From the IMG/VR virus record IMGVR_UViG_3300032214_000528, positions 71,032 to 135,031 of that record: 64,000 nucleotides of DNA, one strand, 5' to 3'. The stretch comes from a virus. Positions 1 through 64,000 of this stretch are shown here, one piece after another. Positions within the stretch are counted from its first letter, which is position 1, and each line of letters begins with the position of its first letter. Under the pieces are notes generated by a model. That model was not told the DNA's origin. It saw nothing but the letters and a program-made list of their open reading frames with translations, and ran no database searches. The position numbers were made by a program, and so were the translations under genes.

Positions 1-2
1 AG

Positions 3-197
3 GAAAGCGAGATTGTTTCCTACAATGTATACGGCAAGTCTGATGTTGAGTCCGACTTGGGTTGTGAGATTACGGATGAACAATGGAAAGAGTTTATTCG
101 GGAGTGGGAAAATGATGATGTTCTCAATGAAATTCGTGCCCAAAGTTGGATGTTGCTAATAGATAATCTTCGTCAAGAACTGGGGATTGACGAGTGA
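3..197 (+). CDS. Hypothetical protein, 5'-partial
   Basis: Open frame 3 from the window edge to TGA 195-197 (ESEIVSYNVYGK...ELGIDE). Confidence 0.6.
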   Translation, partial: ESEIVSYNVYGKSDVESDLGCEITDEQWKEFIREWENDDVLNEIRAQSWMLLIDNLRQELGIDE

Positions 198-291
198 GCC
201 TTTGTGAGATTTGCGAGGCAAACGAAAAAGAGTATGCCGAAGGCAAGTGGTGCGCTTCGTGTAAAGATGATTTCAAGGAGAGTGATGACTA

Positions 292-468
292 ATGAGGCTT
301 TGTAAGTTTTGTGGCTACGGCATACGGCTAGACAAGGCTGGCTGGTGGGTAGACCTAACGGGTGGAGATGTGTGCGGTTGGGACGGCACGAACTCAGCTC
401 ACGAACCTAGACTTACTAGGCGAGATACGGCAGGGGTAAAAACGGATCAACGGAAGGAAGTGGCGTGA
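292..468 (+). CDS. Small Cys-containing hypothetical protein (58 aa)
   Basis: Read manually; ATG 292, stop overlaps the GTG of the next ORF. Confidence 0.5.
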   Translation: MRLCKFCGYGIRLDKAGWWVDLTGGDVCGWDGTNSAHEPRLTRRDTAGVKTDQRKEVA

Positions 469-701
469 GAGTAAAAGATTTGATTGAGCAGTTGAGAGCC
501 TATGACGGAGAGGACGAGTTGATTGTCTGCTACTGGGACAAAGAAACGGTGCATGGATACGGCTCGCCTGAAGTAACGGACGAGGAGTGGAGTGAGGTCA
601 TCGAAAGGTATAACAACGGTGAGTGGCATTTCCAAAGCTCGGCTGCCGAGGATTTTGTAGAGATAGTGCAAGAAGTGGTTTCCGAACGAATTACCGAGTA
701 A
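465..701 (+). CDS. Hypothetical acidic protein
   Basis: ORF track; GGAAGG RBS and GTGA coupling. Confidence 0.7.
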   Translation: MRVKDLIEQLRAYDGEDELIVCYWDKETVHGYGSPEVTDEEWSEVIERYNNGEWHFQSSAAEDFVEIVQEVVSERITE

Positions 702-759
702 ATTATAAAAGGTATGATAGGCTTGCCTAGCAATACCAAATGACGAAAGGAACAGGGAA

Positions 760-903
760 ATGGAAAAGACAGTATGGGAGTCCTCAGTTACTGAGGAAAT
801 GATTTTTGACGCAGGTTTATCAAAGGCTGATGTAAAGCGTCTAGTAAAAGAGTTAGATGACGCAGTTATGGAAATCTGCCAAAACTCAGGGATTGGGGGG
901 TAA
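760..903 (+). CDS. Hypothetical protein (47 aa)
   Basis: AGGGAAA-ATG start; MEKTVWESSVTEEM...; follows a TAGGCT -10 box. Confidence 0.6.
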   Translation: MEKTVWESSVTEEMIFDAGLSKADVKRLVKELDDAVMEICQNSGIGG

Positions 904-905
904 AA

Positions 906-1091
906 ATGTTTTTCAATGGTTTCACTTTACTGATGATGATTATTGGGGCCGGGATCGGTTTTAGTTTTTCCCGTTGGGCTATCTCTACTCCATACCTAGT
1001 AGAAGCCCTATCTCAAAGAGTGGGATACGACTACGACAACGAGGGTCAGGTAATTATTTATACTGGACTCTACGCTGAGGCTGAAAAATAA
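906..1091 (+). CDS. Small membrane protein
   Basis: N-terminal hydrophobic helix; GGGGTAAAA RBS. Confidence 0.65.
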   Translation: MFFNGFTLLMMIIGAGIGFSFSRWAISTPYLVEALSQRVGYDYDNEGQVIIYTGLYAEAEK

Positions 1092-1205
1092 TTTGACGAC
1101 ACGCTCACCACGATTTGCACAAAGGTTATGATGAGTGTATTGTTCTACTTGTTCGGGTAAATCGCTCGGACTTACAAAATGACTAAGAGAAAAAGGAAAC
1201 GCCAA

Positions 1206-1595
1206 ATGGCTAACACCGAAGTATCATACGAAGTAGTGCAGGTAAAGGCTACAACAACAACAACAAAGAAAGCAGTAGTTTTAGATGAAACTAATGCGCT
1301 CGCACTAATCGCTAAAAAGAAACTAATCTCAGAAGCGATTGCAACACAAACTGCCGAGTTGGAAAAAATCAAGGCAGAGATTTACGCCCTAATGGGTTGG
1401 GAAAAAGTCAAGGTCAATAAGAAAGATAAGTGGGTTGGCGAAGCAGAGGTTGGGCTTATCGCTGGCGAGGAACGAGTCAAGATTGACCTAAGGGAACGCA
1501 CCGATTTTGACGGAGATGTTTTGTTCAATGACTACCGAGAGATTTACGACTTGGTGGCAAAGAAGTCAGAGTATCCCGTCCTAACCGCAAAGTAA
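1206..1595 (+). CDS. Hypothetical protein
   Basis: ORF 1179-1595; AAGGA RBS favours ATG 1206; followed by a terminator. Confidence 0.75.
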   Translation: MANTEVSYEVVQVKATTTTTKKAVVLDETNALALIAKKKLISEAIATQTAELEKIKAEIYALMGWEKVKVNKKDKWVGEAEVGLIAGEERVKIDLRERTDFDGDVLFNDYREIYDLVAKKSEYPVLTAK

Positions 1596-1616
1596 TCTCC
1601 CTATTACTTAGCAAGA

Positions 1617-1650
1617 GAAAAGCCCTCACCGAAAGGTGGGGGTTTTTTCT
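1617..1650 (+). terminator. Intrinsic terminator
   Basis: CCCTCACC-GAAA-GGTGGGGG followed by a T-run. Confidence 0.8.
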
Positions 1651-1733
1651 TTTGTGGCGAGGGGTAAAAAGCGAACGGCCGGGGATCAAGCTGGAGGGCC
1701 CGGAAAAAAGAATACGAGGTTCAAGAGCCCTAA

Positions 1734-1755
1734 ATGCAGAAAGGTATGATAGGAT
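1734..1755 (+). promoter_or_regulatory. Early promoter ATGCAG-N10-TAGGAT
   Basis: Member of a 10-copy promoter family. Confidence 0.65.
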
Positions 1756-1790
1756 TACCTTGTTCAGACAAACTAGGGAAAGGCAAGACA

Positions 1791-2177
1791 ATGGACATAA
1801 TGGAAAAGCACACGGTTGAATTGACTAGCGATTGCACTTGCACCAATGAGGACGGCACGCCTAGCACCGATTGTTTTGATTGCTGGGACGACTCGGTATG
1901 GTTGTTCAAGGACTTGATGAACACTTGGCGTAAGACGGTCGGAGTAAATTGGAACACGGTTAGAATTACTGGCCGGGGTATGGGTTGGCAACGCACTAGC
2001 GGAGAAGCCGTAGTGTCTTTCGATAAAGTGTTGGACGCACTAAAGATAAACGGGGACTTTACTTTACGGTTCAAGCAAGAGGGCTTAGTCCTTACGGCAA
2101 CACGGTCAAGCCACGATGAGCCTACGGGTGCAGGGTTTTCTTTCACCCTTATCAAAGATGAAGAGGGAGAGGGGTAA
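1791..2177 (+). CDS. Hypothetical protein
   Basis: ORF 1734-2177; upstream part is promoter, AGGGAAAGG RBS precedes ATG 1791. Confidence 0.75.
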   Translation: MDIMEKHTVELTSDCTCTNEDGTPSTDCFDCWDDSVWLFKDLMNTWRKTVGVNWNTVRITGRGMGWQRTSGEAVVSFDKVLDALKINGDFTLRFKQEGLVLTATRSSHDEPTGAGFSFTLIKDEEGEG

Positions 2178-2180
2178 AAA

Positions 2181-2324
2181 GTGGGGAAAGATTATCTATC
2201 TATACTTATGGAGTGGAAGCCCGAGGGGGACTTTACCGAAGCTGATCTCTGGGACGCTATCGCTGAAGCCGAAGGCGTAGATGTAAGCGAGATAAGTGAT
2301 AGGGACTTGACCGAGTTTATCTAG
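2181..2324 (+). CDS. Small acidic hypothetical protein
   Basis: GTG directly after GGGGTAAAAA (alternative ATG 2208); ...WDAIAEAEGVDVSEISDRDLTEFI. Confidence 0.55.
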   Translation: MGKDYLSILMEWKPEGDFTEADLWDAIAEAEGVDVSEISDRDLTEFI

Positions 2325-2340
2325 CGGTTCGATTGTGAAA

Positions 2341-2362
2341 GTGCAGAAAGGTATGATAGGAT
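2341..2362 (+). promoter_or_regulatory. Early promoter GTGCAG-N10-TAGGAT
   Basis: Near-identical to 1734-1755. Confidence 0.65.
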
Positions 2363-2471
2363 AAAGGTATCTCGGTGGGGGGAAGTCGCTGGTCACCTGA
2401 ACGACCTGAAACCTAGGGGGTCGGAAACAATACGACTCCCCACCGAGTCTATAACTAGGGAGAGGTAAAAA

Positions 2472-2591
2472 ATGAAAATAACGGACGATTATGATTACGC
2501 TAAAGATGTATGGCTAATAAAATGCGTAGAGTGTGGCGTAAGTATGAGCCGTGAAGCATACGCTTACGGACACGATTGCGAGGTGGCGTAA
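2472..2591 (+). CDS. Small Cys/His hypothetical protein (39 aa)
   Basis: GAGGTAAAAA RBS; TAATG coupling to the next gene. Confidence 0.55.
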   Translation: MKITDDYDYAKDVWLIKCVECGVSMSREAYAYGHDCEVA

Positions 2592-2857
2592 TGGGTATGA
2601 GAGGTGAGGTAGGTCGGTTTGATTTACAACAAGAAAAGATAACCGAGCTTAGATTGGCTAAGGCTAGATTAGAGGATGCTCAAAAAGTTTTTTGGGAGTG
2701 TTTGCTAGGTTCTAGTAAAGCAGGAGTAACACACAGAGAGATTGCGGAAGCTACTGGATTTAGTCGTGCCAATGTAATGTATCACTTAAGAAAGATACAA
2801 GATAATAATCCTTTCTTTATAGGAGATGCCAATGCGAATAGGGGTAAAAAGAAATGA
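2591..2857 (+). CDS. Helix-turn-helix DNA-binding protein
   Basis: THREIAEATGFSRANVMYHL HTH pattern. Confidence 0.7.
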   Translation: MGMRGEVGRFDLQQEKITELRLAKARLEDAQKVFWECLLGSSKAGVTHREIAEATGFSRANVMYHLRKIQDNNPFFIGDANANRGKKK

Positions 2858-3180
2858 ACGATCAAGACTCGATAAGCTGGGGAGAGCTGGCGGAATTGAC
2901 TCACGCTACGCAGGTGGAACGATTTGGTTTTTGTATGTGTGAGGACAATGAAGGGAACGAAAACCCTTATGCCGATTGTAATAAATACTACTCAACCGAT
3001 TTATCTATCTCTATTGTGGAGATAAAGGCAGATAGCAAAGAACAAGCTGAAGCGATTATGCAAGAGTTTATAGACAAGATTGCACCGATTATGGACGACA
3101 AGATTAGGTGGGACGAAGCTAACTGGGAGATTGAGGAAAGTGTCCTAGATAAGAAAGCTGGGGAGTGGATAACAAACTAA
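2854..3180 (+). CDS. Hypothetical protein
   Basis: ORF track; ATGA coupling. Confidence 0.7.
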   Translation: MNDQDSISWGELAELTHATQVERFGFCMCEDNEGNENPYADCNKYYSTDLSISIVEIKADSKEQAEAIMQEFIDKIAPIMDDKIRWDEANWEIEESVLDKKAGEWITN

Positions 3181-3198
3181 GACTCACCGAGGCTTGAT

Positions 3199-3227
3199 TT
3201 GAAAATGTCAGGATAATCAAATACAAT
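3199..3227 (+). promoter_or_regulatory. Early promoter TTGAAA-17-TACAAT with internal TGTCAG
   Basis: -35 at 3199, TGTCAG at 3206, -10 at 3222. Confidence 0.75.
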
Positions 3228-3280
3228 AAAGCTACTCGGTTACAGTAGCCGATTAACTAGGGAAAGAGTCAAATAAATAA

Positions 3281-3373
3281 ATGAGAACACTCCAAGAAAA
3301 ACTAGATGCCGTGGCAAAAGATTTAGATGTTGTTATGGCTGATTTGTTAGATGAGCTTGGTCTAAATGACTAA
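3281..3373 (+). CDS. 30-aa peptide MRTLQEKLDAVAKDLDVVMADLLDELGLND
   Basis: AGGGAAAG RBS; has its own promoter and terminator. Confidence 0.6.
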   Translation: MRTLQEKLDAVAKDLDVVMADLLDELGLND

Positions 3374-3385
3374 GTAGTCAGAGAG

Positions 3386-3416
3386 AAGCCCCCGCTAAAA
3401 GGCGGGGGTTTCTTTC
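3386..3416 (+). terminator. Intrinsic terminator
   Basis: CCCCCGC-loop-GCGGGGG followed by TTTCTTT. Confidence 0.8.
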
Positions 3417-3459
3417 TTTATAGGATAAACTTATAGGGGTAAAAAGAAAGGGAAAAGTT

Positions 3460-3765
3460 ATGGATCAGATTATGGATACACGAACCGTTATGTTTATTGG
3501 AGATTATTTTTCAATGATGGTTACGGTAGGCGTTCCCGAAGAAGCGGTAAAAGAGGGCGAGATCTATGAAGATGCCTGTCTTAGAGTAGCTGGGACTTTA
3601 ATGAAAGAACACTACGGCTGGGATGTTGTTGCCGTAAGTAATCACATAGGGGTTTTAGATGAGGGAGACCCTAACTGCGAAACTTGTTATGGGGCTGGAA
3701 AGATGAAAGCCGAGGTAGCTGGTGTGGCAAGAGATGTAGAGTGCCCCGATTGTTTTAATGGTTAG
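3460..3765 (+). CDS. Hypothetical protein with C-terminal CxxC/CxxC
   Basis: CETC...CPDC, DnaJ-like zinc pattern. Confidence 0.7.
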   Translation: MDQIMDTRTVMFIGDYFSMMVTVGVPEEAVKEGEIYEDACLRVAGTLMKEHYGWDVVAVSNHIGVLDEGDPNCETCYGAGKMKAEVAGVARDVECPDCFNG

Positions 3766-3963
3766 GGGTAAAAAGTAGACTTACCGATTATGATAAGATT
3801 AGGTCACCGGGTCGAGCGAACTTCCCTTTCTGCTCCCCGTTGAGATAAGCACTTGTGCTTATCGCACCGCCCCTTGCTCTCCCTAGCAGGGGTGCGGTGT
3901 GTCTAATTGTAATTATTATAGAGATTAGATAAGCTAGATCTAAATCGACAAGAGGGGTAAAAA

Positions 3964-4221
3964 ATGACAAACAACACAATTCAACTCACCGAGTATTTAA
4001 ATAAAGAGTGGGGACAATTAATAGGGGCAAAACTTTTAAGTATTAGAAGCGCTACCGAAGATGAAGCAGATGAGATGATGGGCTGGGACTTTAGCAACCA
4101 TCACGCTGTGCCGATTTTAGAGTTTGACAATGGGCTAAGCCTAATTCTTTCTCAAGATGAAGAAGGTAATGGCGCAGGGTTTGCGTTTCTAGTTGAGGAA
4201 AGTCAGGAAGGTGTGTTATAG
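3964..4221 (+). CDS. Hypothetical protein
   Basis: AGGGGTAAAAA RBS; ILSQDEEGNGAG motif. Confidence 0.7.
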   Translation: MTNNTIQLTEYLNKEWGQLIGAKLLSIRSATEDEADEMMGWDFSNHHAVPILEFDNGLSLILSQDEEGNGAGFAFLVEESQEGVL

Positions 4222-4259
4222 TTATCCTACTCGCAGGGAGCGAGAGAAAAAGAGGGAAA

Positions 4260-4595
4260 ATGAAAACAGCCGTGAAAGTTACAACAGAGGGAACAGTCTC
4301 TGTGATTGACCTACAAGCAGACAGCAACGAGTTGGGAACTTTACAGAGTGCCGTTGGTGGTTTGATTGAGGTAGCAACTCTACAAAGTGGATACACAATG
4401 TTTATGAACGAAGAAGGAAAAATCCACGAACTTCCAATCAACGAGAAAGCCACCGCAATTTGGTTGGCTAACTTCCCTAACTTCCCTGATGTAATCTTGG
4501 GAGATGTTGTTCTAGCAGGAGCAACAGACGAAGAAGGAGAACAACTAGGGCTAGACCCCGACTACGCACAACGCTTGGTCGAACTTCTAGCATAA
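4260..4595 (+). CDS. DUF3846-like protein
   Basis: LQSAVGGLIE...MNEEGK...N..AT...ILGDVVL pattern. Confidence 0.7.
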   Translation: MKTAVKVTTEGTVSVIDLQADSNELGTLQSAVGGLIEVATLQSGYTMFMNEEGKIHELPINEKATAIWLANFPNFPDVILGDVVLAGATDEEGEQLGLDPDYAQRLVELLA

Positions 4596-4608
4596 AAGTA
4601 GTAGAGGA

Positions 4609-4635
4609 ACCCCTGCCGAGAGGTGGGGGTTTTTC
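4609..4635 (+). terminator. Intrinsic terminator
   Basis: CCCCTGCC-GAGA-GGTGGGGG followed by a T-run. Confidence 0.75.
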
Positions 4636-4687
4636 TATTGTATAGGGGTAAAAATCAGGGTTCACCGATCAAGGTATCTTTAGAGGT

Positions 4688-4930
4688 ATGCAAATAGTTC
4701 AGAAGGTTTATCACCCTAACGGGAGTTCAGCTCCGTTTGTTGTGGCAATAGTTGATGACCCTGCCGAGGCAGATACTAAATTAGTTATTATGTTTGAAGA
4801 ACCCGAGTGCACTGCGGTTTTCTCTTTAGATGGTCTTATTCAAGATGAAGACATTTCAGAGAAAAACTCTAGTCACGCCGAGCGTTATGAATACGCTTTG
4901 CGTGATGAGCTGTGGGATAATCGTTACTAG
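4688..4930 (+). CDS. Hypothetical protein
   Basis: ORF track. Confidence 0.65.
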   Translation: MQIVQKVYHPNGSSAPFVVAIVDDPAEADTKLVIMFEEPECTAVFSLDGLIQDEDISEKNSSHAERYEYALRDELWDNRY

Positions 4931-4942
4931 GGGTAAAAAACT

Positions 4943-5512
4943 ATGACAACAATAGCGAGTGTTCAAGGTGATGGCTGGGCTGTTGTTGGTTATGACTCAA
5001 GAGTTACCGAGGAAGATGGCAGAACTTATACCTTGCCGAAAGAAGCAGGAAAAGTTTTTAAGAGTGGTAATTACATAATTGGTGTTGCGGGAGATGTTAG
5101 AGCAATCAATTTAATGACTCACGTTTTTAAGGCACCGCCTTGCACAGGATCAACTTTAGGGGTAAAACTAGATAAGTTTATGACTGCGGTCTTTATCCCG
5201 GAACTAAAGAAATGTTTTGAGGAAGCCTCTTACTCAAAAGATGGCGACCAAGAAAGTCAGATTATGATTTTAATAAATGGAACTATCTACGAGATAGGCG
5301 AAGATTATTCTTGGTGCCACGACATTGCGGGTATCTATGCTATTGGTTCAGGTGCCGACTTTGCTTTAGGTGCGCTCAATGCTTTATCAGAGGGCAAGAA
5401 CAGAACTCTTACTACTGCAAGAGCAACGATCAAAACTGCGCTCGCCGTCTCAGCTAAGTTCGATAATAAGACTTCCGAACCTTTTTACCTCTTGACTCAA
5501 TACCGAGACTAG
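4943..5512 (+). CDS. Ntn-hydrolase, proteasome-beta/HslV-like peptidase
   Basis: MTTI N-terminal Thr, DSRVT, K, GVAG and AIGSG motifs. Confidence 0.8.
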   Translation: MTTIASVQGDGWAVVGYDSRVTEEDGRTYTLPKEAGKVFKSGNYIIGVAGDVRAINLMTHVFKAPPCTGSTLGVKLDKFMTAVFIPELKKCFEEASYSKDGDQESQIMILINGTIYEIGEDYSWCHDIAGIYAIGSGADFALGALNALSEGKNRTLTTARATIKTALAVSAKFDNKTSEPFYLLTQYRD

Positions 5513-5616
5513 CAATCCCCACAAACTGCGCCATTGGTGTAGTGGTCTTGATTGATTTGGAACTTCTGCCCACACTTCCAACAGTTGATGTAAATCATTA
5601 CTGCTTTTCTAGCCAT
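5509..5616 (-). CDS. 35-aa zinc-ribbon peptide
   Basis: MARKAVMIYINCWKCGQKFQINQDHYTNGAVCGDC; AGGGAGAAACA RBS; own promoter. Confidence 0.6.
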   Translation of the reverse strand: MARKAVMIYINCWKCGQKFQINQDHYTNGAVCGDC

Positions 5617-5647
5617 TATGTTTCTCCCTTGTTTGGCTTGTAGGATT

Positions 5648-5719
5648 ATCATAACAGATTTTCCTGACAAACTCTAAGACACGCCGAGAGTTGCAAAGTG
5701 CAGGAAGGTCTGTTATTAT
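5648..5719. promoter_or_regulatory. Divergent promoter pair
   Basis: Minus: TGTCAG(5669-5664)-N10-TATGAT; plus: TTGCAA-17-TATTAT with GTGCAG at 5698; GACACGCC between them. Confidence 0.75.
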
Positions 5720-5745
5720 TTTCTTATAGGGAAAGGAAAACAAAA

Positions 5746-5952
5746 ATGTGGGGATTACCTGATAGCGCAATCTTGGGAACTATCAAAAGCCTAAAGAGTC
5801 ATAAGGGCGGAAGAAAAAGTAGTGCCGTATCAAAGCCAAGCAGAGAGATAACTCTTGCTCAATCTTGGGAGTGTTTTGACCAAGACTCTAGAAGCCTAGA
5901 GGAACTACTTGCTATGGCTCGCCTAACTATAAAGAAGCAACACGCCGAATAA
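5746..5952 (+). CDS. Hypothetical basic protein
   Basis: ORF 5698-5952; AGGGAAAGG RBS favours ATG 5746. Confidence 0.6.
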   Translation: MWGLPDSAILGTIKSLKSHKGGRKSSAVSKPSREITLAQSWECFDQDSRSLEELLAMARLTIKKQHAE

Positions 5953-5961
5953 GCAGGGAAG

Positions 5962-5990
5962 TTGCAAAGTGCAGGAAGGTCGTGTAGTAT
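5962..5990 (+). promoter_or_regulatory. Early promoter TTGCAA-17-TAGTAT with GTGCAG
   Basis: TTGCAAAGTGCAGGAAGGTC identical to 5691-5710. Confidence 0.75.
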
Positions 5991-6030
5991 TTACTTATTG
6001 GCTAAGGGAGCCAAAGAAAGCAGGGAGAAA

Positions 6031-6186
6031 ATGAAAACACAAGCAAAGTTTATTCGTCGCAGAATTGCCGTTGGAGTTATTGCGCTCGCCCTTATCGCTT
6101 GGGCGTTTGACGCTACAACACCTGAAATGTGCAAAGTTCCAACAGAGCAGATGAACCAATTCTGCCTAGACCTGTTGTATCCATAA
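6031..6186 (+). CDS. Small membrane protein
   Basis: RRR followed by a hydrophobic helix; AGGGAGAAA RBS. Confidence 0.65.
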   Translation: MKTQAKFIRRRIAVGVIALALIAWAFDATTPEMCKVPTEQMNQFCLDLLYP

Positions 6187-6198
6187 GGGGGAGAGCAA

Positions 6199-6435
6199 AT
6201 GCCTAGACTTAGAAAACCTCAACCGATTTTGTTAAATGATGATGAACTCTATGCGCTTATGCTAGCCACATTTAAACACCCTAAAGTTCCTAAATGGAAG
6301 CCAACAGGTTATGAACTAGGGCTACTAAAAGACGCTTACGAAAAAATTGCTACAGAGTATTACGCTCGAGCCGAAGAACAACAACGCATTGACGAGGAAC
6401 TACGACTAATAAGAGCAGAATACGAGGGGGTTTAA
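6199..6435 (+). CDS. Hypothetical protein
   Basis: ORF track; GGGGGAG RBS. Confidence 0.65.
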   Translation: MPRLRKPQPILLNDDELYALMLATFKHPKVPKWKPTGYELGLLKDAYEKIATEYYARAEEQQRIDEELRLIRAEYEGV

Positions 6436-6437
6436 GT

Positions 6438-6644
6438 ATGAGCGAAGAAGGTTCAGAGTCATACAACAAAGCAAAACAAAGATGGGGTAAGGGAGAAGAA
6501 CTTACAGACCAAGAGTTCGCCTGTCTTTTAATGAGGTCTTGCGGAGTCTCTAATTTAGTTGGGGCTTTAGGTTATGGACACGCTAACGAGTGCGGTTTTT
6601 GTGATGGGTCTAAACAAGTAGACCCTAGAAGTTATAGGGGGTAA
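6438..6644 (+). CDS. Hypothetical protein
   Basis: ORF track. Confidence 0.6.
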   Translation: MSEEGSESYNKAKQRWGKGEELTDQEFACLLMRSCGVSNLVGALGYGHANECGFCDGSKQVDPRSYRG

Positions 6645-6648
6645 AAAG

Positions 6649-6840
6649 ATGATGTTTGATCTTGGCTTTGGGCTACCGACTTATTTAGCTCATCTAACTA
6701 TTGGGGTTGGTCGCTACACCCTTTGGCTCAACATTGTGGCTACTAACTGGAGAACCTTTCACTTTGGCAAAAGGTGGGGCGACTGGGTTGGTTGTTTCTC
6801 TGTCTTTACTTTTGCTTACACTATAAAAGAGAGGGGGTAA
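6649..6840 (+). CDS. Hypothetical protein
   Basis: GGGGTAAAAA RBS. Confidence 0.55.
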   Translation: MMFDLGFGLPTYLAHLTIGVGRYTLWLNIVATNWRTFHFGKRWGDWVGCFSVFTFAYTIKERG

Positions 6841-6842
6841 AA

Positions 6843-7019
6843 ATGTATTTAGATACGGGAACCTTGTTTGCAATAGTGATTGCGCTCGCTGGCTCATGCT
6901 TTGTTATGGTAGTTGGTATCAGAGCGCAGGGTCAGTTGCACCGAGTCATTAACCAAAAGAACGAGAAGATCAGATTTCTCCAAGCCGAACTACTAAAAGA
7001 AAAGAGAGTAACTCAATAG
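6843..7019 (+). CDS. Small membrane protein with coiled-coil tail
   Basis: ORF 6774-7019; GGGGTAAAA RBS favours ATG 6843. Confidence 0.65.
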   Translation: MYLDTGTLFAIVIALAGSCFVMVVGIRAQGQLHRVINQKNEKIRFLQAELLKEKRVTQ

Positions 7020-7213
7020 TGAAGATTGAAAAGATTACAGATGAGGCAGTTCGCCTTTACGAAGGTGGGCTATCTCTAGAGGCAGTAGCCAAAGAACTAG
7101 GCGTTGCCTACCGAACCGCAAGAAAGGCTGTCTACGGGGCTGGAGTGGTCGTTAGAGACCCCTCTAATCGTTTAGTGGGCAGAACTAGACCTGATAAGAG
7201 AGTGAGCGCATGA
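7019..7213 (+). CDS. Helix-turn-helix protein
   Basis: LYEGGLSLEAVAKELGVAYRTARK. Confidence 0.75.
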   Translation: MKIEKITDEAVRLYEGGLSLEAVAKELGVAYRTARKAVYGAGVVVRDPSNRLVGRTRPDKRVSA

Positions 7214-7365
7214 ATACCAACAACATAGTTTGGACAGCAGTCGTATCCCTAGCCCTTGGCTTGGCTTGCCTTGTGGCAGGTTATCAAGGTAATGACTCAA
7301 TGGCGCTCGCCTTTGGGTTAACCTCAGTAGCCTCAGCAACTCTATCTGCTAGAGAGAAGCGATAA
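7210..7365 (+). CDS. Two-TM small membrane protein
   Basis: Read manually: MNTNNIVWTAVVSLALGLACLVAG...; ATGA coupling. Confidence 0.55.
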   Translation: MNTNNIVWTAVVSLALGLACLVAGYQGNDSMALAFGLTSVASATLSAREKR

Positions 7366-7383
7366 AGCTTTAAGGCTTTCTAA

Positions 7384-7423
7384 GTGCGGGAAGGTAGGAA
7401 AAACCTGCCTTCCTGCATTTTTT
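7384..7423 (+). terminator. Intrinsic terminator
   Basis: GCGGGAAGGTAGG / CCTGCCTTCCTGC stem followed by a T-run. Confidence 0.75.
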
Positions 7424-7680
7424 ATGGAGCATTTAGGTTTTATTATAGATTTAAGGCTGTCAGCAGGGGATTTACGCTTAGAGTGTGAAATAAACCTCAA
7501 TCTGATAGGCTAAAAAAGTGTCGGATTAACCTGACATTGCGGTATAGTTTATCCAAGCAAGACAAGTGACATAAGGAGATCTACGGATTAGACACTTGAA
7601 GTAAGGCTGTCCCCAAGAGCGGGGTGGCAAGGCTGTTAACACTTATAGCCTGTCCCTGTCCCCTAACAAAGGAAAACCAA

Positions 7681-8253
7681 ATGAAGCAATCTCTAAAGCA
7701 ACGCCATTTGCAGGAGTTGATAGCACTAATGTCTTTGACAGTAGTTCTAGCCTCTACCGCAGTAGCAGTAGCGCAGAGTCCAGAGCAAATGGAACCAGTT
7801 CAACAAGTTGTAGTAGTTCCAGAAGTAGTAGAAGTAAAACCGAAGCTTTCAGACTTTGAGAACAAAACCTCTCTCACCGATACAGAATTGAGAGATCTTC
7901 TCATTGCAGTTGGCTTTGAAGGCAAAGCCCTTCGCATTGCGTGGGCTATTGCAAAGAAGGAGTCCAATGGTCGCCCGCTTGCTTTCAATGGCAACGCAAA
8001 AACAGGCGATAGTTCCTACGGTGTCTATCAAATCAACATGATTGGTGACTTAGGCCCGGATCGAAGAATTAAGTTTTCACTTGATTCAAACTCAGACCTT
8101 TTCAATCCAGTAATCAACGCTCAAATTGCTCACCACATGAGCAAGGGTGGAGAAGATTTTTCCGCATGGAAGATCTCCAAGAGCGACTATAATAGTGCTA
8201 CGGCGGAACCTAAGTTTCAAATGTGGCTTAAGAAGTTCCCCGAAGGAAAGTAG
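7681..8253 (+). CDS. Lysozyme-like transglycosylase (SLT) with N-terminal signal/TM segment
   Basis: IAKKES catalytic Glu, SYGVYQIN, NPVINA motifs; AAAGGA RBS before ATG 7681. Confidence 0.8.
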   Translation: MKQSLKQRHLQELIALMSLTVVLASTAVAVAQSPEQMEPVQQVVVVPEVVEVKPKLSDFENKTSLTDTELRDLLIAVGFEGKALRIAWAIAKKESNGRPLAFNGNAKTGDSSYGVYQINMIGDLGPDRRIKFSLDSNSDLFNPVINAQIAHHMSKGGEDFSAWKISKSDYNSATAEPKFQMWLKKFPEGK

Positions 8254-8258
8254 GAAAC

Positions 8259-8681
8259 ATGAGCGAAGAACTCAGACCCCTAGTAGGTTCAATAGTTCCG
8301 CCTGTGGTGACACCTGCGGAAGAGCCAAAGCCAACCCCTGCGCTCGCAGTTGAGCCAAAGGTTGAAGAGGTCAAAGAAGTAAAGAAGGAAATCAAGTCAG
8401 CCCCAAAGGTTAAGAGAGATGCCAACACAATTATTTCTCTTTCTGCTTTGAAGGTTGGTGCTATGGCTGGTAACTCTTCTTCTGTTCAGACTGTTCAGTT
8501 GCGTCTTAAAGACCTAGGTTTTGACGCAGTTGTTCGAGATAAGTTTGGCAGACTAGGAGAAGGAAGTGTTGAAGCGATCAACGCTTACCGAAAGTCAGTA
8601 GGCTTAGAAGAGTGCGGTTGCTTTAATGAAGAAGTTCTCGCTTATCTCTTTGACGGTCTAGATGTAGGAGTTGGAGCGTAG
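8259..8681 (+). CDS. Peptidoglycan-binding-domain protein
   Basis: VQTVQLRLKDLGF...G.LG..S.EAI..YRK..GL pattern. Confidence 0.6.
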   Translation: MSEELRPLVGSIVPPVVTPAEEPKPTPALAVEPKVEEVKEVKKEIKSAPKVKRDANTIISLSALKVGAMAGNSSSVQTVQLRLKDLGFDAVVRDKFGRLGEGSVEAINAYRKSVGLEECGCFNEEVLAYLFDGLDVGVGA

Positions 8682-8789
8682 TAGCTACCTTTCCAATTTC
8701 TATCAGCGCCCAGTTGCTCAAGTAAAATTGAGAGGCTGGGCGTTGGTATTTCTAGCGCCTAAGTGCGGGACATTGAAAGGACAGCACTC

Positions 8790-9071
8790 ATGGCAGTAAT
8801 CAAGAAAGAAAAGAACAAGCAGTTCGAGAAAACTAAGATGATTGTTTCAAGAGTCATTGCGGTTTTCGCTGCGTCAGGATTATCAGTAGTCGGTGCTGGC
8901 TCTATTGTCGGTATTGAACTAACTCAAGCAGTAACCCTTGCGGGTGCTCTTGGTGTTGCTACTGTCTTGGAAGCGTTGGCTCGTGCCTACCTTGCAGACG
9001 GAAAATTAACTACTGCCGAAATCGATCAAGCCTTTGCTTTGGTTGATAAGGGTAGAAGTTCTTCTTCTTAA
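8790..9071 (+). CDS. Holin-like membrane protein
   Basis: Basic N-terminus, two hydrophobic segments; AAGGA RBS. Confidence 0.5.
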   Translation: MAVIKKEKNKQFEKTKMIVSRVIAVFAASGLSVVGAGSIVGIELTQAVTLAGALGVATVLEALARAYLADGKLTTAEIDQAFALVDKGRSSSS

Positions 9072-9086
9072 TTCTGAAAAGCAAAG

Positions 9087-9119
9087 AACCCCCCAACCTT
9101 TGCGGTTGAGGGGTTTTTT
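9087..9119 (+). terminator. Intrinsic terminator between convergent units
   Basis: CCCCCCAACC-loop-GGTTGAGGGG followed by a T-run. Confidence 0.75.
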
Positions 9120-9130
9120 GTTTGACGGAT

Positions 9131-9271
9131 TTACTTAGAGTTCTTTAGTTCTGTTAGCCACATTTCTAGAAGTTCAGCCCTTGCGGTGTTGCCTTCCGAT
9201 AGTGCCTCTAGAAGTTGTTTTGTTATTTGTTCAATTGTTCTGTCGTTGATCAGTTGTGAAGTTGAAGCCAT
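9131..9271 (-). CDS. Hypothetical protein (46 aa)
   Basis: AGGGAA RBS before MASTSQLIND. Confidence 0.55.
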   Translation of the reverse strand: MASTSQLINDRTIEQITKQLLEALSEGNTARAELLEMWLTELKNSK

Positions 9272-9364
9272 TTCCCTACTTCCTTTCTTGTTCGATTGGG
9301 TCTTGAAGTAATGCAATTGCAGTTCCTAGAACCCCTGCGATTATTGCTACGGTTGCTATTAACA

Positions 9365-9487
9365 TTATGCCCCCAAAATAAAACATAGAGCGATTGCAAC
9401 TGCTACACCAACAAAAGCGCCAATAGGTGCGCCAACATCAGCGTTTTCATCAAGCCAGTCAATTACTGCGGTGAATGGATTTGTCAT
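9365..9487 (-). CDS. Small membrane protein (40 aa)
   Basis: MTNPFTAVIDW...; AGGGAGAAACAAA RBS. Confidence 0.6.
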   Translation of the reverse strand: MTNPFTAVIDWLDENADVGAPIGAFVGVAVAIALCFILGA

Positions 9488-9527
9488 TTTGTTTCTCCCT
9501 TTTGGTTCTCCCTGAACCATTGATAAA

Positions 9528-9556
9528 ACTATAAACCTTCTTCCTGACATTTGCAA
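9528..9556 (-). promoter_or_regulatory. Promoter TTGCAA-17-TATAGT with TGTCAG-N10
   Basis: Read directly from the reverse strand. Confidence 0.75.
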
Positions 9557-9569
9557 GAGACACGCCCAA

Positions 9570-9598
9570 CAAAAAACCCCCCGATTTCTCGAGGGGTT
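9570..9598 (-). terminator. Intrinsic terminator
   Basis: GC hairpin with an A-run on its + strand 5' side. Confidence 0.65.
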
Positions 9599-9615
9599 CT
9601 TCGGGGAGTTGGTCA

Positions 9616-9882
9616 TTAAACCTCTGTAGCCCTGCCGTCCTCAACTTGCTTGAGGAAGTCTTGAACTATCTCTAGTGCGTCCTTTCGTCCTTGAAGTCCT
9701 CTGAACTTTGGAAGTCCGATTTGATCTCCGATAAGTCTTGCAAAAGTGCGGAGAGCAGGTTCTGAAGTCATTTGCATTTTACTTCCGCCGTATGTCTTGA
9801 TTTCAAGTTCTAGTGACATTTTGATTAGTTCAAGTTGGATAGGGCTAACTGCTAACTCTACGGTCATTGGTGATGTTGTCAT
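9616..9882 (-). CDS. Hypothetical protein
   Basis: ORF track; AGGGAGAAACAAA RBS. Confidence 0.7.
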   Translation of the reverse strand: MTTSPMTVELAVSPIQLELIKMSLELEIKTYGGSKMQMTSEPALRTFARLIGDQIGLPKFRGLQGRKDALEIVQDFLKQVEDGRATEV

Positions 9883-9929
9883 TTTGTTTCTCCCTTTTGT
9901 TTTTCGGTTCTCCCTGAACCGTTAGGAAA

Positions 9930-9959
9930 AGAATACATGACCTTCCTGACATTTGTCAA
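9930..9959 (-). promoter_or_regulatory. Promoter TTGACA-18-TATTCT with TGTCAG-N10
   Basis: Read directly from the reverse strand. Confidence 0.8.
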
Positions 9960-9997
9960 GATAAGATCAAAAAGCTTTTACGGCGTGTCGGGAAAAG

Positions 9998-10028
9998 AAA
10001 AACCCCCCCGAGGGAAGTCAGGGGGGTT
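9998..10028 (-). terminator. Intrinsic terminator
   Basis: C7/G6 stem with a flanking A-run. Confidence 0.6.
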
Positions 10029-10040
10029 AGTTCTTTGCGG

Positions 10041-10313
10041 TTACTTGGTAAGGAGAAGTTCCAAGATTTCGCCGTCAGTAAGTTCTTTGTAACTACCGTT
10101 GAAAGGACTTGTGTAAGAACCTTTATTCTCATCTGTTACGGCAACCTTTACAACTTCTGCATTCATTCCCTTTGCATTCTTTGCGGTTTCAGTAATCAGG
10201 CTACTTGCACCTTGTGCGGTATCAACATGGAAGTTGTAGTTTGTTTCCTTTGTGATTGTTCCTGTTGATGTTGTCTCTGAATACTTTACTGTGATTGATA
10301 CTCCGTATGACAT
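10041..10313 (-). CDS. Hypothetical protein
   Basis: ORF 10041-10415; AGGGAGAAACAA RBS favours ATG 10313 (MSYGVSITVKY). Confidence 0.7.
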   Translation of the reverse strand: MSYGVSITVKYSETTSTGTITKETNYNFHVDTAQGASSLITETAKNAKGMNAEVVKVAVTDENKGSYTSPFNGSYKELTDGEILELLLTK

Positions 10314-10360
10314 TTGTTTCTCCCTTTGTTTGTATTGGAACTCCCTGCTCCAATAAGATA

Positions 10361-10389
10361 AAGATACATGACCTTCCTGCACTTTGCAA
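10361..10389 (-). promoter_or_regulatory. Promoter TTGCAA-17-TATCTT with GTGCAG-N10
   Basis: Same TTGCAAAGTGCAGGAAGGTC core as 5691 and 5962. Confidence 0.75.
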
Positions 10390-10401
10390 GTTATAATAGG
10401 C

Positions 10402-10542
10402 AGATGACTAGTCATACTTTCTGACCTAGATTTCTGACCACTATCAAGACATGAGCCTAAGTTACTAGGTAGTAACTAGGTAGGCAAGTAGATGACTAGT
10501 CTTGTATCGAGTGACTTATCTAGACTGTCTATGACTGGTCAT
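10402..10542. repeat. Cluster of palindromes and short direct repeats
   Basis: ATGACTAGTCAT 10404-10415; AGTTACT-N4-AGTAACT 10460-10477; AGATGACTAGTC at 10402 and 10490; TTTCTGACC x2. Confidence 0.7.
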
Positions 10543-10944
10543 TTAAGTTCATAGACTTTAGACATTGAGAAGATGTAAGAAGAGTATCCAAGATGATAGA
10601 TGATAGATGTAAATCATAACTAACATAAAGCTTTTTTGTCTACAAAGGATAAATGTATGTATGCCTTTTTTGATCATTTTTGAAAGAAAATAAAAACAAA
10701 AGGGCACATAGGCACTTCTAAATCTGTAAAAAATTTAAAATACAGATAAAAATAAAAAGTTTTTTGAAGTTGCAAAACTAAAAGAAAAAAGGCCCGGAAC
10801 GATTTTGAAAATGTCAAAAACTATACGTACCCTTCTCACAGGCCAAAAGCAATTTATGTAAAGGTTCATCTTTTCTTCTTTGCCGTACAAGATTTCATCT
10901 CCTTTTCTTTGTACGACCTCTTGAACTTCAAGTACAATAAGCAT

Positions 10945-11445
10945 ATGATTAACCAGCCTCGACTCCCTTTAGATGAAGTCACCTACATTGCCTCTCTCCC
11001 TCGTGCTGAGTTGGAATCACGCCTACGGGCGCTGTGGAATGCTGGCTGGTCCCTCGCAATTATTGGAGATTCTCTAAATCCGCCTCGTCCAAAAACAACT
11101 ATCCACTTCTGGGTCCGTAGAGCTGAAGATGTAAAGCAGTTTAGGAACATCCCTGTTCCCCCTCCAAAGTCTCTTACTACTTCCGTGCCTACCAAGAATG
11201 CTCCTCGTCTGAGATCCATTTCTCCGGGCGTCCCTACCGATATAAGGCTTAGACTTAGAGAGCTGTCTATTCTCTCAAAGCGCTATCGTGCTAAGACATC
11301 CCCCGAGAGTCCTTTAGCCAGAGCAAATGTTGAGCTAACACAGATTGCCAAAGAATTAAGAAGCAGAGGCGTTCCTACCGCTGCCATAGCTGAAGCCGCA
11401 GGAGTCACCTACCGAGCTATGGCAAGACGACTCTCAAATGGCTAG
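10945..11445 (+). CDS. Protein with two HTH motifs
   Basis: LWNAGWSLAIIG...TTIHFWV and RGVPTAAIAEAAGVTYRAMARR; start at 10945 inferred from a -10 box 6 nt upstream. Confidence 0.7.
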   Translation: MINQPRLPLDEVTYIASLPRAELESRLRALWNAGWSLAIIGDSLNPPRPKTTIHFWVRRAEDVKQFRNIPVPPPKSLTTSVPTKNAPRLRSISPGVPTDIRLRLRELSILSKRYRAKTSPESPLARANVELTQIAKELRSRGVPTAAIAEAAGVTYRAMARRLSNG

Positions 11446-11779
11446 AACTTATAAAACAGCTTCTGGCGTCTACAGCGAAGAAGATCTAGCCGTAGTTATC
11501 TGGGTTAACCCTAAAATCACTAAGCGCCCACAATCTCGACGCCTTGAGACTATGACTTCTCCTAACTCTAGATATCCAATGGCATTCCCCATTGCTCACT
11601 TAACTTCTCACCATGCTTGGAAGACTTTTAAAGTTACAAAAAATTCCGAAGACATTGACTCTCTAATAGGCAGAACATCAAGACAATCCCCTATACTGGT
11701 TCCATTGCCTCTAGCTAAGTCTTATTTGGGCTGGGACGAGTTTTATATACCCACCGAATACACCAATTTAGGAGATTAA
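11438..11779 (+). CDS. Hypothetical protein
   Basis: ORF track; overlaps the previous stop. Confidence 0.65.
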   Translation: MARTYKTASGVYSEEDLAVVIWVNPKITKRPQSRRLETMTSPNSRYPMAFPIAHLTSHHAWKTFKVTKNSEDIDSLIGRTSRQSPILVPLPLAKSYLGWDEFYIPTEYTNLGD

Positions 11780-11781
11780 CA

Positions 11782-12150
11782 GTGCGTTCTCTTGCAGATG
11801 TCTTTCCAGCGGTCGCTTGGATTGCCCCACCTAACTCTGTAGCTCTCTCCGAGCTTGCTACAAGTGGTCCAAGCCCTGCAGGAACCCGCAAAGTAGATAG
11901 AGTTCGAGTTGTGTTGCTGGGAAACAACATTCTTATCGCTCAAGACTCTCCAGAAGGCCCTAAGTTGGTTTTTAAGGAGGGTTTCATCTCTCGCCTAGTA
12001 AATGGCAAGACCACGACGGTTAAAACCGATACAGGCAAGACCATCGCCTTTACCAAGGATGAGAATTGCGGATGTGGATCACGCCTACGCACTTGGAACC
12101 CATATGGACAGAACAATTCAGTCTTCTCCACATCGGATCCAACCGAATGA
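11782..12150 (+). CDS. Hypothetical protein
   Basis: GGAG RBS; CGCGSRLRTWNP motif. Confidence 0.7.
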   Translation: MRSLADVFPAVAWIAPPNSVALSELATSGPSPAGTRKVDRVRVVLLGNNILIAQDSPEGPKLVFKEGFISRLVNGKTTTVKTDTGKTIAFTKDENCGCGSRLRTWNPYGQNNSVFSTSDPTE

Positions 12151-12443
12151 GCGACTTCTCAACTCTTCAGATCGCTCTTTTAGGTCTTGCTACCTATCGC
12201 ACAACTCGCTTCTTTACTAGAGACACTCTCTTCAACCCTATCCGTAATTGGATTTGGAAGAAGCGTCCGCCAGAGAAGTCTTTTATCGGATATCTATTCA
12301 CCTGCGAATGGTGTACCTCAGTTTGGATAGCATCAGGTTATGTATTATCCGCTATCATTATTCCTGAAGTAACCTACATAGTCATAACCATTTCAGCGTT
12401 ATCGGCTATTGCAGGATTGTTGACCGCATATGAGGATAAGTGA
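12147..12443 (+). CDS. DUF1360-like membrane protein
   Basis: ATYRTTRFFTRDTLF..GYLFTCEWCTSVW pattern. Confidence 0.7.
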   Translation: MSDFSTLQIALLGLATYRTTRFFTRDTLFNPIRNWIWKKRPPEKSFIGYLFTCEWCTSVWIASGYVLSAIIIPEVTYIVITISALSAIAGLLTAYEDK

Positions 12444-12483
12444 CAGCCCTCATGTTCCGCAGCAGAATTGACGAGGAGTAAAC

Positions 12484-14184
12484 ATGGGTATTTTCACCAA
12501 CGACGATTCCACACCAGTCACACCCGCTCCTAAAAAATCTGCCCCGTCAGCTTTATCTACTATTTTTACATCTAACGCACAAACAGTTGCCTACTCAACT
12601 CCTCGGGCACTTACTGCTGCAGCAGCGCAGTTAAAAGTTAATGACAAGGGAGAATACGAACAGTTTAGAATTCGTCGCTCTGCAGGTTCATCTGCATGGC
12701 AAGCCGAAGCTTGGGAGTACTACGACGCAATCGGTGAAGTTAAATATGCTTTTAATCTTGTAGCATCAGTTGTTTCACGAATTAGAATTTATGCAGCAGT
12801 AATTGATGATCCAGCAGAGGCACCAGTATCAGTTCGCAACTCAGACAAAGTCGATGATCGTCTTGCACAAGCAGCAGAACGTGCATTAGATAGGTTAAAC
12901 TCTGCATATGGTGGACAAGCAGGATTACTTAAAGATGCAGCTCTCAATCTTTCAGTTGCGGGTGAGTGCTATCTCGTACAAATGCCCGCTCGTCCAGGAC
13001 ACGGTCTTCCTGAGTCTTGGGATATTCGTTCTGTTGACGAAGTAACAACAGATCCAAAAGGTGGCTTCAATGTCATTGGTCGCCGTGAGCAGGGATCTAA
13101 CTCACAAAGCTCTAACACTAATTTAAATACAAAGCTTGGTAAAAATGCATTTATAGGACGCATCTGGCGTTCACATCCTCGTTATTCAGATGAAGCAGAT
13201 AGCTCTTTAAGAGGTTTGCTTGATCTTTGTGCTGAACTTCTTCTATTGAATAGGACATTCCGTGCGACTGCTCGTTCTCGCCTTAATGCTGGCGCTCTTT
13301 ATCTCCCAGATGGTCTTTCGGTTGCGGCGCAAGCGGATCCAGACTACCCCTACGATTCTGAGGATGGTATCGGCCCAAACTTTACTGCTGAAGAAGCAGA
13401 GGACGAATTCGAAGAACAATTAATGGATGCGATGACGACTCCAATCAGAGATGAAGAGTCTGCATCAGCAGTTGTCCCACTTATCATTCGTGGCCCAGCG
13501 GAACTTGGCGACAAGATTAAGCAGTTTAAGTTTGAGCGTTCATTCGACCCAGCACTTGCACAACGTGCTGACCGTGTTCTCGAGCGCATTCTTCAGGGAC
13601 TAGATGTTCCAAAGGATGTTGTAACAGGTCTTGCAAATGTTAAGTACTCAAACGCACTTCAAATCGATGAAACTCTCTATAAATCACATATAGAACCTTT
13701 GATGCTGCTTATTGCAGATGCACTAACTGTTGTTTATCTTCGTCCTTATCTTATTGCAAGTGGTTTCACTGAAACAGATGTAAATCGTCTTGTTGTTTGG
13801 TATGACCCATCAGCAATTGCAACTCGTAATGACCGTGCATCAGATGCTGATTCAGGATTTGATCGTGGAGCAGTTTCATACGACACATGGCGTCGTGCTC
13901 ATGGCTTCTCGGATCAAGATGCACCAACTCCAACAGAGATGGCAATCCGTATGCTTTCAGAGCGTGGAGTGCTTACACCAGAGCTTACAGAAGCAATGCT
14001 TGGAGCAGTTGCACCAGATGTTATGGCTGCAATACGTACTGCACAACAAGAAGCATCTGTTGCCCCGCTACCCCCAGAGGTTGAGCAAGCACTTCAGCAA
14101 GCATCTGCAGGTGCAGAGGCAACAGGAAATGTTGCTGAATCCCCAGATGCAGAGACAGCACCTGAGGGAACAGAGAATGTCTGA
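12484..14184 (+). CDS. Portal protein
   Basis: Size and position; WQAEAWEYYDAIGEVKYA and HPR...ADS motifs like actinophage portals. Confidence 0.8.
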   Translation: MGIFTNDDSTPVTPAPKKSAPSALSTIFTSNAQTVAYSTPRALTAAAAQLKVNDKGEYEQFRIRRSAGSSAWQAEAWEYYDAIGEVKYAFNLVASVVSRIRIYAAVIDDPAEAPVSVRNSDKVDDRLAQAAERALDRLNSAYGGQAGLLKDAALNLSVAGECYLVQMPARPGHGLPESWDIRSVDEVTTDPKGGFNVIGRREQGSNSQSSNTNLNTKLGKNAFIGRIWRSHPRYSDEADSSLRGLLDLCAELLLLNRTFRATARSRLNAGALYLPDGLSVAAQADPDYPYDSEDGIGPNFTAEEAEDEFEEQLMDAMTTPIRDEESASAVVPLIIRGPAELGDKIKQFKFERSFDPALAQRADRVLERILQGLDVPKDVVTGLANVKYSNALQIDETLYKSHIEPLMLLIADALTVVYLRPYLIASGFTETDVNRLVVWYDPSAIATRNDRASDADSGFDRGAVSYDTWRRAHGFSDQDAPTPTEMAIRMLSERGVLTPELTEAMLGAVAPDVMAAIRTAQQEASVAPLPPEVEQALQQASAGAEATGNVAESPDAETAPEGTENV

Positions 14185-15154
14185 CGCAAAAGCCCCTAAG
14201 AAAGATCAAATCAAAGGTTCTAAGAAAAACGCTAAAGGATCTGCATCAGGTTCTCGTAAAGTAGTTTTTTCTAAAGCAGTTGAAAAATCTCTTGCAGATA
14301 AAGTAGCAACTCACAACGAGAAAGCTAGAGAAGGCCGTCGTGCAACTCTAGGAATGCTCAAGGCTGTCTATCGCCGTGGTGCAGGTGCTTACAGCACTTC
14401 ACATCGTCCCGGTATGACTCGCAACCAATGGGCTATGGCTCGTGTTAATGCATTTTTGAAGATGCTCAAGTCTGGTAAGCCAGCGAACTCAGCTTACAAG
14501 TCAGATAATGACTTGCTCCCAGCAAAGCATCCTCGTTCAACAAAGAAGAACAACTCAATCACTGCTTCGGCTGGATTAGTTCCAGAAGAATCAGACCTAG
14601 CTAATGCTCTCATTGAGATCGCTGAGAAGTATGGAAAGTTCAACGAAGATGCAACAGGAATTTGGGCAGGATACACCCCAGCCGCAGAAAATAAATACAA
14701 AGGAATCGGAGTCAAGTGCTCTAGCTGTGTTCTATACATGGGTAACGGCTCGTGCAGAATCATCGAAACAGAAGTCGAAGACGAAGGTAAGTGTCGTTTC
14801 GCGGTTATCCCAGATGGGGTCGTTGATGTCGGAGTTCTCGAAGGCGAAAAACTCGGAAACGAAATCCAATCCTTAGAAGAGCTTGCACAGATTGCTGAAG
14901 AATATAGATTTGAACAAGAGTTGGCAGTAGAGATACTTCCTGAAGAAGAATACGACTCACCAGAACACGCTATTCTTTCTTTAGCAGAGTTTTCAGGGTT
15001 TGGTTATGAAGCAGAGCATGCAGTTCGTGCATCTTGGCTTCGTGGAGTTCGCAGCGGTGACGATCCATTCAAAAGAGCATCTAATTTTGCAATACTAGGT
15101 TATGAAAGCTTAGATTCAGATTTGTTACCTAAAAAGGGAGAAGATAATGTCTAA
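14177..15154 (+). CDS. Head-module protein with DUF5824-like and HiPIP-like domains (325 aa)
   Basis: LKAVYRRGAGAYSTSHRPG...QWAMARVNAF; CSSC...C...C cluster; start trimmed to ATG 14177. Confidence 0.75.
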   Translation: MSDAKAPKKDQIKGSKKNAKGSASGSRKVVFSKAVEKSLADKVATHNEKAREGRRATLGMLKAVYRRGAGAYSTSHRPGMTRNQWAMARVNAFLKMLKSGKPANSAYKSDNDLLPAKHPRSTKKNNSITASAGLVPEESDLANALIEIAEKYGKFNEDATGIWAGYTPAAENKYKGIGVKCSSCVLYMGNGSCRIIETEVEDEGKCRFAVIPDGVVDVGVLEGEKLGNEIQSLEELAQIAEEYRFEQELAVEILPEEEYDSPEHAILSLAEFSGFGYEAEHAVRASWLRGVRSGDDPFKRASNFAILGYESLDSDLLPKKGEDNV

Positions 15155-18100
15155 GAAGAATCAGAGACAGCTTCACGTTCTCTCTCAAAGCGAGACTACA
15201 TACAGCACTCGTCAACAAGCACGTCTAATCCGTAACGAAGCACTACAAATGATTGAGGCAGCTAATGAATTTACAACTAACACCCGTAGAGTTAATCGTC
15301 GCTCAGCTTTCCGTGTCATTTCTCGCTCTCTTCATTCTTCTGAAGGTCTCCCATTTTCAGTTCGTAAGCACCAAGCGCTCACAGAACTCTCAAACTACAT
15401 CTCACTTGCAAAACACAACAAGGTAGTTGGCTTAACAGCATTTAACACCGATCTTCTTCCACTTACACACCCACGTTCGACTCGTGAACACTCTATGACG
15501 GCTTCAGCGATGATTCGTTCACATATTCAATGGGTTACAGATGATCCACGAATCACAGATGAGAACGCTAAGGCACTTATTGCATCTGCAATGCTTGCTC
15601 CAGCTAACTCTCCAGAAAAACTTTATGCACTTACACGCTTAGAGAACCTTCCACAAGGCCATGTTCCACTAGAAGCAATGACTGCAGCATATGGTGGAGG
15701 AAACTCTGCTGCTGCAAAGCGTGCTCGTGTTGCTCTCCAGCTCCGCGACCGTTTGGGCCGCTGGGTTGAGATGTTTGGTGGCCTTGGTATCAAGGTAAAG
15801 CGTCGTGACGGAAGCACAGCAGCTCTTACAGGTCGTGCAGTAGGGCAGAACATCTTTAGTCCACAACTTGCAGATGTCGAATTAGAAGATGGACGCATTG
15901 TTGCAGTACCAATTCGTCAAGCACGAGGTGCAACATTCCTTCCAAGCCCTGCAGCAAAGAAAGATGGCTTTACACCTGCTGGTTCAACAGCAGATGACAT
16001 GGATGACCCAATTATCGATGAAGCAGATCTTACATTTATGGAAAGTCCTAGCTCATTTGAGAAAGATGAGAGAGGAAGCAAGCAGGGAACAACAAAATAT
16101 ACTGATCAAGCCTACGATGTAGTTAAGTTTGATGATAACAAGCGTGCTCTTGCAGATTTAAGTGAGACAAACAAACTTAGAGCAGAGCGTGACTTAGACG
16201 ATGCAGCAGTTGATAAGCAAGGCGAGACAGATCCAGACTCAGGTAAGCAATTTTGGGATCCAGAGAAGCCAATCTATGCAGTCTCACGTCGTGGCGGAAC
16301 TCCTTTTGCATATACACAGAACTGGAACGATGCACAGCAAAGAATTCAAGCAGATCAAAGATTCCTTGATGAAGAAGAGGGTCGTACACCTCTTGCGAGA
16401 ATTACTCAGGATGACAACACTCCTGAAGACGAGACTCCACTTGTAGATCAGCAAGATAAGTTTAAGAAGGAAGAGATCGCACGTCTTCCAGAACAAGAAA
16501 CAACAAAAGCTCCATCTGATTTTAAATACAAAGTTCCAGAAGATACTTATGAAGTATCTGATCCAACAGCGCCATACCGCTCCGTATCTGAGTATGACGA
16601 TCCTGCATCTCTTGCAAATATGTTCCAAGGTGATGAGCTCATTGATGGTCTTGATGATGCAATGGATACTGGTCTTGGTCGCCTCACATTCCCAGATGGA
16701 ACAGATTCAGATGGAGAACCTACTGGTGGAGAGCAAGAAGTTCCAGCAGAAGCAATTCTTAAAGCAATTGATGAAAAGGGCGGGGATGCAGAACTTGCAC
16801 TTGCTCAAGCATACGATAAGCGTCTAGGGACAACAGAAAATGAAGACGCACTTGCTGCAAAGCGTGAAGCAGATAGAGGAGCAAAGGTTGGCGAGCCAAA
16901 GAAGCTCGGCGAAGTATTCGACGAAGTAACAAAGGCTCCAGAGCCAGAAGCAGAAGCACCAGTTGAAGAAACTCCTGTTGCAGAGATCCCAGAGATTACT
17001 GAAGATGCAGAGCCATCCACATATCCAGCTCTAATTGATGGACTTACAGAAGAAGAGCAAGCAGAGTTTGAGAAGAGCAAAGACTACACTCCATATCTCA
17101 CAGAAGATGCTCCAGTCGAGTGGCCAGAAGGTTTTACACCGCCACAAAATAGAATTCTTAGCGAAAAAGAGCGTGCACAAGCTTTAGAAATTGCTAGCTC
17201 AGATATTCCTGACGAAGATCTAGCCGAGTCATACAACGGTGCAATCAAAAATAAATATGACGAAGATGGTTATGCACCATTTGGTGATTTAGACGAGAAC
17301 AACGAAGTGCAGACAATTCAAGTACCAAGTGAAGTTCTTCGTGATGCAATGAAGCTTCGCAACTTTGACATGGACGAAACTAATCAACAGGTTGTTGACG
17401 GAACTTGGGATGAAGTAGACCCAGAAGATGAAGTTGCATTGGAAGAAGAACCTGTAGCAGAGATTCCTACACCAAAGACTCCAGATGAAGGCAAGGGAAC
17501 TAAGTCTGGCAAAGATCCTCTCAAGGAAGGTTGGGGATCGGAAGACTGGATTGACGAAACATCTAAGGATCCTCGTTTCCACGAGATGCTTAAGAAGAAT
17601 AAAGATTTTGCAAGACTTACTGGTTTCTTTAACGATCCAACATTCGATAGCCCTCTTCTCTCTGACTACCAAGACAAAGATATGGAAGGCTTTGAGTCTG
17701 GCAGTGAAGTAGAGGCAATCGATCTTGGCGAGTATGGGTTTGAACCAGGACCTTCAGCCCGTGTTCAGTATGCACTTGATATTTTGCAAGATCCTACACA
17801 ATCAGCTCGTGCTGGTTTCAAGGACTGGAGAACTGGTGAGCGCTCAGCAGAGAACGAAAGAAATATTCTCAAGGCAGCAGATGAGCAACTAGATCTTGCT
17901 AAGCAGGATCTCTCTGAAAAAGATGTTATTGAAAACAAAGCAATTGATTCTGTCCGTGCAACTCTTGCAAAAGAAATTGCAAAGCTTGACAAGCAGATCG
18001 AGAAAGATAAGAAGGCTGAGGAAGAAGCAAAGATTGCTCCTCAGGTTTCTTACAAACTAAGAGGAGATCGCTTAGAGCTTCGCTCTGGTAAGAAGGCTCC

Positions 18101-21100
18101 ATTCAGAAGACAAGATGTAAAAGACTTTTTAGATGATAATGGTTTTGATTGGAACCCAGATGCTAAGGCTGAAACAAAATCTGGTATGGATGAAGCAAGC
18201 GCTAAGAAGTTCCTTCGTGATTTAAGAGATAAATATGGTATTGATCTTCTTCCAAGAGAAGGACAGCCACCAATCGACCTTGAATCAAAGGACGAAGTAA
18301 TTGAAGCTCCTTCAACTCCTGAAACTCCATCTGCAAAGCCAAAAGAAAAGTCTCTCAAAGAAAGAGAAGAAGAAGAGTTCGGTAAGTTCTTACCTCTTCC
18401 AGATCCCTTACCTGAAGGTTGGGTAAAAGATGAAGAGCGTGGATTCAACGAAGTTTATTACATGCAAGCTGTTGAAAACGAAAACGGCGATAGAATTGTT
18501 GGAACATACGGTAAGGATGGAAGTAGAGACCCATACTGGACAGTAAGCGCTGACTTTGACTCGCCAGAATCATTTAAGTCTTTTGAAGATGCACTTGATT
18601 TCTATAACAAAAATTCTGGAAAGCAAACAGAAGACAGTGCCGAACCAGAGACTTCTGAAGACACAACACCTGTTGAAGATGTAGTTGAGCTATCCCCTAC
18701 TCTAAACGAAAAATTACTAAAGCGTGATGGCATCCAGATGGTAAAGATCACTGGCCCAAATGGAGAAGAGATTGAGACACCAGTCTTTAATCTTCGTGGT
18801 CGCCCTATGGTTTTAATCAATGTTAATGGTGTACGCATACCGTTCTACATTAGCTCGGGTAAAGGCGGTAAAGCAGGTGTTCCTGTTGGAAAGTGGTATC
18901 CAATCTTTGGAATCGGTACCGATGGCTGGTTTAATAAGGGCAACGAAGAAGAGATTAACAACTACTTCGATAGTCCAGAGCTAAGAGAGGTAGCTGAATG
19001 GCTTAACTCTAATATTGGAGATATCCGTAAAGAAGATATGCCAGAGTCTGACGAAGTCACTGACGAGCTTCGTGCACAGATAAACCAAGACCTATCTCCA
19101 GGTCGTTACTATGAAAACGCTGTTGTCTACGGAAATAGAGCTCTTGCCCTTGCAAAAATTAGGGGAGATGAAGAAGCAGTAAAACAAGAAGAAGCAATTC
19201 TTAAAAAATACCTAGACGATATAGCAAAATTTGAAGCTGAAAAGAAAAAGCAAGAAGAAGAAGGACAGGAAGAGCCAACTGTAGAAGAAGTAGTTCCTGA
19301 AGAAGAAGAAGTAAAAGAGCCTGTTGCTGAAGAACCTGCGGCAAAAAGGAATATCTTCCAAGAATCACTTGACATAATTCAAGAGGGACTTCTTGATGCA
19401 TTGTCAGAAGAAGGTCCTAACATAACTGTCTCAGAGTTAGTAGATAGACTGAAGCGTAAGCTAAAGGGTGATGACAAAGTTGTAGGAGATTATGGCACTA
19501 GAGGTGACATGATTAGCAAGCTCATGTGGGCTAAGTGGGGCGCTGGTTTCTGGAGAAACGAATCTCCATACATTAGAAGATCCATGAGCGAATACAAGTC
19601 TGAATTAAAGAAGCTCTCAGACGAAGAACTTATTGCATTAGTTGATATGTATTACGACGAGATTGATGCTCGTCTTGAAGCTGAGAGAGAAGCATCACGA
19701 CCAGTTGAACCAACGCCGCTTACTCCTGAAGAAGCTGCGGAAGTAGAGAGAAAGCGTAGAGTTAAAGAGCTTCGTGATAAGAAGCGCAGAGAGCGTGAAG
19801 ACAAGCTTCTAGAAGAAGATGATAAGGCTAAGGAAGAAGAAGAAAAGCCAACCCCTGCAACCCCTGCAACCCCTGCAACCCCTGCAACCCCTGCAACCCC
19901 TGCGAAGCCAACTCCTACAACCCCAGAAAAGCCTAAGCCATCTGATTACGAAGAAGACACTCCTGATGGATTTGTTTATGTTGACAAGAGCGACAATGAC
20001 GTTAAAGATGGAGATGAAATTAATCTCCCTAGTGTTGGCTGGGTAAAAGTTAAGAGAAAGGTTTTCCTTCCTGGTAGAACCACTGCAGATGTTGTCTATG
20101 AAGATGAAAATGGTAATGAAGGTACTGGTTTCTTACCTAGAACAGTTGAGACTCGTGCTAAGCAAGCTCCTGCTGAAGAACGCAATCGTAAGACTCCAGC
20201 AAAGCTTAGAGTCGGAGAAGAAGTCTATCTTGTTGATAAAGATGGAGATGGTCCTGGCTGGGTAAAGGTTCTAGAAGTAAAAAAGAGAAATTGGAATTCA
20301 GGGAACAGTAAAGGCGACCAAACCACATGGGAAATATGGTACGAAGATGCAAATGGAAAGCGTAGTCTTTGGACATATAACTACTGGAGCAGTAGCAGTT
20401 GGGGCGGAGACGGTCAAACTGGTAAGTTCCCTACTCGTCCTGCAACATCTAAAGCACCAGAACCTGTAGAAGAACCTTCAGTAACAGTTACGCCTCGCAT
20501 TGCTGCATCTAGAACAACAGATCTTAAGCCAGGCGATGTTATGACTAAGGACTTCTTTACAGTCACAAATGTAGAGCAAGGATTCGAGAAGAAGCGTGAT
20601 GGAGAAATGGTTCCAGCTTCTCGTGTCACTGGTTACTATCCTGGCGGAGTAGAGCAGTCAAGCAAGCTTTGGGCAGACGACGTTTTATTTGATGTATATC
20701 GTGATGTAACTCCTCCTGCAAAGGGAGATCTTCCAGAACTTAATCAGCCAAAGATGGGTGATTATGGAAAGCTCACAAAGGTCAATGGCGAATGGGAGCT
20801 AAAAGACCCAGCTGAGCAAAAGCAATTTGAACAAGACATGGAAAAGTATCAGGAGCAACTATCCACACAGAAGGCTCTTTGGGAAGCTCCAGTTGTTGAA
20901 GTTCCTGTAAAGGAATTTACACCTGAAAACACTCTCCACGTTGTCAACGCACTTGGTAAAGATCTCAAGCCAAACGATATTGCATTCCGTCGTGACGAGA
21001 ATGGTGAGCTCAGCGAGTTTTTCGTTATTGAAGAAGTTCTTCCAGGCACAGTTATGGTCCCTCGTGCAGATGGAAAGCCAGCAGAAGAGAAGGTTCAAAT

Positions 21101-24100
21101 CCGTGGATACTATCCAGGACACGAATCACAAGTTAAGTCTTGGAAGACTGGCACATCTGTTGAAGTTCTCCGTGGGGAACAAGCAGCAAACATTCCTGCA
21201 AAGGGTGATAAGCCAGCAATCGATAGCATCGAGCCAGGAACTCTCAAGGGTCAGGCATACAAAGATAAGAACGCAGAAATTTCAGCATTAAGAAAAGAAG
21301 CTGGCAAGGCATACACACCTGATCTAACAGCCTCAGAGATTCCTGCAGTACTTGTAGAAAGACCTAATAGCTTTAATCGTGGAAACCGCCCAGCGTTCTT
21401 TGGCAAGGCTGCAGAACTTGCAAACCTCAAAGATGGTAAAGCAATCTCTGATGCTCTTAAGGGCAAGCGAGTTGTCTACTTCGACTTTGAAACAGTAGGA
21501 ACTGGAAAGTTTGATAACGACAATCCTGATGCACCAATTCAGGTTGCAGCATCTGTCTGGGAAGGTGGAGAAAAGGTTGGAGAGATCAACCTATTCATTA
21601 ACCCAGGAGAGCCTCTTGGGGACTATTACTATAAAGAAGATGAAAACGGAAACAAAGTTCTTGATCCAGAAAAGCTTCTCAGCTCAGACGGGCAGACAGT
21701 TGATGATGCATTCTTAGCATCTCAACCATCTATTGAAGATCAGCTTCGTGCATTTGCAGAGTTTGCTGGACAAGATGCAATCTTTGTTGCACACAATGCA
21801 GAGTTTGATACAAACACATTCGAGAAGTGGGCTCAGAAGCTAGGTATTGACTACAACATGGATGGTGTTATCGATACTCTTGAATTAGCAAAGAGCATGA
21901 CACCAAAGGGCAACAAGCTCGGTCAAGTTGCTAAGCGCTACGGTATTGAGAAGACAGATGAAGAGTGGCACGATGCTAGAACTGACTCTGAGGTTCTCCC
22001 AGCAATCCTAGAAGGTTTGCTTGGAGATATGAAGCCTGACAATAGAGAGTTTGATCCTGCAACTCGTCTTGCAGAGTTTGAAGCTAAGCGTTCTTCTTAC
22101 AATGAAAAGCTAGAAGCATTTAAGAAGCAAGAAGCAGATCTTGCTATGGCTGAAGCAGTCAAGCGTGGTATGGCTGGAGAGCCTGTATCTATTGATGAAA
22201 TGCTTGGCAAGACCAAGACAACATCTGGCTTTGGTTCTGAAGGAAGCACAGACTCTGCTGAAGAGTATGCATATGAATCAATCTTTGGTGGAAAGATTAA
22301 CAACTCTTGGATCGAAGATGATGAAAACACATTCGTTGTTGACGAAGGTGCAGCAACTGTAGGAGATATTAAGATTGGTGACTTCGTACCTGCTGAGGGT
22401 GGCGGATACCATGAAGTTGTTGACCTGCTTGCAGACCCAGAAGATCCAAACGGAACTATCGTTGTTCGTAAGATTGTATCTAGCGGTTTGCTATACAGCA
22501 CACGAGTTACAGAGAAGAAGTCTCCAGGAATTGGTTGGTCTAACGGCAAGGTTCTTAAGGGAACTCTCCGTCGTCGTAACGAACTAGCTGGTAAGACACC
22601 TGCAGAAGTTAAAGCTTTAGTATCTAAGCCAGTAGTAGTTGCTCCAGAACCTACAACAAAGGAAAAGACTCCTACACCTAAGGGTAAGAAGTCAATCACT
22701 CCAGAAGAGACACAAAGTGTCGTCTCGGATGCGATTGAGGCAATTACATCTGGTGCTAAGTCAGATTCATCTGTTGAAGATGCGGTAAAGGGTCTTCCAC
22801 TTGATGACACCACTAAGTCTGCAGTTCTTGCAGATCGTGAAGATGCATCTATTAATCACCTATCAGCAGACGGTGTTGCTCTTAAGGTTGGCGACAAGGT
22901 TCGCAACGTAAAGAATGGCCGCATGGGTGAGGTAAGAGCAATTCTTACAACATACGGACCTCGTGGATACAAGAATTACGTCAAGGTTAAGTTTGACGAT
23001 GCTGCAAAGCGTGAAAATGTTTCAGCAGGTTCACTACAGATCATTAATCCTGATGACGGTGGCGGTTTCTTCACAGATCCAACTCCTCCTGCAACTGGAG
23101 AGCCAGTAAACCCTAACGAGACACCAAAGTCTGCAGAAGAATTAACTTCACTTCTTACTGGAGATGTTACAGATAACACTCCTGCAGTTGAAGTTCCAGA
23201 AGAGCCTGTAGTTATGGATGCTGAAGATCGAACAAGAATTTGGAAAGAAAACGAAGAAAAGAGAATGAAGTACGCTCTTGATCTTAACTATCGCCAAGTA
23301 AGCCCTGAAGCATTAGAGGCACTTACAGCAGCAGTTCAAGATATATCTCAATATGACAAGGGTCATCAAAGATCTGTTACAGCATTTATGCCAAGTCTTT
23401 CTACTGGATTGCCAGTAGAAAGAACATTTACGTTTGTAAAGCCAAGTAAAAAAGATCTTGAGCGTCGTGAGGACATGGAAGCAGACGATATTATCGTTAT
23501 GATTGGTCCTCGCAATACTGAAGCAATTATTAAGTCAGATGGAAGAATTCTTTATTTTGATAATCCATCTGTTCCAAACTGGAACTTTAGTGTTAGATCT
23601 CCAGATCTATACTCAGCTATTGAAAAATCAGACGAGGTCACTTTTCCTTTAGGGGAAAATCCTGATCTTCAAAATATGGGAATGATTTCAAATAATCAAG
23701 AGTTCCCTAAAGATGCTCTTGGAAGTCCAGATGAGATAGAAGATCCAGATTTTGTTGTAGATAGCCCTGATGCAGAGCCAAAGGGAATCAAGCCAACCAA
23801 GCAACAGCAAGCAGTTATAGATGCTGTAGTTGCTGGCAAGGATGTAATTGTTCAAGCTCTTGCTGGAACAGGTAAGACCAGCACACTGAAAATGGCTGCA
23901 AAAGCTGTTGCAGAAAAAGATCCAGACAAAACTATTCTTTACATTGCATTTAACAAGGCTGTAGCTGCAGAACTTAATGCAGATCCAGATCGTCCTTCAA
24001 ATATGATTGCACGAACCAATACTCAGGTTGCTTGGCACCATTCACCTAAGTGGATGCAAAAGCGTAGCTTTGACAAAACACTGCTTTCACTGCCAACTGA

Positions 24101-27100
24101 TGTAGCTGATCATCTCGAGATCGGACCAGTTAAGGTTACAGAGATTAAGAAAGACGGATCAAAGGTAGAAGCAACTCTTTCAAGTAAAGATGTCGTTGGA
24201 GTAATTCGTCAGGCAGTAACAGCATTTGCACAGAGTGCAGATGAAAAGATTATGCCTCAGCACTTCACAGATAACTTTGTAGACATTCCTGAAGTGTTTA
24301 TTGACTACGCAAACCGCTGGTGGGACGACATCTCAAGCCCTAAGGGTAAGCTAGCGATGAATCAGTCTTACCCAGAAAAATATGTTCAGCTAAATGGCAT
24401 AGATGTAACAATGTCTCCAAGTGAAGCGGGTGCAAACCCAGCAACAATGATCCCTGCAGCAGACATTATCTTCTTTGATGAAGCACAAGATATTAATGAT
24501 GTTGCTGGCGATTGGGTTCGTAAGCAAACTGTACAAAAAGTATTCGTTGGCGATGGAAATCAATCTATCTATGGTTTCCGTGGAGCAAAGGATCAACTAG
24601 ATACTCTTGAAGGAGCAGATAAGCTTCAAATCACAGAGTCGTTCCGCTTCGGTCCAAACATTGCAGCACCTGCCAACCGTTTCCTTGCTGTTGCTGGAAA
24701 GCCAGAAAGAGTTGTTGGAGCTGGAAAAGATCAAGGTAAAGTTGTAGAAAGCCTTGACGAGATGCCAGATCCAGATGCAGTTCTTGTCCGCACAAACGGT
24801 GGTGGATTTAAGGCAATGCTTGAGTATCTTGAGCAAGGAAAGACTGTCGGAATTAGTCAATCAACTAAGACAAGACTTGAAGAAGTTATTGACACAACAA
24901 GTTGGCTCATGGGCGGAAAGAAGGGCTCAAAGCCAGCTAAGTACAACGCAGAAATTGGAATGTACGACTCTTGGGAAGAACTCTCAACTGCAGTACGAGA
25001 AGGAAAAGCTCGTCCAGTTAAGGCTTTCTATGACTTAGTCACTCAAAACGGAATGCAAAGTATCCGTGACATCCTAGATCGTGTTGTCGTAGAGCGTGAA
25101 GAGACTGAAGAAAGTAAGGCAGCTCGTAAATCTTACGTCCCTATTAAAATAGATGATGCATTAGATGGATCTACAGGATCTTTAGGTTCTGGATTAAAGT
25201 ACGAGGTTAAAGGTAATACGATAGTTGTAACTGGATTTACAACACCAGACCTTGCAGAAAAACTTCGTAATGCAGGTATTCCAGCTAGAAAAACTGGAAA
25301 CAAGGTTAAAAACTCTAAGGGCGAGCTTAAAGACGAATGGGTCAGAGATAAAGTAATTGAAGATGACCTTGAGAGAACAGATAAACTAAATAACATTAAA
25401 AAGGCAGTTGCTGGAATTATAGATTCAGCTTCAGCAGATGTAGTTGTAACAACAGCACATCAGTCAAAGGGTCTGCAGTGGAACAAGGTTCGTATTTATG
25501 ATGACTTCTGGGGTCCAAAGTTTAATAAGGAAACTGGCGAGATTGATATGCCATCACCAGAAGAACTTCGTCTTGCATATGTAGCAGTAACTCGTGCTCA
25601 GAAAGAAGTCTACTTAGGTCCTCTAAGCTGGGTTAACGATTACACATCTGATGAAGATGAGCAAGCTTCGTTCTCTCTGGAATCAATGAATAATATTGAA
25701 ACAGACCCAGTTCCTGTAACACCAGAAGAGTTTGGTGATGAAGTACAGGAAACTGCAAAGAAGATCGATCCAGCCACTCAAAAGATTGCAGATGCAATTA
25801 TTGCAGCCCTTGAAGCAGGAACTGCTCCTTGGCGTAAGCCTTGGACTGGCGGGGGATTCCTCCCAACTAGCGTTGCAACTGGCAAGATGTATGAAGGAAC
25901 AAACGTTCTCGTACTCTGGGCTGCTCAAGAGCGCAATGGTTGGTCAGATAATCGCTGGCTTACATACAAGCAAGCAGAAAAGCTTGGCGGAAACATTAAG
26001 CGTGGCGAGAAGGCAACTTCAATTATTCACTGGACTCCAAAGTTCAAGGATGTCAAGCAGCCAGATGGAACTATCGAAAAGGTATTCGTTTACACACCTC
26101 CAAAGATCATCAATGTTTTTAACGTAGAGCAAGCAGAAGGAATTAATCTTCCTCCACTTGTTAAGGGTGATCCAATTCCAGTAAGCCAAGCAGAGCAAAC
26201 TCTTCTTGACACATACAAGGATCGTCCAGAGATTTTCTACAAGTCCCAAGACAGTGCTTACTACTCTCCAGTAACTGACACAATTCACTTGCCGCTCCGT
26301 GAGCAGTTCGGTGCAGAGCAAGACATCTTTGAAACCCTAGTTCACGAACTTGCACACAGCACAGGACACACATCTCGTGTGAACCGCAAAGATCTTACAG
26401 ATAACTACGGAACTCACAAGGCTAGCCGTGGTGAAGAAGAACTTATTGCAGAGATCTCTGTAGCATTAGTTGCTGCTCGTCTCGGCGTTGAGATTGACTT
26501 TGGAAATGTTGCTGCATACGCAAAGTCATGGCTACCAGCCGTAAAGAATGACCCAACAATGATTATCAAGGCAGCCAAGCAAGCACAAAAAGCTGTAGAC
26601 CACATGCTAGGAAAGCAAGAAGAGCCAGCAAAGTTTGATGAAGACGGAAACTCAACTGAGCCTGTTGGCGAAGGTGTTGGTAGCGAAGGTTTAACTGGAG
26701 AAGAGATCTCAGAAGAGGCGGACTCAAGTGAAAAACCTAATAGTAGAGGCTATGTCCGATCAGAAATAGATCCTACCGATTTAAAGGTTGGAGATAGATT
26801 AGATATCTCTGGGAAGAAAAGAGTCGTAGCTGTTAATGCTAGAGAAGATAAGGTTCTTGTATCTACCAAAGTTATAGGTTCTAGAGGTGGCGGGTTCGAA
26901 TCTTTTGATAAAGATAAAAAAATATATGTTTGGAGAAAACCAGAAAGCGTTGGTAGCGAAGGTAAGACTGGCGACGAGATTGCAGAAGATGCAGGACTTA
27001 AGCCAGAGTCAACTCCTGAACCTAATGTAGGAGAGCAGGGTAGAACTGGAGAAGAGATTGCTCTAGAAGGTGATATAAAACCTGCTGGTACAAAAGGTGG

Positions 27101-27749
27101 ACATGATCTTAGCCCTAGAGAAGTATTTAACAATAATTCAGCCCGTAGTGATCGAGATGTTAAAAAAGTATATGGTGCAGAAGAAAAATGGACGCCTCAA
27201 ATACAAAAACCTTTTAAACGACCTGTTGCCCCTAAACGTGCAGATTTTCCAGATTCAGACTCATATGTAGCAGCTTATAAAAAATACTCTAAAGAGTTTG
27301 ATAACGCCTACCGTGAAAGCTCAACATATATTGAATCTCCAATAGGAGAAAAAAACCTAGACGGGTCTGCAAAAGGTGTTAAAAACTATGTAGAAGATAT
27401 AATCACTGCTGATTGGTTTGTAGAAGCCTTTGGTGACGGAGGACAAATGGGCAGACCCCCAGTCAGTTTGATCACTAGTAAAAAAGCAGGTGGTAAATAT
27501 ACTTATGGCTTTAAAAATGGTAAATATATGTCATCACTAAAAATTAACAGCCTTTTATCAACAAATGAACCAGCTATTCTTCACGAGATTGCTCATTTTG
27601 CTACAGCAATTAGCGTGGCAGAGGGATTTGATGCTCATGGTGTAGAGTACAGAATGAATTATATCTATATCACTGATAAAGTACTTGGTCGTGAAGCTGC
27701 AGAAAATCTTAAAGACGCTTACAGAAAGGACAATCTAAATGTCGGATGA
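15147..27749 (+). CDS. Giant polyvalent protein (DEDDh exonuclease, UvrD-like helicase, ArdC-N/MPTase, SprT-like HExxH)
   Basis: YFDFET/HNAEFD/HDARTD; [30 protein letters not shown]; APWRKPW, HELAH; C-terminal HEIAH..HG. Confidence 0.9.
19851..19904 (+). repeat. 9-bp tandem repeat ACCCCTGCA x6 (TPA linker)
   Basis: Five perfect copies plus one variant, in frame. Confidence 0.9.
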
Positions 27750-27852
27750 TTTCGAGTATGAAATTGTGGATCCTCTAGGACCTGACTACAACCCAGAGCC
27801 TTCTGAAGAACCTATTCCTGAAGAAAACGAAGACCAAGAAGAGACGGTATAA
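27739..27852 (+). CDS. 37-aa acidic peptide
   Basis: Read manually: [12 protein letters not shown]...; AAGGA RBS. Confidence 0.5.
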   Translation: MSDDFEYEIVDPLGPDYNPEPSEEPIPEENEDQEETV

Positions 27853-27854
27853 TA

Positions 27855-27980
27855 ATGGCTAAGTCAGATAAAGAGCAATACAACGATGCCGTCGTTGCTG
27901 CTTATCGCAAGATTATCGAGCTAGCAGAGGTTGACCCTAATGCTGACTCTTATGAGCCTGAGGATGAGGAAAAGCTATGA
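27855..27980 (+). CDS. 41-aa acidic peptide
   Basis: Read manually: MAKSDKEQYNDAVV...; ATGA coupling to the next gene. Confidence 0.55.
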   Translation: MAKSDKEQYNDAVVAAYRKIIELAEVDPNADSYEPEDEEKL

Positions 27981-28699
27981 GACTATCTAACGCTAAGTCC
28001 TATCCACTTGAGGGTATGTCTCTAATATATGCAAACGGTGAGAATGTTGTTTACCAAGCTGTATTTTCTACAGAGAAGTTTGGTACTTTTACAAGAGTAG
28101 ATGGCCAATGGCTTGCCTTATCTCCAGAAGATACTAGCCTTGAAAACCTTTCAATCATGGATATCCTCCCTGCAGACTACAAAGTAGTCACAGATATGTT
28201 TGATGCGGCTCAAAAGGCAAAGACTTATCTTAAGTATGATCAGGTAAAAGATTACGAAGTTGCATACTCTTTTGAAGAAAGCGGGAAGTCTATGACTGCC
28301 GCAGTTGAGACATCTGAGGGATGCCCTCCTGCTACATCAGACATTGCAGTCAATCTAGCAAACAGAGAAAATGCTATTAAAACTGCTGGTTATGGGCCAA
28401 TGAATCCAGCACTTCCAAATAACAAGTTTTGGCAAGCAAAGACAGACCGTTGGTCTGTACCAGTAGAAGACGCTAAGAAATCCTTGTGTGGAAACTGCGC
28501 TGTATTCATTCAAACACCAAAAATGCTTGACTGTATTGCTTCTGGACTTGGAAACGAAGCTGGAAATGATGCTTGGGGCTCAATCGAGGCTGGCGATCTA
28601 GGGTATTGTGAAGCATTCGACTTTAAATGTGCAGCTTCTAGAACATGCGATGCATGGGTAGCTGGCGGACCAGTAACTGAGGAGTCAGGAAAAGTATGA
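27977..28699 (+). CDS. Head-module protein with C-terminal Cys-rich (HiPIP-like) domain
   Basis: CGNCAVF...GYC..FDFKCAASRTCDAW. Confidence 0.75.
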   Translation: MRLSNAKSYPLEGMSLIYANGENVVYQAVFSTEKFGTFTRVDGQWLALSPEDTSLENLSIMDILPADYKVVTDMFDAAQKAKTYLKYDQVKDYEVAYSFEESGKSMTAAVETSEGCPPATSDIAVNLANRENAIKTAGYGPMNPALPNNKFWQAKTDRWSVPVEDAKKSLCGNCAVFIQTPKMLDCIASGLGNEAGNDAWGSIEAGDLGYCEAFDFKCAASRTCDAWVAGGPVTEESGKV

Positions 28700-31600
28700 T
28701 GCAATTCATTGGTCGTAATGGAACTAGAGCCCTTTTTGTTTCAGAAGACAAAGGCGTTGTTGTTGACGACTCTGTAAACATTGTTACTGCTCTAGACATT
28801 AAAGAACCTCTTCTAGCATCTTTTGAGTGGGATTCAAAGGGAGCTCGACCAACTGACACAGCAGTAGAGCTTGCAGCCGCTGCTTTAACATCTCTTGATA
28901 TCAAAGTATTTTCAAATAATGACCGCATGTATACAATCCCAGACTCTGTTATTGCAGAGGCAAAGCGTGGACTTGCATGGCGTAAGGAAGAAGATCGTGG
29001 TGGTACTTCAGTAGGTCTCAATACTGCTCGCACACTTGCTCGTGGTGGACAGATTGGTATTCGTAAGGTTCGTCATATTGCAAAATACTTCCCGCGTCAT
29101 CAAGTAGATAAAAAGGGAACTGGCTATAAGCCGGGACAAAAGTCTTATCCATCTAACGGCCGTATTGCTTGGGCACTTTGGGGTGGAGATGCCGCAGAGC
29201 GTTGGGCATCAGCAATCGTAGAGCGTGAAAATAAAGCAGCAAAGTCAAATGCAATGCTTGCTTATGGATACGAGTCATACGAGCATGAAATGCCTAAAGC
29301 AGTTGATTATGACTCATTTATTACTTCTAAGACAATGCCTGAAGATAATGTAATTGAATTTTTTGTTCGTATTCGTATGGATGGTTCTGGTATTGATCGC
29401 CTTTACCGTATTGAGCCAAACGGCTTGATGTATGTATGGGATGACGGCAACTGGGACGATATGGGAAATCCAGACAACGACCATGGTAGCTATGACAAGA
29501 TGTTGGATGATATTGAGGATACTGTTCCTAAGACACACATGCCAGTTGATACAGAAACAGCACTTCTTATTGCTGCTCTTCTAGACAACGAGCCTTTGAT
29601 TGCTCACAGAATTGACAAGATTCAACCAGAAGAGCATAAGATGATTGTTGATGCTCAACCAGAAATCGACTGGGAATTAATGGATGAAATTATCATGCCA
29701 GATGAAGAAGCATTTATGTGGGACATGGATGACTCGCTAACTGCAGCAGGAGAGGCTCCAACAAATCAAGATGGAGAATATACACCTGAAGAGCGCTCAG
29801 CAAATGCTGGTGCACAGCTTCGTGATAAGACAGGCAAGTTTGCCAAGATGGGTGGCCGAGTAGTGATCGGTGGTCGTCCTAACTATCAAGGAAATATTCG
29901 TTCTATTGACAATGTAACAGGTAATGTAAAAATTGAATTAGATAACGGAAATACTGTTGATGTAAGTGCAAAACTTACAGAGCCATTAGATACTTATGTA
30001 CCTATTCCTCAAGGATTTGCTGAAGGCGAGCTAGATACAAATGGAATCCTTGGAGAGCCTCGCACTCCTATGGATTCTCCAATCCGTATGCCAGGAACTT
30101 TACCTTCACTTAATGCTGAAAGCTTAAATAAAGTACTTACTGATTACCCGTCTTGGGTGTCTGATCAAAGACTTTCTCCAGACGTTGCAGCTAAGCCAAG
30201 CGGTATAGATATGTCTGGTCCTGCTGCTAAAAGTGCAAATCCTTTAGAGAAGTACTATTCAAAAGTTAGTCCTTCTGATATGCCTAGAAAAGCAGTAAAT
30301 GCTTACAACATTCCTATTCTTAAAAAATGGCTTGAATCAGGTCCAGAATATAGAAGAGCCCGCAATCCACTACTAAATCCCTACACAGATGCAAAGGGAG
30401 CAGATAGTCCTTTCTTGGATAAAAAAGGAAATCCTCTAAAAGCTTCGGCTGAAAAGTCAACACAAATAACTCCAACAACATCTGATGTTCCAGTTATTCA
30501 CTTGGCAGTAGTTTCTCCAGATGACCCGCAAGCTGTTATGGATTTAGTTGCCTTAGTACCAACAACAAACTCTTCAACAGAGCCAACTACTTTTACTCGT
30601 AAAGACGGTAAGTGGATTCCAGAACCACAAATTCTTTCAGACCTTCGTAGCGCAACTCCGCCTCCAGTAGTAGTTCTAGACGACACCAATCTTGTGGATG
30701 TCTTAGAGCAGGTAGATGGTAAGAAGTCTATTACAGCAGCAGGTGGAGCAGACCGTAATCGTGGACAAGCAGAGAAGCTTCGTCGCTACTGGACTTACGG
30801 CAAGGGTGCAGCAAAGATTCGTTGGAAGACTCCAGGAGATTGGACTCGCTGCTACAAGCAACTTGCTAAATACATGGGTCCTCGTGCTAAGGGCTATTGC
30901 GCCTTGCGTCACAAGGAGATGAATGGCTACTGGCCAGGAGATCGTAAGAATCAAGAGACTTCTAACTTTTCTGTCAATACTATGCGTTCTTATGACGAAC
31001 TTCTGAGCACTTTTGTTATGAGAGCCAAAGCAGCAGATGCTAAGGCTAGAGTCTTAACAGCTGGTGGATATGAGTCAGACGAGACTGCAAAATCTAAGGG
31101 TTCAGAGTTTCTAATCCCTCTTGTCATCCCTGAGGGCATGGAGTCTGGCGACGGAAGAATTATGAGAAAGGGTGCTCTTGATATTAGAGAACTTCCTCTA
31201 CCTCTTCTATGGCAGATTAAAACAGGCGAAGGACATGACGGTTCTGTCGTAGTTGGTCAGATTACTAGTATGGAAAGAACTGACGATGGCATTGGAAATG
31301 CTAAGGGTCACTTCGATACTGGCGAATATGGTAAGGAAGCCGAGCGCTTAGTGCGTGGTGGTTTCATTAGAGGAGTATCAGCTGACCTAGATCAGTTCGA
31401 GGCCGATGATGAGCGCAAAGAGGAAGAAAACGGATCTGACACTAAGGTAGATGCGGGTAAAATTACTATCACAAAAGCACGAGTCATGGCTGTGACTATC
31501 GTGCCTAAACCTGCTTTCCAAGAGTGCACAATTCAGCTTGCAGATGATGCAAGCGTTGAGGAGGATGAAGTGAATATTCCTGACGGAGTTTACGTCGAGG

Positions 31601-33426
31601 GAGTTAATGCTCTGGAAGCTTCGGCTCTTGTTGCATGTGGAATGATTGCTGGAGCAATTCCAGTAACACCACCAACCGAGTGGTTTAACGATCCACAACT
31701 TAAGGGACCTACACCTCTAACTGTAGATGACGATGGCCGAGTATTCGGACACATTGCTGCATGGCACGTCGACCACATTGGTATGACAGCAGGGACTAAA
31801 CCTCCTCGTAGCCGTAGCAAATATGCCTACTTCCATACTGGAGTAGTTCGCACCGATAACGGAACAGATGTTCCTGTCGGACAATTAACTCTTGCGGGGG
31901 GACACGCTGGACTAGAAGCATCAGCTTCCGAAGCAGTTCGTCACTACGACGACACAGCATCTGCTATTGCAGATGTCCATGCTGGAGAAGATGCTTATGG
32001 TATTTGGGTAGCTGGATCAGTTCGTCCAGGATCAACCCCAGAACAAATTCGTGCGCTTCGTGCATCAGCACCATCAGGTGACTGGCGCCCAATTAAGAAT
32101 TCCCTTGAACTGGTTGCCGTATGTCAGGTAAATGTTCCAGGATTCCCAATTGCTCGTGCTCGTGTGGCATCAGGTCAGGTAATGGCTTTGGTTGCAGCAG
32201 GTGCAAGCACTCTTGCAATGCTTAAGAACGACCCACTTGCAGAACTTAATGCTCGTATTGCCGATCTTGAAGGCGATAAGAAGATGGCGCTAGTTGCTTC
32301 TGCTAACGATGTCCGTGCTCGCTTCGAGACAAACCGTATGGAAGTTCTTGCTGCTAAGAAGCTAGAGCTTGCTGCAAAAGTTAAAAAAGTTAAAGAAGAC
32401 GCAGATCAAGATATTGACTACATGATCCAGATGATGGATGATGATCCAGAAAATGAAATGGCAGTTATTTCCCGCCGTGTTCGTGAACGCCTAGCTCAAG
32501 AAGGTAAGGCTCTAAACGACGGTTCATTCCCTATTAGAAATACTGGAGATTTAAAAAACGCTATCCGTGCTTATGGCCGTGCAAAGCCGGGAAGCCGTGG
32601 CAAGGTAAAGCGCCACATTATGAAGCGTGCTATTGGTCTTGGTAAGGAAGAGCTAATTCCAGAAAACTGGAAGGGTGCTGCTTCAAATCTAGATGAGATT
32701 GTTGCATCAATGAAGTTCCGCACTGAAGAGTTTGGAGCTCGCCTTGGAGCAGAGTTTGCAACCAATTCTGAAGCAGTTTTTGCAGAACAAATTACAGAGG
32801 AAATTGTCGACTTAAGCCCTGAAGAAATTGAAGTTTTGAAGCAAGAAGCCAAGGCTCGTGAAGAAGGTAGAGCAACCGATGGTGAAGCTCCTCCAGAAAG
32901 AGATGCTGACGGCCGTATTAAGTACACAGCCGAAACCCAACCTCGTGATGCAACTGGAAAATTTAGAACAGTTCTAGCCCGTATCAAACAGGACCTCGGA
33001 ACCTCTGGTTTGCAGAATGTATTGGATAAGGTTAAAGAAGCAGAGAACTTTGATAGCACTGGCGACTACGCTGGAGCAGCCAAAGCAGCAGGAGATTTGA
33101 TCTCAATTATTGATCGATTGGACTCTGGAGCGCTAAATGCTGAATCTTTAGAGAATGTCCGAAATAGCGCAGGTGAGCTTGGAAAGGTTATTGCTAACCT
33201 ACCGTTTGCTTTTGGCGAGGAAGCTCAGAAGATTCGCTTCTCAGATGTTCCACCAGCTCTTCGTGATCTTATGGAAGATATGATTAAAAAGGTAGAAGCA
33301 AAGATTGGCAAGGAAGATGCCGATATTGCCACTGCTGAACTCAAGACATTCATCTCAGGAAGCGAGCTCTATAACCAATCAGAGATCTCATCCCAGATGG
33401 CAAAGCTTCTTAGGTTACTTACCTAA
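28696..33426 (+). CDS. Multi-domain capsid maturation protease
   Basis: HK97-type GHDG/GVSAD protease core plus a second GHIA.W/HYD/SGDWR actinophage protease-like domain; lies just before the capsid gene. Confidence 0.8.
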   Translation: MMQFIGRNGTRALFVSEDKGVVVDDSVNIVTALDIKEPLLASFEWDSKGARPTDTAVELAAAALTSLDIKVFSNNDRMYTIPDSVIAEAKRGLAWRKEEDRGGTSVGLNTARTLARGGQIGIRKVRHIAKYFPRHQVDKKGTGYKPGQKSYPSNGRIAWALWGGDAAERWASAIVERENKAAKSNAMLAYGYESYEHEMPKAVDYDSFITSKTMPEDNVIEFFVRIRMDGSGIDRLYRIEPNGLMYVWDDGNWDDMGNPDNDHGSYDKMLDDIEDTVPKTHMPVDTETALLIAALLDNEPLIAHRIDKIQPEEHKMIVDAQPEIDWELMDEIIMPDEEAFMWDMDDSLTAAGEAPTNQDGEYTPEERSANAGAQLRDKTGKFAKMGGRVVIGGRPNYQGNIRSIDNVTGNVKIELDNGNTVDVSAKLTEPLDTYVPIPQGFAEGELDTNGILGEPRTPMDSPIRMPGTLPSLNAESLNKVLTDYPSWVSDQRLSPDVAAKPSGIDMSGPAAKSANPLEKYYSKVSPSDMPRKAVNAYNIPILKKWLESGPEYRRARNPLLNPYTDAKGADSPFLDKKGNPLKASAEKSTQITPTTSDVPVIHLAVVSPDDPQAVMDLVALVPTTNSSTEPTTFTRKDGKWIPEPQILSDLRSATPPPVVVLDDTNLVDVLEQVDGKKSITAAGGADRNRGQAEKLRRYWTYGKGAAKIRWKTPGDWTRCYKQLAKYMGPRAKGYCALRHKEMNGYWPGDRKNQETSNFSVNTMRSYDELLSTFVMRAKAADAKARVLTAGGYESDETAKSKGSEFLIPLVIPEGMESGDGRIMRKGALDIRELPLPLLWQIKTGEGHDGSVVVGQITSMERTDDGIGNAKGHFDTGEYGKEAERLVRGGFIRGVSADLDQFEADDERKEEENGSDTKVDAGKITITKARVMAVTIVPKPAFQECTIQLADDASVEEDEVNIPDGVYVEGVNALEASALVACGMIAGAIPVTPPTEWFNDPQLKGPTPLTVDDDGRVFGHIAAWHVDHIGMTAGTKPPRSRSKYAYFHTGVVRTDNGTDVPVGQLTLAGGHAGLEASASEAVRHYDDTASAIADVHAGEDAYGIWVAGSVRPGSTPEQIRALRASAPSGDWRPIKNSLELVAVCQVNVPGFPIARARVASGQVMALVAAGASTLAMLKNDPLAELNARIADLEGDKKMALVASANDVRARFETNRMEVLAAKKLELAAKVKKVKEDADQDIDYMIQMMDDDPENEMAVISRRVRERLAQEGKALNDGSFPIRNTGDLKNAIRAYGRAKPGSRGKVKRHIMKRAIGLGKEELIPENWKGAASNLDEIVASMKFRTEEFGARLGAEFATNSEAVFAEQITEEIVDLSPEEIEVLKQEAKAREEGRATDGEAPPERDADGRIKYTAETQPRDATGKFRTVLARIKQDLGTSGLQNVLDKVKEAENFDSTGDYAGAAKAAGDLISIIDRLDSGALNAESLENVRNSAGELGKVIANLPFAFGEEAQKIRFSDVPPALRDLMEDMIKKVEAKIGKEDADIATAELKTFISGSELYNQSEISSQMAKLLRLLT

Positions 33427-33480
33427 GTTGATCAAAAATCGTACAAATAACTAAATAAGAAGTAATGTAATATATAACTA

Positions 33481-33588
33481 GGTGGAGTGCCTCCACGCAT
33501 CTAATGCGTCTGTGAGTCCCTCGGCCTTTGACTGATAAGCGAGACAGATTATTACTATCTGTCGCAACTGACCCGGAGGAGGGACAGT
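33481..33588 (+). promoter_or_regulatory. Structured 5' leader of the major capsid gene
   Basis: Three hairpins plus GTCCCTC/GAGGGAC pairing over the RBS. Confidence 0.55.
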
Positions 33589-35676
33589 ATGGACCAAATC
33601 AAAGACATGATGGACCAGTTAGCAGATCTCGATAGCGATCAAGTTACCGACCTGCAAAACTCAATCATCAAGGAATTTGAGTCCGTTGAGAAAGAAGATC
33701 CAACTCCCCAGACAGTTGATGCAATGTCGTCATTAGCCGACATGCTTGACACCGTTCGCGGTGAATTCAAGCGACGTGAGGCAGCAGCACAGGAGCTCGC
33801 ACAACGAGCAGCCGAGGCAGCTTCTCGTGTACATGGCAATGACGGTGAAAAGGATATGGAATCCGATTCCGAGAAGAAGGAAGAAATGCCAGCAGAAACT
33901 GAAGCAATGGCAGAAATGCCAGTTGAAGAAGAGAAGCCAGCAGATATGCCTTCAGAGGAAGTTCCCGCAGCCGAAGCTCCTGTAGCAGAAGAAATGCCAG
34001 CAGAAGAAGAAGCACCATCAGAAGCGATGGACGAGGAAAAGAAAAAGGAAGAGGAAAAAATGTCTGAAGCGTCAACCGAAGCGGATAAGACCGCAGAGTT
34101 CTCAACAGAATCAAATCTTACCGAAGCTGCAGCCGTAGCTGAGGATGCTGTTGTTGCAGATGGCTCAGAGCCAGAAGCAGTAGCAGAAGCAGAAGTTGTT
34201 GCAGATGCAGCAGCAGAAGCAGCTCCAGTATCAGAAGCAGTAGAAGCAGAAGCAGTTGTCGCAGATGAAGCAGTAGCTTCTGATGTTGCAGATGCAGCAG
34301 CTGACGTTGCTGATGGTGCTGAAGCATCAGTAGTAACCCCAGAAGAAATCCCAACAGAGTCAATGACTCAAGAAAGTATGGAGGCACCCGTGACTGCAAG
34401 CGCAGATAACCTCAACATTGAGGTCCCGGCTGATCGTCGTCCTATCACAGAGACTTCTGCCGCAGCTGTGGCAATCACAGCGGGCGCAGACATTCCTGGA
34501 TATACGGCTGGAAGCTCAATGGACTCAATGTCCGATGTATCAGTAGCGATGGAAAAGCGTCTACACGCTCTTCGTCGTGTTAATGGTGGAGATGGAGAGC
34601 AGCACATTGTTGCATCTATCACTACACAATACCCAGAAGGCCGCACTCTTACACAAGATGCAGAGTCAAACTGGGCAAAGGTTCAGGCTGTAACTGGTCC
34701 AGAAGCACTTGTTGCTTCAGGTGGCCACTCAGCACCATTCGAAGTTAAGTACGACATTTTTGGACTTGGCACAACTGCTCGTCCACTTCGTGACGCACTT
34801 CCTCGATTCCAAGCAGACCGTGGCGGTATCCGCTTCGTAACTCCACCAGTACTTAGCTCATACGCTAACGCTGTTGGCGTCTGGACTGCAGCAAACGATT
34901 CAGCAGAAACACCAAGCCCATCTTCAAAGTTGAGCCTAACTGTTTCAGCAGCTTCAGAGCTAACAGTCGCAACAGATGCAGTTACATTGCAACTACAGTT
35001 CGGTAACTTGATGTCTCGTGCATACCCAGAATTGATCGCTCGCCACAATGAGCTTGGTCTAATTCAGCATGCTCGTGAAGCAGAAGGCCAAATCCTTACA
35101 CGTTTGACAGCTTTGTCAACTGCTGTAACTTCAACATCTCTAATCGGTGTAGCTCGTGACTTCCTTGTAACACTTGGTCGTGCAGCAGCTAACTACCGTG
35201 GACGTCACCGTCTAGAGGCAGATGCACCACTTCGTGTTATTGCTCCAGCATGGATCAAGGACGCAATGGTTGCAGATCTTGCTCTCGCAATGCCTGGCGA
35301 CAACACACTCAATGCAGTGGCAGAGATTGATGGCTTCATCGCTTCACGCAACATCAACATCACATACCACCTCGATGATTTCACAGACGCTCAGGGTGCA
35401 TCAGCACTTAACGAGTTTGCTGATACATTCGTTTGGTACATGTTCGCTGAAGGAACATTCTTGTTCCTAGATGGCGGTACATTGGATCTTGGTGTTATCC
35501 GTGACTCAACCCTCGTTGGTACAAACGACTACAAGATGTTCGTTGAAACCTTCGAAGGTGTTGCAAAGATTGGCGTTGAGTCTCTCAAGGTCACATCAAC
35601 CATCTCAGTGAACGGTGTAGCAGCAGCTCTCCGTGACACAACAGGTGCTGCAACAGCTGCGGCTATCGAGTACTAA
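33589..35676 (+). CDS. Major capsid protein with N-terminal acidic scaffold region
   Basis: Acidic N-terminus; LVASGG..AP..V.YD and FLFLDGGTLDLGVIRDS motifs. Confidence 0.85.
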   Translation: MDQIKDMMDQLADLDSDQVTDLQNSIIKEFESVEKEDPTPQTVDAMSSLADMLDTVRGEFKRREAAAQELAQRAAEAASRVHGNDGEKDMESDSEKKEEMPAETEAMAEMPVEEEKPADMPSEEVPAAEAPVAEEMPAEEEAPSEAMDEEKKKEEEKMSEASTEADKTAEFSTESNLTEAAAVAEDAVVADGSEPEAVAEAEVVADAAAEAAPVSEAVEAEAVVADEAVASDVADAAADVADGAEASVVTPEEIPTESMTQESMEAPVTASADNLNIEVPADRRPITETSAAAVAITAGADIPGYTAGSSMDSMSDVSVAMEKRLHALRRVNGGDGEQHIVASITTQYPEGRTLTQDAESNWAKVQAVTGPEALVASGGHSAPFEVKYDIFGLGTTARPLRDALPRFQADRGGIRFVTPPVLSSYANAVGVWTAANDSAETPSPSSKLSLTVSAASELTVATDAVTLQLQFGNLMSRAYPELIARHNELGLIQHAREAEGQILTRLTALSTAVTSTSLIGVARDFLVTLGRAAANYRGRHRLEADAPLRVIAPAWIKDAMVADLALAMPGDNTLNAVAEIDGFIASRNINITYHLDDFTDAQGASALNEFADTFVWYMFAEGTFLFLDGGTLDLGVIRDSTLVGTNDYKMFVETFEGVAKIGVESLKVTSTISVNGVAAALRDTTGAATAAAIEY

Positions 35677-35746
35677 ACCGTACACGAATAACCCTTAGTA
35701 GTTAATTACCCGAGTCGACACTCAGAAGAAAGAAGGAAAATCAAAA

Positions 35747-36628
35747 ATGGCGTTTAGAGGAATTTATCCAGCACCAGATTTGACCCCTGCCCCTTGTGGC
35801 CTTCTGAGTGTCGCTCGTGTAATGTCACACGGTGGCGCAGACTACGATGAGCGCTGGGTTCGTGGCTTTAGCTATGAATTCGACTCTCAGCCAGAAGTTG
35901 AAATTTTTACAGTAAATGATGCAACAGTTACTGGTGGAACAGTTGGAACTTCAACACTTCCTCAGTTCAAGGAATATGATCCTTTCTTTATCCAAGTAAC
36001 AGACACTCGCTCAGCGTTTGGTTTGACTGGAGAAGATCGCTATAAAGTTGCACTTACTCAACTAGATGTAGTAACACAGAAGGCAGTGGAGCTTGAGCTA
36101 TGGGAAGGCGTAGCATCACTAGCCGAAACTAATGGGAATGATTTTTTAAGAAAAGCAGCAGCAGCAACCGTTGTAAATAGCGGTGCTCTAGCTCCAGCAA
36201 CAGCTTTAATGCTGTTAGAACAAGCGATTTCTAGTTCACCTGCAGGTATTAATGGAGTCATCCATATGACTCGTGATGTTGCATCGATCCTTGGATCACG
36301 CCTCATCTACTCACCAGCAGATGGCGGAAAAACAGGCAAGGCTATGACTCGTTTAGGTACAGAGGTAGTTATTGGTTCTGGTTACACAGGTGCGGGTCGT
36401 ATTGACGACTCAAACACCACAGCGTCTGCTTCAAACAAGTGGATGTTTGCAACTGGACCTATTGACGTACATCTAAGCAAGCCTGAAGTTGTAAACGAAA
36501 ACCTTGGACAAGGCTTCACAGTAAGTACGAATACCAATGACTTAACCGTCAAAGCCGTTCGTGCAGCTGCGGTATACTTTGATCCATCGATTCATTACAC
36601 AGTACGACTAGCACTACCAACCACCTAA
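35747..36628 (+). CDS. Second capsid-like (putative pentamer/minor capsid) protein
   Basis: Position after MCP; P.GL.S.A, VE.ELW.G, GVIH, T.LG..VV.G.GY, ATG pattern. Confidence 0.55.
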   Translation: MAFRGIYPAPDLTPAPCGLLSVARVMSHGGADYDERWVRGFSYEFDSQPEVEIFTVNDATVTGGTVGTSTLPQFKEYDPFFIQVTDTRSAFGLTGEDRYKVALTQLDVVTQKAVELELWEGVASLAETNGNDFLRKAAAATVVNSGALAPATALMLLEQAISSSPAGINGVIHMTRDVASILGSRLIYSPADGGKTGKAMTRLGTEVVIGSGYTGAGRIDDSNTTASASNKWMFATGPIDVHLSKPEVVNENLGQGFTVSTNTNDLTVKAVRAAAVYFDPSIHYTVRLALPTT

Positions 36629-36656
36629 GCAAAAACAATAGAAGGAGAACACTGGA

Positions 36657-37703
36657 ATGGCCACTCAAGAATACGCGGCTAGCGTCCAAGGTGTGTCGAT
36701 CCGAGTCACCAGACTGGACGCCGCTGGCAATCTGCTCAATGGAGCAGGAGACAGCTACACAACCTCGGCGTTCCTCCGCACATCTTTTACACCCGAATAT
36801 GAAGAGGGTGACGAAATTGTAGAGAAGTCAGCTGACGGCACTGTATGTGTATCATACAAAGCCCCTGACACTCTTAAGCGCATCACAATGGAACTCGCAA
36901 TTTGCGAACCAGATACAGAACTTTCACAGCTAATCTCAGGCGGTTTGTTGCTTCGTAAGAACTTCGGTTCTTTCGCATCACCAAACAACAAGTCTGTCGG
37001 TTGGGCTGCACCATCTGTTGGCGATGACCCAACAGGTAACGGCGTGGCACTAGAAGTTTGGTCATTTGCTGTTGCAGACGGACGTCGTGCAGCAACAAAC
37101 CCTTACTTCCATTGGGTATTCCCATATGTCAAGCTACGTCAATCAGGTGACCGTGTAATTGAAAACGGTATGCTTGCAACAACATTCGAAGGTTACGGCC
37201 TTGGAAACGTTGCATTTGGTTCAGGTCTAGACGGCCGCTGGGAGTTCCCAGTAGCATCTGAGCGTTCATACTCATATGCTCGTGCTTCATGGGCTCCAAC
37301 AGGTCTTAAGGGCTTCTACCGCTGGTTTGATGAAGCAACTAACACAATCTCAAACAAGTCCCTTACATCAGATGTTGCTACTTTGACAACAGGAACCGCA
37401 CACGGTTTCCTCGCTGGTCAGAGCGTGACTGTAGCTGGCGTGGATAGCACCTTCAACGGTACTTACACAATCACTGCAGTTCCAACACCAACAACATTCC
37501 GTTTTGCAAAGACCGCTACAGATGTTACATCTACAGCAGTCTCACCAACAGGCACAGTACTTCGTAACCGTGGATATCTATCGGTTTCAGACTTTGCTTC
37601 ACAAGGATCAACTTCAACCTACAACGTACCTGGTAACTCAGACTACAATGCAGACAATGCAATTGACTTCATTATTGCATCAACTGAGGATCCATCAGCG
37701 TAA
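36657..37703 (+). CDS. Major tail (tube) protein with C-terminal accessory domain
   Basis: IRVTRLDAAG, P.YEEGDE, YFHWVFP motifs; followed by a terminator. Confidence 0.75.
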   Translation: MATQEYAASVQGVSIRVTRLDAAGNLLNGAGDSYTTSAFLRTSFTPEYEEGDEIVEKSADGTVCVSYKAPDTLKRITMELAICEPDTELSQLISGGLLLRKNFGSFASPNNKSVGWAAPSVGDDPTGNGVALEVWSFAVADGRRAATNPYFHWVFPYVKLRQSGDRVIENGMLATTFEGYGLGNVAFGSGLDGRWEFPVASERSYSYARASWAPTGLKGFYRWFDEATNTISNKSLTSDVATLTTGTAHGFLAGQSVTVAGVDSTFNGTYTITAVPTPTTFRFAKTATDVTSTAVSPTGTVLRNRGYLSVSDFASQGSTSTYNVPGNSDYNADNAIDFIIASTEDPSA

Positions 37704-37715
37704 TTAGATAAGAGA

Positions 37716-37768
37716 AGGCGGGCAGCGTACCGATGGTATATACCGTTGACACGTTGCCCGCCTTTTTT
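37716..37768 (+). terminator. Intrinsic terminator
   Basis: AGGCGGGCAGCGT / ACGTTGCCCGCCT stem followed by a T-run. Confidence 0.8.
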
Positions 37769-37788
37769 ATTAGAGACGGGAAGAGTTT

Positions 37789-38922
37789 ATGAGTAACTTA
37801 TGGGTAACCCCAGAAGAACTTGGCGCATATGGGGATTCTGACTATGCCTATGATGCCGTAAAGACTGCTTCTTATCTTTTATGGGGAATGTCAGGTCGTA
37901 AATTTTCAGGGATAACAACTGTTACAGAGCGTTATGTATCTTCTTTTGACCCGTATTTAAGAACATCTGGTACAGATTTTAATTATTCTCCAGTACTTGT
38001 TGATGGAAACGTAGAAAATGTTCCATATGCAGGATTTGGATATGATAAAGATTATCAAGGAGACGGAACAACCTCTTCATCTCGCCTAAGGCTACGTGGC
38101 CGCAAGGTTGTAAAAATACATACCGTTAGAAATTTAGACGGAGATATTATTGATCCAAGTAAGTACTATCTTGCAGATCATTCAACTCTTATTGGAGTTT
38201 CAGGAGCTAATTGGTTCTCATCTCGTGTTGAGGTTACATACACCTATGGAAGCCCTCCACCAACTGCTGGAAGGGCTGCTGCTCGTGTTTTAGCTACCGA
38301 GTTAGTTAAACTATATGAGGGTGATGATACATGCGCCCTACCGCAACGTGTGACTTCTATTTCTCGTCAAGGTGTCTCGTACACTCTTCTTGACAGCCAA
38401 GATTTTATTGATGAACTTCGTACTGGCATCTATGCCATTGATCTATTTCTTAAGACAGCTAACCCAGATAAGGCTCGTGCTCGCTCCCGTGTCTTTTCCC
38501 CAGATATTCCTCGTGCTCGCCGTATCACTGGCGCATCACCTCTTTATCCTCTTAGTGCAAACGATCTTTATGTTGGCGCAGATGGAACATCTAACATTTA
38601 TTATTTCTCAGAGATTGCCGCTGACTTCTTAGATGGAGATAGCGCATGGACAATTCTTACAGAGGTTTCAGATATCAATAACAATACAACTACTGAAATC
38701 CCTAACGCTGCTGTCATTGATCGTGTAGAAAACACTATTAGAATAAGCGCTACTTACTCTCAAATTAATAGCATTGTTGGTCCTCGTGATCCAGGAGTGT
38801 TAGATCTCTATGCAGTGCGCCCAAGTCTTGCAAATCCAGCAGTAAACGAAGTTGTTCACCTTGTCTCCAGCAATGTAATCATTCAGCTGGGGGAAAGAAC
38901 AATACCGATCTATACTGTATAG
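37789..38922 (+). CDS. Head-to-tail adaptor
   Basis: AS.LLW.MSGR.F, YTYG..PP..G..AA..LA, LP.RVTSISRQGVS motifs. Confidence 0.7.
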   Translation: MSNLWVTPEELGAYGDSDYAYDAVKTASYLLWGMSGRKFSGITTVTERYVSSFDPYLRTSGTDFNYSPVLVDGNVENVPYAGFGYDKDYQGDGTTSSSRLRLRGRKVVKIHTVRNLDGDIIDPSKYYLADHSTLIGVSGANWFSSRVEVTYTYGSPPPTAGRAAARVLATELVKLYEGDDTCALPQRVTSISRQGVSYTLLDSQDFIDELRTGIYAIDLFLKTANPDKARARSRVFSPDIPRARRITGASPLYPLSANDLYVGADGTSNIYYFSEIAADFLDGDSAWTILTEVSDINNNTTTEIPNAAVIDRVENTIRISATYSQINSIVGPRDPGVLDLYAVRPSLANPAVNEVVHLVSSNVIIQLGERTIPIYTV

Positions 38923-38949
38923 CACTACAAACTAAAGACAAGAGGACAT

Positions 38950-39459
38950 ATGCCTACACCTATTAATACAGCAACTGTAGATGACGCAGCTAAAAATTTG
39001 GCTGCCCTTATGCAGGGAGTCCTTGACTCGGTAATCAGTACATATGCATCATATACGATGCCACTTCCAGGTCGCAGATATTGGACACTCGGAAACCCTT
39101 CTGTGGATTGTGAGCAAGTTGTAGTTTCAATGCTACAAATGTATATCGGATCTCCTGGAGATGAAGCAACAGAGCCACGACGCTGCAACGATCCACGCAG
39201 TGCAACTCTTCTTGTTTCTGTATCTAGAGAAGTTCCTACAGTTTCTATGAACGGTAAAGCTCCAGCAGCAGACGACATTCAAGCTTTTTCAGAAATATCT
39301 GCATATGATGCATGGATTCTTCTTGATAGCTCTAGGGCCTTAGACCAGTGGTCAACAGGTGGCTCTTTTGGTATGGGTGTTATTGCAACTGTTGAGACAG
39401 GTGCTCCTGAAGGTGGTTTTCAAACAGTTACGATGACACTAACTGTAGCGGTCCCATAA
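38950..39459 (+). CDS. Neck/tail-terminator-like protein
   Basis: Position and size. Confidence 0.5.
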   Translation: MPTPINTATVDDAAKNLAALMQGVLDSVISTYASYTMPLPGRRYWTLGNPSVDCEQVVVSMLQMYIGSPGDEATEPRRCNDPRSATLLVSVSREVPTVSMNGKAPAADDIQAFSEISAYDAWILLDSSRALDQWSTGGSFGMGVIATVETGAPEGGFQTVTMTLTVAVP

Positions 39460-39842
39460 TGGCAAAGGTTATTTATTATCCTGGAGCTTTAGATAGACTG
39501 CTCAATCAGGAAGGTGGCCCAGTCGGGCAATACCTAAAACGTAAGGGAAATGAAATTCTTATATCTGCTCGTGCTCGAGTAGGTGTAAGGACAGGTGCAT
39601 TAAGGGCATCTCTACATATGAGACATATGAGAGATCCTAGAGGGCAGCAAATCTGGATTGGTTCAGATCTTAACTATGCATTAGCACATCACGAAGGAAC
39701 AAAGCCTCATGTAATAACACCTAAAAAAGCAAAAATGCTTAGGTTTGTTTCAAGAGGAACCGTCGTATATGCCCATGCGGTTAACCATCCAGGCACTAAA
39801 GCAAACAGATATCTAGCTGACGCTCTCAGAGACAAGCTATAA
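39459..39842 (+). CDS. HK97 gp10-like neck protein
   Basis: VRTGALRASL, YA..HHEGT.PH.I.PK, V.HPGT.AN.YL motifs. Confidence 0.7.
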   Translation: MAKVIYYPGALDRLLNQEGGPVGQYLKRKGNEILISARARVGVRTGALRASLHMRHMRDPRGQQIWIGSDLNYALAHHEGTKPHVITPKKAKMLRFVSRGTVVYAHAVNHPGTKANRYLADALRDKL

Positions 39843-39897
39843 TTAACTAACAATAAACTGTGAAAATAGTTTATAAACGACAGAATAGGAATAATAG

Positions 39898-40248
39898 ATG
39901 ACAACACGATTTAAGGATTTTGGAAGTGGTGGAGAGGTTAATTTAGCTCCACTGTCTTTTAAACTTCACGGAGAAGAGTTTCATTGCAAGCCTAGTCTTC
40001 AAGGAAAAGCCTTGCTAGATATGGTTGCTAATGCAAAAAGTGGAGAAGCAGAGGATGTTTCTCACACTATTACAAGCTTTTTTTCTAAAGCTATGATTCA
40101 AGAAAGCTACGACAGATTTCTTGTACTACTAGATTCTCCAGATAAAATTGTAACTATTGAATCTCTTGGAGAGATCACTGGTTGGCTAGTGGAGGAGTAT
40201 TCAGGCCGCCCTACGTCGGGGCCAGAGCAATCTCTGAGTGGGCAGTAG
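39898..40248 (+). CDS. Tail assembly chaperone
   Basis: Located just before the tape measure gene; ends EYSGRPT... Confidence 0.7.
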   Translation: MTTRFKDFGSGGEVNLAPLSFKLHGEEFHCKPSLQGKALLDMVANAKSGEAEDVSHTITSFFSKAMIQESYDRFLVLLDSPDKIVTIESLGEITGWLVEEYSGRPTSGPEQSLSGQ

Positions 40249-40628
40249 AACTCTGGCCGTATGTAAATGGAAAAGCTATAGTGAGCGGACTCCGATTGTC
40301 TGAGTTAGAAATGTCTGACATGTTAGATGTTATGCATTTTTATATGGAAGAAGATTTTTCTCAATCATCTTCCGCTGAGCAGAGTGAGGCCAAAGATAAG
40401 GCTAGAGAGTTAATCTATAAATCTCTCTATAACCGAACCTACACTTTTGGCAGATCAAGCAAGGACTATAAAACAGCTAACTCAAGTGGAGAATTCTACG
40501 ATGATGAAGAAATAGTCCCAGTAGATCCTTTAAAGGAGCCTACAAAGTCCTATGTTCCCGCAACGGACTTTAACCCAGAATCATCAAAACCCTTTGGTGA
40601 TTTACTAGATGCCCCTATCGGGCACTAA
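40182..40628 (+). CDS. Tail assembly chaperone, second (-1 frame) ORF
   Basis: Overlaps the first chaperone in the -1 frame without a good start. Confidence 0.6.
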   Translation: MASGGVFRPPYVGARAISEWAVELWPYVNGKAIVSGLRLSELEMSDMLDVMHFYMEEDFSQSSSAEQSEAKDKARELIYKSLYNRTYTFGRSSKDYKTANSSGEFYDDEEIVPVDPLKEPTKSYVPATDFNPESSKPFGDLLDAPIGH

Positions 40629-40658
40629 GTTTATTAGAAGCATTGGAGGTGATGGCGC

Positions 40659-43600
40659 ATGGCATTAGTTGGTGAAGCACACATACTTGTTAAAGCCATC
40701 ACCACTGGTGTTCAAGATGATATTGATAAAGCATTTGGTGGAGCTGACTCTGCTGGCGATAAAGCTGGTAATAAAGCTGGAAAAGCTTTTTCTAGAGGAT
40801 TCCAGAACAATACTGATGGAATGGTTATTTTTAGAAAATTCTATACTAACAAGGAAATAGGAGTATTTAAAAAAGCAAGACAAGATTTCTTAGATCTTGC
40901 AGCAAAAGGATATTTATTAGGAGCTGCCTTTACAGCGGCAGGTGGTGCAATTGGAGCATTGATTGGTGGTTTAGGTGTTCTAGCTGTGACAGTGGGGGCT
41001 GCTCTAGCTCCTGCCCTACTTGGGTTACTAGGGATTTTAGGTTCAGTTATAGTTGCTGCAGGAGTTCTTAAGGCTGTATTTGGTGGAGTTGGGGATGCAT
41101 TAAAGGCTCAAAGTAAAGCAACTGAAGGAGCGGCAGAAAGAGAAAAAGCTCTTGCTCGTGCTACTAGAGACTTAGAAGATGCAAAATATAATTATAACGA
41201 AACCGTAAAACAAACTCAAAAAGCAACAAAAGATGCTGCAGATGCAATAACAGATGCTGCAGATGCCGAAGTAGATGCAAGAAGAGCAGTTGAAAGCGCC
41301 GAGCGTTCGTATCAAGACTCGGTTGATGCAACTGCTGAAGCTCTTGATGATGTCACTAAAGCTCGTGAAGATGCTAAAGAAGCAATCCAGCAACTTCGCT
41401 TTGAGCTTGAAGGCGGGGTCATCTCAGAAAAAAAAGCACGCCTTGAGTTTGAAAAAGCTCGTGAGTCTTTACAGCGTGTTCAAGACCTTCCACCAAACTC
41501 TCGTGCTCGCCGTGAGGCTGAGCTTGCTTTTGCTGAAGCAGATCTTAATCTTCGTCGCGCTATTGATAAAAATGGCGATCTACGAAAGAAAACCGCTCAA
41601 GCAAATAAAGAAGGCATTGACGGAAACAAAAACGTTATTAATGCTGAAAAATCTTTACTAAAAGCTCGTCAAAATCAAAATGACGCTGAGGTAGCTGCAT
41701 TCAAAGCAACAAAAGACCTAACAAAGGCAACTGAGGCGCTTAATGCTGCAAAAGAATATGCAAAAGCAAACGGGGAGTTAGAAAAAAAGAATTTAAGAGC
41801 TCTTGAACTTGCTAATAGAGCTGTAACAGATGCTATAGCGGCACAAAAAGAAGCTATGAAGTCTGGTGGACTTAGCGAGTACGAGAAAGCAATGGCTAAG
41901 CTCTCTCCAGAGGCTCAAAAATTTGTTGAAGCAATGAAGCCTATAAAAGCAGAACTAAAAGAGCTTAAGAAAGAAATGCAAGACGAGTTCTTCGTAGGGT
42001 TTACAGAGGCTGTAACTGGACTTGCTGAGGTCTATATACCTCTCCTAAGAACTCCTTTAAAGAACATAGCTGGAGAATTAGGTGATGTAGCTAAAAGATT
42101 TAAAGATGCTTTTGTCACTCCTGAAAAACAAGCAGAGATAAAAAAGATATTTGATGACATGGCTCCTATTATTAGGAATCTTGGGGATGCTTTTATTGCC
42201 TTTGCTTCAGCGATGACAACACTTCAAGCTGCATTTTCTCCATATGTAGTGGAGTTTTCAGAGTTTGCTAAAAAGAAAGCAGAAGCTTTTAAAAACTCTG
42301 TAGAAGAGAAAAAGAAATCAGGAGAGCTAAACGAAACTTTTGAAAAAGGAACGGGGGTTCTTAGAGACCTTTCTGCTGCTTTTGGAAACACCTTCTCTAC
42401 TATTGGAAATCTTCTAGATGCAGCAACTGGTCCAGGATCTGGAGGTCAGCTATTCCTAGATTACTTAAAGGAGACTACCGCAGGGTGGGAAGCATTTACT
42501 GCTGGCGGAGATGAGAATGCTCCTCTAAAACAACTTCTTCTCGATATAGCCACAAACGCTACTAAATTACTAGATGTAATAGGTCTACTAATTGTAGAGC
42601 TAGTAAAGGTAGCGGCAAGTGAGGGCTTTGGGAAGTTCATGGACAAGCTTAAAGAAGCCATACCTATCATTGGTGATGTTGCTCAGAATATTACAGAAGC
42701 TTTACCTGCCTTTGGTGATTTTATTATCTCTCTTGCAAAATTCTTAAAGCTTGTTGTGGACGCTGCCCCAATCCAGCTCTTCTTTAACATTCTCAAGGGT
42801 GCGTTGGATGCTCTTGTATTTGTTCTCAATAACCCTATTGGTAAAGCATTCCTAGCCTTCTCTGGTCTCCTGCTTGCTGCCTCTGTTGGTTTCAATAAAG
42901 TTGCTAAAGGTGTTATTTTCTATAAAAACTCTGTAATGGGGTCTATTGCCACCATTAAAAGTTTTGGTGCAAAAATCGCAGCAAGTACCGTATTTGTTAA
43001 AGCAAAATCAATAGCTATAAGAGTATTAAATGGAGTTATAAAAGCTGCTGCAGTGGTCTTTAGAGTTCTTAACACTGTTCTACTTGCTAACCCAATAGGT
43101 TTGATCATAACCCTCATTGCTCTCTTTATTGGAGGATTAGTTCTTCTCTATAAAAACAGCGATAAAGCTAGAGAAATAATTGATGCTGCATTTAAGAAGA
43201 TTAAAGAAGTAATTCAAGTTGTTTGGAATTGGATTAAGGAAAACTGGCCTCTCCTCCTAGCTATCCTCACTGGTCCTATTGGCCTAGCAGTCCTTGCTAT
43301 TGTTAAAAACTGGGATGAGATAGTTGCATTTGTAAGAGCAATACCAGGAAGAATTGCAGAAATTGCTAGCCGAATGTGGACAGCAGTTACTGATCGCTTC
43401 TCAGAAATGTGGCAAGGTCTTCAAAAGCGATGGGATGATCTTGTCACATGGGTAACTGCAATCCCTGGGCGTATAAGAACTGCTGCGTCAGCTATTTGGT
43501 CATGGATTGGTGATCGTTTCTCTGACATGCGTACTGATATTGAAAGTAGATGGACTGCTCTTGTTACTTGGGTTACTGGAGTTCCAGGTCGCATTAGAAC

Positions 43601-44147
43601 TGCTGCTTTAGCTATCTGGTCATGGATTGGTGATCGTTTCTCTGACATGCGTACTAATATTGAAAGCAGATGGGACTCTCTTGTCGCATGGGTCCGTGGT
43701 CTTCCTAGTCGTATAGCATCTGCAGCGAGTGGCCTGTGGGATGGGTTTAGAGATGGTTTTAGAGATGCTCTTAATTGGATTATTACAAGATGGAATAGTT
43801 TTAGAATTGAAGCAAAATTCCCTGATGACTTTTTTATTCCATATCTTCGAGGTAGAGGGTTTACTTTAGATACACCTAATATTCCTCCTCTTGCAAAAGG
43901 TGGAATTGTTCCAGCTACTTCAGGCGGAATGCTTGCAATGATTGGTGAAGCTGGTCGACCAGAGCGTGTCGAGCCTCTTGATCCAGACGGGCTATCCAAG
44001 CGTGATAAGGCTATGATTAGCATGCTTGCAGGTCCTGCTGGCGGTATTAATATCACAGTTAACCCAGCGCCGGGTATGGACGAGCGTGAGCTTGCTGCAC
44101 TTGTATCTCGTCAACTTGCTTTCCAACTTCGTAAAGGTGCCGCATAA
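40659..44147 (+). CDS. Tape measure protein
   Basis: 1162 aa, Ala-rich coiled coil, periodic Trp repeats, C-terminal LAKGG..GEAG.PE. Confidence 0.9.
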   Translation: MALVGEAHILVKAITTGVQDDIDKAFGGADSAGDKAGNKAGKAFSRGFQNNTDGMVIFRKFYTNKEIGVFKKARQDFLDLAAKGYLLGAAFTAAGGAIGALIGGLGVLAVTVGAALAPALLGLLGILGSVIVAAGVLKAVFGGVGDALKAQSKATEGAAEREKALARATRDLEDAKYNYNETVKQTQKATKDAADAITDAADAEVDARRAVESAERSYQDSVDATAEALDDVTKAREDAKEAIQQLRFELEGGVISEKKARLEFEKARESLQRVQDLPPNSRARREAELAFAEADLNLRRAIDKNGDLRKKTAQANKEGIDGNKNVINAEKSLLKARQNQNDAEVAAFKATKDLTKATEALNAAKEYAKANGELEKKNLRALELANRAVTDAIAAQKEAMKSGGLSEYEKAMAKLSPEAQKFVEAMKPIKAELKELKKEMQDEFFVGFTEAVTGLAEVYIPLLRTPLKNIAGELGDVAKRFKDAFVTPEKQAEIKKIFDDMAPIIRNLGDAFIAFASAMTTLQAAFSPYVVEFSEFAKKKAEAFKNSVEEKKKSGELNETFEKGTGVLRDLSAAFGNTFSTIGNLLDAATGPGSGGQLFLDYLKETTAGWEAFTAGGDENAPLKQLLLDIATNATKLLDVIGLLIVELVKVAASEGFGKFMDKLKEAIPIIGDVAQNITEALPAFGDFIISLAKFLKLVVDAAPIQLFFNILKGALDALVFVLNNPIGKAFLAFSGLLLAASVGFNKVAKGVIFYKNSVMGSIATIKSFGAKIAASTVFVKAKSIAIRVLNGVIKAAAVVFRVLNTVLLANPIGLIITLIALFIGGLVLLYKNSDKAREIIDAAFKKIKEVIQVVWNWIKENWPLLLAILTGPIGLAVLAIVKNWDEIVAFVRAIPGRIAEIASRMWTAVTDRFSEMWQGLQKRWDDLVTWVTAIPGRIRTAASAIWSWIGDRFSDMRTDIESRWTALVTWVTGVPGRIRTAALAIWSWIGDRFSDMRTNIESRWDSLVAWVRGLPSRIASAASGLWDGFRDGFRDALNWIITRWNSFRIEAKFPDDFFIPYLRGRGFTLDTPNIPPLAKGGIVPATSGGMLAMIGEAGRPERVEPLDPDGLSKRDKAMISMLAGPAGGINITVNPAPGMDERELAALVSRQLAFQLRKGAA
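43375..43730 (+). repeat. 120-bp (40-aa) tandem repeat in the tape measure gene
   Basis: CATGGATTGGTGATCGTTTCTCTGACATGCGTACT identical at 43501 and 43621. Confidence 0.85.
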
Positions 44148-46732
44148 TGAGCGAAATTTATAACCAAGCACAGGAAAACTTTTATGTAGATAGAGGCTTA
44201 ACAAAGCTACCTCAACCTCATTTGACTGGAATGAAGCTCCAAGCAGATATAGTTCTTGGAGACTTTGTATTTAACACCATCGATGAGTTTGGTGTTACTT
44301 GGGTTGTTACTGATATTGATGGATGGTGGAGTCATCCAGAGCCAGATATGCCATCAATTCCTCGTGGTTTTGGTGATGGTGATTACGATATTAAAGGAAG
44401 ATATCAGGCAAGAATTGTTACTCTTACTGGAGTATTTTTAACTCCAACTCCTGATCTTGTTGAGGCAGCTCGAGATCGTCTAATTGCAGCTACTGATCTT
44501 GTCTATAAAGGAGCATGGCTTAAAACTGGTTTAGATGGAAAGCGTTCTTCATTTGTGCGTTTGAGCGGTACTCCTCAAATTCAAACAGTAAATGCAAGAG
44601 GTAGAACAGAATTTTCTATTGGATTAAAAGCCGCTAACCCACTTAAATTTTCTTGGAATGATGCTGAACCAGACGGATACGATGTTATCGAGCTTCCAGC
44701 AAAAAATCGTGAAACTTCTTCTGATGGAATTTTAGTTATTACAAATAATGGAAATGTCTCGACACCTGTCGAGTTAGAAATTAATGGACCTATTACGGGA
44801 CCTGCACGAGTTTATAATAGAACTACCGACAAGCTTTTATATATTGTTTCCTCTTTAAGAGGAAGACTCAACTCTTCTATAGTAAATAAGCAAACTACTT
44901 TTAATCCAGATACCTTAGAGGACATAGCTACACTTACGACTAGAACTAACCACGGGCTTCTTGTTGGAGATATTGTAGAAGTAAGCGGTCTTTCTGAAGA
45001 TTACCTAAATGGTGATTTTGAAGTTACATCTATCCCTACAAATACAACATTTACCTTCAGCATTTTTCCAAACGTGTCTTCCATTGAAACTATTGTGTCA
45101 AAAAAGCTTTTGAATAATGTTGCAACAATTACAACCAGAACAGATCACAACTTTTTGCAAGGACAGTCTGTTCTTATTCAAGATGTAGATACAGTATTTA
45201 ATGGTACATACACCATAGCTTCTACACCTACTGCAACAAGTTTTACATATTCTAAAAATAGAATCCCTCCACGAGTGGTCACTGGATGTATTTTAATTTC
45301 TAATATTGCAACTCTTACATGTAGCGAGGCTCATCAGTTTATTGAAGGAGAGTCTGTTACTATCTCTGGTATTGATATCAACTTTAATGGAACTTACGTA
45401 ATCAGTAGCATCGACTCTCCTACAACATTTAGCTATGCTCTTACAAGAACAAACAGTAAAGCAGTAACTAATAAACAAATGTCTCTTGATATTGCTACTA
45501 TTACTATGGGATCTGATCATGGATTTGTAGCCAATGAAAATGTTGGCATATCTGGACTTGATGATACTTTTGACGGTGTATATAAGATAGTTTCTACACC
45601 TTCATCTACAACATTTACATATAAAATTCAAAGAGTGACTCAAAATGCGGTTTCAGTAAGGTCTCTTTTTTCTTCTATTGCTACTTTAACTCTTGCAGAA
45701 GATCACGGGCTAAGTTTAGGGGAGCAAGTTGTTGTGTCTGATGTTGGGTCTAGCTACAACGGTACTCATACAGTTACTGGAATACCTTCAAGCACCACGT
45801 TTAGCTACTCTATATCTAATCCAGATGAGACAGCTATCGCTACAACCACTGGAACTGTAATTCCTATTAAAAGAGCTGTAGTTGCAAAACAGCTTATTGG
45901 AGGAGTAGTAACTCTATCTACATCTTCTACGCACGGTTTTCTTACTGGAGAAACAGTTGTTGTTTCATCTTTAGGATCCCCGTTCGACGGGTCTTACGTA
46001 ATTACATCAGTTCCTAGCACAAATACGTTTACATACAGTAAAACAGGTGGAAATGTAGCTTATGGTGTTGCTGGATCTACAGTTTCCTTAAGATCTAGAA
46101 CTGGTAGCACAGCGACTATAACCACAACAAGTCCTCATAACTTTGTCAACGGTCAATATGCAACAATAAATAATATGGATTCAGCTGCTGCCTCTTTAAA
46201 CGGTACATATATTATATCTGTAACATCTGGAACTACTTTTACATATACCACTGCAGTAAGTGGAGTTATTGCTTCGGCTGCTCCAGAGGGTGCTAGCCCA
46301 TATGTGACAGGTGGTTTTGCCGCTGCTTCTAGGTCAATCCCTTCTACAGCTGATACTGGTTCTGCCGTTGTTTCTGGAAGTCTTCCATTTGCTGCTGTAA
46401 ATGGAAATGCTTCGGTGTCAGCAGATATTGTAAGCAGTATAGGCGGAGATATTGAAACAGCTGGAGTTGCTATTAAAAAGACAGAGCTTGCGTTTACACC
46501 AGGTATTACTGGTGCTTCCGTAGACTTTGGCCCAGATTTACTAGAAATAAACACTCTCACTAGGGACGTATTTTTAAATGGAAACTACGATGGTGGAAGA
46601 GCAAAGCTCGATGTTCTCACTGACTTCTTCTTTTTAGCGCCTGGAGATAATCAGATAGAATTTCTTGATGACAACAATTCAGTTAGCACGTCGCTAGTTA
46701 AAGTATTTTATAGGTCTGCTTGGCTAGGGTAA
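44147..46732 (+). CDS. Distal tail (Dit-like) protein with 7 inserted beta-domain repeats
   Basis: Follows tape measure; repeats of AT.T...H....G..V.ISG.D..FNG.Y.I...P..TTF. Confidence 0.75.
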   Translation: MSEIYNQAQENFYVDRGLTKLPQPHLTGMKLQADIVLGDFVFNTIDEFGVTWVVTDIDGWWSHPEPDMPSIPRGFGDGDYDIKGRYQARIVTLTGVFLTPTPDLVEAARDRLIAATDLVYKGAWLKTGLDGKRSSFVRLSGTPQIQTVNARGRTEFSIGLKAANPLKFSWNDAEPDGYDVIELPAKNRETSSDGILVITNNGNVSTPVELEINGPITGPARVYNRTTDKLLYIVSSLRGRLNSSIVNKQTTFNPDTLEDIATLTTRTNHGLLVGDIVEVSGLSEDYLNGDFEVTSIPTNTTFTFSIFPNVSSIETIVSKKLLNNVATITTRTDHNFLQGQSVLIQDVDTVFNGTYTIASTPTATSFTYSKNRIPPRVVTGCILISNIATLTCSEAHQFIEGESVTISGIDINFNGTYVISSIDSPTTFSYALTRTNSKAVTNKQMSLDIATITMGSDHGFVANENVGISGLDDTFDGVYKIVSTPSSTTFTYKIQRVTQNAVSVRSLFSSIATLTLAEDHGLSLGEQVVVSDVGSSYNGTHTVTGIPSSTTFSYSISNPDETAIATTTGTVIPIKRAVVAKQLIGGVVTLSTSSTHGFLTGETVVVSSLGSPFDGSYVITSVPSTNTFTYSKTGGNVAYGVAGSTVSLRSRTGSTATITTTSPHNFVNGQYATINNMDSAAASLNGTYIISVTSGTTFTYTTAVSGVIASAAPEGASPYVTGGFAAASRSIPSTADTGSAVVSGSLPFAAVNGNASVSADIVSSIGGDIETAGVAIKKTELAFTPGITGASVDFGPDLLEINTLTRDVFLNGNYDGGRAKLDVLTDFFFLAPGDNQIEFLDDNNSVSTSLVKVFYRSAWLG

Positions 46733-46759
46733 AAAACTATGGAAAAGAGACAATAGACA

Positions 46760-48829
46760 ATGGCATTAGATGCTGGACTTACAGACGTAACATATAGGTA
46801 CTTTCTTACTGATTTAGTGAGTAACTCTATAATTGCGGAGCTCCCTTTTACTGGGGTTTCATATCAGAGAGTTTTAAGAAAAGCAGGGAGCTTTAGCGGC
46901 ACTATTCCTCTTATCGCTGCAACAAGTAAATTAAATATCTACGATGCAACTATGCCTGGAAGAACAGGTGTATATGTTATGCGTAACGATGTTTGTGTTT
47001 GGGGAGGTATTATTTGGGGTAGGAAGTACGAAGAATCCAGTAAATCTTTAACCATAGATGCATCTGAATTTACAAGTTATTTTTATCATAGACACGTTTG
47101 GCAGACTCTTCTCTATGGATCTGATTACATTGGAATTTCATCTTTCTCTATTACAAATAAGATTGCCACTGTCGTAACAGAACAGCCTATTACTATAGAT
47201 CCAAATAGGTTTAGAGTAGATAATTTTGTAAAAATTACATATACAAGCCCCCTTGTGGACGGTACCCATAAAGTTTTGAGTATTCCTTCCGCTAATAGTT
47301 TTACTTTTGCAGTTGATTATGCCAATGTCTCAGCCACTGCTATTACTAGTGGAGCCGTTAGAAAACTCATTGACACATATGATTTTGTTAGAGATCTTAT
47401 GTTTCAACTGTCTACAGATATGTCTGGTTTGAGTTTTGCAAATGACATTATAGAACCAGCACAAACTCTGGAAGTATCTGTTATATCTAAAAAAAGGGAT
47501 AATGGAAGAGTTTTACTTACAACGTTAGATGATCATACTTTAGTCCCGGGTCAGGAATTTGAAATTGTTGAGGTTGGATCTGGACTAGATGGATACCACA
47601 CTGTAACAAGCGTTCCAGACTCAAAATCAATTGGTTTCGAGCTTTCTGGTTCGAATATCTCTACTACAAGTCTGCCAGGAATTAAAACCTTATACGTAAC
47701 AAAAAAGAAGCTTGTTAATAATGTAGCAACACTGACTACTCACCTACCACACGGAGCAACCCAAGGTCAAGTTGTAGTTATTAATAATGTTGATTCTTTT
47801 TTTAGTGAGAGACTGGACGAGAACTTTAATGGAAGATACGTAATAAAATCAACACCTACACCTACTACTTTTACTTACGATCAGCCAAGCCCAGAGGGAA
47901 GATTGTATCCAGACATTGAAGAAATTACTGTTGCTGGAGGAACTGTTACATTAGGTAGTAAGGCAATTTATGGCACGTATGGTCCATACACTGCTAACTC
48001 TGATCTAGGTATTACAGTCGGGTCAAATAAAACAAGCGGTCTATATCAAGATACTCAAGTACTTAGAGGTTATGAACTTAAAAGCTTTGGAGAAATTTTA
48101 GAAGACTACTCGAACAACCTTAATGGTTTTGAATACCGTGTAGATTGTGACTATGACTTTACTACAGCTTCATTTACTAGAACTTTAGTGCTTTTAAATA
48201 TAGAAAACCCTAATGAAATAACAGAAAGTGCACAGATGAGTGATGAAGAGCGTTTAGGCTACAACACTCTTGTCTTCGAGTATCCTGGATCTATCTCTAC
48301 GTTTACTGTAGAAGAAAGTGCTGAAGATGCTGCAACTAGATTTTTTGTAGAAGGCAACATCACTGATCTATCTGATGCTGCAAGCCAACCATATGCTGTT
48401 GCTGCTGACAGCGGTCTTTTAAATAATCCTGTAGGCAAAAGCTGGCCACTACTTGATCAAGTAGAGATAATAAATAACACAGCAGACGAAGAAATTTTAA
48501 CTTCATATGCATTTGAATACTTATACGAGTCAAAGCCTCCAATGGGAGACTTTAATGTATCTGTTAATGGATCTCTCAATCCTGTAGTTGGCACATATTT
48601 TCCCGGCCAGTGGTGTTCATTAGTTATTGATGACCCTTTTGTGCTTGCTAGATTAGCTAGCGATCAGGAACCAAGAAACGACATCATTGTAAGAAAAATT
48701 GACGGTTACAAAGTATCTGTGCCAGATAATCCTTCTTTCCCAGAAACAGTCGATTTAGAACTTGTTACCGACTGGAAAGTGGACAAGTCTGGTGAAGAAT
48801 CTGGTTTAAACACAACAGGAGGACAATAA
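46760..48829 (+). CDS. Minor tail/baseplate hub protein
   Basis: YRYFLTDL....IAELP, WGGIIWGR N-terminus; 3 copies of the same repeat. Confidence 0.75.
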   Translation: MALDAGLTDVTYRYFLTDLVSNSIIAELPFTGVSYQRVLRKAGSFSGTIPLIAATSKLNIYDATMPGRTGVYVMRNDVCVWGGIIWGRKYEESSKSLTIDASEFTSYFYHRHVWQTLLYGSDYIGISSFSITNKIATVVTEQPITIDPNRFRVDNFVKITYTSPLVDGTHKVLSIPSANSFTFAVDYANVSATAITSGAVRKLIDTYDFVRDLMFQLSTDMSGLSFANDIIEPAQTLEVSVISKKRDNGRVLLTTLDDHTLVPGQEFEIVEVGSGLDGYHTVTSVPDSKSIGFELSGSNISTTSLPGIKTLYVTKKKLVNNVATLTTHLPHGATQGQVVVINNVDSFFSERLDENFNGRYVIKSTPTPTTFTYDQPSPEGRLYPDIEEITVAGGTVTLGSKAIYGTYGPYTANSDLGITVGSNKTSGLYQDTQVLRGYELKSFGEILEDYSNNLNGFEYRVDCDYDFTTASFTRTLVLLNIENPNEITESAQMSDEERLGYNTLVFEYPGSISTFTVEESAEDAATRFFVEGNITDLSDAASQPYAVAADSGLLNNPVGKSWPLLDQVEIINNTADEEILTSYAFEYLYESKPPMGDFNVSVNGSLNPVVGTYFPGQWCSLVIDDPFVLARLASDQEPRNDIIVRKIDGYKVSVPDNPSFPETVDLELVTDWKVDKSGEESGLNTTGGQ

Positions 48830-50244
48830 TGGCAACTCGCCGTAGATCTAGAAGAAAAAGTATTGCTGGAAACATCACTGATGTCCAGAAGCGACTTAGA
48901 TACCTAGAGACTCGTCCTGCACCCACTAAGCTTGCTTCCAAAGTCGTTGTGTCTAAAAATATAGCACCCCGTGCTGTAGGACAAGAACTCATTTCTGACT
49001 CAGCTATAACACGTAGAAGTCTAACTGCAGGTGTAGTAGGAACTGGTCAAATAGAGACTGATGCTATTACACAAGATCTACTAGCAACAAACTCTGTAGG
49101 AACAGATCAAATACAGCAAGATTCTGTAACTGCCAATGAGATTGCACCTTCAACTATTACCTCAACCGAGCTGGCAACTGACTCTGTGACTTCTGCTCAG
49201 ATTCTAGGTGGAGCTGTTGGAACTACAGAGCTTGCTGGCGGAATTCCTGATGAAAAAATTGCAGGTATGTCTTCTTCAAAACTTATTGGAAATGTGTTAG
49301 ATAGTCAACTTACTTCTATATCTGCTTCAAAAGTTAGCGGAGTCCTTGCCGATGGAAATATTCCGAGTTTAAGCACATCTAAAATTACCTCTGGAACATT
49401 TGCAGATTCTTTTATCCCAAACTTAGCTGCAGGTAAAATTACCTCTGGAGTGTTTTCTGATGCCCGTATTCCAGCAATAACTTCAGATAAAATACCGTCA
49501 TTAGATGCTTCTAAGATAGGTAGTGGAACATTCCCAACATCTCGTATTCCAAGTTTACCTGCATCTCAGATTACTAGCGGAACGTTTTCTACATCATTAA
49601 TCCCGTCAATCACCAATGCCATGCTAGCTGGTGGTATTACTAATGGAAAAATTTCCAGTGTAAGTGGAGATAGCATTACAACAGGAACTATCAGTATAAA
49701 TAGACTCCCGTCTGGTCTTATAACTAGCCTTTCTGGATCAAGCCCTATTTCAGTGTCTGGAAGCGGTAGCTCTAGAACCGTCTCAATTAGCTCTACAGCT
49801 TTTGCAACTGCGACTCACACACACTCGGGATACGCTACCTCTGGTCATGGTCACGGTCGTGTAGATACTTCTTTTGCTGGTGGCCACGTCGGTCACGGTG
49901 GTCACACTCACTTTTCAAACATCACCTCTTCTAGAAAACTTAAGAAAGAGATTTCTGACTATTCTATGGATCTAGATAAACTTTTCCTACTTAAGCCGAA
50001 AAAATTTAAGTACCGCAATCAAGCAAGAATGGCTAGCAAAAACCGCGAATGGGACTACGGATATATTGCTGAAGAAGCAGTCGAGATGGGTGTTGAAGAA
50101 ATTGTTGGATACGATGAAAAAGGAGAAGTGGATAGTATTAATTATGGGCTTCTTTCTGTTTTTGTTTTAGAGCTAGTCAAGAAACAACAAAGTGAGATAG
50201 ACTTACTTTCAGAAGAGATTAAGCGACTTAAGGAGAATCTATGA
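48829..50244 (+). CDS. Tail fibre with C-terminal S74-like intramolecular chaperone
   Basis: ASKITSG repeats; SSRKLKKEI...LKPKKFKY...GYIAEE...INY..coiled coil. Confidence 0.8.
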   Translation: MATRRRSRRKSIAGNITDVQKRLRYLETRPAPTKLASKVVVSKNIAPRAVGQELISDSAITRRSLTAGVVGTGQIETDAITQDLLATNSVGTDQIQQDSVTANEIAPSTITSTELATDSVTSAQILGGAVGTTELAGGIPDEKIAGMSSSKLIGNVLDSQLTSISASKVSGVLADGNIPSLSTSKITSGTFADSFIPNLAAGKITSGVFSDARIPAITSDKIPSLDASKIGSGTFPTSRIPSLPASQITSGTFSTSLIPSITNAMLAGGITNGKISSVSGDSITTGTISINRLPSGLITSLSGSSPISVSGSGSSRTVSISSTAFATATHTHSGYATSGHGHGRVDTSFAGGHVGHGGHTHFSNITSSRKLKKEISDYSMDLDKLFLLKPKKFKYRNQARMASKNREWDYGYIAEEAVEMGVEEIVGYDEKGEVDSINYGLLSVFVLELVKKQQSEIDLLSEEIKRLKENL

Positions 50245-50627
50245 TAACTTATTCAGCCTTGTACGAGGTCGGAAAAAGACCTCTAATTAGAAAAACTGTA
50301 GAAGCTATTGACGGTTCTATGATTGACACTGGTATTAATTTTTATAACGAAGAAGAACGAGAGTTTCTCACTGATGAAATTATCCAACAACATCTTCTAA
50401 ACCTACATACTTATTTTAAAGATTTATCATCCCTATCTACTCTAATGCCTACAGGTACCCCTCTAACAACATATATCATTCCTGAATGGGATTCTTTAAA
50501 CGAGATCTTTCAAGAAATGAATGCATGGTGGAATTTAATAACGTTTAGACCAGAGATAGATGAACCACATGATGACAGTCTTCACAGCCATGATCCAGAG
50601 ACAGGGGAAGAAATCCCAAATGCATGA
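50241..50627 (+). CDS. Hypothetical protein
   Basis: ORF track; ATGA coupling. Confidence 0.6.
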   Translation: MITYSALYEVGKRPLIRKTVEAIDGSMIDTGINFYNEEEREFLTDEIIQQHLLNLHTYFKDLSSLSTLMPTGTPLTTYIIPEWDSLNEIFQEMNAWWNLITFRPEIDEPHDDSLHSHDPETGEEIPNA

Positions 50628-51090
50628 AGTTAAAGATGGATCACGAACACTTCAATTTAATGGACGCCTATTAGGAGAGTCAACTTCTTGGCGTCGTGGA
50701 TCTACACGTTGGATTGAGTTCAAGCTTTTTAAAACAGAAAACGGTTCATATGTTCTTTCCCGTGTCGGAGTTTCACTTATTTTTCATGGTGCGGCGTGTC
50801 CACTTGTAAAGAGATACTATTTAAAGGAAGATAGTGCAGATGTATTGAAAGAAGACTCTTTACCATGCGAGGAATGTAATCCTTCTAAAGATCTTCCTGT
50901 TATATTCCCAGAAACAGACCGCAACTGGGCTCAGGTAAGCGAGGACCCAGCTGCTGTACTAGATGCACTTTACAAATATGACCAAGGTGGGGCAAGATAC
51001 CTTACTAACGTTGCTCAAAGGCTTCTCGAAAGATCGGCTCCGAATGACGAAAGGATAGATTCCATCTACAGAGTGGAAATGATCCCTTAA
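50620..51090 (+). CDS. Hypothetical phage protein
   Basis: ORF 50560-51090; start trimmed to MHEVKDG. Confidence 0.7.
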   Translation: MHEVKDGSRTLQFNGRLLGESTSWRRGSTRWIEFKLFKTENGSYVLSRVGVSLIFHGAACPLVKRYYLKEDSADVLKEDSLPCEECNPSKDLPVIFPETDRNWAQVSEDPAAVLDALYKYDQGGARYLTNVAQRLLERSAPNDERIDSIYRVEMIP

Positions 51091-51106
51091 ACAAAGTTAG
51101 GAAAGA

Positions 51107-52945
51107 ATGAGCGACAACCAAACGACGCAAGGACTAGGTGATGTAAAACTTCACCTTGTTGATTCTGTAGAAAAAGCTGGCCAATTTCTTACTTGGTTAG
51201 GTGAAAGACGTCCTTACGACGCAATTGCAATTGACACCGAGACTGGTGAACGCCCCGGCGGTCAGCGGTCTGATGCACTATCTCCTTGGCACGGCGATCT
51301 TCGTCTTGTTCAAGTTGGAGATGGAATGCAGGGATGGTCTATTCCTTGGGATGAATGGAATGGTGTCTTTTATGAATCAATGAGAAAGTTTCATGGACCT
51401 ATTGTGTGTCACAATATTGCATTTGAAGCTAAATGGTTTGCAGTTAAATCTAAGTGGGATCTTCCTTGGCAGCGTGCACACGACACAATGATTATGGCTC
51501 ACATCATCGATCCACTAGGTGTCGGCGGTCTTAAGCCACTTGCTGCTCGCTATGTAGATGGTAAAGCAGTAGCAATGCAGGAGAGTCTTGATTTAGGTCT
51601 TGTTGAGAATGGTTGGACTTGGGGAACTGTCCCAACTAACTATGAACCATATTGGATTTACGGTGCTCTCGATACTGTGTTGACTATGCGTCTGTGGGAA
51701 CAGTTTTATCAAAAATGCGGGCCAAATGGTCCATACAACAAAGCATATGAACTTGAAATGGCTACACGCAAGATTGTTACTCGTATGGAGATTAACGGTG
51801 CTCGTGTTGATCTTGACTACTCTAAACAGAAGTACAACGAACTTCTTTCTTACGCAGAGTCTGTTAAAGAGTGGGCAGCTAAAACTTATGGTGGTGCAAG
51901 TATTACTAGTAACATTCAATTAGTTAGATTATTTGAAAAGCTTGGTGCAGACATTACAGAGACAACTCCATCTGGAGCAAAGTCTGCCAGCAAAGATCAA
52001 CTTAAACTTTTAACAATTAATGGTAATGAAGAGGTAAAGAACCTAGCTGAGATTGTGCTTAAGCAGCGCAAGGCAGACAAGTTAGCTAATACCTACTTCC
52101 TAAACTTTATTAATAAAAATGTAGATGGACTTCTTCATCCCTCGGTAAAAACTCTAGGTGCTCGTACATCTCGTATGTCTATTACTGATCCAGCTTTACA
52201 GACTCTTCCTAAGGGAGACGAAACAGTACGCAGAGCGTTTTTACCTCGTGACCCTGACCATGTGATTATTTCTTCCGACTTAGATCAGGTTGAGTTCCGT
52301 ATGTTTGCATCTTTATCTCAAGATCCAAACCTCATCTCTCTATTTCATAAGGCAGATGCAACTGGCTCTGATCCATTTACTGAGATTGGTCGTCAGGTCT
52401 ATCAAGAACCAGATATGCAAAGATCAGACAAGCGTCGTAACCTCATCAAGGGTGTTGTCTACGGACGACTCTATGGTGCTGGTGTTGCTAAGCAAGCTTT
52501 GACTGCTGGAGTATCAGAACCTCAGATGCGGTCTGTGTCTGACTCATTTGATGCTAACTATCCCGGCATGATGATGTTTCAGAAACATATTGAAAATATT
52601 GGAATGAATAGATTGCGTACAGAAGGGCAGGGATATGTTCATACTTGGACTGGTCGTCGTATCCCTTGCGATGAAGAGCGTGTCTACACTCTTGTTAACT
52701 ATCTAATTCAAGGTGGTGCTGCTGAAGTATTTAAAAGCAACCTCGTTAAGTTGGATCAAGCAGATCTCACCGAACACCTAATTGTTCCAGTGCACGATGA
52801 AATTGTTTTACAAGCACCAAAAGATCAAGTCGAAGAGTTCAAGAGAACTGTTCAAGAGTGTATGACCACCACCGAAGGCTGGGCTGTTCCACTAACCTCT
52901 GGCATAGATGGTCCAATGGAAAACTGGGGGGAAAAGTACGCATGA
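51107..52945 (+). CDS. polA: DNA polymerase, family A (3'-5' exonuclease + polymerase)
   Basis: DTET exonuclease motif; DLDQVEFR, R..IK...YG.LYG and VHDE motifs A/B/C. Confidence 0.92.
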   Translation: MSDNQTTQGLGDVKLHLVDSVEKAGQFLTWLGERRPYDAIAIDTETGERPGGQRSDALSPWHGDLRLVQVGDGMQGWSIPWDEWNGVFYESMRKFHGPIVCHNIAFEAKWFAVKSKWDLPWQRAHDTMIMAHIIDPLGVGGLKPLAARYVDGKAVAMQESLDLGLVENGWTWGTVPTNYEPYWIYGALDTVLTMRLWEQFYQKCGPNGPYNKAYELEMATRKIVTRMEINGARVDLDYSKQKYNELLSYAESVKEWAAKTYGGASITSNIQLVRLFEKLGADITETTPSGAKSASKDQLKLLTINGNEEVKNLAEIVLKQRKADKLANTYFLNFINKNVDGLLHPSVKTLGARTSRMSITDPALQTLPKGDETVRRAFLPRDPDHVIISSDLDQVEFRMFASLSQDPNLISLFHKADATGSDPFTEIGRQVYQEPDMQRSDKRRNLIKGVVYGRLYGAGVAKQALTAGVSEPQMRSVSDSFDANYPGMMMFQKHIENIGMNRLRTEGQGYVHTWTGRRIPCDEERVYTLVNYLIQGGAAEVFKSNLVKLDQADLTEHLIVPVHDEIVLQAPKDQVEEFKRTVQECMTTTEGWAVPLTSGIDGPMENWGEKYA

Positions 52946-53409
52946 TTAAATATGTTTTAGCTGTAGATCCAGGAAAAGCAACAGGTGTTGTATTTATGTC
53001 GTGGAATGGGTCTGACCCAGTACCCAACGTAATACTTTCAAAAGAGGTTCAACCAGAAGAGTTTGCATTAGTAGTTGACACAATTTTAAATACCCAGAAG
53101 CAAGAAGAAAACTTTACTGTTGTATGCGAGCGCTTTACTATCAATGCTCAGACAGTCCGTAACTCTCAGGCTCCGTACTCCCTTGAGCAGATTGGTGTCC
53201 TCAAGCACCTATGTCGCACCAATATGTATGACCCAGAAAAGATCGTTTTGCAGTCTCCAGCAGATGCCAAGAATATGTTCCCCAACCCAGTCCTGAAGAA
53301 GCTTGGGACTTGGCATATAGGGGGCGAAGGGCATGCAAATGATGCAATGAGACACGCCTTACTAAGGCTAGTTAAAACTGGCTGGGTTCCAAGAACTCTG
53401 CTAGACTAA
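52942..53409 (+). CDS. ruvC: RuvC-like Holliday junction resolvase
   Basis: LAVDPGKATG, VVCERF, HANDA.RH motifs. Confidence 0.7.
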   Translation: MIKYVLAVDPGKATGVVFMSWNGSDPVPNVILSKEVQPEEFALVVDTILNTQKQEENFTVVCERFTINAQTVRNSQAPYSLEQIGVLKHLCRTNMYDPEKIVLQSPADAKNMFPNPVLKKLGTWHIGGEGHANDAMRHALLRLVKTGWVPRTLLD

Positions 53410-53494
53410 AGATACTATTTAAAAACTTTTAGTTTGCAATATCTTCAGTAGTATGTTTTACTTGATGTAGTGACGCTAAGGAGTAGGTGGGAAA

Positions 53495-55297
53495 ATGGCA
53501 GTAACAGTAGATATAAACCCAGACAAGAACAACATCCTCATAACCGCTGACTGGCGCTTTAAAGAGCTCTGTAAGAGCCTTCCAGGGGCTTCCTGGAGCC
53601 CTAAGGAGCAGGTCTGGACTGTTCCACTTAGCTGGACAACTTGCCTTGCTCTACGGTCAACCTTCAAGGAAGACCTGTTTGTAGGACCTGCTTTAACAGA
53701 GTGGGCGACTAATGAGCTCAATAATAGAATTGCTCCTGCTAATGCTCTTAGAGAGCTTGAGACCTATGAGGGTGATGAAGACCTTTTTCCACATCAGCGG
53801 GCTGGCGTAGCCTTTCTTAGCACTGCTAAGCGAGCCCTTCTTGCAGACGAACCGGGCCTTGGTAAGACTGCTCAGGCTATTCGTGCTCTTAAAAAACTTC
53901 AGGACAATGGAGAAGATGTTTTCCCAGCGCTTATTGTTTGCCCTAACACTTTGAAGAAGAATTGGGCTAGAGAGTTTGAAAGATGGTGGCCGGGAGTAAA
54001 GACTCAGGTTATCAAGGGTTCTGCTGTGCAGCGCAAGAAGCAGTTTGCTAACGAAGAAGCACAGGTATTTATTATTAACTGGGAATCACTTCGCTCTCAC
54101 TCAAGACTGTCTGGCTATGGCTCTATTGCTTTGGTCAAATGTGTTGCAATGGGCGGGCAGGACCCTGCTGTGACAGAGGCTCGTTGTGAAGTCACTCCAC
54201 GAGAACTTAACAAAATTGATTTTCAAGCCGTAGTAGCAGATGAAATTCACCGTTCTAAAGAACCAAAATCAAAGCAGACTCGTGCTCTTTGGGCTGCAAC
54301 TGGCGATGCTCCTATCCGCTTTGCACTTACTGGAACTCCAATCGCTAAAGATGTTGTTGACCTGTGGTCAATTCTTCACTGGTTATCTCCTATCGACTGG
54401 CCATCAAAGACAAAGTGGATTGATCGAATGATTGACATCATGCTCAATGCGTTTGGTGGAATGATGGTTATTGGTGTTAAGCCACATATGGAAGATGAGT
54501 TCCATAAGAGCGTTAACCCTGTAATGCGTCGTATGCTCAAGAAGGTAGTGCTCCCTTGGCTTCCACCAGTTATGAATGAGCGTCGTGATGTTGAAATGTC
54601 AACTAAGCAGAAGAAAGCTTATGACCAGATGCGTGACACAATGATTGCTGAGTTGGAAAATGGAGATGCGGTTACTGCCCCATCAATCCTAACTCAGACA
54701 ACTCGCTTACTTCAGTTTGCTAGTTCTTACGCAACTATGGAAGTTGATGAGTCAACTGGGGAGATGAAGACAGTTCTTGCAGGTCCATCTTGTAAGGTTG
54801 ATTCACTTATGGATGATATTAAGAATGGCGACTTTGGAGACGACTCTGTAGCCGTTTGTGCCGTATCTCGTCAGCTTATTGATCTTCTTAGCGCAGAACT
54901 AACTAAGGCTGGTATTAAGCACGGGCTAATTACTGGTGCTCAAGATGAAGATGAGCGTCAGAGAGCCGTAGATGATTTCCAAGCAGGAAACATTAAGTGG
55001 GTTCTCTTTACAGCCCAAGCAGGTGGTGTGGGTATCACGTTGACCGCTGCTCGCCGTCTTGTTATGCTACAGCGACCTTGGTCACTAGTTGATCATCGTC
55101 AAGCCTTGGATCGAGTACACCGCATTGGTAGCGAAATCCACGACTCTATTTTAATTATGGATTATGTTACTGAAGGAACAATAGAAGAGAGAGTTATCCA
55201 AGTGCTTGAGACAAAGTCAGATAACTTTGAACAGATTGTGCGAGATAAAGATCAACTAATGAAGTTGCTCAAGGATGATAAGGCGGGAGTGCTATGA
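53495..55297 (+). CDS. SNF2-family helicase
   Basis: LADEPGLGKT, DEIH, LTGTP, QALDRVHRIG. Confidence 0.9.
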   Translation: MAVTVDINPDKNNILITADWRFKELCKSLPGASWSPKEQVWTVPLSWTTCLALRSTFKEDLFVGPALTEWATNELNNRIAPANALRELETYEGDEDLFPHQRAGVAFLSTAKRALLADEPGLGKTAQAIRALKKLQDNGEDVFPALIVCPNTLKKNWAREFERWWPGVKTQVIKGSAVQRKKQFANEEAQVFIINWESLRSHSRLSGYGSIALVKCVAMGGQDPAVTEARCEVTPRELNKIDFQAVVADEIHRSKEPKSKQTRALWAATGDAPIRFALTGTPIAKDVVDLWSILHWLSPIDWPSKTKWIDRMIDIMLNAFGGMMVIGVKPHMEDEFHKSVNPVMRRMLKKVVLPWLPPVMNERRDVEMSTKQKKAYDQMRDTMIAELENGDAVTAPSILTQTTRLLQFASSYATMEVDESTGEMKTVLAGPSCKVDSLMDDIKNGDFGDDSVAVCAVSRQLIDLLSAELTKAGIKHGLITGAQDEDERQRAVDDFQAGNIKWVLFTAQAGGVGITLTAARRLVMLQRPWSLVDHRQALDRVHRIGSEIHDSILIMDYVTEGTIEERVIQVLETKSDNFEQIVRDKDQLMKLLKDDKAGVL

Positions 55298-56220
55298 GTG
55301 GTGTAGTTAGGTTATCTAACTCTGAGATTCAAACATTTAAAGATTGTCGTCGTAAGTGGTGGCTTGCCTACTATCGTCGTATGCAACCTAAGTTCCGTGA
55401 CAAGACTGGTGCGCTAGCTTTTGGTAGCCGTATTCACGCAGCACTAGATGATCACTACGCAAACGGCGTACCTCTTTTAGATGCTCATGCAAGATTAGTA
55501 AATGTAGATAAAGAAGTTCTTCTATCTAACTTTTTAGATGTATCTTCTCTTGAAGCTGAAGCCGAGATGGGTCGCATCATGCTTGAGGGTTATGAAGAGT
55601 GGGTTAAAGAAGAAGGTATTGATGCAGAACTTGAAATGATTTCTACTGAAGAAACAATTATTGCTCCGTTGTTTAATGGAGAAGTTGAGTTACAAGGAAA
55701 GCTTGATATGCGTGTTCGTCGTAAGGTAGACGGGGTCCGTATGTTCCGTGACTTTAAGACTGTTGGTGGTTCTCTAGGAGATTTTGGAAACCTTGCTCAT
55801 ATGAACGAGCAAGTTATGACATATATGCTTCTTGAAGCTACAAAGGCTGATGAAGATCAACGTTCGGATGGAGGTATCTTTACACTTCTTAAGAAGGTAA
55901 AGAGAACAGCAACTGCTCGCCCACCGTTTTATGATCAAGTAGAAGTTCACCATAATGTATTTACAATGCGTTCCTTCTGGAATAGAATCCACGGAACAAT
56001 CTCCGATCTTATGAATGTTCGTAGAGCTTTAGATACTGGCTCAGATCACTCGTTTGTTGCATATCCGACACCAAGTCGTGATTGCAAATGGAAGTGCCAA
56101 TTTTTCGCTATATGCCCGATGTTTGACGACGGAAGCGCCGCTGAACAAGCACTTAGCGATTCGTATGAGGAAGCAGATCCTTATGCGTATTATGAAACCG
56201 ACAAAAAAGGAAGTGAGTGA
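55294..56220 (+). CDS. PD-(D/E)XK exonuclease (RecB/Cas4-like)
   Basis: C.R.W, GKLD...DFKT, C..KC.F..IC. Confidence 0.85.
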   Translation: MSGVVRLSNSEIQTFKDCRRKWWLAYYRRMQPKFRDKTGALAFGSRIHAALDDHYANGVPLLDAHARLVNVDKEVLLSNFLDVSSLEAEAEMGRIMLEGYEEWVKEEGIDAELEMISTEETIIAPLFNGEVELQGKLDMRVRRKVDGVRMFRDFKTVGGSLGDFGNLAHMNEQVMTYMLLEATKADEDQRSDGGIFTLLKKVKRTATARPPFYDQVEVHHNVFTMRSFWNRIHGTISDLMNVRRALDTGSDHSFVAYPTPSRDCKWKCQFFAICPMFDDGSAAEQALSDSYEEADPYAYYETDKKGSE

Positions 56221-57011
56221 CGATGAGCAATATTCAACGTTCTCTTACCGTTATGGTGTATGGAGAGAGTAAGGTTGGTAAATCCAGTTTTGCTGTTACT
56301 GCACCGTATCCACGCCTAATGCTTGATGTTGAGGGTGGACACCGCTTCCTCCCGATCATTGTTAAGTATTGGGATCCTCTTCGTGAGGAGCCACCTGTAG
56401 CAGATGGTACTTGGGATACATGTGTAGTTACAGTTCGTGACTATGACACTGTTCTTAAGACATACCAGTGGTTACAACTAGGTAAGCATCAATTTAAGAG
56501 TCTTATTATTGACTCTGTATCTGAACTTCAAGTTAAGTGCTTGGAGAACATTGCAGGTGTTAATCAGATGACACAGCAACAATGGGGAGAACTTCTTCGC
56601 CATATGGGTGGACTCTTGCGTGATCTGCGTGACCTAACAATGCATGCAACAAATCCATTAGAAGCAGTAGTTCTAACTGCAATGGCTCGTCTTGATAAGG
56701 ATGGTCGTTATCGTCCATACCTACAAGGTCAGCTTGCAATTCAGGCTCCTTACTTCTACGACATTCTGGGTGCGATTACCGTTGAGGAACGTCACAATCC
56801 AGATCCAACACAACCTCCGTTCAAAGTTCGTCGTATGTACGTTGAGCGCACAAATCAGCATGAAGCTGGTGAGCGTGTACAAGGACGCCTTGGCAAGATT
56901 GTGGAGCAGGAAAATCTCTCTATCGAAAGAATGTTAGACATTATTTTCGGACAGAGACAAGCAGCAGCGGCGGCCGCAGCAGCTGAAACGACAACAGAGA
57001 AAGAAGGATAA
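56217..57011 (+). CDS. AAA ATPase (Sak4/AAA_24-like recombinase)
   Basis: VYGESKVGKS, LDVEGG, IIDSVSELQ. Confidence 0.8.
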   Translation: MTMSNIQRSLTVMVYGESKVGKSSFAVTAPYPRLMLDVEGGHRFLPIIVKYWDPLREEPPVADGTWDTCVVTVRDYDTVLKTYQWLQLGKHQFKSLIIDSVSELQVKCLENIAGVNQMTQQQWGELLRHMGGLLRDLRDLTMHATNPLEAVVLTAMARLDKDGRYRPYLQGQLAIQAPYFYDILGAITVEERHNPDPTQPPFKVRRMYVERTNQHEAGERVQGRLGKIVEQENLSIERMLDIIFGQRQAAAAAAAAETTTEKEG

Positions 57012-57014
57012 TAG

Positions 57015-57587
57015 GTGAGTACCAAAAATTGGTCTGACTTAATCAAGGATGCTGGTGAAACTGGCAGTTATGAACCACTACCAGATGGCGATTATGATCT
57101 AGTAGTAGTTGAAGCAACTGCGACAACATCACAGTCTGGTAAGACAATGTTCAAGCTAAAGACACAGGTTGAGGGCGGAGCTCACAACAAGCGTCTTGTA
57201 TGGGATAACTTGGTTGTAACACCAGATAGCCCTGCTGCACTTGGTATGTTGTTCAAAAAGTTCCACGCAATGGGAATTGGTCGTGGATATTTTGATACAA
57301 ATCCAACAAACGCACAAATTGAGGCAACCCTCACTGGTCGCAGATTCCGTGCACAGATTGGTAGCCGTTTATATAACGGTGCTAAGAAAAACGAAATCCG
57401 CAACTACTTCCCGAGTGCTGCAACTATTGCAGCAATGCAAGGTGACACTGCAGCCCCTGTTCAGGCAGCAGCACCAGCGTCACCACCTCCAGCTCCAGCG
57501 CCAGCACCTGCACCTGCACCAGTTGCAGAAGCAGCTCCAGCTCCAGCAGCGCCAGCTCCAGCAGCGCCACCGACTGCACCGTTCTAA
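57015..57587 (+). CDS. DUF669-like ssDNA-binding protein
   Basis: YEPLPDGDY..., Pro/Ala tail ending PF. Confidence 0.75.
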   Translation: MSTKNWSDLIKDAGETGSYEPLPDGDYDLVVVEATATTSQSGKTMFKLKTQVEGGAHNKRLVWDNLVVTPDSPAALGMLFKKFHAMGIGRGYFDTNPTNAQIEATLTGRRFRAQIGSRLYNGAKKNEIRNYFPSAATIAAMQGDTAAPVQAAAPASPPPAPAPAPAPAPVAEAAPAPAAPAPAAPPTAPF

Positions 57588-57596
57588 TCTAGTCCG

Positions 57597-57630
57597 TTAG
57601 GGGGCTGCTCAAGACAGAGCAGTCCTCTAA
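57597..57630 (+). terminator. Hairpin after the SSB-like gene
   Basis: TTAGGGGGCTGCTC / GAGCAGTCCTCTAA; no T-run. Confidence 0.5.
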
Positions 57631-57648
57631 CAACAAATAAGGAGAAAA

Positions 57649-58677
57649 GTGAAAGTATTAGTTACAGGATTTACAGCGACTCAGTGCTCTGAGAACGCTA
57701 GTAATCGCTTGTCTACTTTTACTGGATTATTTAAAAATGCTTTGGATGAACTCCATTGTGATGTGACTTGGTCTAAGCCAAAGTTAAGTATGGATAAAGA
57801 GTATTTAAGTCAATACGATATGGTTATTGTAGGAGTTGCATCTCCTCATAGCGTCTCTGCTAATTATGTATATGCTGGCCTTTGGGTAGCCAGTCAAGCA
57901 AAAGAATTAGGGAAGCTAAGACTTCTTATTGACGCACCTGATCCGTACTGGATTTGGTCAGGGATTAGAGATTGCAACGACAACCCACATAAACTTTTTA
58001 AAGAGTTTTACTCACGCAGAGACAACTACTTTCAGGCTCAAGAGCCTAAGTATGCAGAATCAATTTATAAATTTCTTAATCACTTATATACAGAACAGTG
58101 GGGTAAAACTATTGTCCCTAGCATGCCTTGGTTCTCAAGGGAAGTCGTGTCAAATGCAATTAAAAATTTAAACACTGAAGATGTAATCGGTATTTGCTAT
58201 GACAGAGATGTTATTGATGCTTCTTATGATCGTTTAGAACCTTCTTATGGAACATACTGGTGCGCTGATGCTCCTAAAAGTGCTTGGACTAAGAGGGTTG
58301 TAAAAAGCTTAACCTATGAAGTGTCTCCAATAAAATTAAATAAGTATGATAAAAATACAGAAATTCTAAGTCGTATGGAAAATTCCATAGGAACTTTGAT
58401 TAGTACATATCAAAACAACGATCCTTGGTGGTCTATAGCAATATCTCAATCGATTGCGGTTGGGGTTCCTGTAGTCACTGATTGGCGTCATACATCTTGG
58501 GTAGGAGCAGAATGGGCGTTTTTACCTTCAACAATAGAAGAGATGAGCCCGAGTCAGCGGCTTATCGTGGCACAAAGTCAGAAAGATTTTTACAGAGATG
58601 CCACTCCCTCACGGGAGGACTCTTTGCAAAAAACAGCAGAAGCACTGGACAACCAGAGCCTGTTGTCAGTAATCTAG
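57649..58677 (+). CDS. GT-B fold glycosyltransferase (T4 beta-glucosyltransferase-like)
   Basis: MKVLVTG start, YDMVIVG, terminal GVPVVTDW; by-eye similarity only. Confidence 0.5.
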   Translation: MKVLVTGFTATQCSENASNRLSTFTGLFKNALDELHCDVTWSKPKLSMDKEYLSQYDMVIVGVASPHSVSANYVYAGLWVASQAKELGKLRLLIDAPDPYWIWSGIRDCNDNPHKLFKEFYSRRDNYFQAQEPKYAESIYKFLNHLYTEQWGKTIVPSMPWFSREVVSNAIKNLNTEDVIGICYDRDVIDASYDRLEPSYGTYWCADAPKSAWTKRVVKSLTYEVSPIKLNKYDKNTEILSRMENSIGTLISTYQNNDPWWSIAISQSIAVGVPVVTDWRHTSWVGAEWAFLPSTIEEMSPSQRLIVAQSQKDFYRDATPSREDSLQKTAEALDNQSLLSVI

Positions 58678-58703
58678 GCACATCTGTCAGAAAGGACATT
58701 AAG

Positions 58704-59144
58704 ATGCCAGAAGTAGATATGAACTGGGTTAAAGAACAACTAACCGAGAACAAAACAAAGAGAGTTGTTGGCGATACCGTCATCAAGCTTCTTAATACTT
58801 GGACCGAGGTAAAGGGCACGGATCCAGATCCAGATAAAGACCAAGCAAACCTAAGTCAAGTAATTGAGCTTTTTAGTAAAATTGCTTTAGGCCATGCTAT
58901 TGTAAAAGAAAATAAAAATGAAAACTGGACTCCAGCACAGGCAGGATCACTTGTTGTTGCCGATGATGTTCGTGTTAAGTGGAATGCTTTTGATGGCGAA
59001 AAAGGCAAAATCCACAACGGGCGTCGTGGCAAAATTGTTAGCATTCGTTATGGTGACATTATTGTCAAAACAACAGATGGTAAAGAGCCAATGCTAGAAG
59101 GATTCCACTACACTCCACAACAACTAGAAAAGAGGGTTCCATAA
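58704..59144 (+). CDS. Hypothetical protein with C-terminal SH3-like domain
   Basis: AAAGGA RBS before ATG 58704. Confidence 0.7.
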   Translation: MPEVDMNWVKEQLTENKTKRVVGDTVIKLLNTWTEVKGTDPDPDKDQANLSQVIELFSKIALGHAIVKENKNENWTPAQAGSLVVADDVRVKWNAFDGEKGKIHNGRRGKIVSIRYGDIIVKTTDGKEPMLEGFHYTPQQLEKRVP

Positions 59145-59365
59145 TGATAGTTTCAAATGTAAGACTTTTAGTTCACGGTAACTCGTACAAAGAAATTGTT
59201 GAAAAAACAGAAAAAAAGATTGCTAACTTTTTACAAGTTGACTATGAAGACATTGAATCTAATGCTAGTTTTGAGTATATGATGTACGAGTCATCTAATG
59301 ACGGTCTTTCAGAAGTAATATACTCTGCTGAAGTATCTGTAAGAGTAAAAAATGTCAACGGATAA
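59144..59365 (+). CDS. Hypothetical protein
   Basis: TAATG coupling. Confidence 0.6.
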   Translation: MIVSNVRLLVHGNSYKEIVEKTEKKIANFLQVDYEDIESNASFEYMMYESSNDGLSEVIYSAEVSVRVKNVNG

Positions 59366-59663
59366 TCAACCTAACGAAAAACTCTCTCCTAGAGTCGAGG
59401 CTTTAAGAGAAGCAGCTCGAATTATTTCTGGGGAAAGAAACGCTCAGTATGGTGGACCAGAAGAAAACTTCACTCGTACAGCTAAAATTTGGTCTGTAAT
59501 TCTTGGACACGACGTTACTAACGAGCAAGTTGCAATGATGATGGTTGGGCTTAAGGTGGCAAGATTTGCCAATAACTCTGGATTCCAATCTGATACATGG
59601 GTCGATATTGCAGGGTACGCTGGGTGCGGTTACGAAGTCGGAAAGATTGCTTCAGAGCAATAA
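59352..59663 (+). CDS. DUF6378-like protein
   Basis: EAARIISGERNAQYG.PEENF..W..., LKVAR, D.WVDIAGYA. Confidence 0.75.
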   Translation: MSTDNQPNEKLSPRVEALREAARIISGERNAQYGGPEENFTRTAKIWSVILGHDVTNEQVAMMMVGLKVARFANNSGFQSDTWVDIAGYAGCGYEVGKIASEQ

Positions 59664-59704
59664 GAGTAGACTAGAGCCATAGAACTACTAGAAAGTAGGA
59701 AGAA

Positions 59705-60004
59705 GTGGCAGCGGAACCAGTTATAAGCCCTATGGCTGTATGCGAGGCATGCTGGCTTGAAAACCACACTAAATGGGAGCCTGAAAGCGTAGATGAAAAG
59801 GGAAAAATCCTTATGCGCCTTAAAGGTGTAGATGTTCCAGAAAAAGTCAATAATGGAAATGTAGAAGTATGCGTTATGTGCGGTGGGATAACTATTGCAG
59901 GAATATTTGAAATGAAGCTATCTGAGGAAGTTTATTTCTTTAATGAGTCTTTTGAAGAAAGCTTTGAGGTCCCTTTAGAAAGCACAGAAGAAGATCCTAG
60001 CTAG
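59705..60004 (+). CDS. Hypothetical Cys-containing protein
   Basis: CEAC and CVMC pairs; AGGA RBS. Confidence 0.65.
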   Translation: MAAEPVISPMAVCEACWLENHTKWEPESVDEKGKILMRLKGVDVPEKVNNGNVEVCVMCGGITIAGIFEMKLSEEVYFFNESFEESFEVPLESTEEDPS

Positions 60005-60013
60005 GAGACAGCC

Positions 60014-60349
60014 ATCAAAGACATACGACACGGAGAGCATCTTTGGTCTGAATGGGACGGAAACGGCTATAGAGAAAGCATTACATCCTCGACTATTTAC
60101 TCTACTTTTGACCACATAGATTTAGAAAATGACCTTGTAAGGAGAGCTCTTGCCTCGGCATTGCAAAGGGATGGAGTAGCGGTTTCTTTAGGCGATGGTT
60201 TTAATATGATAGATAAAAGCTATCCAATTTATGGTTGGTGCGGGGTTATTGAGGGAGAGTTTGATCTAACTGTCTGTAATGAATTTGGGGAGACAGAGTA
60301 TGAAGATGTTGTAGAGAAAGCACTACCAATCACTTGGATAGAAATATAG
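60014..60349 (+). CDS. Hypothetical protein, probable ATC start
   Basis: Frame open from 60005; AGGAG-6nt-ATC. Confidence 0.55.
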   Translation: MKDIRHGEHLWSEWDGNGYRESITSSTIYSTFDHIDLENDLVRRALASALQRDGVAVSLGDGFNMIDKSYPIYGWCGVIEGEFDLTVCNEFGETEYEDVVEKALPITWIEI

Positions 60350-60401
60350 TTTATAGTATATAGTCAAGCGGTTTTATACTTTATAGTCTAAACTAGGTTA
60401 T

Positions 60402-60896
60402 ATGTGGAAACCAGCGGACGATTTAGAGTGGCAGCGAGATGCATCCTGCGCTGATCCTAAAAACAAAAAATCGGTTGACTGGTTTTTCTCTAAGGACCCT
60501 GCAGAAAAATACTCGGCTAAAAACATGTGCTTTGAGTGTCCTGTACGGTCACAGTGTCTGCAGTGGGCTTTAGAGCACCGTCAAATTTGGGGTATTTGGG
60601 GCGGTAAAGATGAAGTTGACATTCGTAGAACTCTTTCAGTATCATACAATGGTGAAGAGACAAGAAGACGCAGATTTCCGAATTGTCCATATTGTACTGC
60701 TCGTCCTTCTAAGCTTGTTACTTCTATAGAAGAACTACCTAATGGTGGGCGTTGGACAACAGCAAAAGTTGTTACATGCACAGAATGCGACTTCTCTTGG
60801 AGAAGCCGCACCAGTGCAAATGCTGTAGAAGCATATAAACTTGAAAAACAAGAAAAAGAAAAGTCAAAAACTAAAAAGAAAAAATCTTCTAATTAG
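60402..60896 (+). CDS. whiB: WhiB-family regulator with C-terminal zinc ribbon
   Basis: C...C..CPV...C, GIWGG turn; additional CPYC/CTEC. Confidence 0.88.
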   Translation: MWKPADDLEWQRDASCADPKNKKSVDWFFSKDPAEKYSAKNMCFECPVRSQCLQWALEHRQIWGIWGGKDEVDIRRTLSVSYNGEETRRRRFPNCPYCTARPSKLVTSIEELPNGGRWTTAKVVTCTECDFSWRSRTSANAVEAYKLEKQEKEKSKTKKKKSSN

Positions 60897-61956
60897 ATTT
60901 ATTTAGTTTTTCCATAGAAAACTTTAAATTATCTTGTAGTCTTTTATCTAACGGATCAATAGCTACTGCATCTTTAGCATATTGAACAGCGTCTTCATAT
61001 AATCCTAGATTATATGCAGCAATAGCAGCAAAGTCATGTGGAGCAACTCCCCAAGCTTCTGCCTCACAAAGATACTCTAATGGCTTTTCTTTTATCTCTA
61101 ATGCTTCTTTTGCAGAAGCTAAGGACTGCTCCCAGTCTTTTCTTTCGTAATAGAGCTTGGCAAGATCTACATGAGGCTCTCGTCTACCTGGTGCTTGATC
61201 TATTGCTTTTCGTAGCCAAATCTCTGCTTCAGCTGGTAGACATTTAGCAATAAATCTCATGGATGCTGCACGCTCTGGCGCCCATCCAGCAGTAGGTAAT
61301 GATAGATGTCTCTTAAGCTCCACTGCTGCTTCAATATTATGACCATAGAAATAAAGTTCTCTTCCATAATAAAAAGCATTTCGGTCATTATGTGGATCTT
61401 CTTTGACAGATAATGCAAGTAGAGGAAGATACTGTGCTCGTGATTTGCTTGGGTCTGGATGGTGATGTGTCTCTAACCCGTCGATCCATTCTTGTTTTTC
61501 TTCCATACCGTAAACGTAAAGACACTCGTGAACAGGATGACGCCAACGATATCCTTTGCGAGCATGAATGTGGTCATAACTAAACTCTAAACCGGGAGTG
61601 CCGTCATCATTCCAAGACCAGATGTGCTTATAGCGAGGACGGGTTACACCACGTTCCCATGCTGCTTCAAGAAGTGGACGCCAGTTTGGTGTAATCACTT
61701 CATCCATATCAAGCGATATGCACATATCGATGTCAATAGGTAAAGCGGCTAGAGCAGCATTTCGAGCATCATCAAAACGCCATGGAGAGACTCTTACATC
61801 TACAACATTGATTCCAAGTTCACGAGCACGTTGAACGGTGCCGTCTGTTGAACCAGTATCAGCAATAAGAAGGTAATCTGCATCTTTAGATGCTTCAAAC
61901 CATTTTTCTACAAATTGAATCTCGTTAAGAGCAATTGTGTATATAGCTACCTTCAT
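60889..61956 (-). CDS. GT2 glycosyltransferase with TPR-like C-terminus
   Basis: IADTGSTDGT, RNAAL, SLDMDE, HPVHE. Confidence 0.85.
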   Translation of the reverse strand: MKVAIYTIALNEIQFVEKWFEASKDADYLLIADTGSTDGTVQRARELGINVVDVRVSPWRFDDARNAALAALPIDIDMCISLDMDEVITPNWRPLLEAAWERGVTRPRYKHIWSWNDDGTPGLEFSYDHIHARKGYRWRHPVHECLYVYGMEEKQEWIDGLETHHHPDPSKSRAQYLPLLALSVKEDPHNDRNAFYYGRELYFYGHNIEAAVELKRHLSLPTAGWAPERAASMRFIAKCLPAEAEIWLRKAIDQAPGRREPHVDLAKLYYERKDWEQSLASAKEALEIKEKPLEYLCEAEAWGVAPHDFAAIAAYNLGLYEDAVQYAKDAVAIDPLDKRLQDNLKFSMEKLNKSN

Positions 61957-61960
61957 ACTG

Positions 61961-62185
61961 TCATTCCTTATCTCTTGTTTCTTGACCCCACTTATCTAGT
62001 GGACAAGAAGAATTAGACCACACGACTTTCTTATATAAACTACAAGAACATTCTACGCAATAACCAAAGTCATTTTTGTCGCATGTCTTACAGATTTCAT
62101 ATCTTTTATTAGAAGCATCTAGAGATATCTGAAAACTGTTATCGCCATCTAACATAATTTCGTCTCTATTTGGATCCATTTTCAT
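61961..62185 (-). CDS. Small Cys-rich protein
   Basis: R...C..C....C..C.C....K......CP..KW. Confidence 0.65.
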   Translation of the reverse strand: MKMDPNRDEIMLDGDNSFQISLDASNKRYEICKTCDKNDFGYCVECSCSLYKKVVWSNSSCPLDKWGQETRDKE

Positions 62186-62194
62186 GTTTAAATA

Positions 62195-62773
62195 CTACCC
62201 TAACTTTCTATACCAAGCTTGGTATCCTTTTTCTATTTCTTTTATCTTATCTGCATATATAGAACTAAAAGCATCAATTGCCATTTTTGGTTCCTTAATT
62301 GCCCCTAAACCAGCGGACCACTGATAGTCGTCAAAAGCTATAATGCCTCCAAGCTTGAGACACTCAAAAGCAGCGACTGCATCTTTTAAAACTCCGTAAG
62401 CGGTGTGGTCCCCATCAATATATATAAAATCATATTTTTCTACATTGTTTTTAAAAAAACTATCACTAGTTCCTTTGTATTTAATAATTTTTCTGTCTTC
62501 TCTTCCCGACTGTGTCTTAAAATCATATAATGATTCAACTGTCTGCCAGTTCATTTCGTAATGAGAAGGCTCTTCTGAACCCTCCCAAGTATCAACGTCT
62601 ATTAAACGTGCATTTGGATTTGTAAGAACGTTGGACAACATCCACACGGAGGCATCGCCAGTGTATGCACCAATCTGTAAAACTCTTATTGGTCTACCAG
62701 CTAACTCATTTTTAATATAATTTGTAAAATTAGCTTCACCGTTATCGGAAAACCAACTAACTTGTTCGTTCAT
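62195..62773 (-). CDS. Class I SAM methyltransferase (Methyltransf_24-like)
   Basis: LQIGAYTGDAS, DFIYIDGDH, LK.GGIIAFDDY. Confidence 0.85.
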   Translation of the reverse strand: MNEQVSWFSDNGEANFTNYIKNELAGRPIRVLQIGAYTGDASVWMLSNVLTNPNARLIDVDTWEGSEEPSHYEMNWQTVESLYDFKTQSGREDRKIIKYKGTSDSFFKNNVEKYDFIYIDGDHTAYGVLKDAVAAFECLKLGGIIAFDDYQWSAGLGAIKEPKMAIDAFSSIYADKIKEIEKGYQAWYRKLG

Positions 62774-62833
62774 TTGTTTATGTCCTTTTGTTGTGTGTAA
62801 TTTATATCACTAACTATACTATAATAAGGTATT

Positions 62834-64000
62834 CTATGCGCTACTTGATATTGTATATCTTTTCTGCCCCTTCATAGGCATGTAGGCTAAGTTTTGCGGC
62901 CCCCCTAAAATACTTGAAGAATCAGTATAGTCGTTGTCCTGTCCGCTAGAATATATTACTTTTTTAGCATTAGCAACTATCCAATTTTTTACTTGAGTAG
63001 GGGTCCAGTTTGGGTGTACCTGCATAAGTAATGCACAAATCCCAGCGACTTGCGGAGAAGCCATAGAAGTTCCACTTAAAATTTGTTGCTTATATGATGC
63101 ATTAAGATAGTATTGATTTGTAGATGAGTCTGCATTTACATTACTCATTGCACTTATAATTCTATCACCAGCTGCATATACGTCTACTGCTGGTCCAGTA
63201 TCACTGTAAGACGATTTAGCTTCCTCTGTTGACACGAAGCTTAAACCCATAGCGCCTACCTCTAGCCCAGGATTAGTTCCACTATGAGGAGAAGAGCCTC
63301 TATGGTAATAGTAGTCACTTAGACCTGAAGAAGTTACGTAGTTGTTGTAGTCTAACCCACCTGATACATCATGTTTCATTCCTGTATTACCAGCTGCATT
63401 ACAAACAATAATTCCAGCGTCTATTAGTTGTTGAACATCTGCATCTACAGATACCACTCTATATGGAAAAATGTACTCGTCTATACTTATTTGATCCCCT
63501 ACAAGACCTTTAGCTGTGTCTTTAGTGTTTCCTGCCCAAGGAGTTCCTCTATATGAACCTCCTGTAATTGCATAAGTTGTTGCTCCACCAAAGCTGAGTG
63601 TGTCTGAAGTTGTATCCCATACAATTAAATATCCCCAGCTATTATTTAAAATTGTAGGTCTTCCGTTTGTTTTTGCGTTATGCCAACCTAAGATACAGTC
63701 AAAAGCATTTGCCGCACTTAGTCCAGAGTTAGGATCTGTAGATCCTTCAAGCCCTGAAAGTTTTATAGAATATATATTTGCATTTTTAGCCCAACCAAAC
63801 GTTTTACCAGCAATTGTTGCTGCAACATGTGTACCGTGACCGTCATAGTCTGTGTAAAATGCTGAAGGCATAGTCCCAGAAACACCGCTTGCAGTGAACC
63901 AGTTTATTTCTTGTACCCTACTACTTCCATTTGAATCTTGAAACTCTGGGTGATCTGCTTGAATTCCGCTATCAATAATAACTACATCTACACCAGTACC
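62834..64000 (-). CDS. Subtilisin-like S8 protease, 5'-partial
   Basis: VDVVIIDSG, GHGTHVA and SGTSMASP catalytic triad; frame open past the window end. Confidence 0.9.
   Translation of the reverse strand, partial: GTGVDVVIIDSGIQADHPEFQDSNGSSRVQEINWFTASGVSGTMPSAFYTDYDGHGTHVAATIAGKTFGWAKNANIYSIKLSGLEGSTDPNSGLSAANAFDCILGWHNAKTNGRPTILNNSWGYLIVWDTTSDTLSFGGATTYAITGGSYRGTPWAGNTKDTAKGLVGDQISIDEYIFPYRVVSVDADVQQLIDAGIIVCNAAGNTGMKHDVSGGLDYNNYVTSSGLSDYYYHRGSSPHSGTNPGLEVGAMGLSFVSTEEAKSSYSDTGPAVDVYAAGDRIISAMSNVNADSSTNQYYLNASYKQQILSGTSMASPQVAGICALLMQVHPNWTPTQVKNWIVANAKKVIYSSGQDNDYTDSSSILGGPQNLAYMPMKGQKRYTISSSA

Follow-up and report, generated by a model that had tools for sequence, protein, structure and literature searches.

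Actinobacterial PafBC-dependent (RecA-NDp) promoters carry a second element between the -35 region and a TAnnnT -10, in a fixed register, a mode of reading termed 'sigma adaptation'. Their published consensus is tGTCgg-N10-tAnnnT, with the hexamer at -28 to -23 (PMC8635444). Strong phage early promoters can contain Z-elements (AACCT, AACAT, AATGT or AAATT) located 4 bp upstream of the -10, and these can replace the -35 (PMC3173786). T4 middle promoters combine a MotA box at -30, in place of a -35, with a normal -10, and their use by sigma appropriation needs AsiA and MotA. In cluster A mycobacteriophages, the operator and stoperators of L5 gp71 are asymmetric repressor sites that occur genome-wide, also outside promoters. 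The Actinomycetia phage DSL-LC01 (OQ999401), the nearest named relative of the phage described here, has about 25 copies of an early promoter of yet another kind.

We found a family of ten strong promoters in one block of a lake actinophage genome. We analyzed a window of 64,000 nucleotides (positions 71,032 to 135,031 of IMG/VR record IMGVR_UViG_3300032214_000528); coordinates below are those of the window. Scanning the entire 135-kb genome with a weight matrix gave ten strong sites, all between 1.7 and 10.4 kb of the window, and no strong copy in the remaining 125 kb. The next-best score in the 135 kb was 16.7 bits, at a sequence that lacks a -10. The signature CAGRAARGT-N4-TAnnnT was found 7 times (0.04 expected), TGTCAG-N10-TAnnnT 5 times in the window (0.67 expected), and RTGCAG-N10-TAnnnT 6 times (1.26 expected). 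The fifth TGTCAG-N10-TAnnnT match, at 19402, lies within a 4,200-aa open reading frame. A scan of the region with a generic sigma-70 consensus found 17 sites where 15.3 were expected, which is no enrichment. The signal resides in the extended family motif and not in the hexamers.

Each of the ten promoters points into a small gene, as had been proposed. The units are short promoter-gene-terminator cassettes, about ten in number, packed into a single 9-kb block, and the conserved spacer sequence described below is confined in this genome to that block and to one register. With timing assumed, the genes they drive are probably early. The phage is actinobacterial, as judged from three WhiB genes and from a capsid protein nearest to those of DSL-LC01 and of Microbacterium, Arthrobacter and Gordonia phages. 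One WhiB protein, with which host assignment was attempted, has only distant matches (42-48% identity to Pedococcus and others). There was no near-identical match among named phages, and a tRNA scan of the window found none.

A preliminary description had listed ten promoters here as PafBC-like. The family it recognized is real and so are the sites, with minus-strand positions about 5 nt off. Its four TGTCAG-N10-TAnnnT sites, at 3206(+), 5669(-), 9549(-) and 9951(-) as corrected, and its five RTGCAG-N10-TAnnnT sites are all exact. The weight-matrix scan removed one entry and added another. The site at 10812..10833 (+), with TGTCAA and TACCCT, is outside the family, because it scored at background (11.7 bits) and neither its hexamer nor its -10 is conserved in 38 relatives. 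The site that had been missed, 4201(+), belongs to a promoter at 4193..4222 (+), overlapping gene 3964-4221 at its 3' end.

The family promoters have either GTC or TGC in the variable part of the element. On the plus strand, the promoter at 1726..1755 is of the TGC type (ATGCAG), has no clear -35, and precedes gene 1791-2177; an alternative -10, TATGAT, lies 4 nt upstream of its TAGGAT. The TGC-type promoter at 2333..2362 (+; GTGCAG) precedes a zinc-ribbon gene (2472-2591), a gene for an 88-aa helix-turn-helix (HTH) protein, and 2854-3180. A degenerate paralogue of these two promoters at 694..723 (+; 9.8 bits) has lost the CAG and has ATTATA in place of ATGCAG. The promoter at 3198..3227 (+) is of the GTC type (TGTCAG), with -35 TTGAAA and a degenerate 3' half of the conserved element, and precedes 3281-3372; that at 4193..4222 (+; AGTCAG, with -35 TTGAGG at 18 nt) precedes 4260-4595. 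Back to back lie a GTC-type promoter with a poor -35 at 5648..5677 (-), which faces a 35-aa zinc-ribbon gene (5616-5509), and a TGC-type promoter at 5690..5719 (+; TTGCAA-17-TATTAT), which faces 5746-5952. The TGC-type promoter at 5961..5990 (+; TTGCAA-17-TAGTAT) heads a run of genes, 6031-7365, that includes one for a 64-aa HTH protein. The last three are on the minus strand: a GTC-type promoter at 9528..9557 (-; TTGCAA-17-TATAGT) before 9487-9365, a GTC-type promoter at 9930..9959 (-; TTGACA-18-TATTCT) before 9882-9616, and a TGC-type promoter at 10361..10390 (-; TTGCAA-17-TATCTT) before 10313-10041, whose GTGCAG is retained in 26 of 27 relatives. The earlier observation that most sites have a usable -35 was borne out: seven of the ten have a TTG-type -35 at 17-18 nt.

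We found that the most conserved part of these promoters is a 15-bp box in the spacer. The box, AAA-r-KK-CAGGAARGT, spans -31 to -17 and ends 4 bp upstream of TAnnnT; the -35 ahead of it is usually TTGCAA or TTGACA. We collected 83 distinct core-anchored sites from 80 related lake-phage contigs; related contigs number 464 in all, and one sub-lineage has CATACT as its -10. Positions -31 to -17 of the collected sites each had 1.0-2.0 bits of information, except the variable positions -28 to -26, which had only 0.5-1.1 bits. The N4 was nearly random, and within the -35 box only the T at -35 was strong. Because the search pattern itself fixes -25 to -17 in this count, conservation of the core rests on alignments of upstream regions that were chosen by their downstream protein and not by the motif. 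The box was the most conserved block in those alignments as well, which shows that it is the most conserved promoter part across a large clade of lake actinophages. The box lay 4 nt from the -10 in 82 cases and 10 or 11 nt from TTG, and it was still present in members that have no TTG.

The box appears to be specific to this clade. A strict 14-base pattern had no match in 401 Actinomycetia genomes, among which the true host may be absent. Searching IMG/VR for exact matches to the box gave so many isolated chance hits that only contigs with multiple copies were informative; every contig of that kind was a relative of the phage.

The box resembles the PafBC element in part. Like PafBC promoters, family promoters have a gap of exactly 10 nt between hexamer and -10, and about a third of the members in phages have GTCAG at -27 to -23; the hosts belong to the same phylum. 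The likeness that had been described holds for the core and spacing of five or six sites, but the invariant CAGGAARGT is not a component of the PafBC motif; the conserved stretch runs downstream to -17 and also upstream to -31. Moreover, the GTC at -27 to -25, nearly invariant in PafBC promoters, was present in only 6 of 11 window sites. Looking for the motif in related phages, as had been suggested, showed a conserved box but GTC at the PafBC position in only ~30% of sites. Positions -27/-26 are TG in ~64% of sites in relatives and GT in ~30%, GG and TT are rare intermediates, and a given gene's promoters alternate between GTC, TGC and AGC. The GTC represents one variant at two variable positions and does not define the family. 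Selection maintains the 15-bp block rather than the PafBC triplet.

The flanks also differ from those of host-type sites. Among 20 such sites from small low-GC actinobacterial genomes, -29 was T in 12, -22 was T in 16, and -21 was G in 12; only 2 had TTG at -35, and 13 were leaderless. In contrast, among the 83 phage sites -29 was A in 79, -22 was G in all 83, and -21 was A in 69 (-22 and -21 being within the pattern-fixed core), and family promoters have long leaders and usually a -35. These differences, together with TGC in place of GTC at half the sites (~64% in relatives), do not bear out the claim that all ten promoters are wired to PafBC.

Our results are most consistent with composite sigma-A promoters that contain a clade-specific 15-bp element bound by one putative, probably phage-encoded, factor (probability roughly 0.45). 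The host housekeeping RNA polymerase would serve these promoters through the TAnnnT -10 and, in most cases, a TTGCAA or TTGACA -35, and the box would be the docking site of a single sequence-specific factor acting on the gene class as a whole. Such a factor is more likely to be encoded by the phage than by the host, because the sampled actinobacterial genomes lack the box and a sister lineage uses a different one. It might either shut the class off or aid the polymerase; we lean slightly toward shut-off or autoregulation, given that good -35 and -10 boxes are already present in most members. AARGT-N4, which is the 3' part of the box with its spacer, sits where Z-elements contact the beta-prime zipper, and it may strengthen the promoter intrinsically.

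A candidate for this factor is the 64-aa HTH protein (7019..7213, +), which would itself be produced from a family promoter. It has weak Pfam matches to HTH_23 and HTH_7, below the curated cut-offs, and all 24 relatives whose sequence extends 8 kb or more upstream of the portal gene have it. A counterpoint is that DSL-LC01, which has a different box, also has a homologue (40% identical). A second putative candidate is the 88-aa winged-helix or sigma-region-4-like protein (2591..2857, +), which has weak Pfam HTH matches; it was not found in the 10-kb flanks of relatives, but these hardly extend to its position. PDB searches found no solved relative of either protein. Both matches are weak and generic, and searches of PHROGs, Pfam and PDB with the small early proteins returned no other candidate. 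We found no WYL domain, sigma factor (sigma70 region 2) or tyrosine integrase in the phage. Since it has no WYL-domain protein, a phage mimic of PafBC, one of the options raised previously, is unlikely; an unrelated phage factor fits that suggestion in spirit.

Other explanations have to be weighed against a box-binding factor. GTC members might be read by host PafBC with RNA polymerase when ssDNA arises from damage or infection, and TGC members might be plain SigA promoters in which the -35 compensates for the lost GTC. Six window sites do match tGTCgg-N10-tAnnnT exactly in register (PMC8635444), and small low-GC actinobacteria have tandem WYL gene pairs (in three of five genomes tested, one of them at 46-49% GC) and TGTCAG-N10-TACCTT upstream of recA. 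The rarity of the GG and TT intermediates also speaks for it, and TTG at -35 was commoner in TGC-type (60/68, 88%) than in GTC-type sites (24/43, 56%; Fisher p = 2e-4, with sites that are not independent). Within the window, however, -35 quality was equal between the two types. The low share of GTC, its exchange for TGC or AGC among the promoters of a single gene, and the differing flanks of host-type sites speak against this explanation, which also leaves the invariant CAGGAARGT unexplained, and we consider it unlikely. We are equally doubtful of a bolder proposal, that the box constitutes a new '-24 element', recognized in register with the -10 by an adaptor; this could be a phage protein, possibly injected, or a host sigma-adaptor additional to PafBC. 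The clade, one of abundant lake actinophages, would then switch its early genes by a mechanism like sigma adaptation, and GTC members could also answer to PafBC once an injected exonuclease-helicase makes ssDNA. Against a phage-encoded factor in general, an early promoter that depends on a phage protein requires injection of that protein. The strict register with the -10 and the persistence of the box without a -35 would also fit a host sigma-adaptor or an element intrinsic to RNA polymerase.

In the latter case the polymerase itself would contact the box, with the 3' part as a Z-element and no added factor. AARGT at -21 to -17 is indeed an AAnnT-like sequence exactly 4 bp upstream of the -10, as in T7 A1/A2-type promoters, but single-base effects in Z-elements are less than 2-fold and their consensus is loose (PMC3173786), whereas nine bases are nearly invariant here. 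The phage box has 15 bp and far higher information content, its 5' half (-31 to -23) lies outside the Z-element and has no known polymerase contact, and no sampled actinobacterial genome uses it; a purely intrinsic element is thus quite improbable. Least probable by far is that the similarity has no separate function and was inherited by duplication and gene conversion among cassettes. The promoters are paralogous, and discrete TG and GT states could spread by recombination between copies, but the N4, the inner -10 and much of the -35 diverged within cassettes while the box did not, and the box is retained among relatives whose portal proteins are only 74-93% identical. Two further readings were rejected: the -35 and box do not form a palindromic operator of inverted repeats, as the -35 type does not co-vary with the box type, and GGAAGGT is not a Shine-Dalgarno-like sequence or part of an upstream ORF, given the variable N4 and the position of the box ahead of the expected start of the transcript.

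The family also differs from the other known systems. Like T4 middle promoters, it has a class-specific phage element upstream of a normal -10 that would mark a temporal gene class, but it keeps the -35. Like the cluster A stoperators, the box is a short asymmetric site repeated many times in an actinophage and overlapping early promoters; unlike them, all ten strong copies are in one promoter register within 9 kb, and the phage has no tyrosine integrase. DSL-LC01 likewise repeats a single long, conserved early promoter across its corresponding block of small genes, but that promoter has an extended -10 between partly complementary arms, no -35, and no GTC at -26.

These results advise caution: arrays of TGTCAG-N10-TAnnnT in lake actinophages need not all be PafBC mimicry, and it is the PafBC triplet that varies within the element in this phage clade. 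These phages infect abundant lake actinobacteria, most of which are uncultured, and the conserved spacer box provides a precise, testable handle on how phages take over transcription in them.

The virus record is 135,031 bp long with terminal repeats of 123 bp and 43% GC, and the window is its final 64 kb, which encodes a siphovirus-type structural module. The capsid protein is 74% identical to its counterpart in the Actinomycetia phage DSL-LC01, the nearest named phage, with next best matches in Microbacterium, Arthrobacter, Gordonia and Mycobacterium phages. Because the capsid matches actinophages and the phage genome contains three WhiB genes, its host is, judging from sequence, an actinobacterium, as the preliminary description had assumed. 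IMG/VR contains at least 464 related contigs; from the sample numbers and the DSL-LC01 paper (PMC10611076), we read their origin as lake or freshwater. A peptidase resembling HslV or proteasome beta (N-terminus Met-Thr-Thr; window 4943-5512) was found in 20 of 24 relatives, and its DSL-LC01 homologue (49% identity) is annotated as HslV.

We found that the putative early promoters form a real, clade-wide family. The nine exact sites described previously were all recovered, and both hexamer patterns were above chance. A weight matrix made from the sites and scanned over the whole genome gave ten strong matches (19 bits or more), all within window 1.7-10.4 kb; there were none in the remaining 125 kb. 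The scan added one member, 4201(+) (AGTCAG). The site proposed at 10812(+) had to be dropped: it scored at background, and its hexamer and -10 vary among 38 relatives although the surrounding region is kept, as for a chance match within a different conserved block. Every true site faces a small gene, and most promoter-gene units close with a hairpin and then a T-run.

Other elements lie nearby. A non-coding block at 10780-10905 (GCCCGGAACGATTTTGAAAA ... CCTTCTC ... CAAAAGCAA ... AAAGGTTCAT), upstream of the gene at 10909-11445, is strongly conserved in 38 relatives and could be a late promoter, leader RNA or packaging signal. Directly upstream of the 10382(-) promoter, a 12-bp palindrome (ATGACTAGTCAT, with near variants) occurs three times (10401-10412, 10489-10500 and 10528-10539), and the first copy is kept in relatives; the trio resembles an operator bound by a dimeric regulator and lies in the divergent region ahead of the structural genes. 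The repeat GGGGTAAAAA occurs at many stop/start gene junctions in 2171-6850, its TAA being the stop codon of the upstream gene. Downstream of several promoters, short leader hairpins (5990-6020, 9890-9925 and 10320-10350) show AGGGA(G) in the loop, immediately ahead of a second ribosome-binding site.

The defining feature of the family is a 15-bp spacer box (AAA-r-KK-CAGGAARGT, -31 to -17), not the PafBC triplet. A -35 box of the TTG type, with a spacing of 17-18 nt, is present in seven of the ten sites, and the common sequence extends across the spacer (CAGRAARGT-N4-TAnnnT, 7 matches vs 0.04 expected). We gathered all CAGGRARGT cores from 80 related loci with flanks unconstrained (181 distinct), and 82 of these had TAnnnT exactly 4 nt after the core. 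In a table of 83 distinct sites with this spacing, A was nearly fixed at -31 (72/83), -30 (78/83) and -29 (79/83), -28 was G or A, and -27/-26 were TG (64%) or GT (30%). The N4 and inner -10 positions were near random, and within the -35 box strong conservation was limited to T at -35. TTG begins 10 or 11 nt upstream of the core, indicating that the position of the box is tied to the -10 and not to the -35. The search pattern fixed the core, so we judged core conservation from separate alignments; in alignments of upstream regions selected by downstream protein, not motif, the most conserved block was the box. Four distant relatives (L064, L066, L069 and L070) form a sub-lineage that retains TTGACA-AA-GTGCAGGAAGGT with CATACT in place of TAnnnT, a departure from the usual -10.

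The early promoter of DSL-LC01 differs from this family. About 25 copies of ATTCTAAAGATGT-TATAAT-AGAATC lie at 28000-50000 of its record, a stretch of 57% GC. This long promoter has an extended -10 without GTC at -26, is flanked by partly complementary, sometimes co-varying arms, and is followed by a fixed ribosome-binding leader, ACGACGAAAGGACA.

The preliminary description inferred that the ten promoters are wired to the host PafBC response or to a phage activator that mimics it; the family stands, but the PafBC reading fails a conservation test in this clade. In the published motif (tGTCgg-N10-tAnnnT, hexamer at -28 to -23), GTC is nearly invariant, PafB contacts its two G:C pairs, and the promoters have no -35 (PMC8635444). 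With the three positions before CAG left free, 139 distinct phage sites had TG (68), GT (43) or other bases (28), and the type switches among promoters of one gene: 20 TGC, 2 GTC and 6 AGC in the group at 4260, 8 TGT and 7 TGC at 9616, and 11 AAG at 5969. Only some groups are uniform (GTG in 26/27 at 10041). We found no WYL domain in the phage. Many of the 401 Actinomycetia genomes in our sample are 1.2-1.5 Mb in size. We tested five of these; three had tandem WYL gene pairs, and all three had TGTCRG-N10-TAnnnT upstream of recA (TGTCAG in one, 46-49% GC in the loci read). Twenty host-type sites taken from two such genomes behave like genuine promoters, since a start codon follows the -10 by 5-9 nt in 13. 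These have T at -29 (12/20), T at -22 (16/20), G at -21 (12/20) and rarely TTG at -35 (2/20), whereas the first three of these positions read A, G and A in the phage sites, which also have a -35 box and leaders of 40-110 nt with a ribosome-binding site. GTCAG alone is common to both, in a minority of phage sites. PafBC use of the GTC subset is therefore unlikely, even though TTG at -35 is rarer in GTC-type (24/43) than TGC-type sites (60/68; p = 2e-4, only a hint as the sites are interrelated) and few sites carry the intermediates GG or TT, a pattern compatible with two fitness peaks or with two old alleles that recombination has spread. Roughly half of all TGTCRG-N10-TAnnnT sites in small actinobacterial genomes (1.3 Mb) fall in a single 20-45 kb stretch (G267:C1:411-433 kb, G297:C1:422-457 kb and G401:C1:414-457 kb), and most of them drive genes that are leaderless; such a stretch is possibly a compact PafBC-type damage island.

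What else might read the box? Toward its 3' end (AARGT-N4), the box matches in place and loose sequence the Z-element, which is read by the beta-prime zipper and can replace a -35, yet single-base effects in that element are weak (PMC3173786); a polymerase-intrinsic element is quite improbable. Mere inheritance of the box through duplication we consider very improbable. The full box in promoter register was present in 0/401 Actinomycetia genomes, and the multi-copy box contigs in IMG/VR are all relatives of the phage. We found no sigma70 region 2 or tyrosine integrase in the phage, and no solved relative of either of two small putative HTH proteins encoded within the promoter block. One of these (64 aa) is present in 24/24 relatives with enough flank, and its gene lies under the predicted 5969 promoter. 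We tentatively favor a dedicated reader of the box (probability about 0.45), which is probably encoded by the phage.

Follow-up and report, generated by a model that had tools for sequence, protein, structure and literature searches.

Genetic context of the giant ORF

We analyzed a 64,000-nucleotide stretch of DNA (the window), corresponding to positions 71,032 to 135,031 of the IMG/VR record IMGVR_UViG_3300032214_000528, which is the complete genome (135,031 bp, with direct terminal repeats) of a 135-kb phage of actinobacteria. Within the window, the genes are ordered portal, DUF5824 ORF, giant ORF, orf240, prohead-protease fusion and capsid protein (Table 1). The giant ORF is uninterrupted, takes up 9.3% of the genome and, as reported in a first-pass annotation of this DNA, encodes a single protein of 4200 amino acids. 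It is a real gene, with relatives in 110 database clusters (2.3-5.4 kaa) and on 258 IMG/VR contigs. Its placement between the portal and the maturation protease also held, with two smaller genes (the DUF5824 ORF and orf240) intervening.

The portal shares 70% identity with that of the Actinomycetia phage DSL-LC01. The stop of the portal gene overlaps the start of the DUF5824 ORF (ATGTCTGA), and the stop of this latter ORF overlaps the start of the giant gene (ATGTCTAA). These overlaps, together with a Shine-Dalgarno sequence (AGGGAG) in the giant's operon and the absence of a convincing + strand terminator from portal to protease, indicate a single operon. The giant is expressed as part of the late head operon, with translational coupling to the portal and DUF5824 genes. 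The DUF5824 ORF belongs to PF19141 (E = 1.3e-9; 38.7 bits vs. a cut-off of 25), and orf240 is a paralog of its Cys-rich middle region; both are a single fused ORF in many relatives, as seen in our synteny table.

The giant fills the usual MuF slot, directly after the portal region. The first-pass annotation saw no MuF domain, and Pfam searches agree with this, as MuF had no match in the whole giant (E <= 0.01), in 29 header sequences (E <= 1) or in the whole 135-kb genome (E <= 0.1), while control genomes were positive.

Table 1. Genes, domains and motifs of the head operon, with positions in the window.
Feature	Position	Strand	Residues	Description
Portal gene	12484..14184	+	566 aa	phrog_776, E = 4.9e-111
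DUF5824 ORF	14177..15154	+	325 aa	N-terminal DUF5824 domain, Cys-rich middle
Giant polyvalent protein gene	15147..27749	+	4200 aa	465 kDa, pI 4.75, no cysteine
Conserved N-terminal header	15147..16166	+	1-340	pI 9.4; family-defining part
DUF5824-like helical domain of header	15204..15692	+	20-182	AF2 pLDDT 85-93
Q-x-RD-x2-GR[WF]-x2-M helix and small beta module of header	15696..15932	+	184-262	Alignment, AF2, HMM
Acidic low-complexity spacer	16167..18701	+	341-1185	845 aa, net charge -107, pI 4.26
PFY..GGK..WYP..WFNK domain	18699..19196	+	1185-1350	Mobile phage domain
Beta-rich small-barrel-like segments	19914..21266	+	1590-2040	From sequence reading
DEDDh (DnaQ/PolC-type) 3'-5' exonuclease	21447..22037	+	2101-2297	PF00929, E = 9e-15
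SF1 UvrD-type helicase	23787..25616	+	2881-3490	phrog_1967, E = 2.7e-72, contiguous
Complete ArdC unit	25752..26627	+	3536-3827	ArdC-N ssDNA-binding domain and MPTase (HELAH, EELIAE)
Three VG[SE][EQ]G-x-TG[ED]EI copies	26679..27071	+	3845-3975	Flanking a small beta segment
C-terminal HEXXH zincin	27363..27716	+	4073-4190	HEIAH at 4146, DAHG at 4162
orf240	27977..28699	+	240 aa	7 Cys; local HMM, E = 3.7e-15
Prohead-protease fusion	28696..33426	+	1576 aa	phrog_859, E = 5.5e-98; phrog_18402, E = 4e-61; weak Peptidase_S78
Second Q-x-RD-x2-G[KR][FW]-x2-M/beta copy, in protease fusion	29791..29973	+	366-426	HMM E = 1.4e-6
Major head protein	33589..35676	+	695 aa	phrog_777, E = 2e-83

Domain architecture of the giant protein

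The giant is a single polypeptide. A basic header of ~340 aa is followed by a spacer that is acidic and probably disordered, and then by small beta segments strung together with intact-looking catalytic modules. At least six modules are recognizable, including an exonuclease, a helicase, ArdC-N, MPTase, a TIGR04338-like zincin and the PFY..WYP domain. Pfam domain mapping and motif positions reproduced the domain places given in the first-pass annotation.

The spacer has no family match. It is followed by a domain that had been noted as globular, with a PFYISSG.GGK signature (PFYISSG at aa 1232, nt 18840). Indeed, this domain folds confidently in an alignment-based AF2 model (pLDDT 87, pTM 0.85), which has no structural neighbor (Foldseek E >= 0.13; VIA best Z 3.1). 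Elsewhere, it is found in standalone homologs and in fusions to FHA, ART, M23 and GNAT. The beta-rich segments that lie before the exonuclease have no family match either, and the stretch at aa 1790-2040 accompanies the exonuclease in most of the family, according to our architecture table.

The predicted DEDDh exonuclease was corroborated by Pfam (RNase_T/DEDDh span aa 2110-2284; PF00929, 56 bits vs. a cut-off of 24), and its motifs are intact: FDFET at 2112 (Exo I, D-x-E), HNAEFD at 2216 (Exo II, D) and HDARTD at 2275 (Exo III, H-x4-D). In both NCBIfam and the PDB, it most closely matches exonuclease domains of the PolC/DnaQ type (PDB 2p1j, E = 1.3e-9). Likewise, the SF1 UvrD-like helicase was confirmed, with a UvrD-helicase/AAA_19 region at aa 2885-3148 (PF00580, 41.7 bits; cut-off 23), a UvrD_C region at aa 3426-3490 (PF13361, 36.5 bits; cut-off 25.6), and PDB matches to FBH1 (E = 1.8e-23) and UvrD (E = 5e-8). 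As for the six motifs claimed for it, I (AGTGKT, 2906), II (FFDEAQD, 3109), III (at 3135), V (TAHQSKGL, 3436) and VI (VAVTRAQ, 3479) were located, and a motif-IV-like stretch (ITESFRF) was read in the translation.

The ArdC-N and MPTase domains described earlier form a full-length ArdC homolog. Pfam places ArdcN at aa 3543-3631 (PF08401, E = 2.4e-29) and MPTase-PolyVal at aa 3699-3812 (PF18818, E = 2.7e-28); a phmmer comparison with PDB 6I89/6SNA (E = 1.2e-47) aligns residues 10-285 of 297, and the unit also matches phrog_7245 (E = 2.7e-67). The HELAH motif (aa 3733) aligns with HEATH of 6I89, and EELIAE is conserved.

Downstream of the ArdC unit are the three VG[SE][EQ]G-x-TG[ED]EI copies; a degenerate fourth copy lies at aa 2363. 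We found no junction peptide recurring across the whole giant other than this MPTase-linked GSEG-x-TGEEI motif. It is present in 51 of 62 family members that bear an MPTase, always just downstream of it, vs. none of 49 that lack an MPTase, an association that may simply be inherited.

Finally, the terminal HEIAH..HG zincin lies exactly where it had been placed (HEIAH aa 4146 = nt 27582). It is a distant HEXXH relative of TIGR04338 (HEXXH_Rv0185; E = 7.7e-7, profile positions 44-154 of 161), and its 29.1 bits, below the curated cut-off of 90, place it outside that family by the curated threshold. Its standalone homologs have 250-300 aa, and viral protein clusters in the ESM Atlas match it with a score of 0.93.

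The header and the module shared with the protease fusion

The header (29 aligned sequences, 32-94% identity) matches 534 representative clusters, mostly proteins of 1.8-7 kaa with exchangeable cargo. It is located at or near the N-terminus in 150 of 150 proteins among the matches listed, starting within the first ~33 residues, and the protein that bears it adjoins the portal in all loci inspected. Searches of Pfam, of PDB sequences and by fold gave no match, and we found neither a recognizable fold nor a known portal- or capsid-binding relative. This counts against a docking role, which we infer from the header's context. Neither the family nor its header has been described previously, though this kind of protein is known.

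The first-pass annotation mentioned shared head motifs, and two such relationships are real. First, the helical domain of the header, which carries an invariant DLLP-x2-HP-x-S motif, and the DUF5824 domain of the upstream ORF find each other in reciprocal local-HMM searches (E = 4e-10 and 5.6e-11), with DLLP-x2-HPRST common to both; the giant's header itself has no Pfam match to PF19141. Second, the Q-x-RD-x2-G[KR][FW]-x2-M signature occurs just twice in the genome, in the header and in the protease fusion. In gp77 of Arthrobacter phage Mimi and gp82 of Microbacterium phage Pumpernickel, the header module makes up the very N-terminal end of the protein. On the protease side, it is present in 11 of the 13 ORFs of related loci that cover the region, and also in Mimi gp79; it is missing from the protease gene of two related loci (L071 and L072). 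In HK97-type phages, prohead proteases are built into procapsids.

Conserved synteny, mosaic cargo and cysteine exclusion in the family

All related loci inspected have the order portal, DUF5824 ORF, header-bearing giant and protease, among them those of DSL-LC01 and of two cultured phages, Mimi (Arthrobacter) and Pumpernickel (Microbacterium). The survey of relatives proposed in the first-pass annotation revealed a constant header and a mosaic cargo. The cargo consists of the exonuclease, the most widely retained module, either alone or with NUDIX, ArdC, helicase, ART, SprT, kinase, primase or GNAT domains. Family member P0016 shares 57% identity with the giant in the header and 81-92% in the cargo, while P0007 and P0009 share 90% in the header and 62-64% in the exonuclease. 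Spacer length and content differ widely across the family, the header alone being constant. The catalytic motifs of the giant's four enzymes are all intact and are conserved across hundreds of lineages.

The giant has no cysteine in its 4200 residues, vs. 34 expected (P~1e-15). Family-wide, cysteine content is 0.012%; for this phage, it is 0.55% in the structural block and 1.04% elsewhere in the genome. The major head protein also has no cysteine.

A probable virion cargo protein

We consider it probable that the giant is a polyvalent cargo protein that is loaded into the head and ejected with the DNA into the host. Four indirect lines point to this reading: portal-adjacent synteny with translational coupling; an N-terminal header, part of which is found again in the protease fusion; near-absolute exclusion of cysteine; and cargo exchanged in a mosaic fashion. 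The first-pass annotation proposed that the protein is packaged, cleaved and injected; we likewise infer packaging, proteolytic processing and injection, of which cleavage has the least support.

According to this model, the header would dock the giant into the assembling procapsid through an interaction common with the protease fusion (the Q-x-RD-x2-GR[FW] module), and a few copies would remain in the head alongside the DNA. When the phage infects a cell, the chain, free of cysteine and rich in linkers, would be threaded out via the portal and tail together with the genome, ahead of any phage gene expression. In the actinobacterial host, the ArdC unit may bind single-stranded or entering DNA and block type I restriction. 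The exonuclease and helicase could process either the ends of DNA or the nucleic-acid parts of host defense systems; resecting the direct terminal repeats for circularization is a candidate role. The two zincins might split the chain into its modules, with the GSEG-x-TGEEI joints beside the MPTase as candidate cut sites, or their targets might be host proteins.

Alternatively, the giant could be expressed late as a DNA-processing machine that stays in the cytoplasm or at the portal and is not ejected. While DNA is being packaged, its exonuclease, helicase and ssDNA-binding ArdC-N domain would work on replicating or concatemeric molecules, for example by trimming or unwinding branches or preparing the terminal repeats, and its header would be a tether to the portal or procapsid during assembly only. 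We regard this as unlikely, even though exonucleases and helicases are classically found in replication and repair (best matches PolC/DnaQ, UvrD and FBH1) and could equally serve replication, recombination or packaging, and the terminal repeats and the coupling to the portal gene also fit. The ART, GNAT, kinase, NUDIX and SprT cargo of the family makes little sense for packaging, a complete ArdC unit acts against restriction as DNA enters the cell (PMC7213743), a purely cytoplasmic enzyme would not be expected to avoid cysteine almost absolutely, and the cargo is freely swapped while the header is kept.

The intact and widely conserved catalytic motifs also make it distinctly improbable that the giant is mainly a structural internal head protein (an inner body, scaffold or DNA organizer) whose enzymes are accessory or inactive. 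In such a protein, the spacer and beta segments would serve capsid assembly or DNA condensation. The length and charge of the spacer, the repeated small beta segments and the module common to a protease/scaffold-type protein are in line with this, as is the part that P1 DarA and Hdf play both in head morphogenesis and as a capsid lining (PMC12810830); the variability of the spacer next to a constant header is not. Delivery of a toxin to other organisms such as eukaryotic grazers, rather than to the bacterial host, is very improbable: some family members (P0036, P0101 and P0139) have PF03496, a group of ADP-ribosyltransferases for which Kavagutti et al. proposed a "trojan horse" role in freshwater phages (10.1101/670067), but the giant has no ART, its cargo is DNA-directed, and its head-operon position and header favor delivery into the bacterial host.

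We tentatively propose that the header could be an unrecognized, transferable capsid-loading address, with which actinobacterial phages (>500 clusters) bring exchangeable cargo of several enzymes and as many as 7,000 residues into their heads, and that part of it also loads the prohead protease. If so, the near-total ban on cysteine would be a signature of proteins that survive outside the cell and are threaded unfolded through the tail, and the header would mark a system that injects proteins independently of MuF and whose ancestral payload was a DnaQ-type exonuclease.

Comparison with known systems

The first-pass annotation linked the giant to the ArdC/MPTase polyvalent proteins of phages and conjugative elements, and the giant is indeed a polyvalent protein as defined by Iyer et al. 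(2017; PMC5512222). Proteins of this kind have two to fifteen distinct domains, with many enzymatic and DNA-binding domains per chain, and are encoded next to virion genes in tailed phages with portal-terminase systems; the giant shares these features and the hallmark ArdC-N plus MPTase pair. Their packaging in the capsid and injection were predicted, as was processing of the chain by the MPTase (PMC5512222). The giant differs in that MuF is absent from protein and genome, and its header has no match among the Pfam LPD families. Moreover, its core cargo, the DnaQ-type DEDDh exonuclease, is not discussed in that work, nor is the near-total cysteine exclusion noted, and UvrD-type helicases are reported there only from giant actinomycete plasmid proteins, whereas here the helicase is phage-encoded. 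The giant's family is a new variant among these polyvalent proteins.

ArdC of the IncW plasmid R388 and of pSa (PMC7213743; 6I89, 6SNA) has the same ssDNA-binding N-domain and HExxH...E metalloprotease as the giant's ArdC unit. R388 ArdC counters HsdRMS (type I) restriction, is effective when produced in the recipient cell and does not need protease activity for anti-restriction (PMC7213743); the last two points speak against the cargo model. However, it is a free 297-aa plasmid protein, whereas here it is a module of a 4200-aa phage protein with a predicted anti-restriction role.

A functional analog is P1 DarB (2255 aa, methyltransferase plus helicase), a very large head-packaged DNA enzyme whose capsid loading depends on head morphogenesis and which shields incoming DNA from restriction (PMC9024508, PMC12810830). 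P1, an enterobacterial myovirus, relies on DarA, Hdf and other Dar proteins for loading, whereas the giant of this actinobacterial phage has an N-terminal header. A DarB-type identity was rejected, as searches of the segments of the giant detected neither a methyltransferase family nor a sequence relationship to DarB. Other very large proteins that are kept in the head and leave it through the tail, for which they must unfold, are the N4 virion RNA polymerase (3500 aa) and the crAss001 cargo proteins (PMC10172136); the former contains an MPTase region needed for encapsidation (PMC5512222), and ejection of the latter has been described (PMC10172136). The enzymes (RNA polymerase) and the phage lineages differ from those of the giant, and there is no common header.

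MuF/SPP1 gp7 effector fusions (PF04233) resemble the giant in their post-portal gene position and in joining an N-terminus that associates with the head to a C-terminal effector that varies. Membership in this group was rejected, since no sequence similarity was detected and the fold matches included no solved MuF structure. In the virion proteomics literature, we found only the post-portal protein (Orf10) of Gordonia phage GMA2, a distant relative whose portal is 40% identical to that of the phage described here. Its detection in purified virions by mass spectrometry (PMC4524720, Table S5) supports the cargo model by gene position. Against this, Orf10 has no detectable homology to the giant, and GMA2 has its own MuF.

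Domain content of the giant protein

Our analysis showed that the giant ORF is uninterrupted and encodes a protein of 4200 amino acids (465 kDa, pI 4.75), occupying 9.3% of the genome. Since the ORF is conserved whole across many independent assemblies, an assembly artefact or a set of fused pseudogenes was rejected. Every domain that the first-pass annotation had read from the sequence was confirmed at its position (see table): Pfam and PHROGs searches recovered the DEDDh exonuclease, the UvrD-like helicase and the ArdC-N and MPTase domains, and the HEIAH motif of the terminal zincin lies exactly at the nucleotide given. The catalytic motifs of the enzyme domains, as located in the sequence, are intact, and the automatic JGI annotation already labels three of the domains.

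The best matches of the exonuclease are PolC/DnaQ proofreading domains, and those of the helicase are FBH1 and UvrD. The ArdC unit is a full-length homologue of the crystallised R388 ArdC (E 1.2e-47, residues 10-285 of 297) and conserves its HExxH motif and downstream Glu; ArdC has anti-HsdRMS activity, for which its protease activity is dispensable (PMC7213743). The C-terminal HEIAH region is distantly related to Rv0185-type HEXXH metallohydrolases (TIGR04338, E 7.7e-7, under the curated cut-off), and its homologues also occur as free viral proteins of 250-300 amino acids. The acidic spacer carries a net charge of -107, and a Pro/Lys/Glu-rich linker contains a perfect (TPA)5 tripeptide repeat.

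Positions of the features discussed (window in nucleotides; residues of the giant protein)
Feature	Window	Residues	Strand
Portal	12484-14184		
DUF5824 ORF	14177-15154		
Giant protein	15147-27749		+
Acidic spacer		341-1185	
PFY..WYP domain	18699-19196	1185-1350	
(TPA)5 repeat	19851-19901	1569-1585	
RNase_T/DEDDh exonuclease		2110-2284	
UvrD-helicase with UvrD_C		2885-3490	
ArdcN		3543-3631	
MPTase-PolyVal		3699-3812	
HEIAH motif	27582		
Gap behind giant gene (228 nt)	27750-27976		
Possible gap ORF 1 (about 29 aa)	GTG start near 27767		
Possible gap ORF 2 (41 aa)	27856-27981		
orf240	27977-28699		
Protease fusion (1576 aa)	28696-33426		
Major head protein	33589-35676		
Tail-block protein (1162 aa)	40659-44147		

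Invariant R, PFY, G, K, WY and W-x-NK positions mark the conserved globular domain with the pattern PFY..GGK..WYP..WFNK. In phages it is a mobile unit, found standalone or fused to FHA, ART, M23 or GNAT domains (homologues P0137-P0173; loci L092 and L095). Its structural model is confident (pLDDT 87, pTM 0.85), yet neither Foldseek (E>=0.13) nor VIA (Z of 3.1 at best) gave a structural neighbour; PDB profiles yielded no match and the ESM Atlas no useful lead. One standalone copy lies between the muzzle gene and a 3224-amino acid giant of a TAG=Q recoded crAss-like phage, and a second is two genes away from a DUF5824 gene.

Genomic context in the head operon

The window is the final 64 kb of a complete virus record of 135,031 bp with direct terminal repeats. 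Three WhiB genes in the genome indicate an actinobacterial host. The phage is most closely related to DSL-LC01, a lake-metagenome phage with a 70% identical portal, and to Microbacterium and Arthrobacter phages of ~190 kb. The portal gene, the DUF5824 ORF and the giant gene are joined by consecutive 8-nt overlaps (ATGTCTGA, ATGTCTAA), a Shine-Dalgarno sequence precedes the ATG of the giant, and adaptor and tail genes follow the major head protein. No convincing terminator was found on the + strand of the portal-to-protease block. Sigma-70-like promoter matches are depleted between positions 11500 and 29500 (14 vs 27.3 +/- 4.6 in shuffles), which is compatible with a single long late transcription unit. 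Behind the giant gene, the gap may contain two very small acidic ORFs, the second overlapping the start of orf240 (ATGA).

A shared N-terminal header

The first 340 residues of the giant (the header) have no Pfam family and no PDB sequence match. An AF2 model (mean pLDDT 74) consists of a confident helical domain at residues 20-182 (pLDDT 85-93), followed by a module made of a Q-x-RD-x2-GR[WF]-x2-M helix and a small beta domain. Foldseek comparison with the PDB gave nothing (best E 0.27), BFVD gave only short matches of weak score (E 1.6e-3 at best), to proteins of the XkdF/prohead-protease and ChaB types from uncultured phages, and a wide VIA search gave generic helical bundles only (Z<=6.5); such an absence of matches to a predicted model does not prove a new fold. 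As the first reading had suspected, the giant has no MuF domain: profile searches of the protein, of 29 homologues of its header and of the whole genome gave no hit, and the idea of a disguised MuF domain was rejected.

Local HMMs bore out the earlier impression of shared head motifs by revealing two paralogies within the head operon. First, the helical domain of the header is related to the DUF5824 domain encoded just upstream (E 4e-10 and 5.6e-11), with a common DLLP-x2-HPRST motif. Second, the protease fusion has another copy of the module at residues 366-426 (E 1.4e-6). These two places are the only ones in the genome with its signature; the module is also present in 11 of the 13 protease-side ORFs from related loci that cover the region and in Mimi gp79, and DSL-LC01 has three copies. 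In HK97-type phages, prohead proteases are built into the procapsid. The best computational hint of a common route of entry, in which giant and protease fusion would use one and the same procapsid contact, is therefore the module they share.

A family with fixed position and mosaic cargo

Residues 1-340 used as query retrieved 110 clusters of proteins of 2.3-5.4 thousand amino acids, in which precomputed Pfam content comprises the exonuclease alone or with variable partners (NUDIX, ArdC/MPTase, UvrD, PF03496 ART, SprT, PI3/4-kinase-like, primase/Toprim and GNAT). Profile A2, built from 29 diverse headers, retrieved 534 clusters (50% identity), of which 208 reached E<=1e-30; the header match begins within the first ~33 residues in 150 of the 150 matches listed, in proteins of up to 7004 amino acids. 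A motif scan placed relatives in 258 IMG/VR contigs.

In every locus inspected during this survey of relatives, the portal gene is followed in turn by the DUF5824 ORF, the header-bearing giant and the protease, while the cargo varies. Identity comparisons revealed a mosaic: the family member P0016 has a header identity of 57% and a cargo identity of 81-92%, whereas P0007 and P0009 have 90% in the header and only 62-64% in the exonuclease. The most widely kept cargo is the exonuclease with a flanking beta-rich segment. Among cultured phages, Mimi gp77 (2709 amino acids, annotated as "DNA helicase") and Pumpernickel gp82 (2235 amino acids) are giant ORFs in the same slot that start directly with the short module.

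Some loci depart from a single giant ORF. Locus L084 (IMGVR_UViG_3300032268_000572) has two consecutive module-bearing ORFs, at 5821-9132 (1104 amino acids) and 9437-19819 (3461 amino acids), and in L055 and L056 the giant is divided between two ORFs, either genuinely or through a frameshift or sequencing error. In many relatives, the DUF5824 ORF and orf240 form one fused post-portal gene.

Exclusion of cysteine

The giant contains no cysteine, where the 0.81% frequency of the remaining proteome predicts about 34 (P~1e-15). Together, 111 family proteins hold 45 cysteines in 385,222 residues (0.012%), and 86 of these proteins lack cysteine altogether; elsewhere in the phage, cysteine makes up 0.55% of other structural-block proteins and 1.04% of the rest of the genome. 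This exclusion is compatible with proteins that would be outside the cell for a time and unfolded for ejection.

In sharp contrast, the flanking DUF5824 ORF and orf240, which is paralogous to its middle part, share a Cys-rich segment with seven cysteines each (HMM E 3.7e-15). The major head protein and the 1162-amino acid tail-block protein, which may be the tape measure, also lack cysteine.

Candidate processing sites

A VG[SE][EQ]G-x-TG[ED]EI motif occurs in three copies between the ArdC unit and the last zincin of the giant. It is present in 51 of 62 MPTase-bearing family proteins, always directly after the MPTase, and in none of the 49 others. It is a candidate self-processing site, although the association with the MPTase may simply be inherited. 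A common prohead-protease site was ruled out, as no GSEG-x-TGEEI occurs in the portal, the protease, the capsid protein or other head proteins. K-mer analysis gave only (TPA)5 at residue 1569 and the GSEG-x-T motif; there is therefore no protein-wide separator, and a junction-peptide code along the giant was discarded.

Relation to known systems and probable packaging

The giant is a polyvalent protein as defined in PMC5512222, where capsid packaging, injection and MPTase-mediated processing were already predicted for phage-encoded members; the general concept is thus published. That study does not describe DnaQ-type exonuclease cargo, the header or cysteine exclusion, and mentions UvrD only for giants of actinomycete plasmids. 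The literature searched contains no description of the header, the size of the family, the lack of cysteine, the exonuclease core or the domain of orphan fold. Functional analogues include P1 DarB with the Dar system (PMC9024508, PMC12810830), the N4 virion RNA polymerase and the crAss001 cargo proteins (PMC10172136).

The only virion proteomics found near the lineage is that of Gordonia phage GMA2 (portal 40% identical), in which an 884-amino acid post-portal protein was detected in purified virions (PMC4524720). HMM searches gave no match between the giant and the post-portal proteins of GMA2 or Mareelih; with no homology detectable, the support from GMA2 is positional only. By eye, the N-terminus of Mareelih gp77 (L088) resembles the header module, with a KHPR-x3-GRF-x3-GG stretch ahead of a segment that looks like beta structure; it gave no HMM match and may be a more distant version of the module, in phages with ~40% identical portals.

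Altogether, the earlier proposal of a packaged, cleaved and injected cargo is partly supported: packaging of the giant in the virion is likely, and its cleavage and injection stay hypothetical. The packaging question is directly testable in the cultured Arthrobacter and Microbacterium phages carrying the short form of the module. If the header is a loading tag, it would provide a simple sequence rule for finding injected effectors in phages of freshwater actinobacteria, which are very abundant and mostly uncultured, and a handle for putting foreign proteins into phage heads. The family cargo list serves as a catalogue of enzymes that may counter defence in the first minute (exonuclease, helicase, ArdC, zincins, ART, GNAT, NUDIX, kinase, primase), together with a domain without structural neighbour.

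The catalogue also bears on the ADP-ribosyltransferases (PF03496) of freshwater phages, proposed as anti-grazer "trojan horse" toxins (Kavagutti et al., 10.1101/670067). The PF03496 domains of P0036, P0101 and P0139, all outside the window, lie inside header-bearing or PFY-domain giants, a position in head-operon proteins that suggests delivery into the bacterial host instead of an anti-grazer role.
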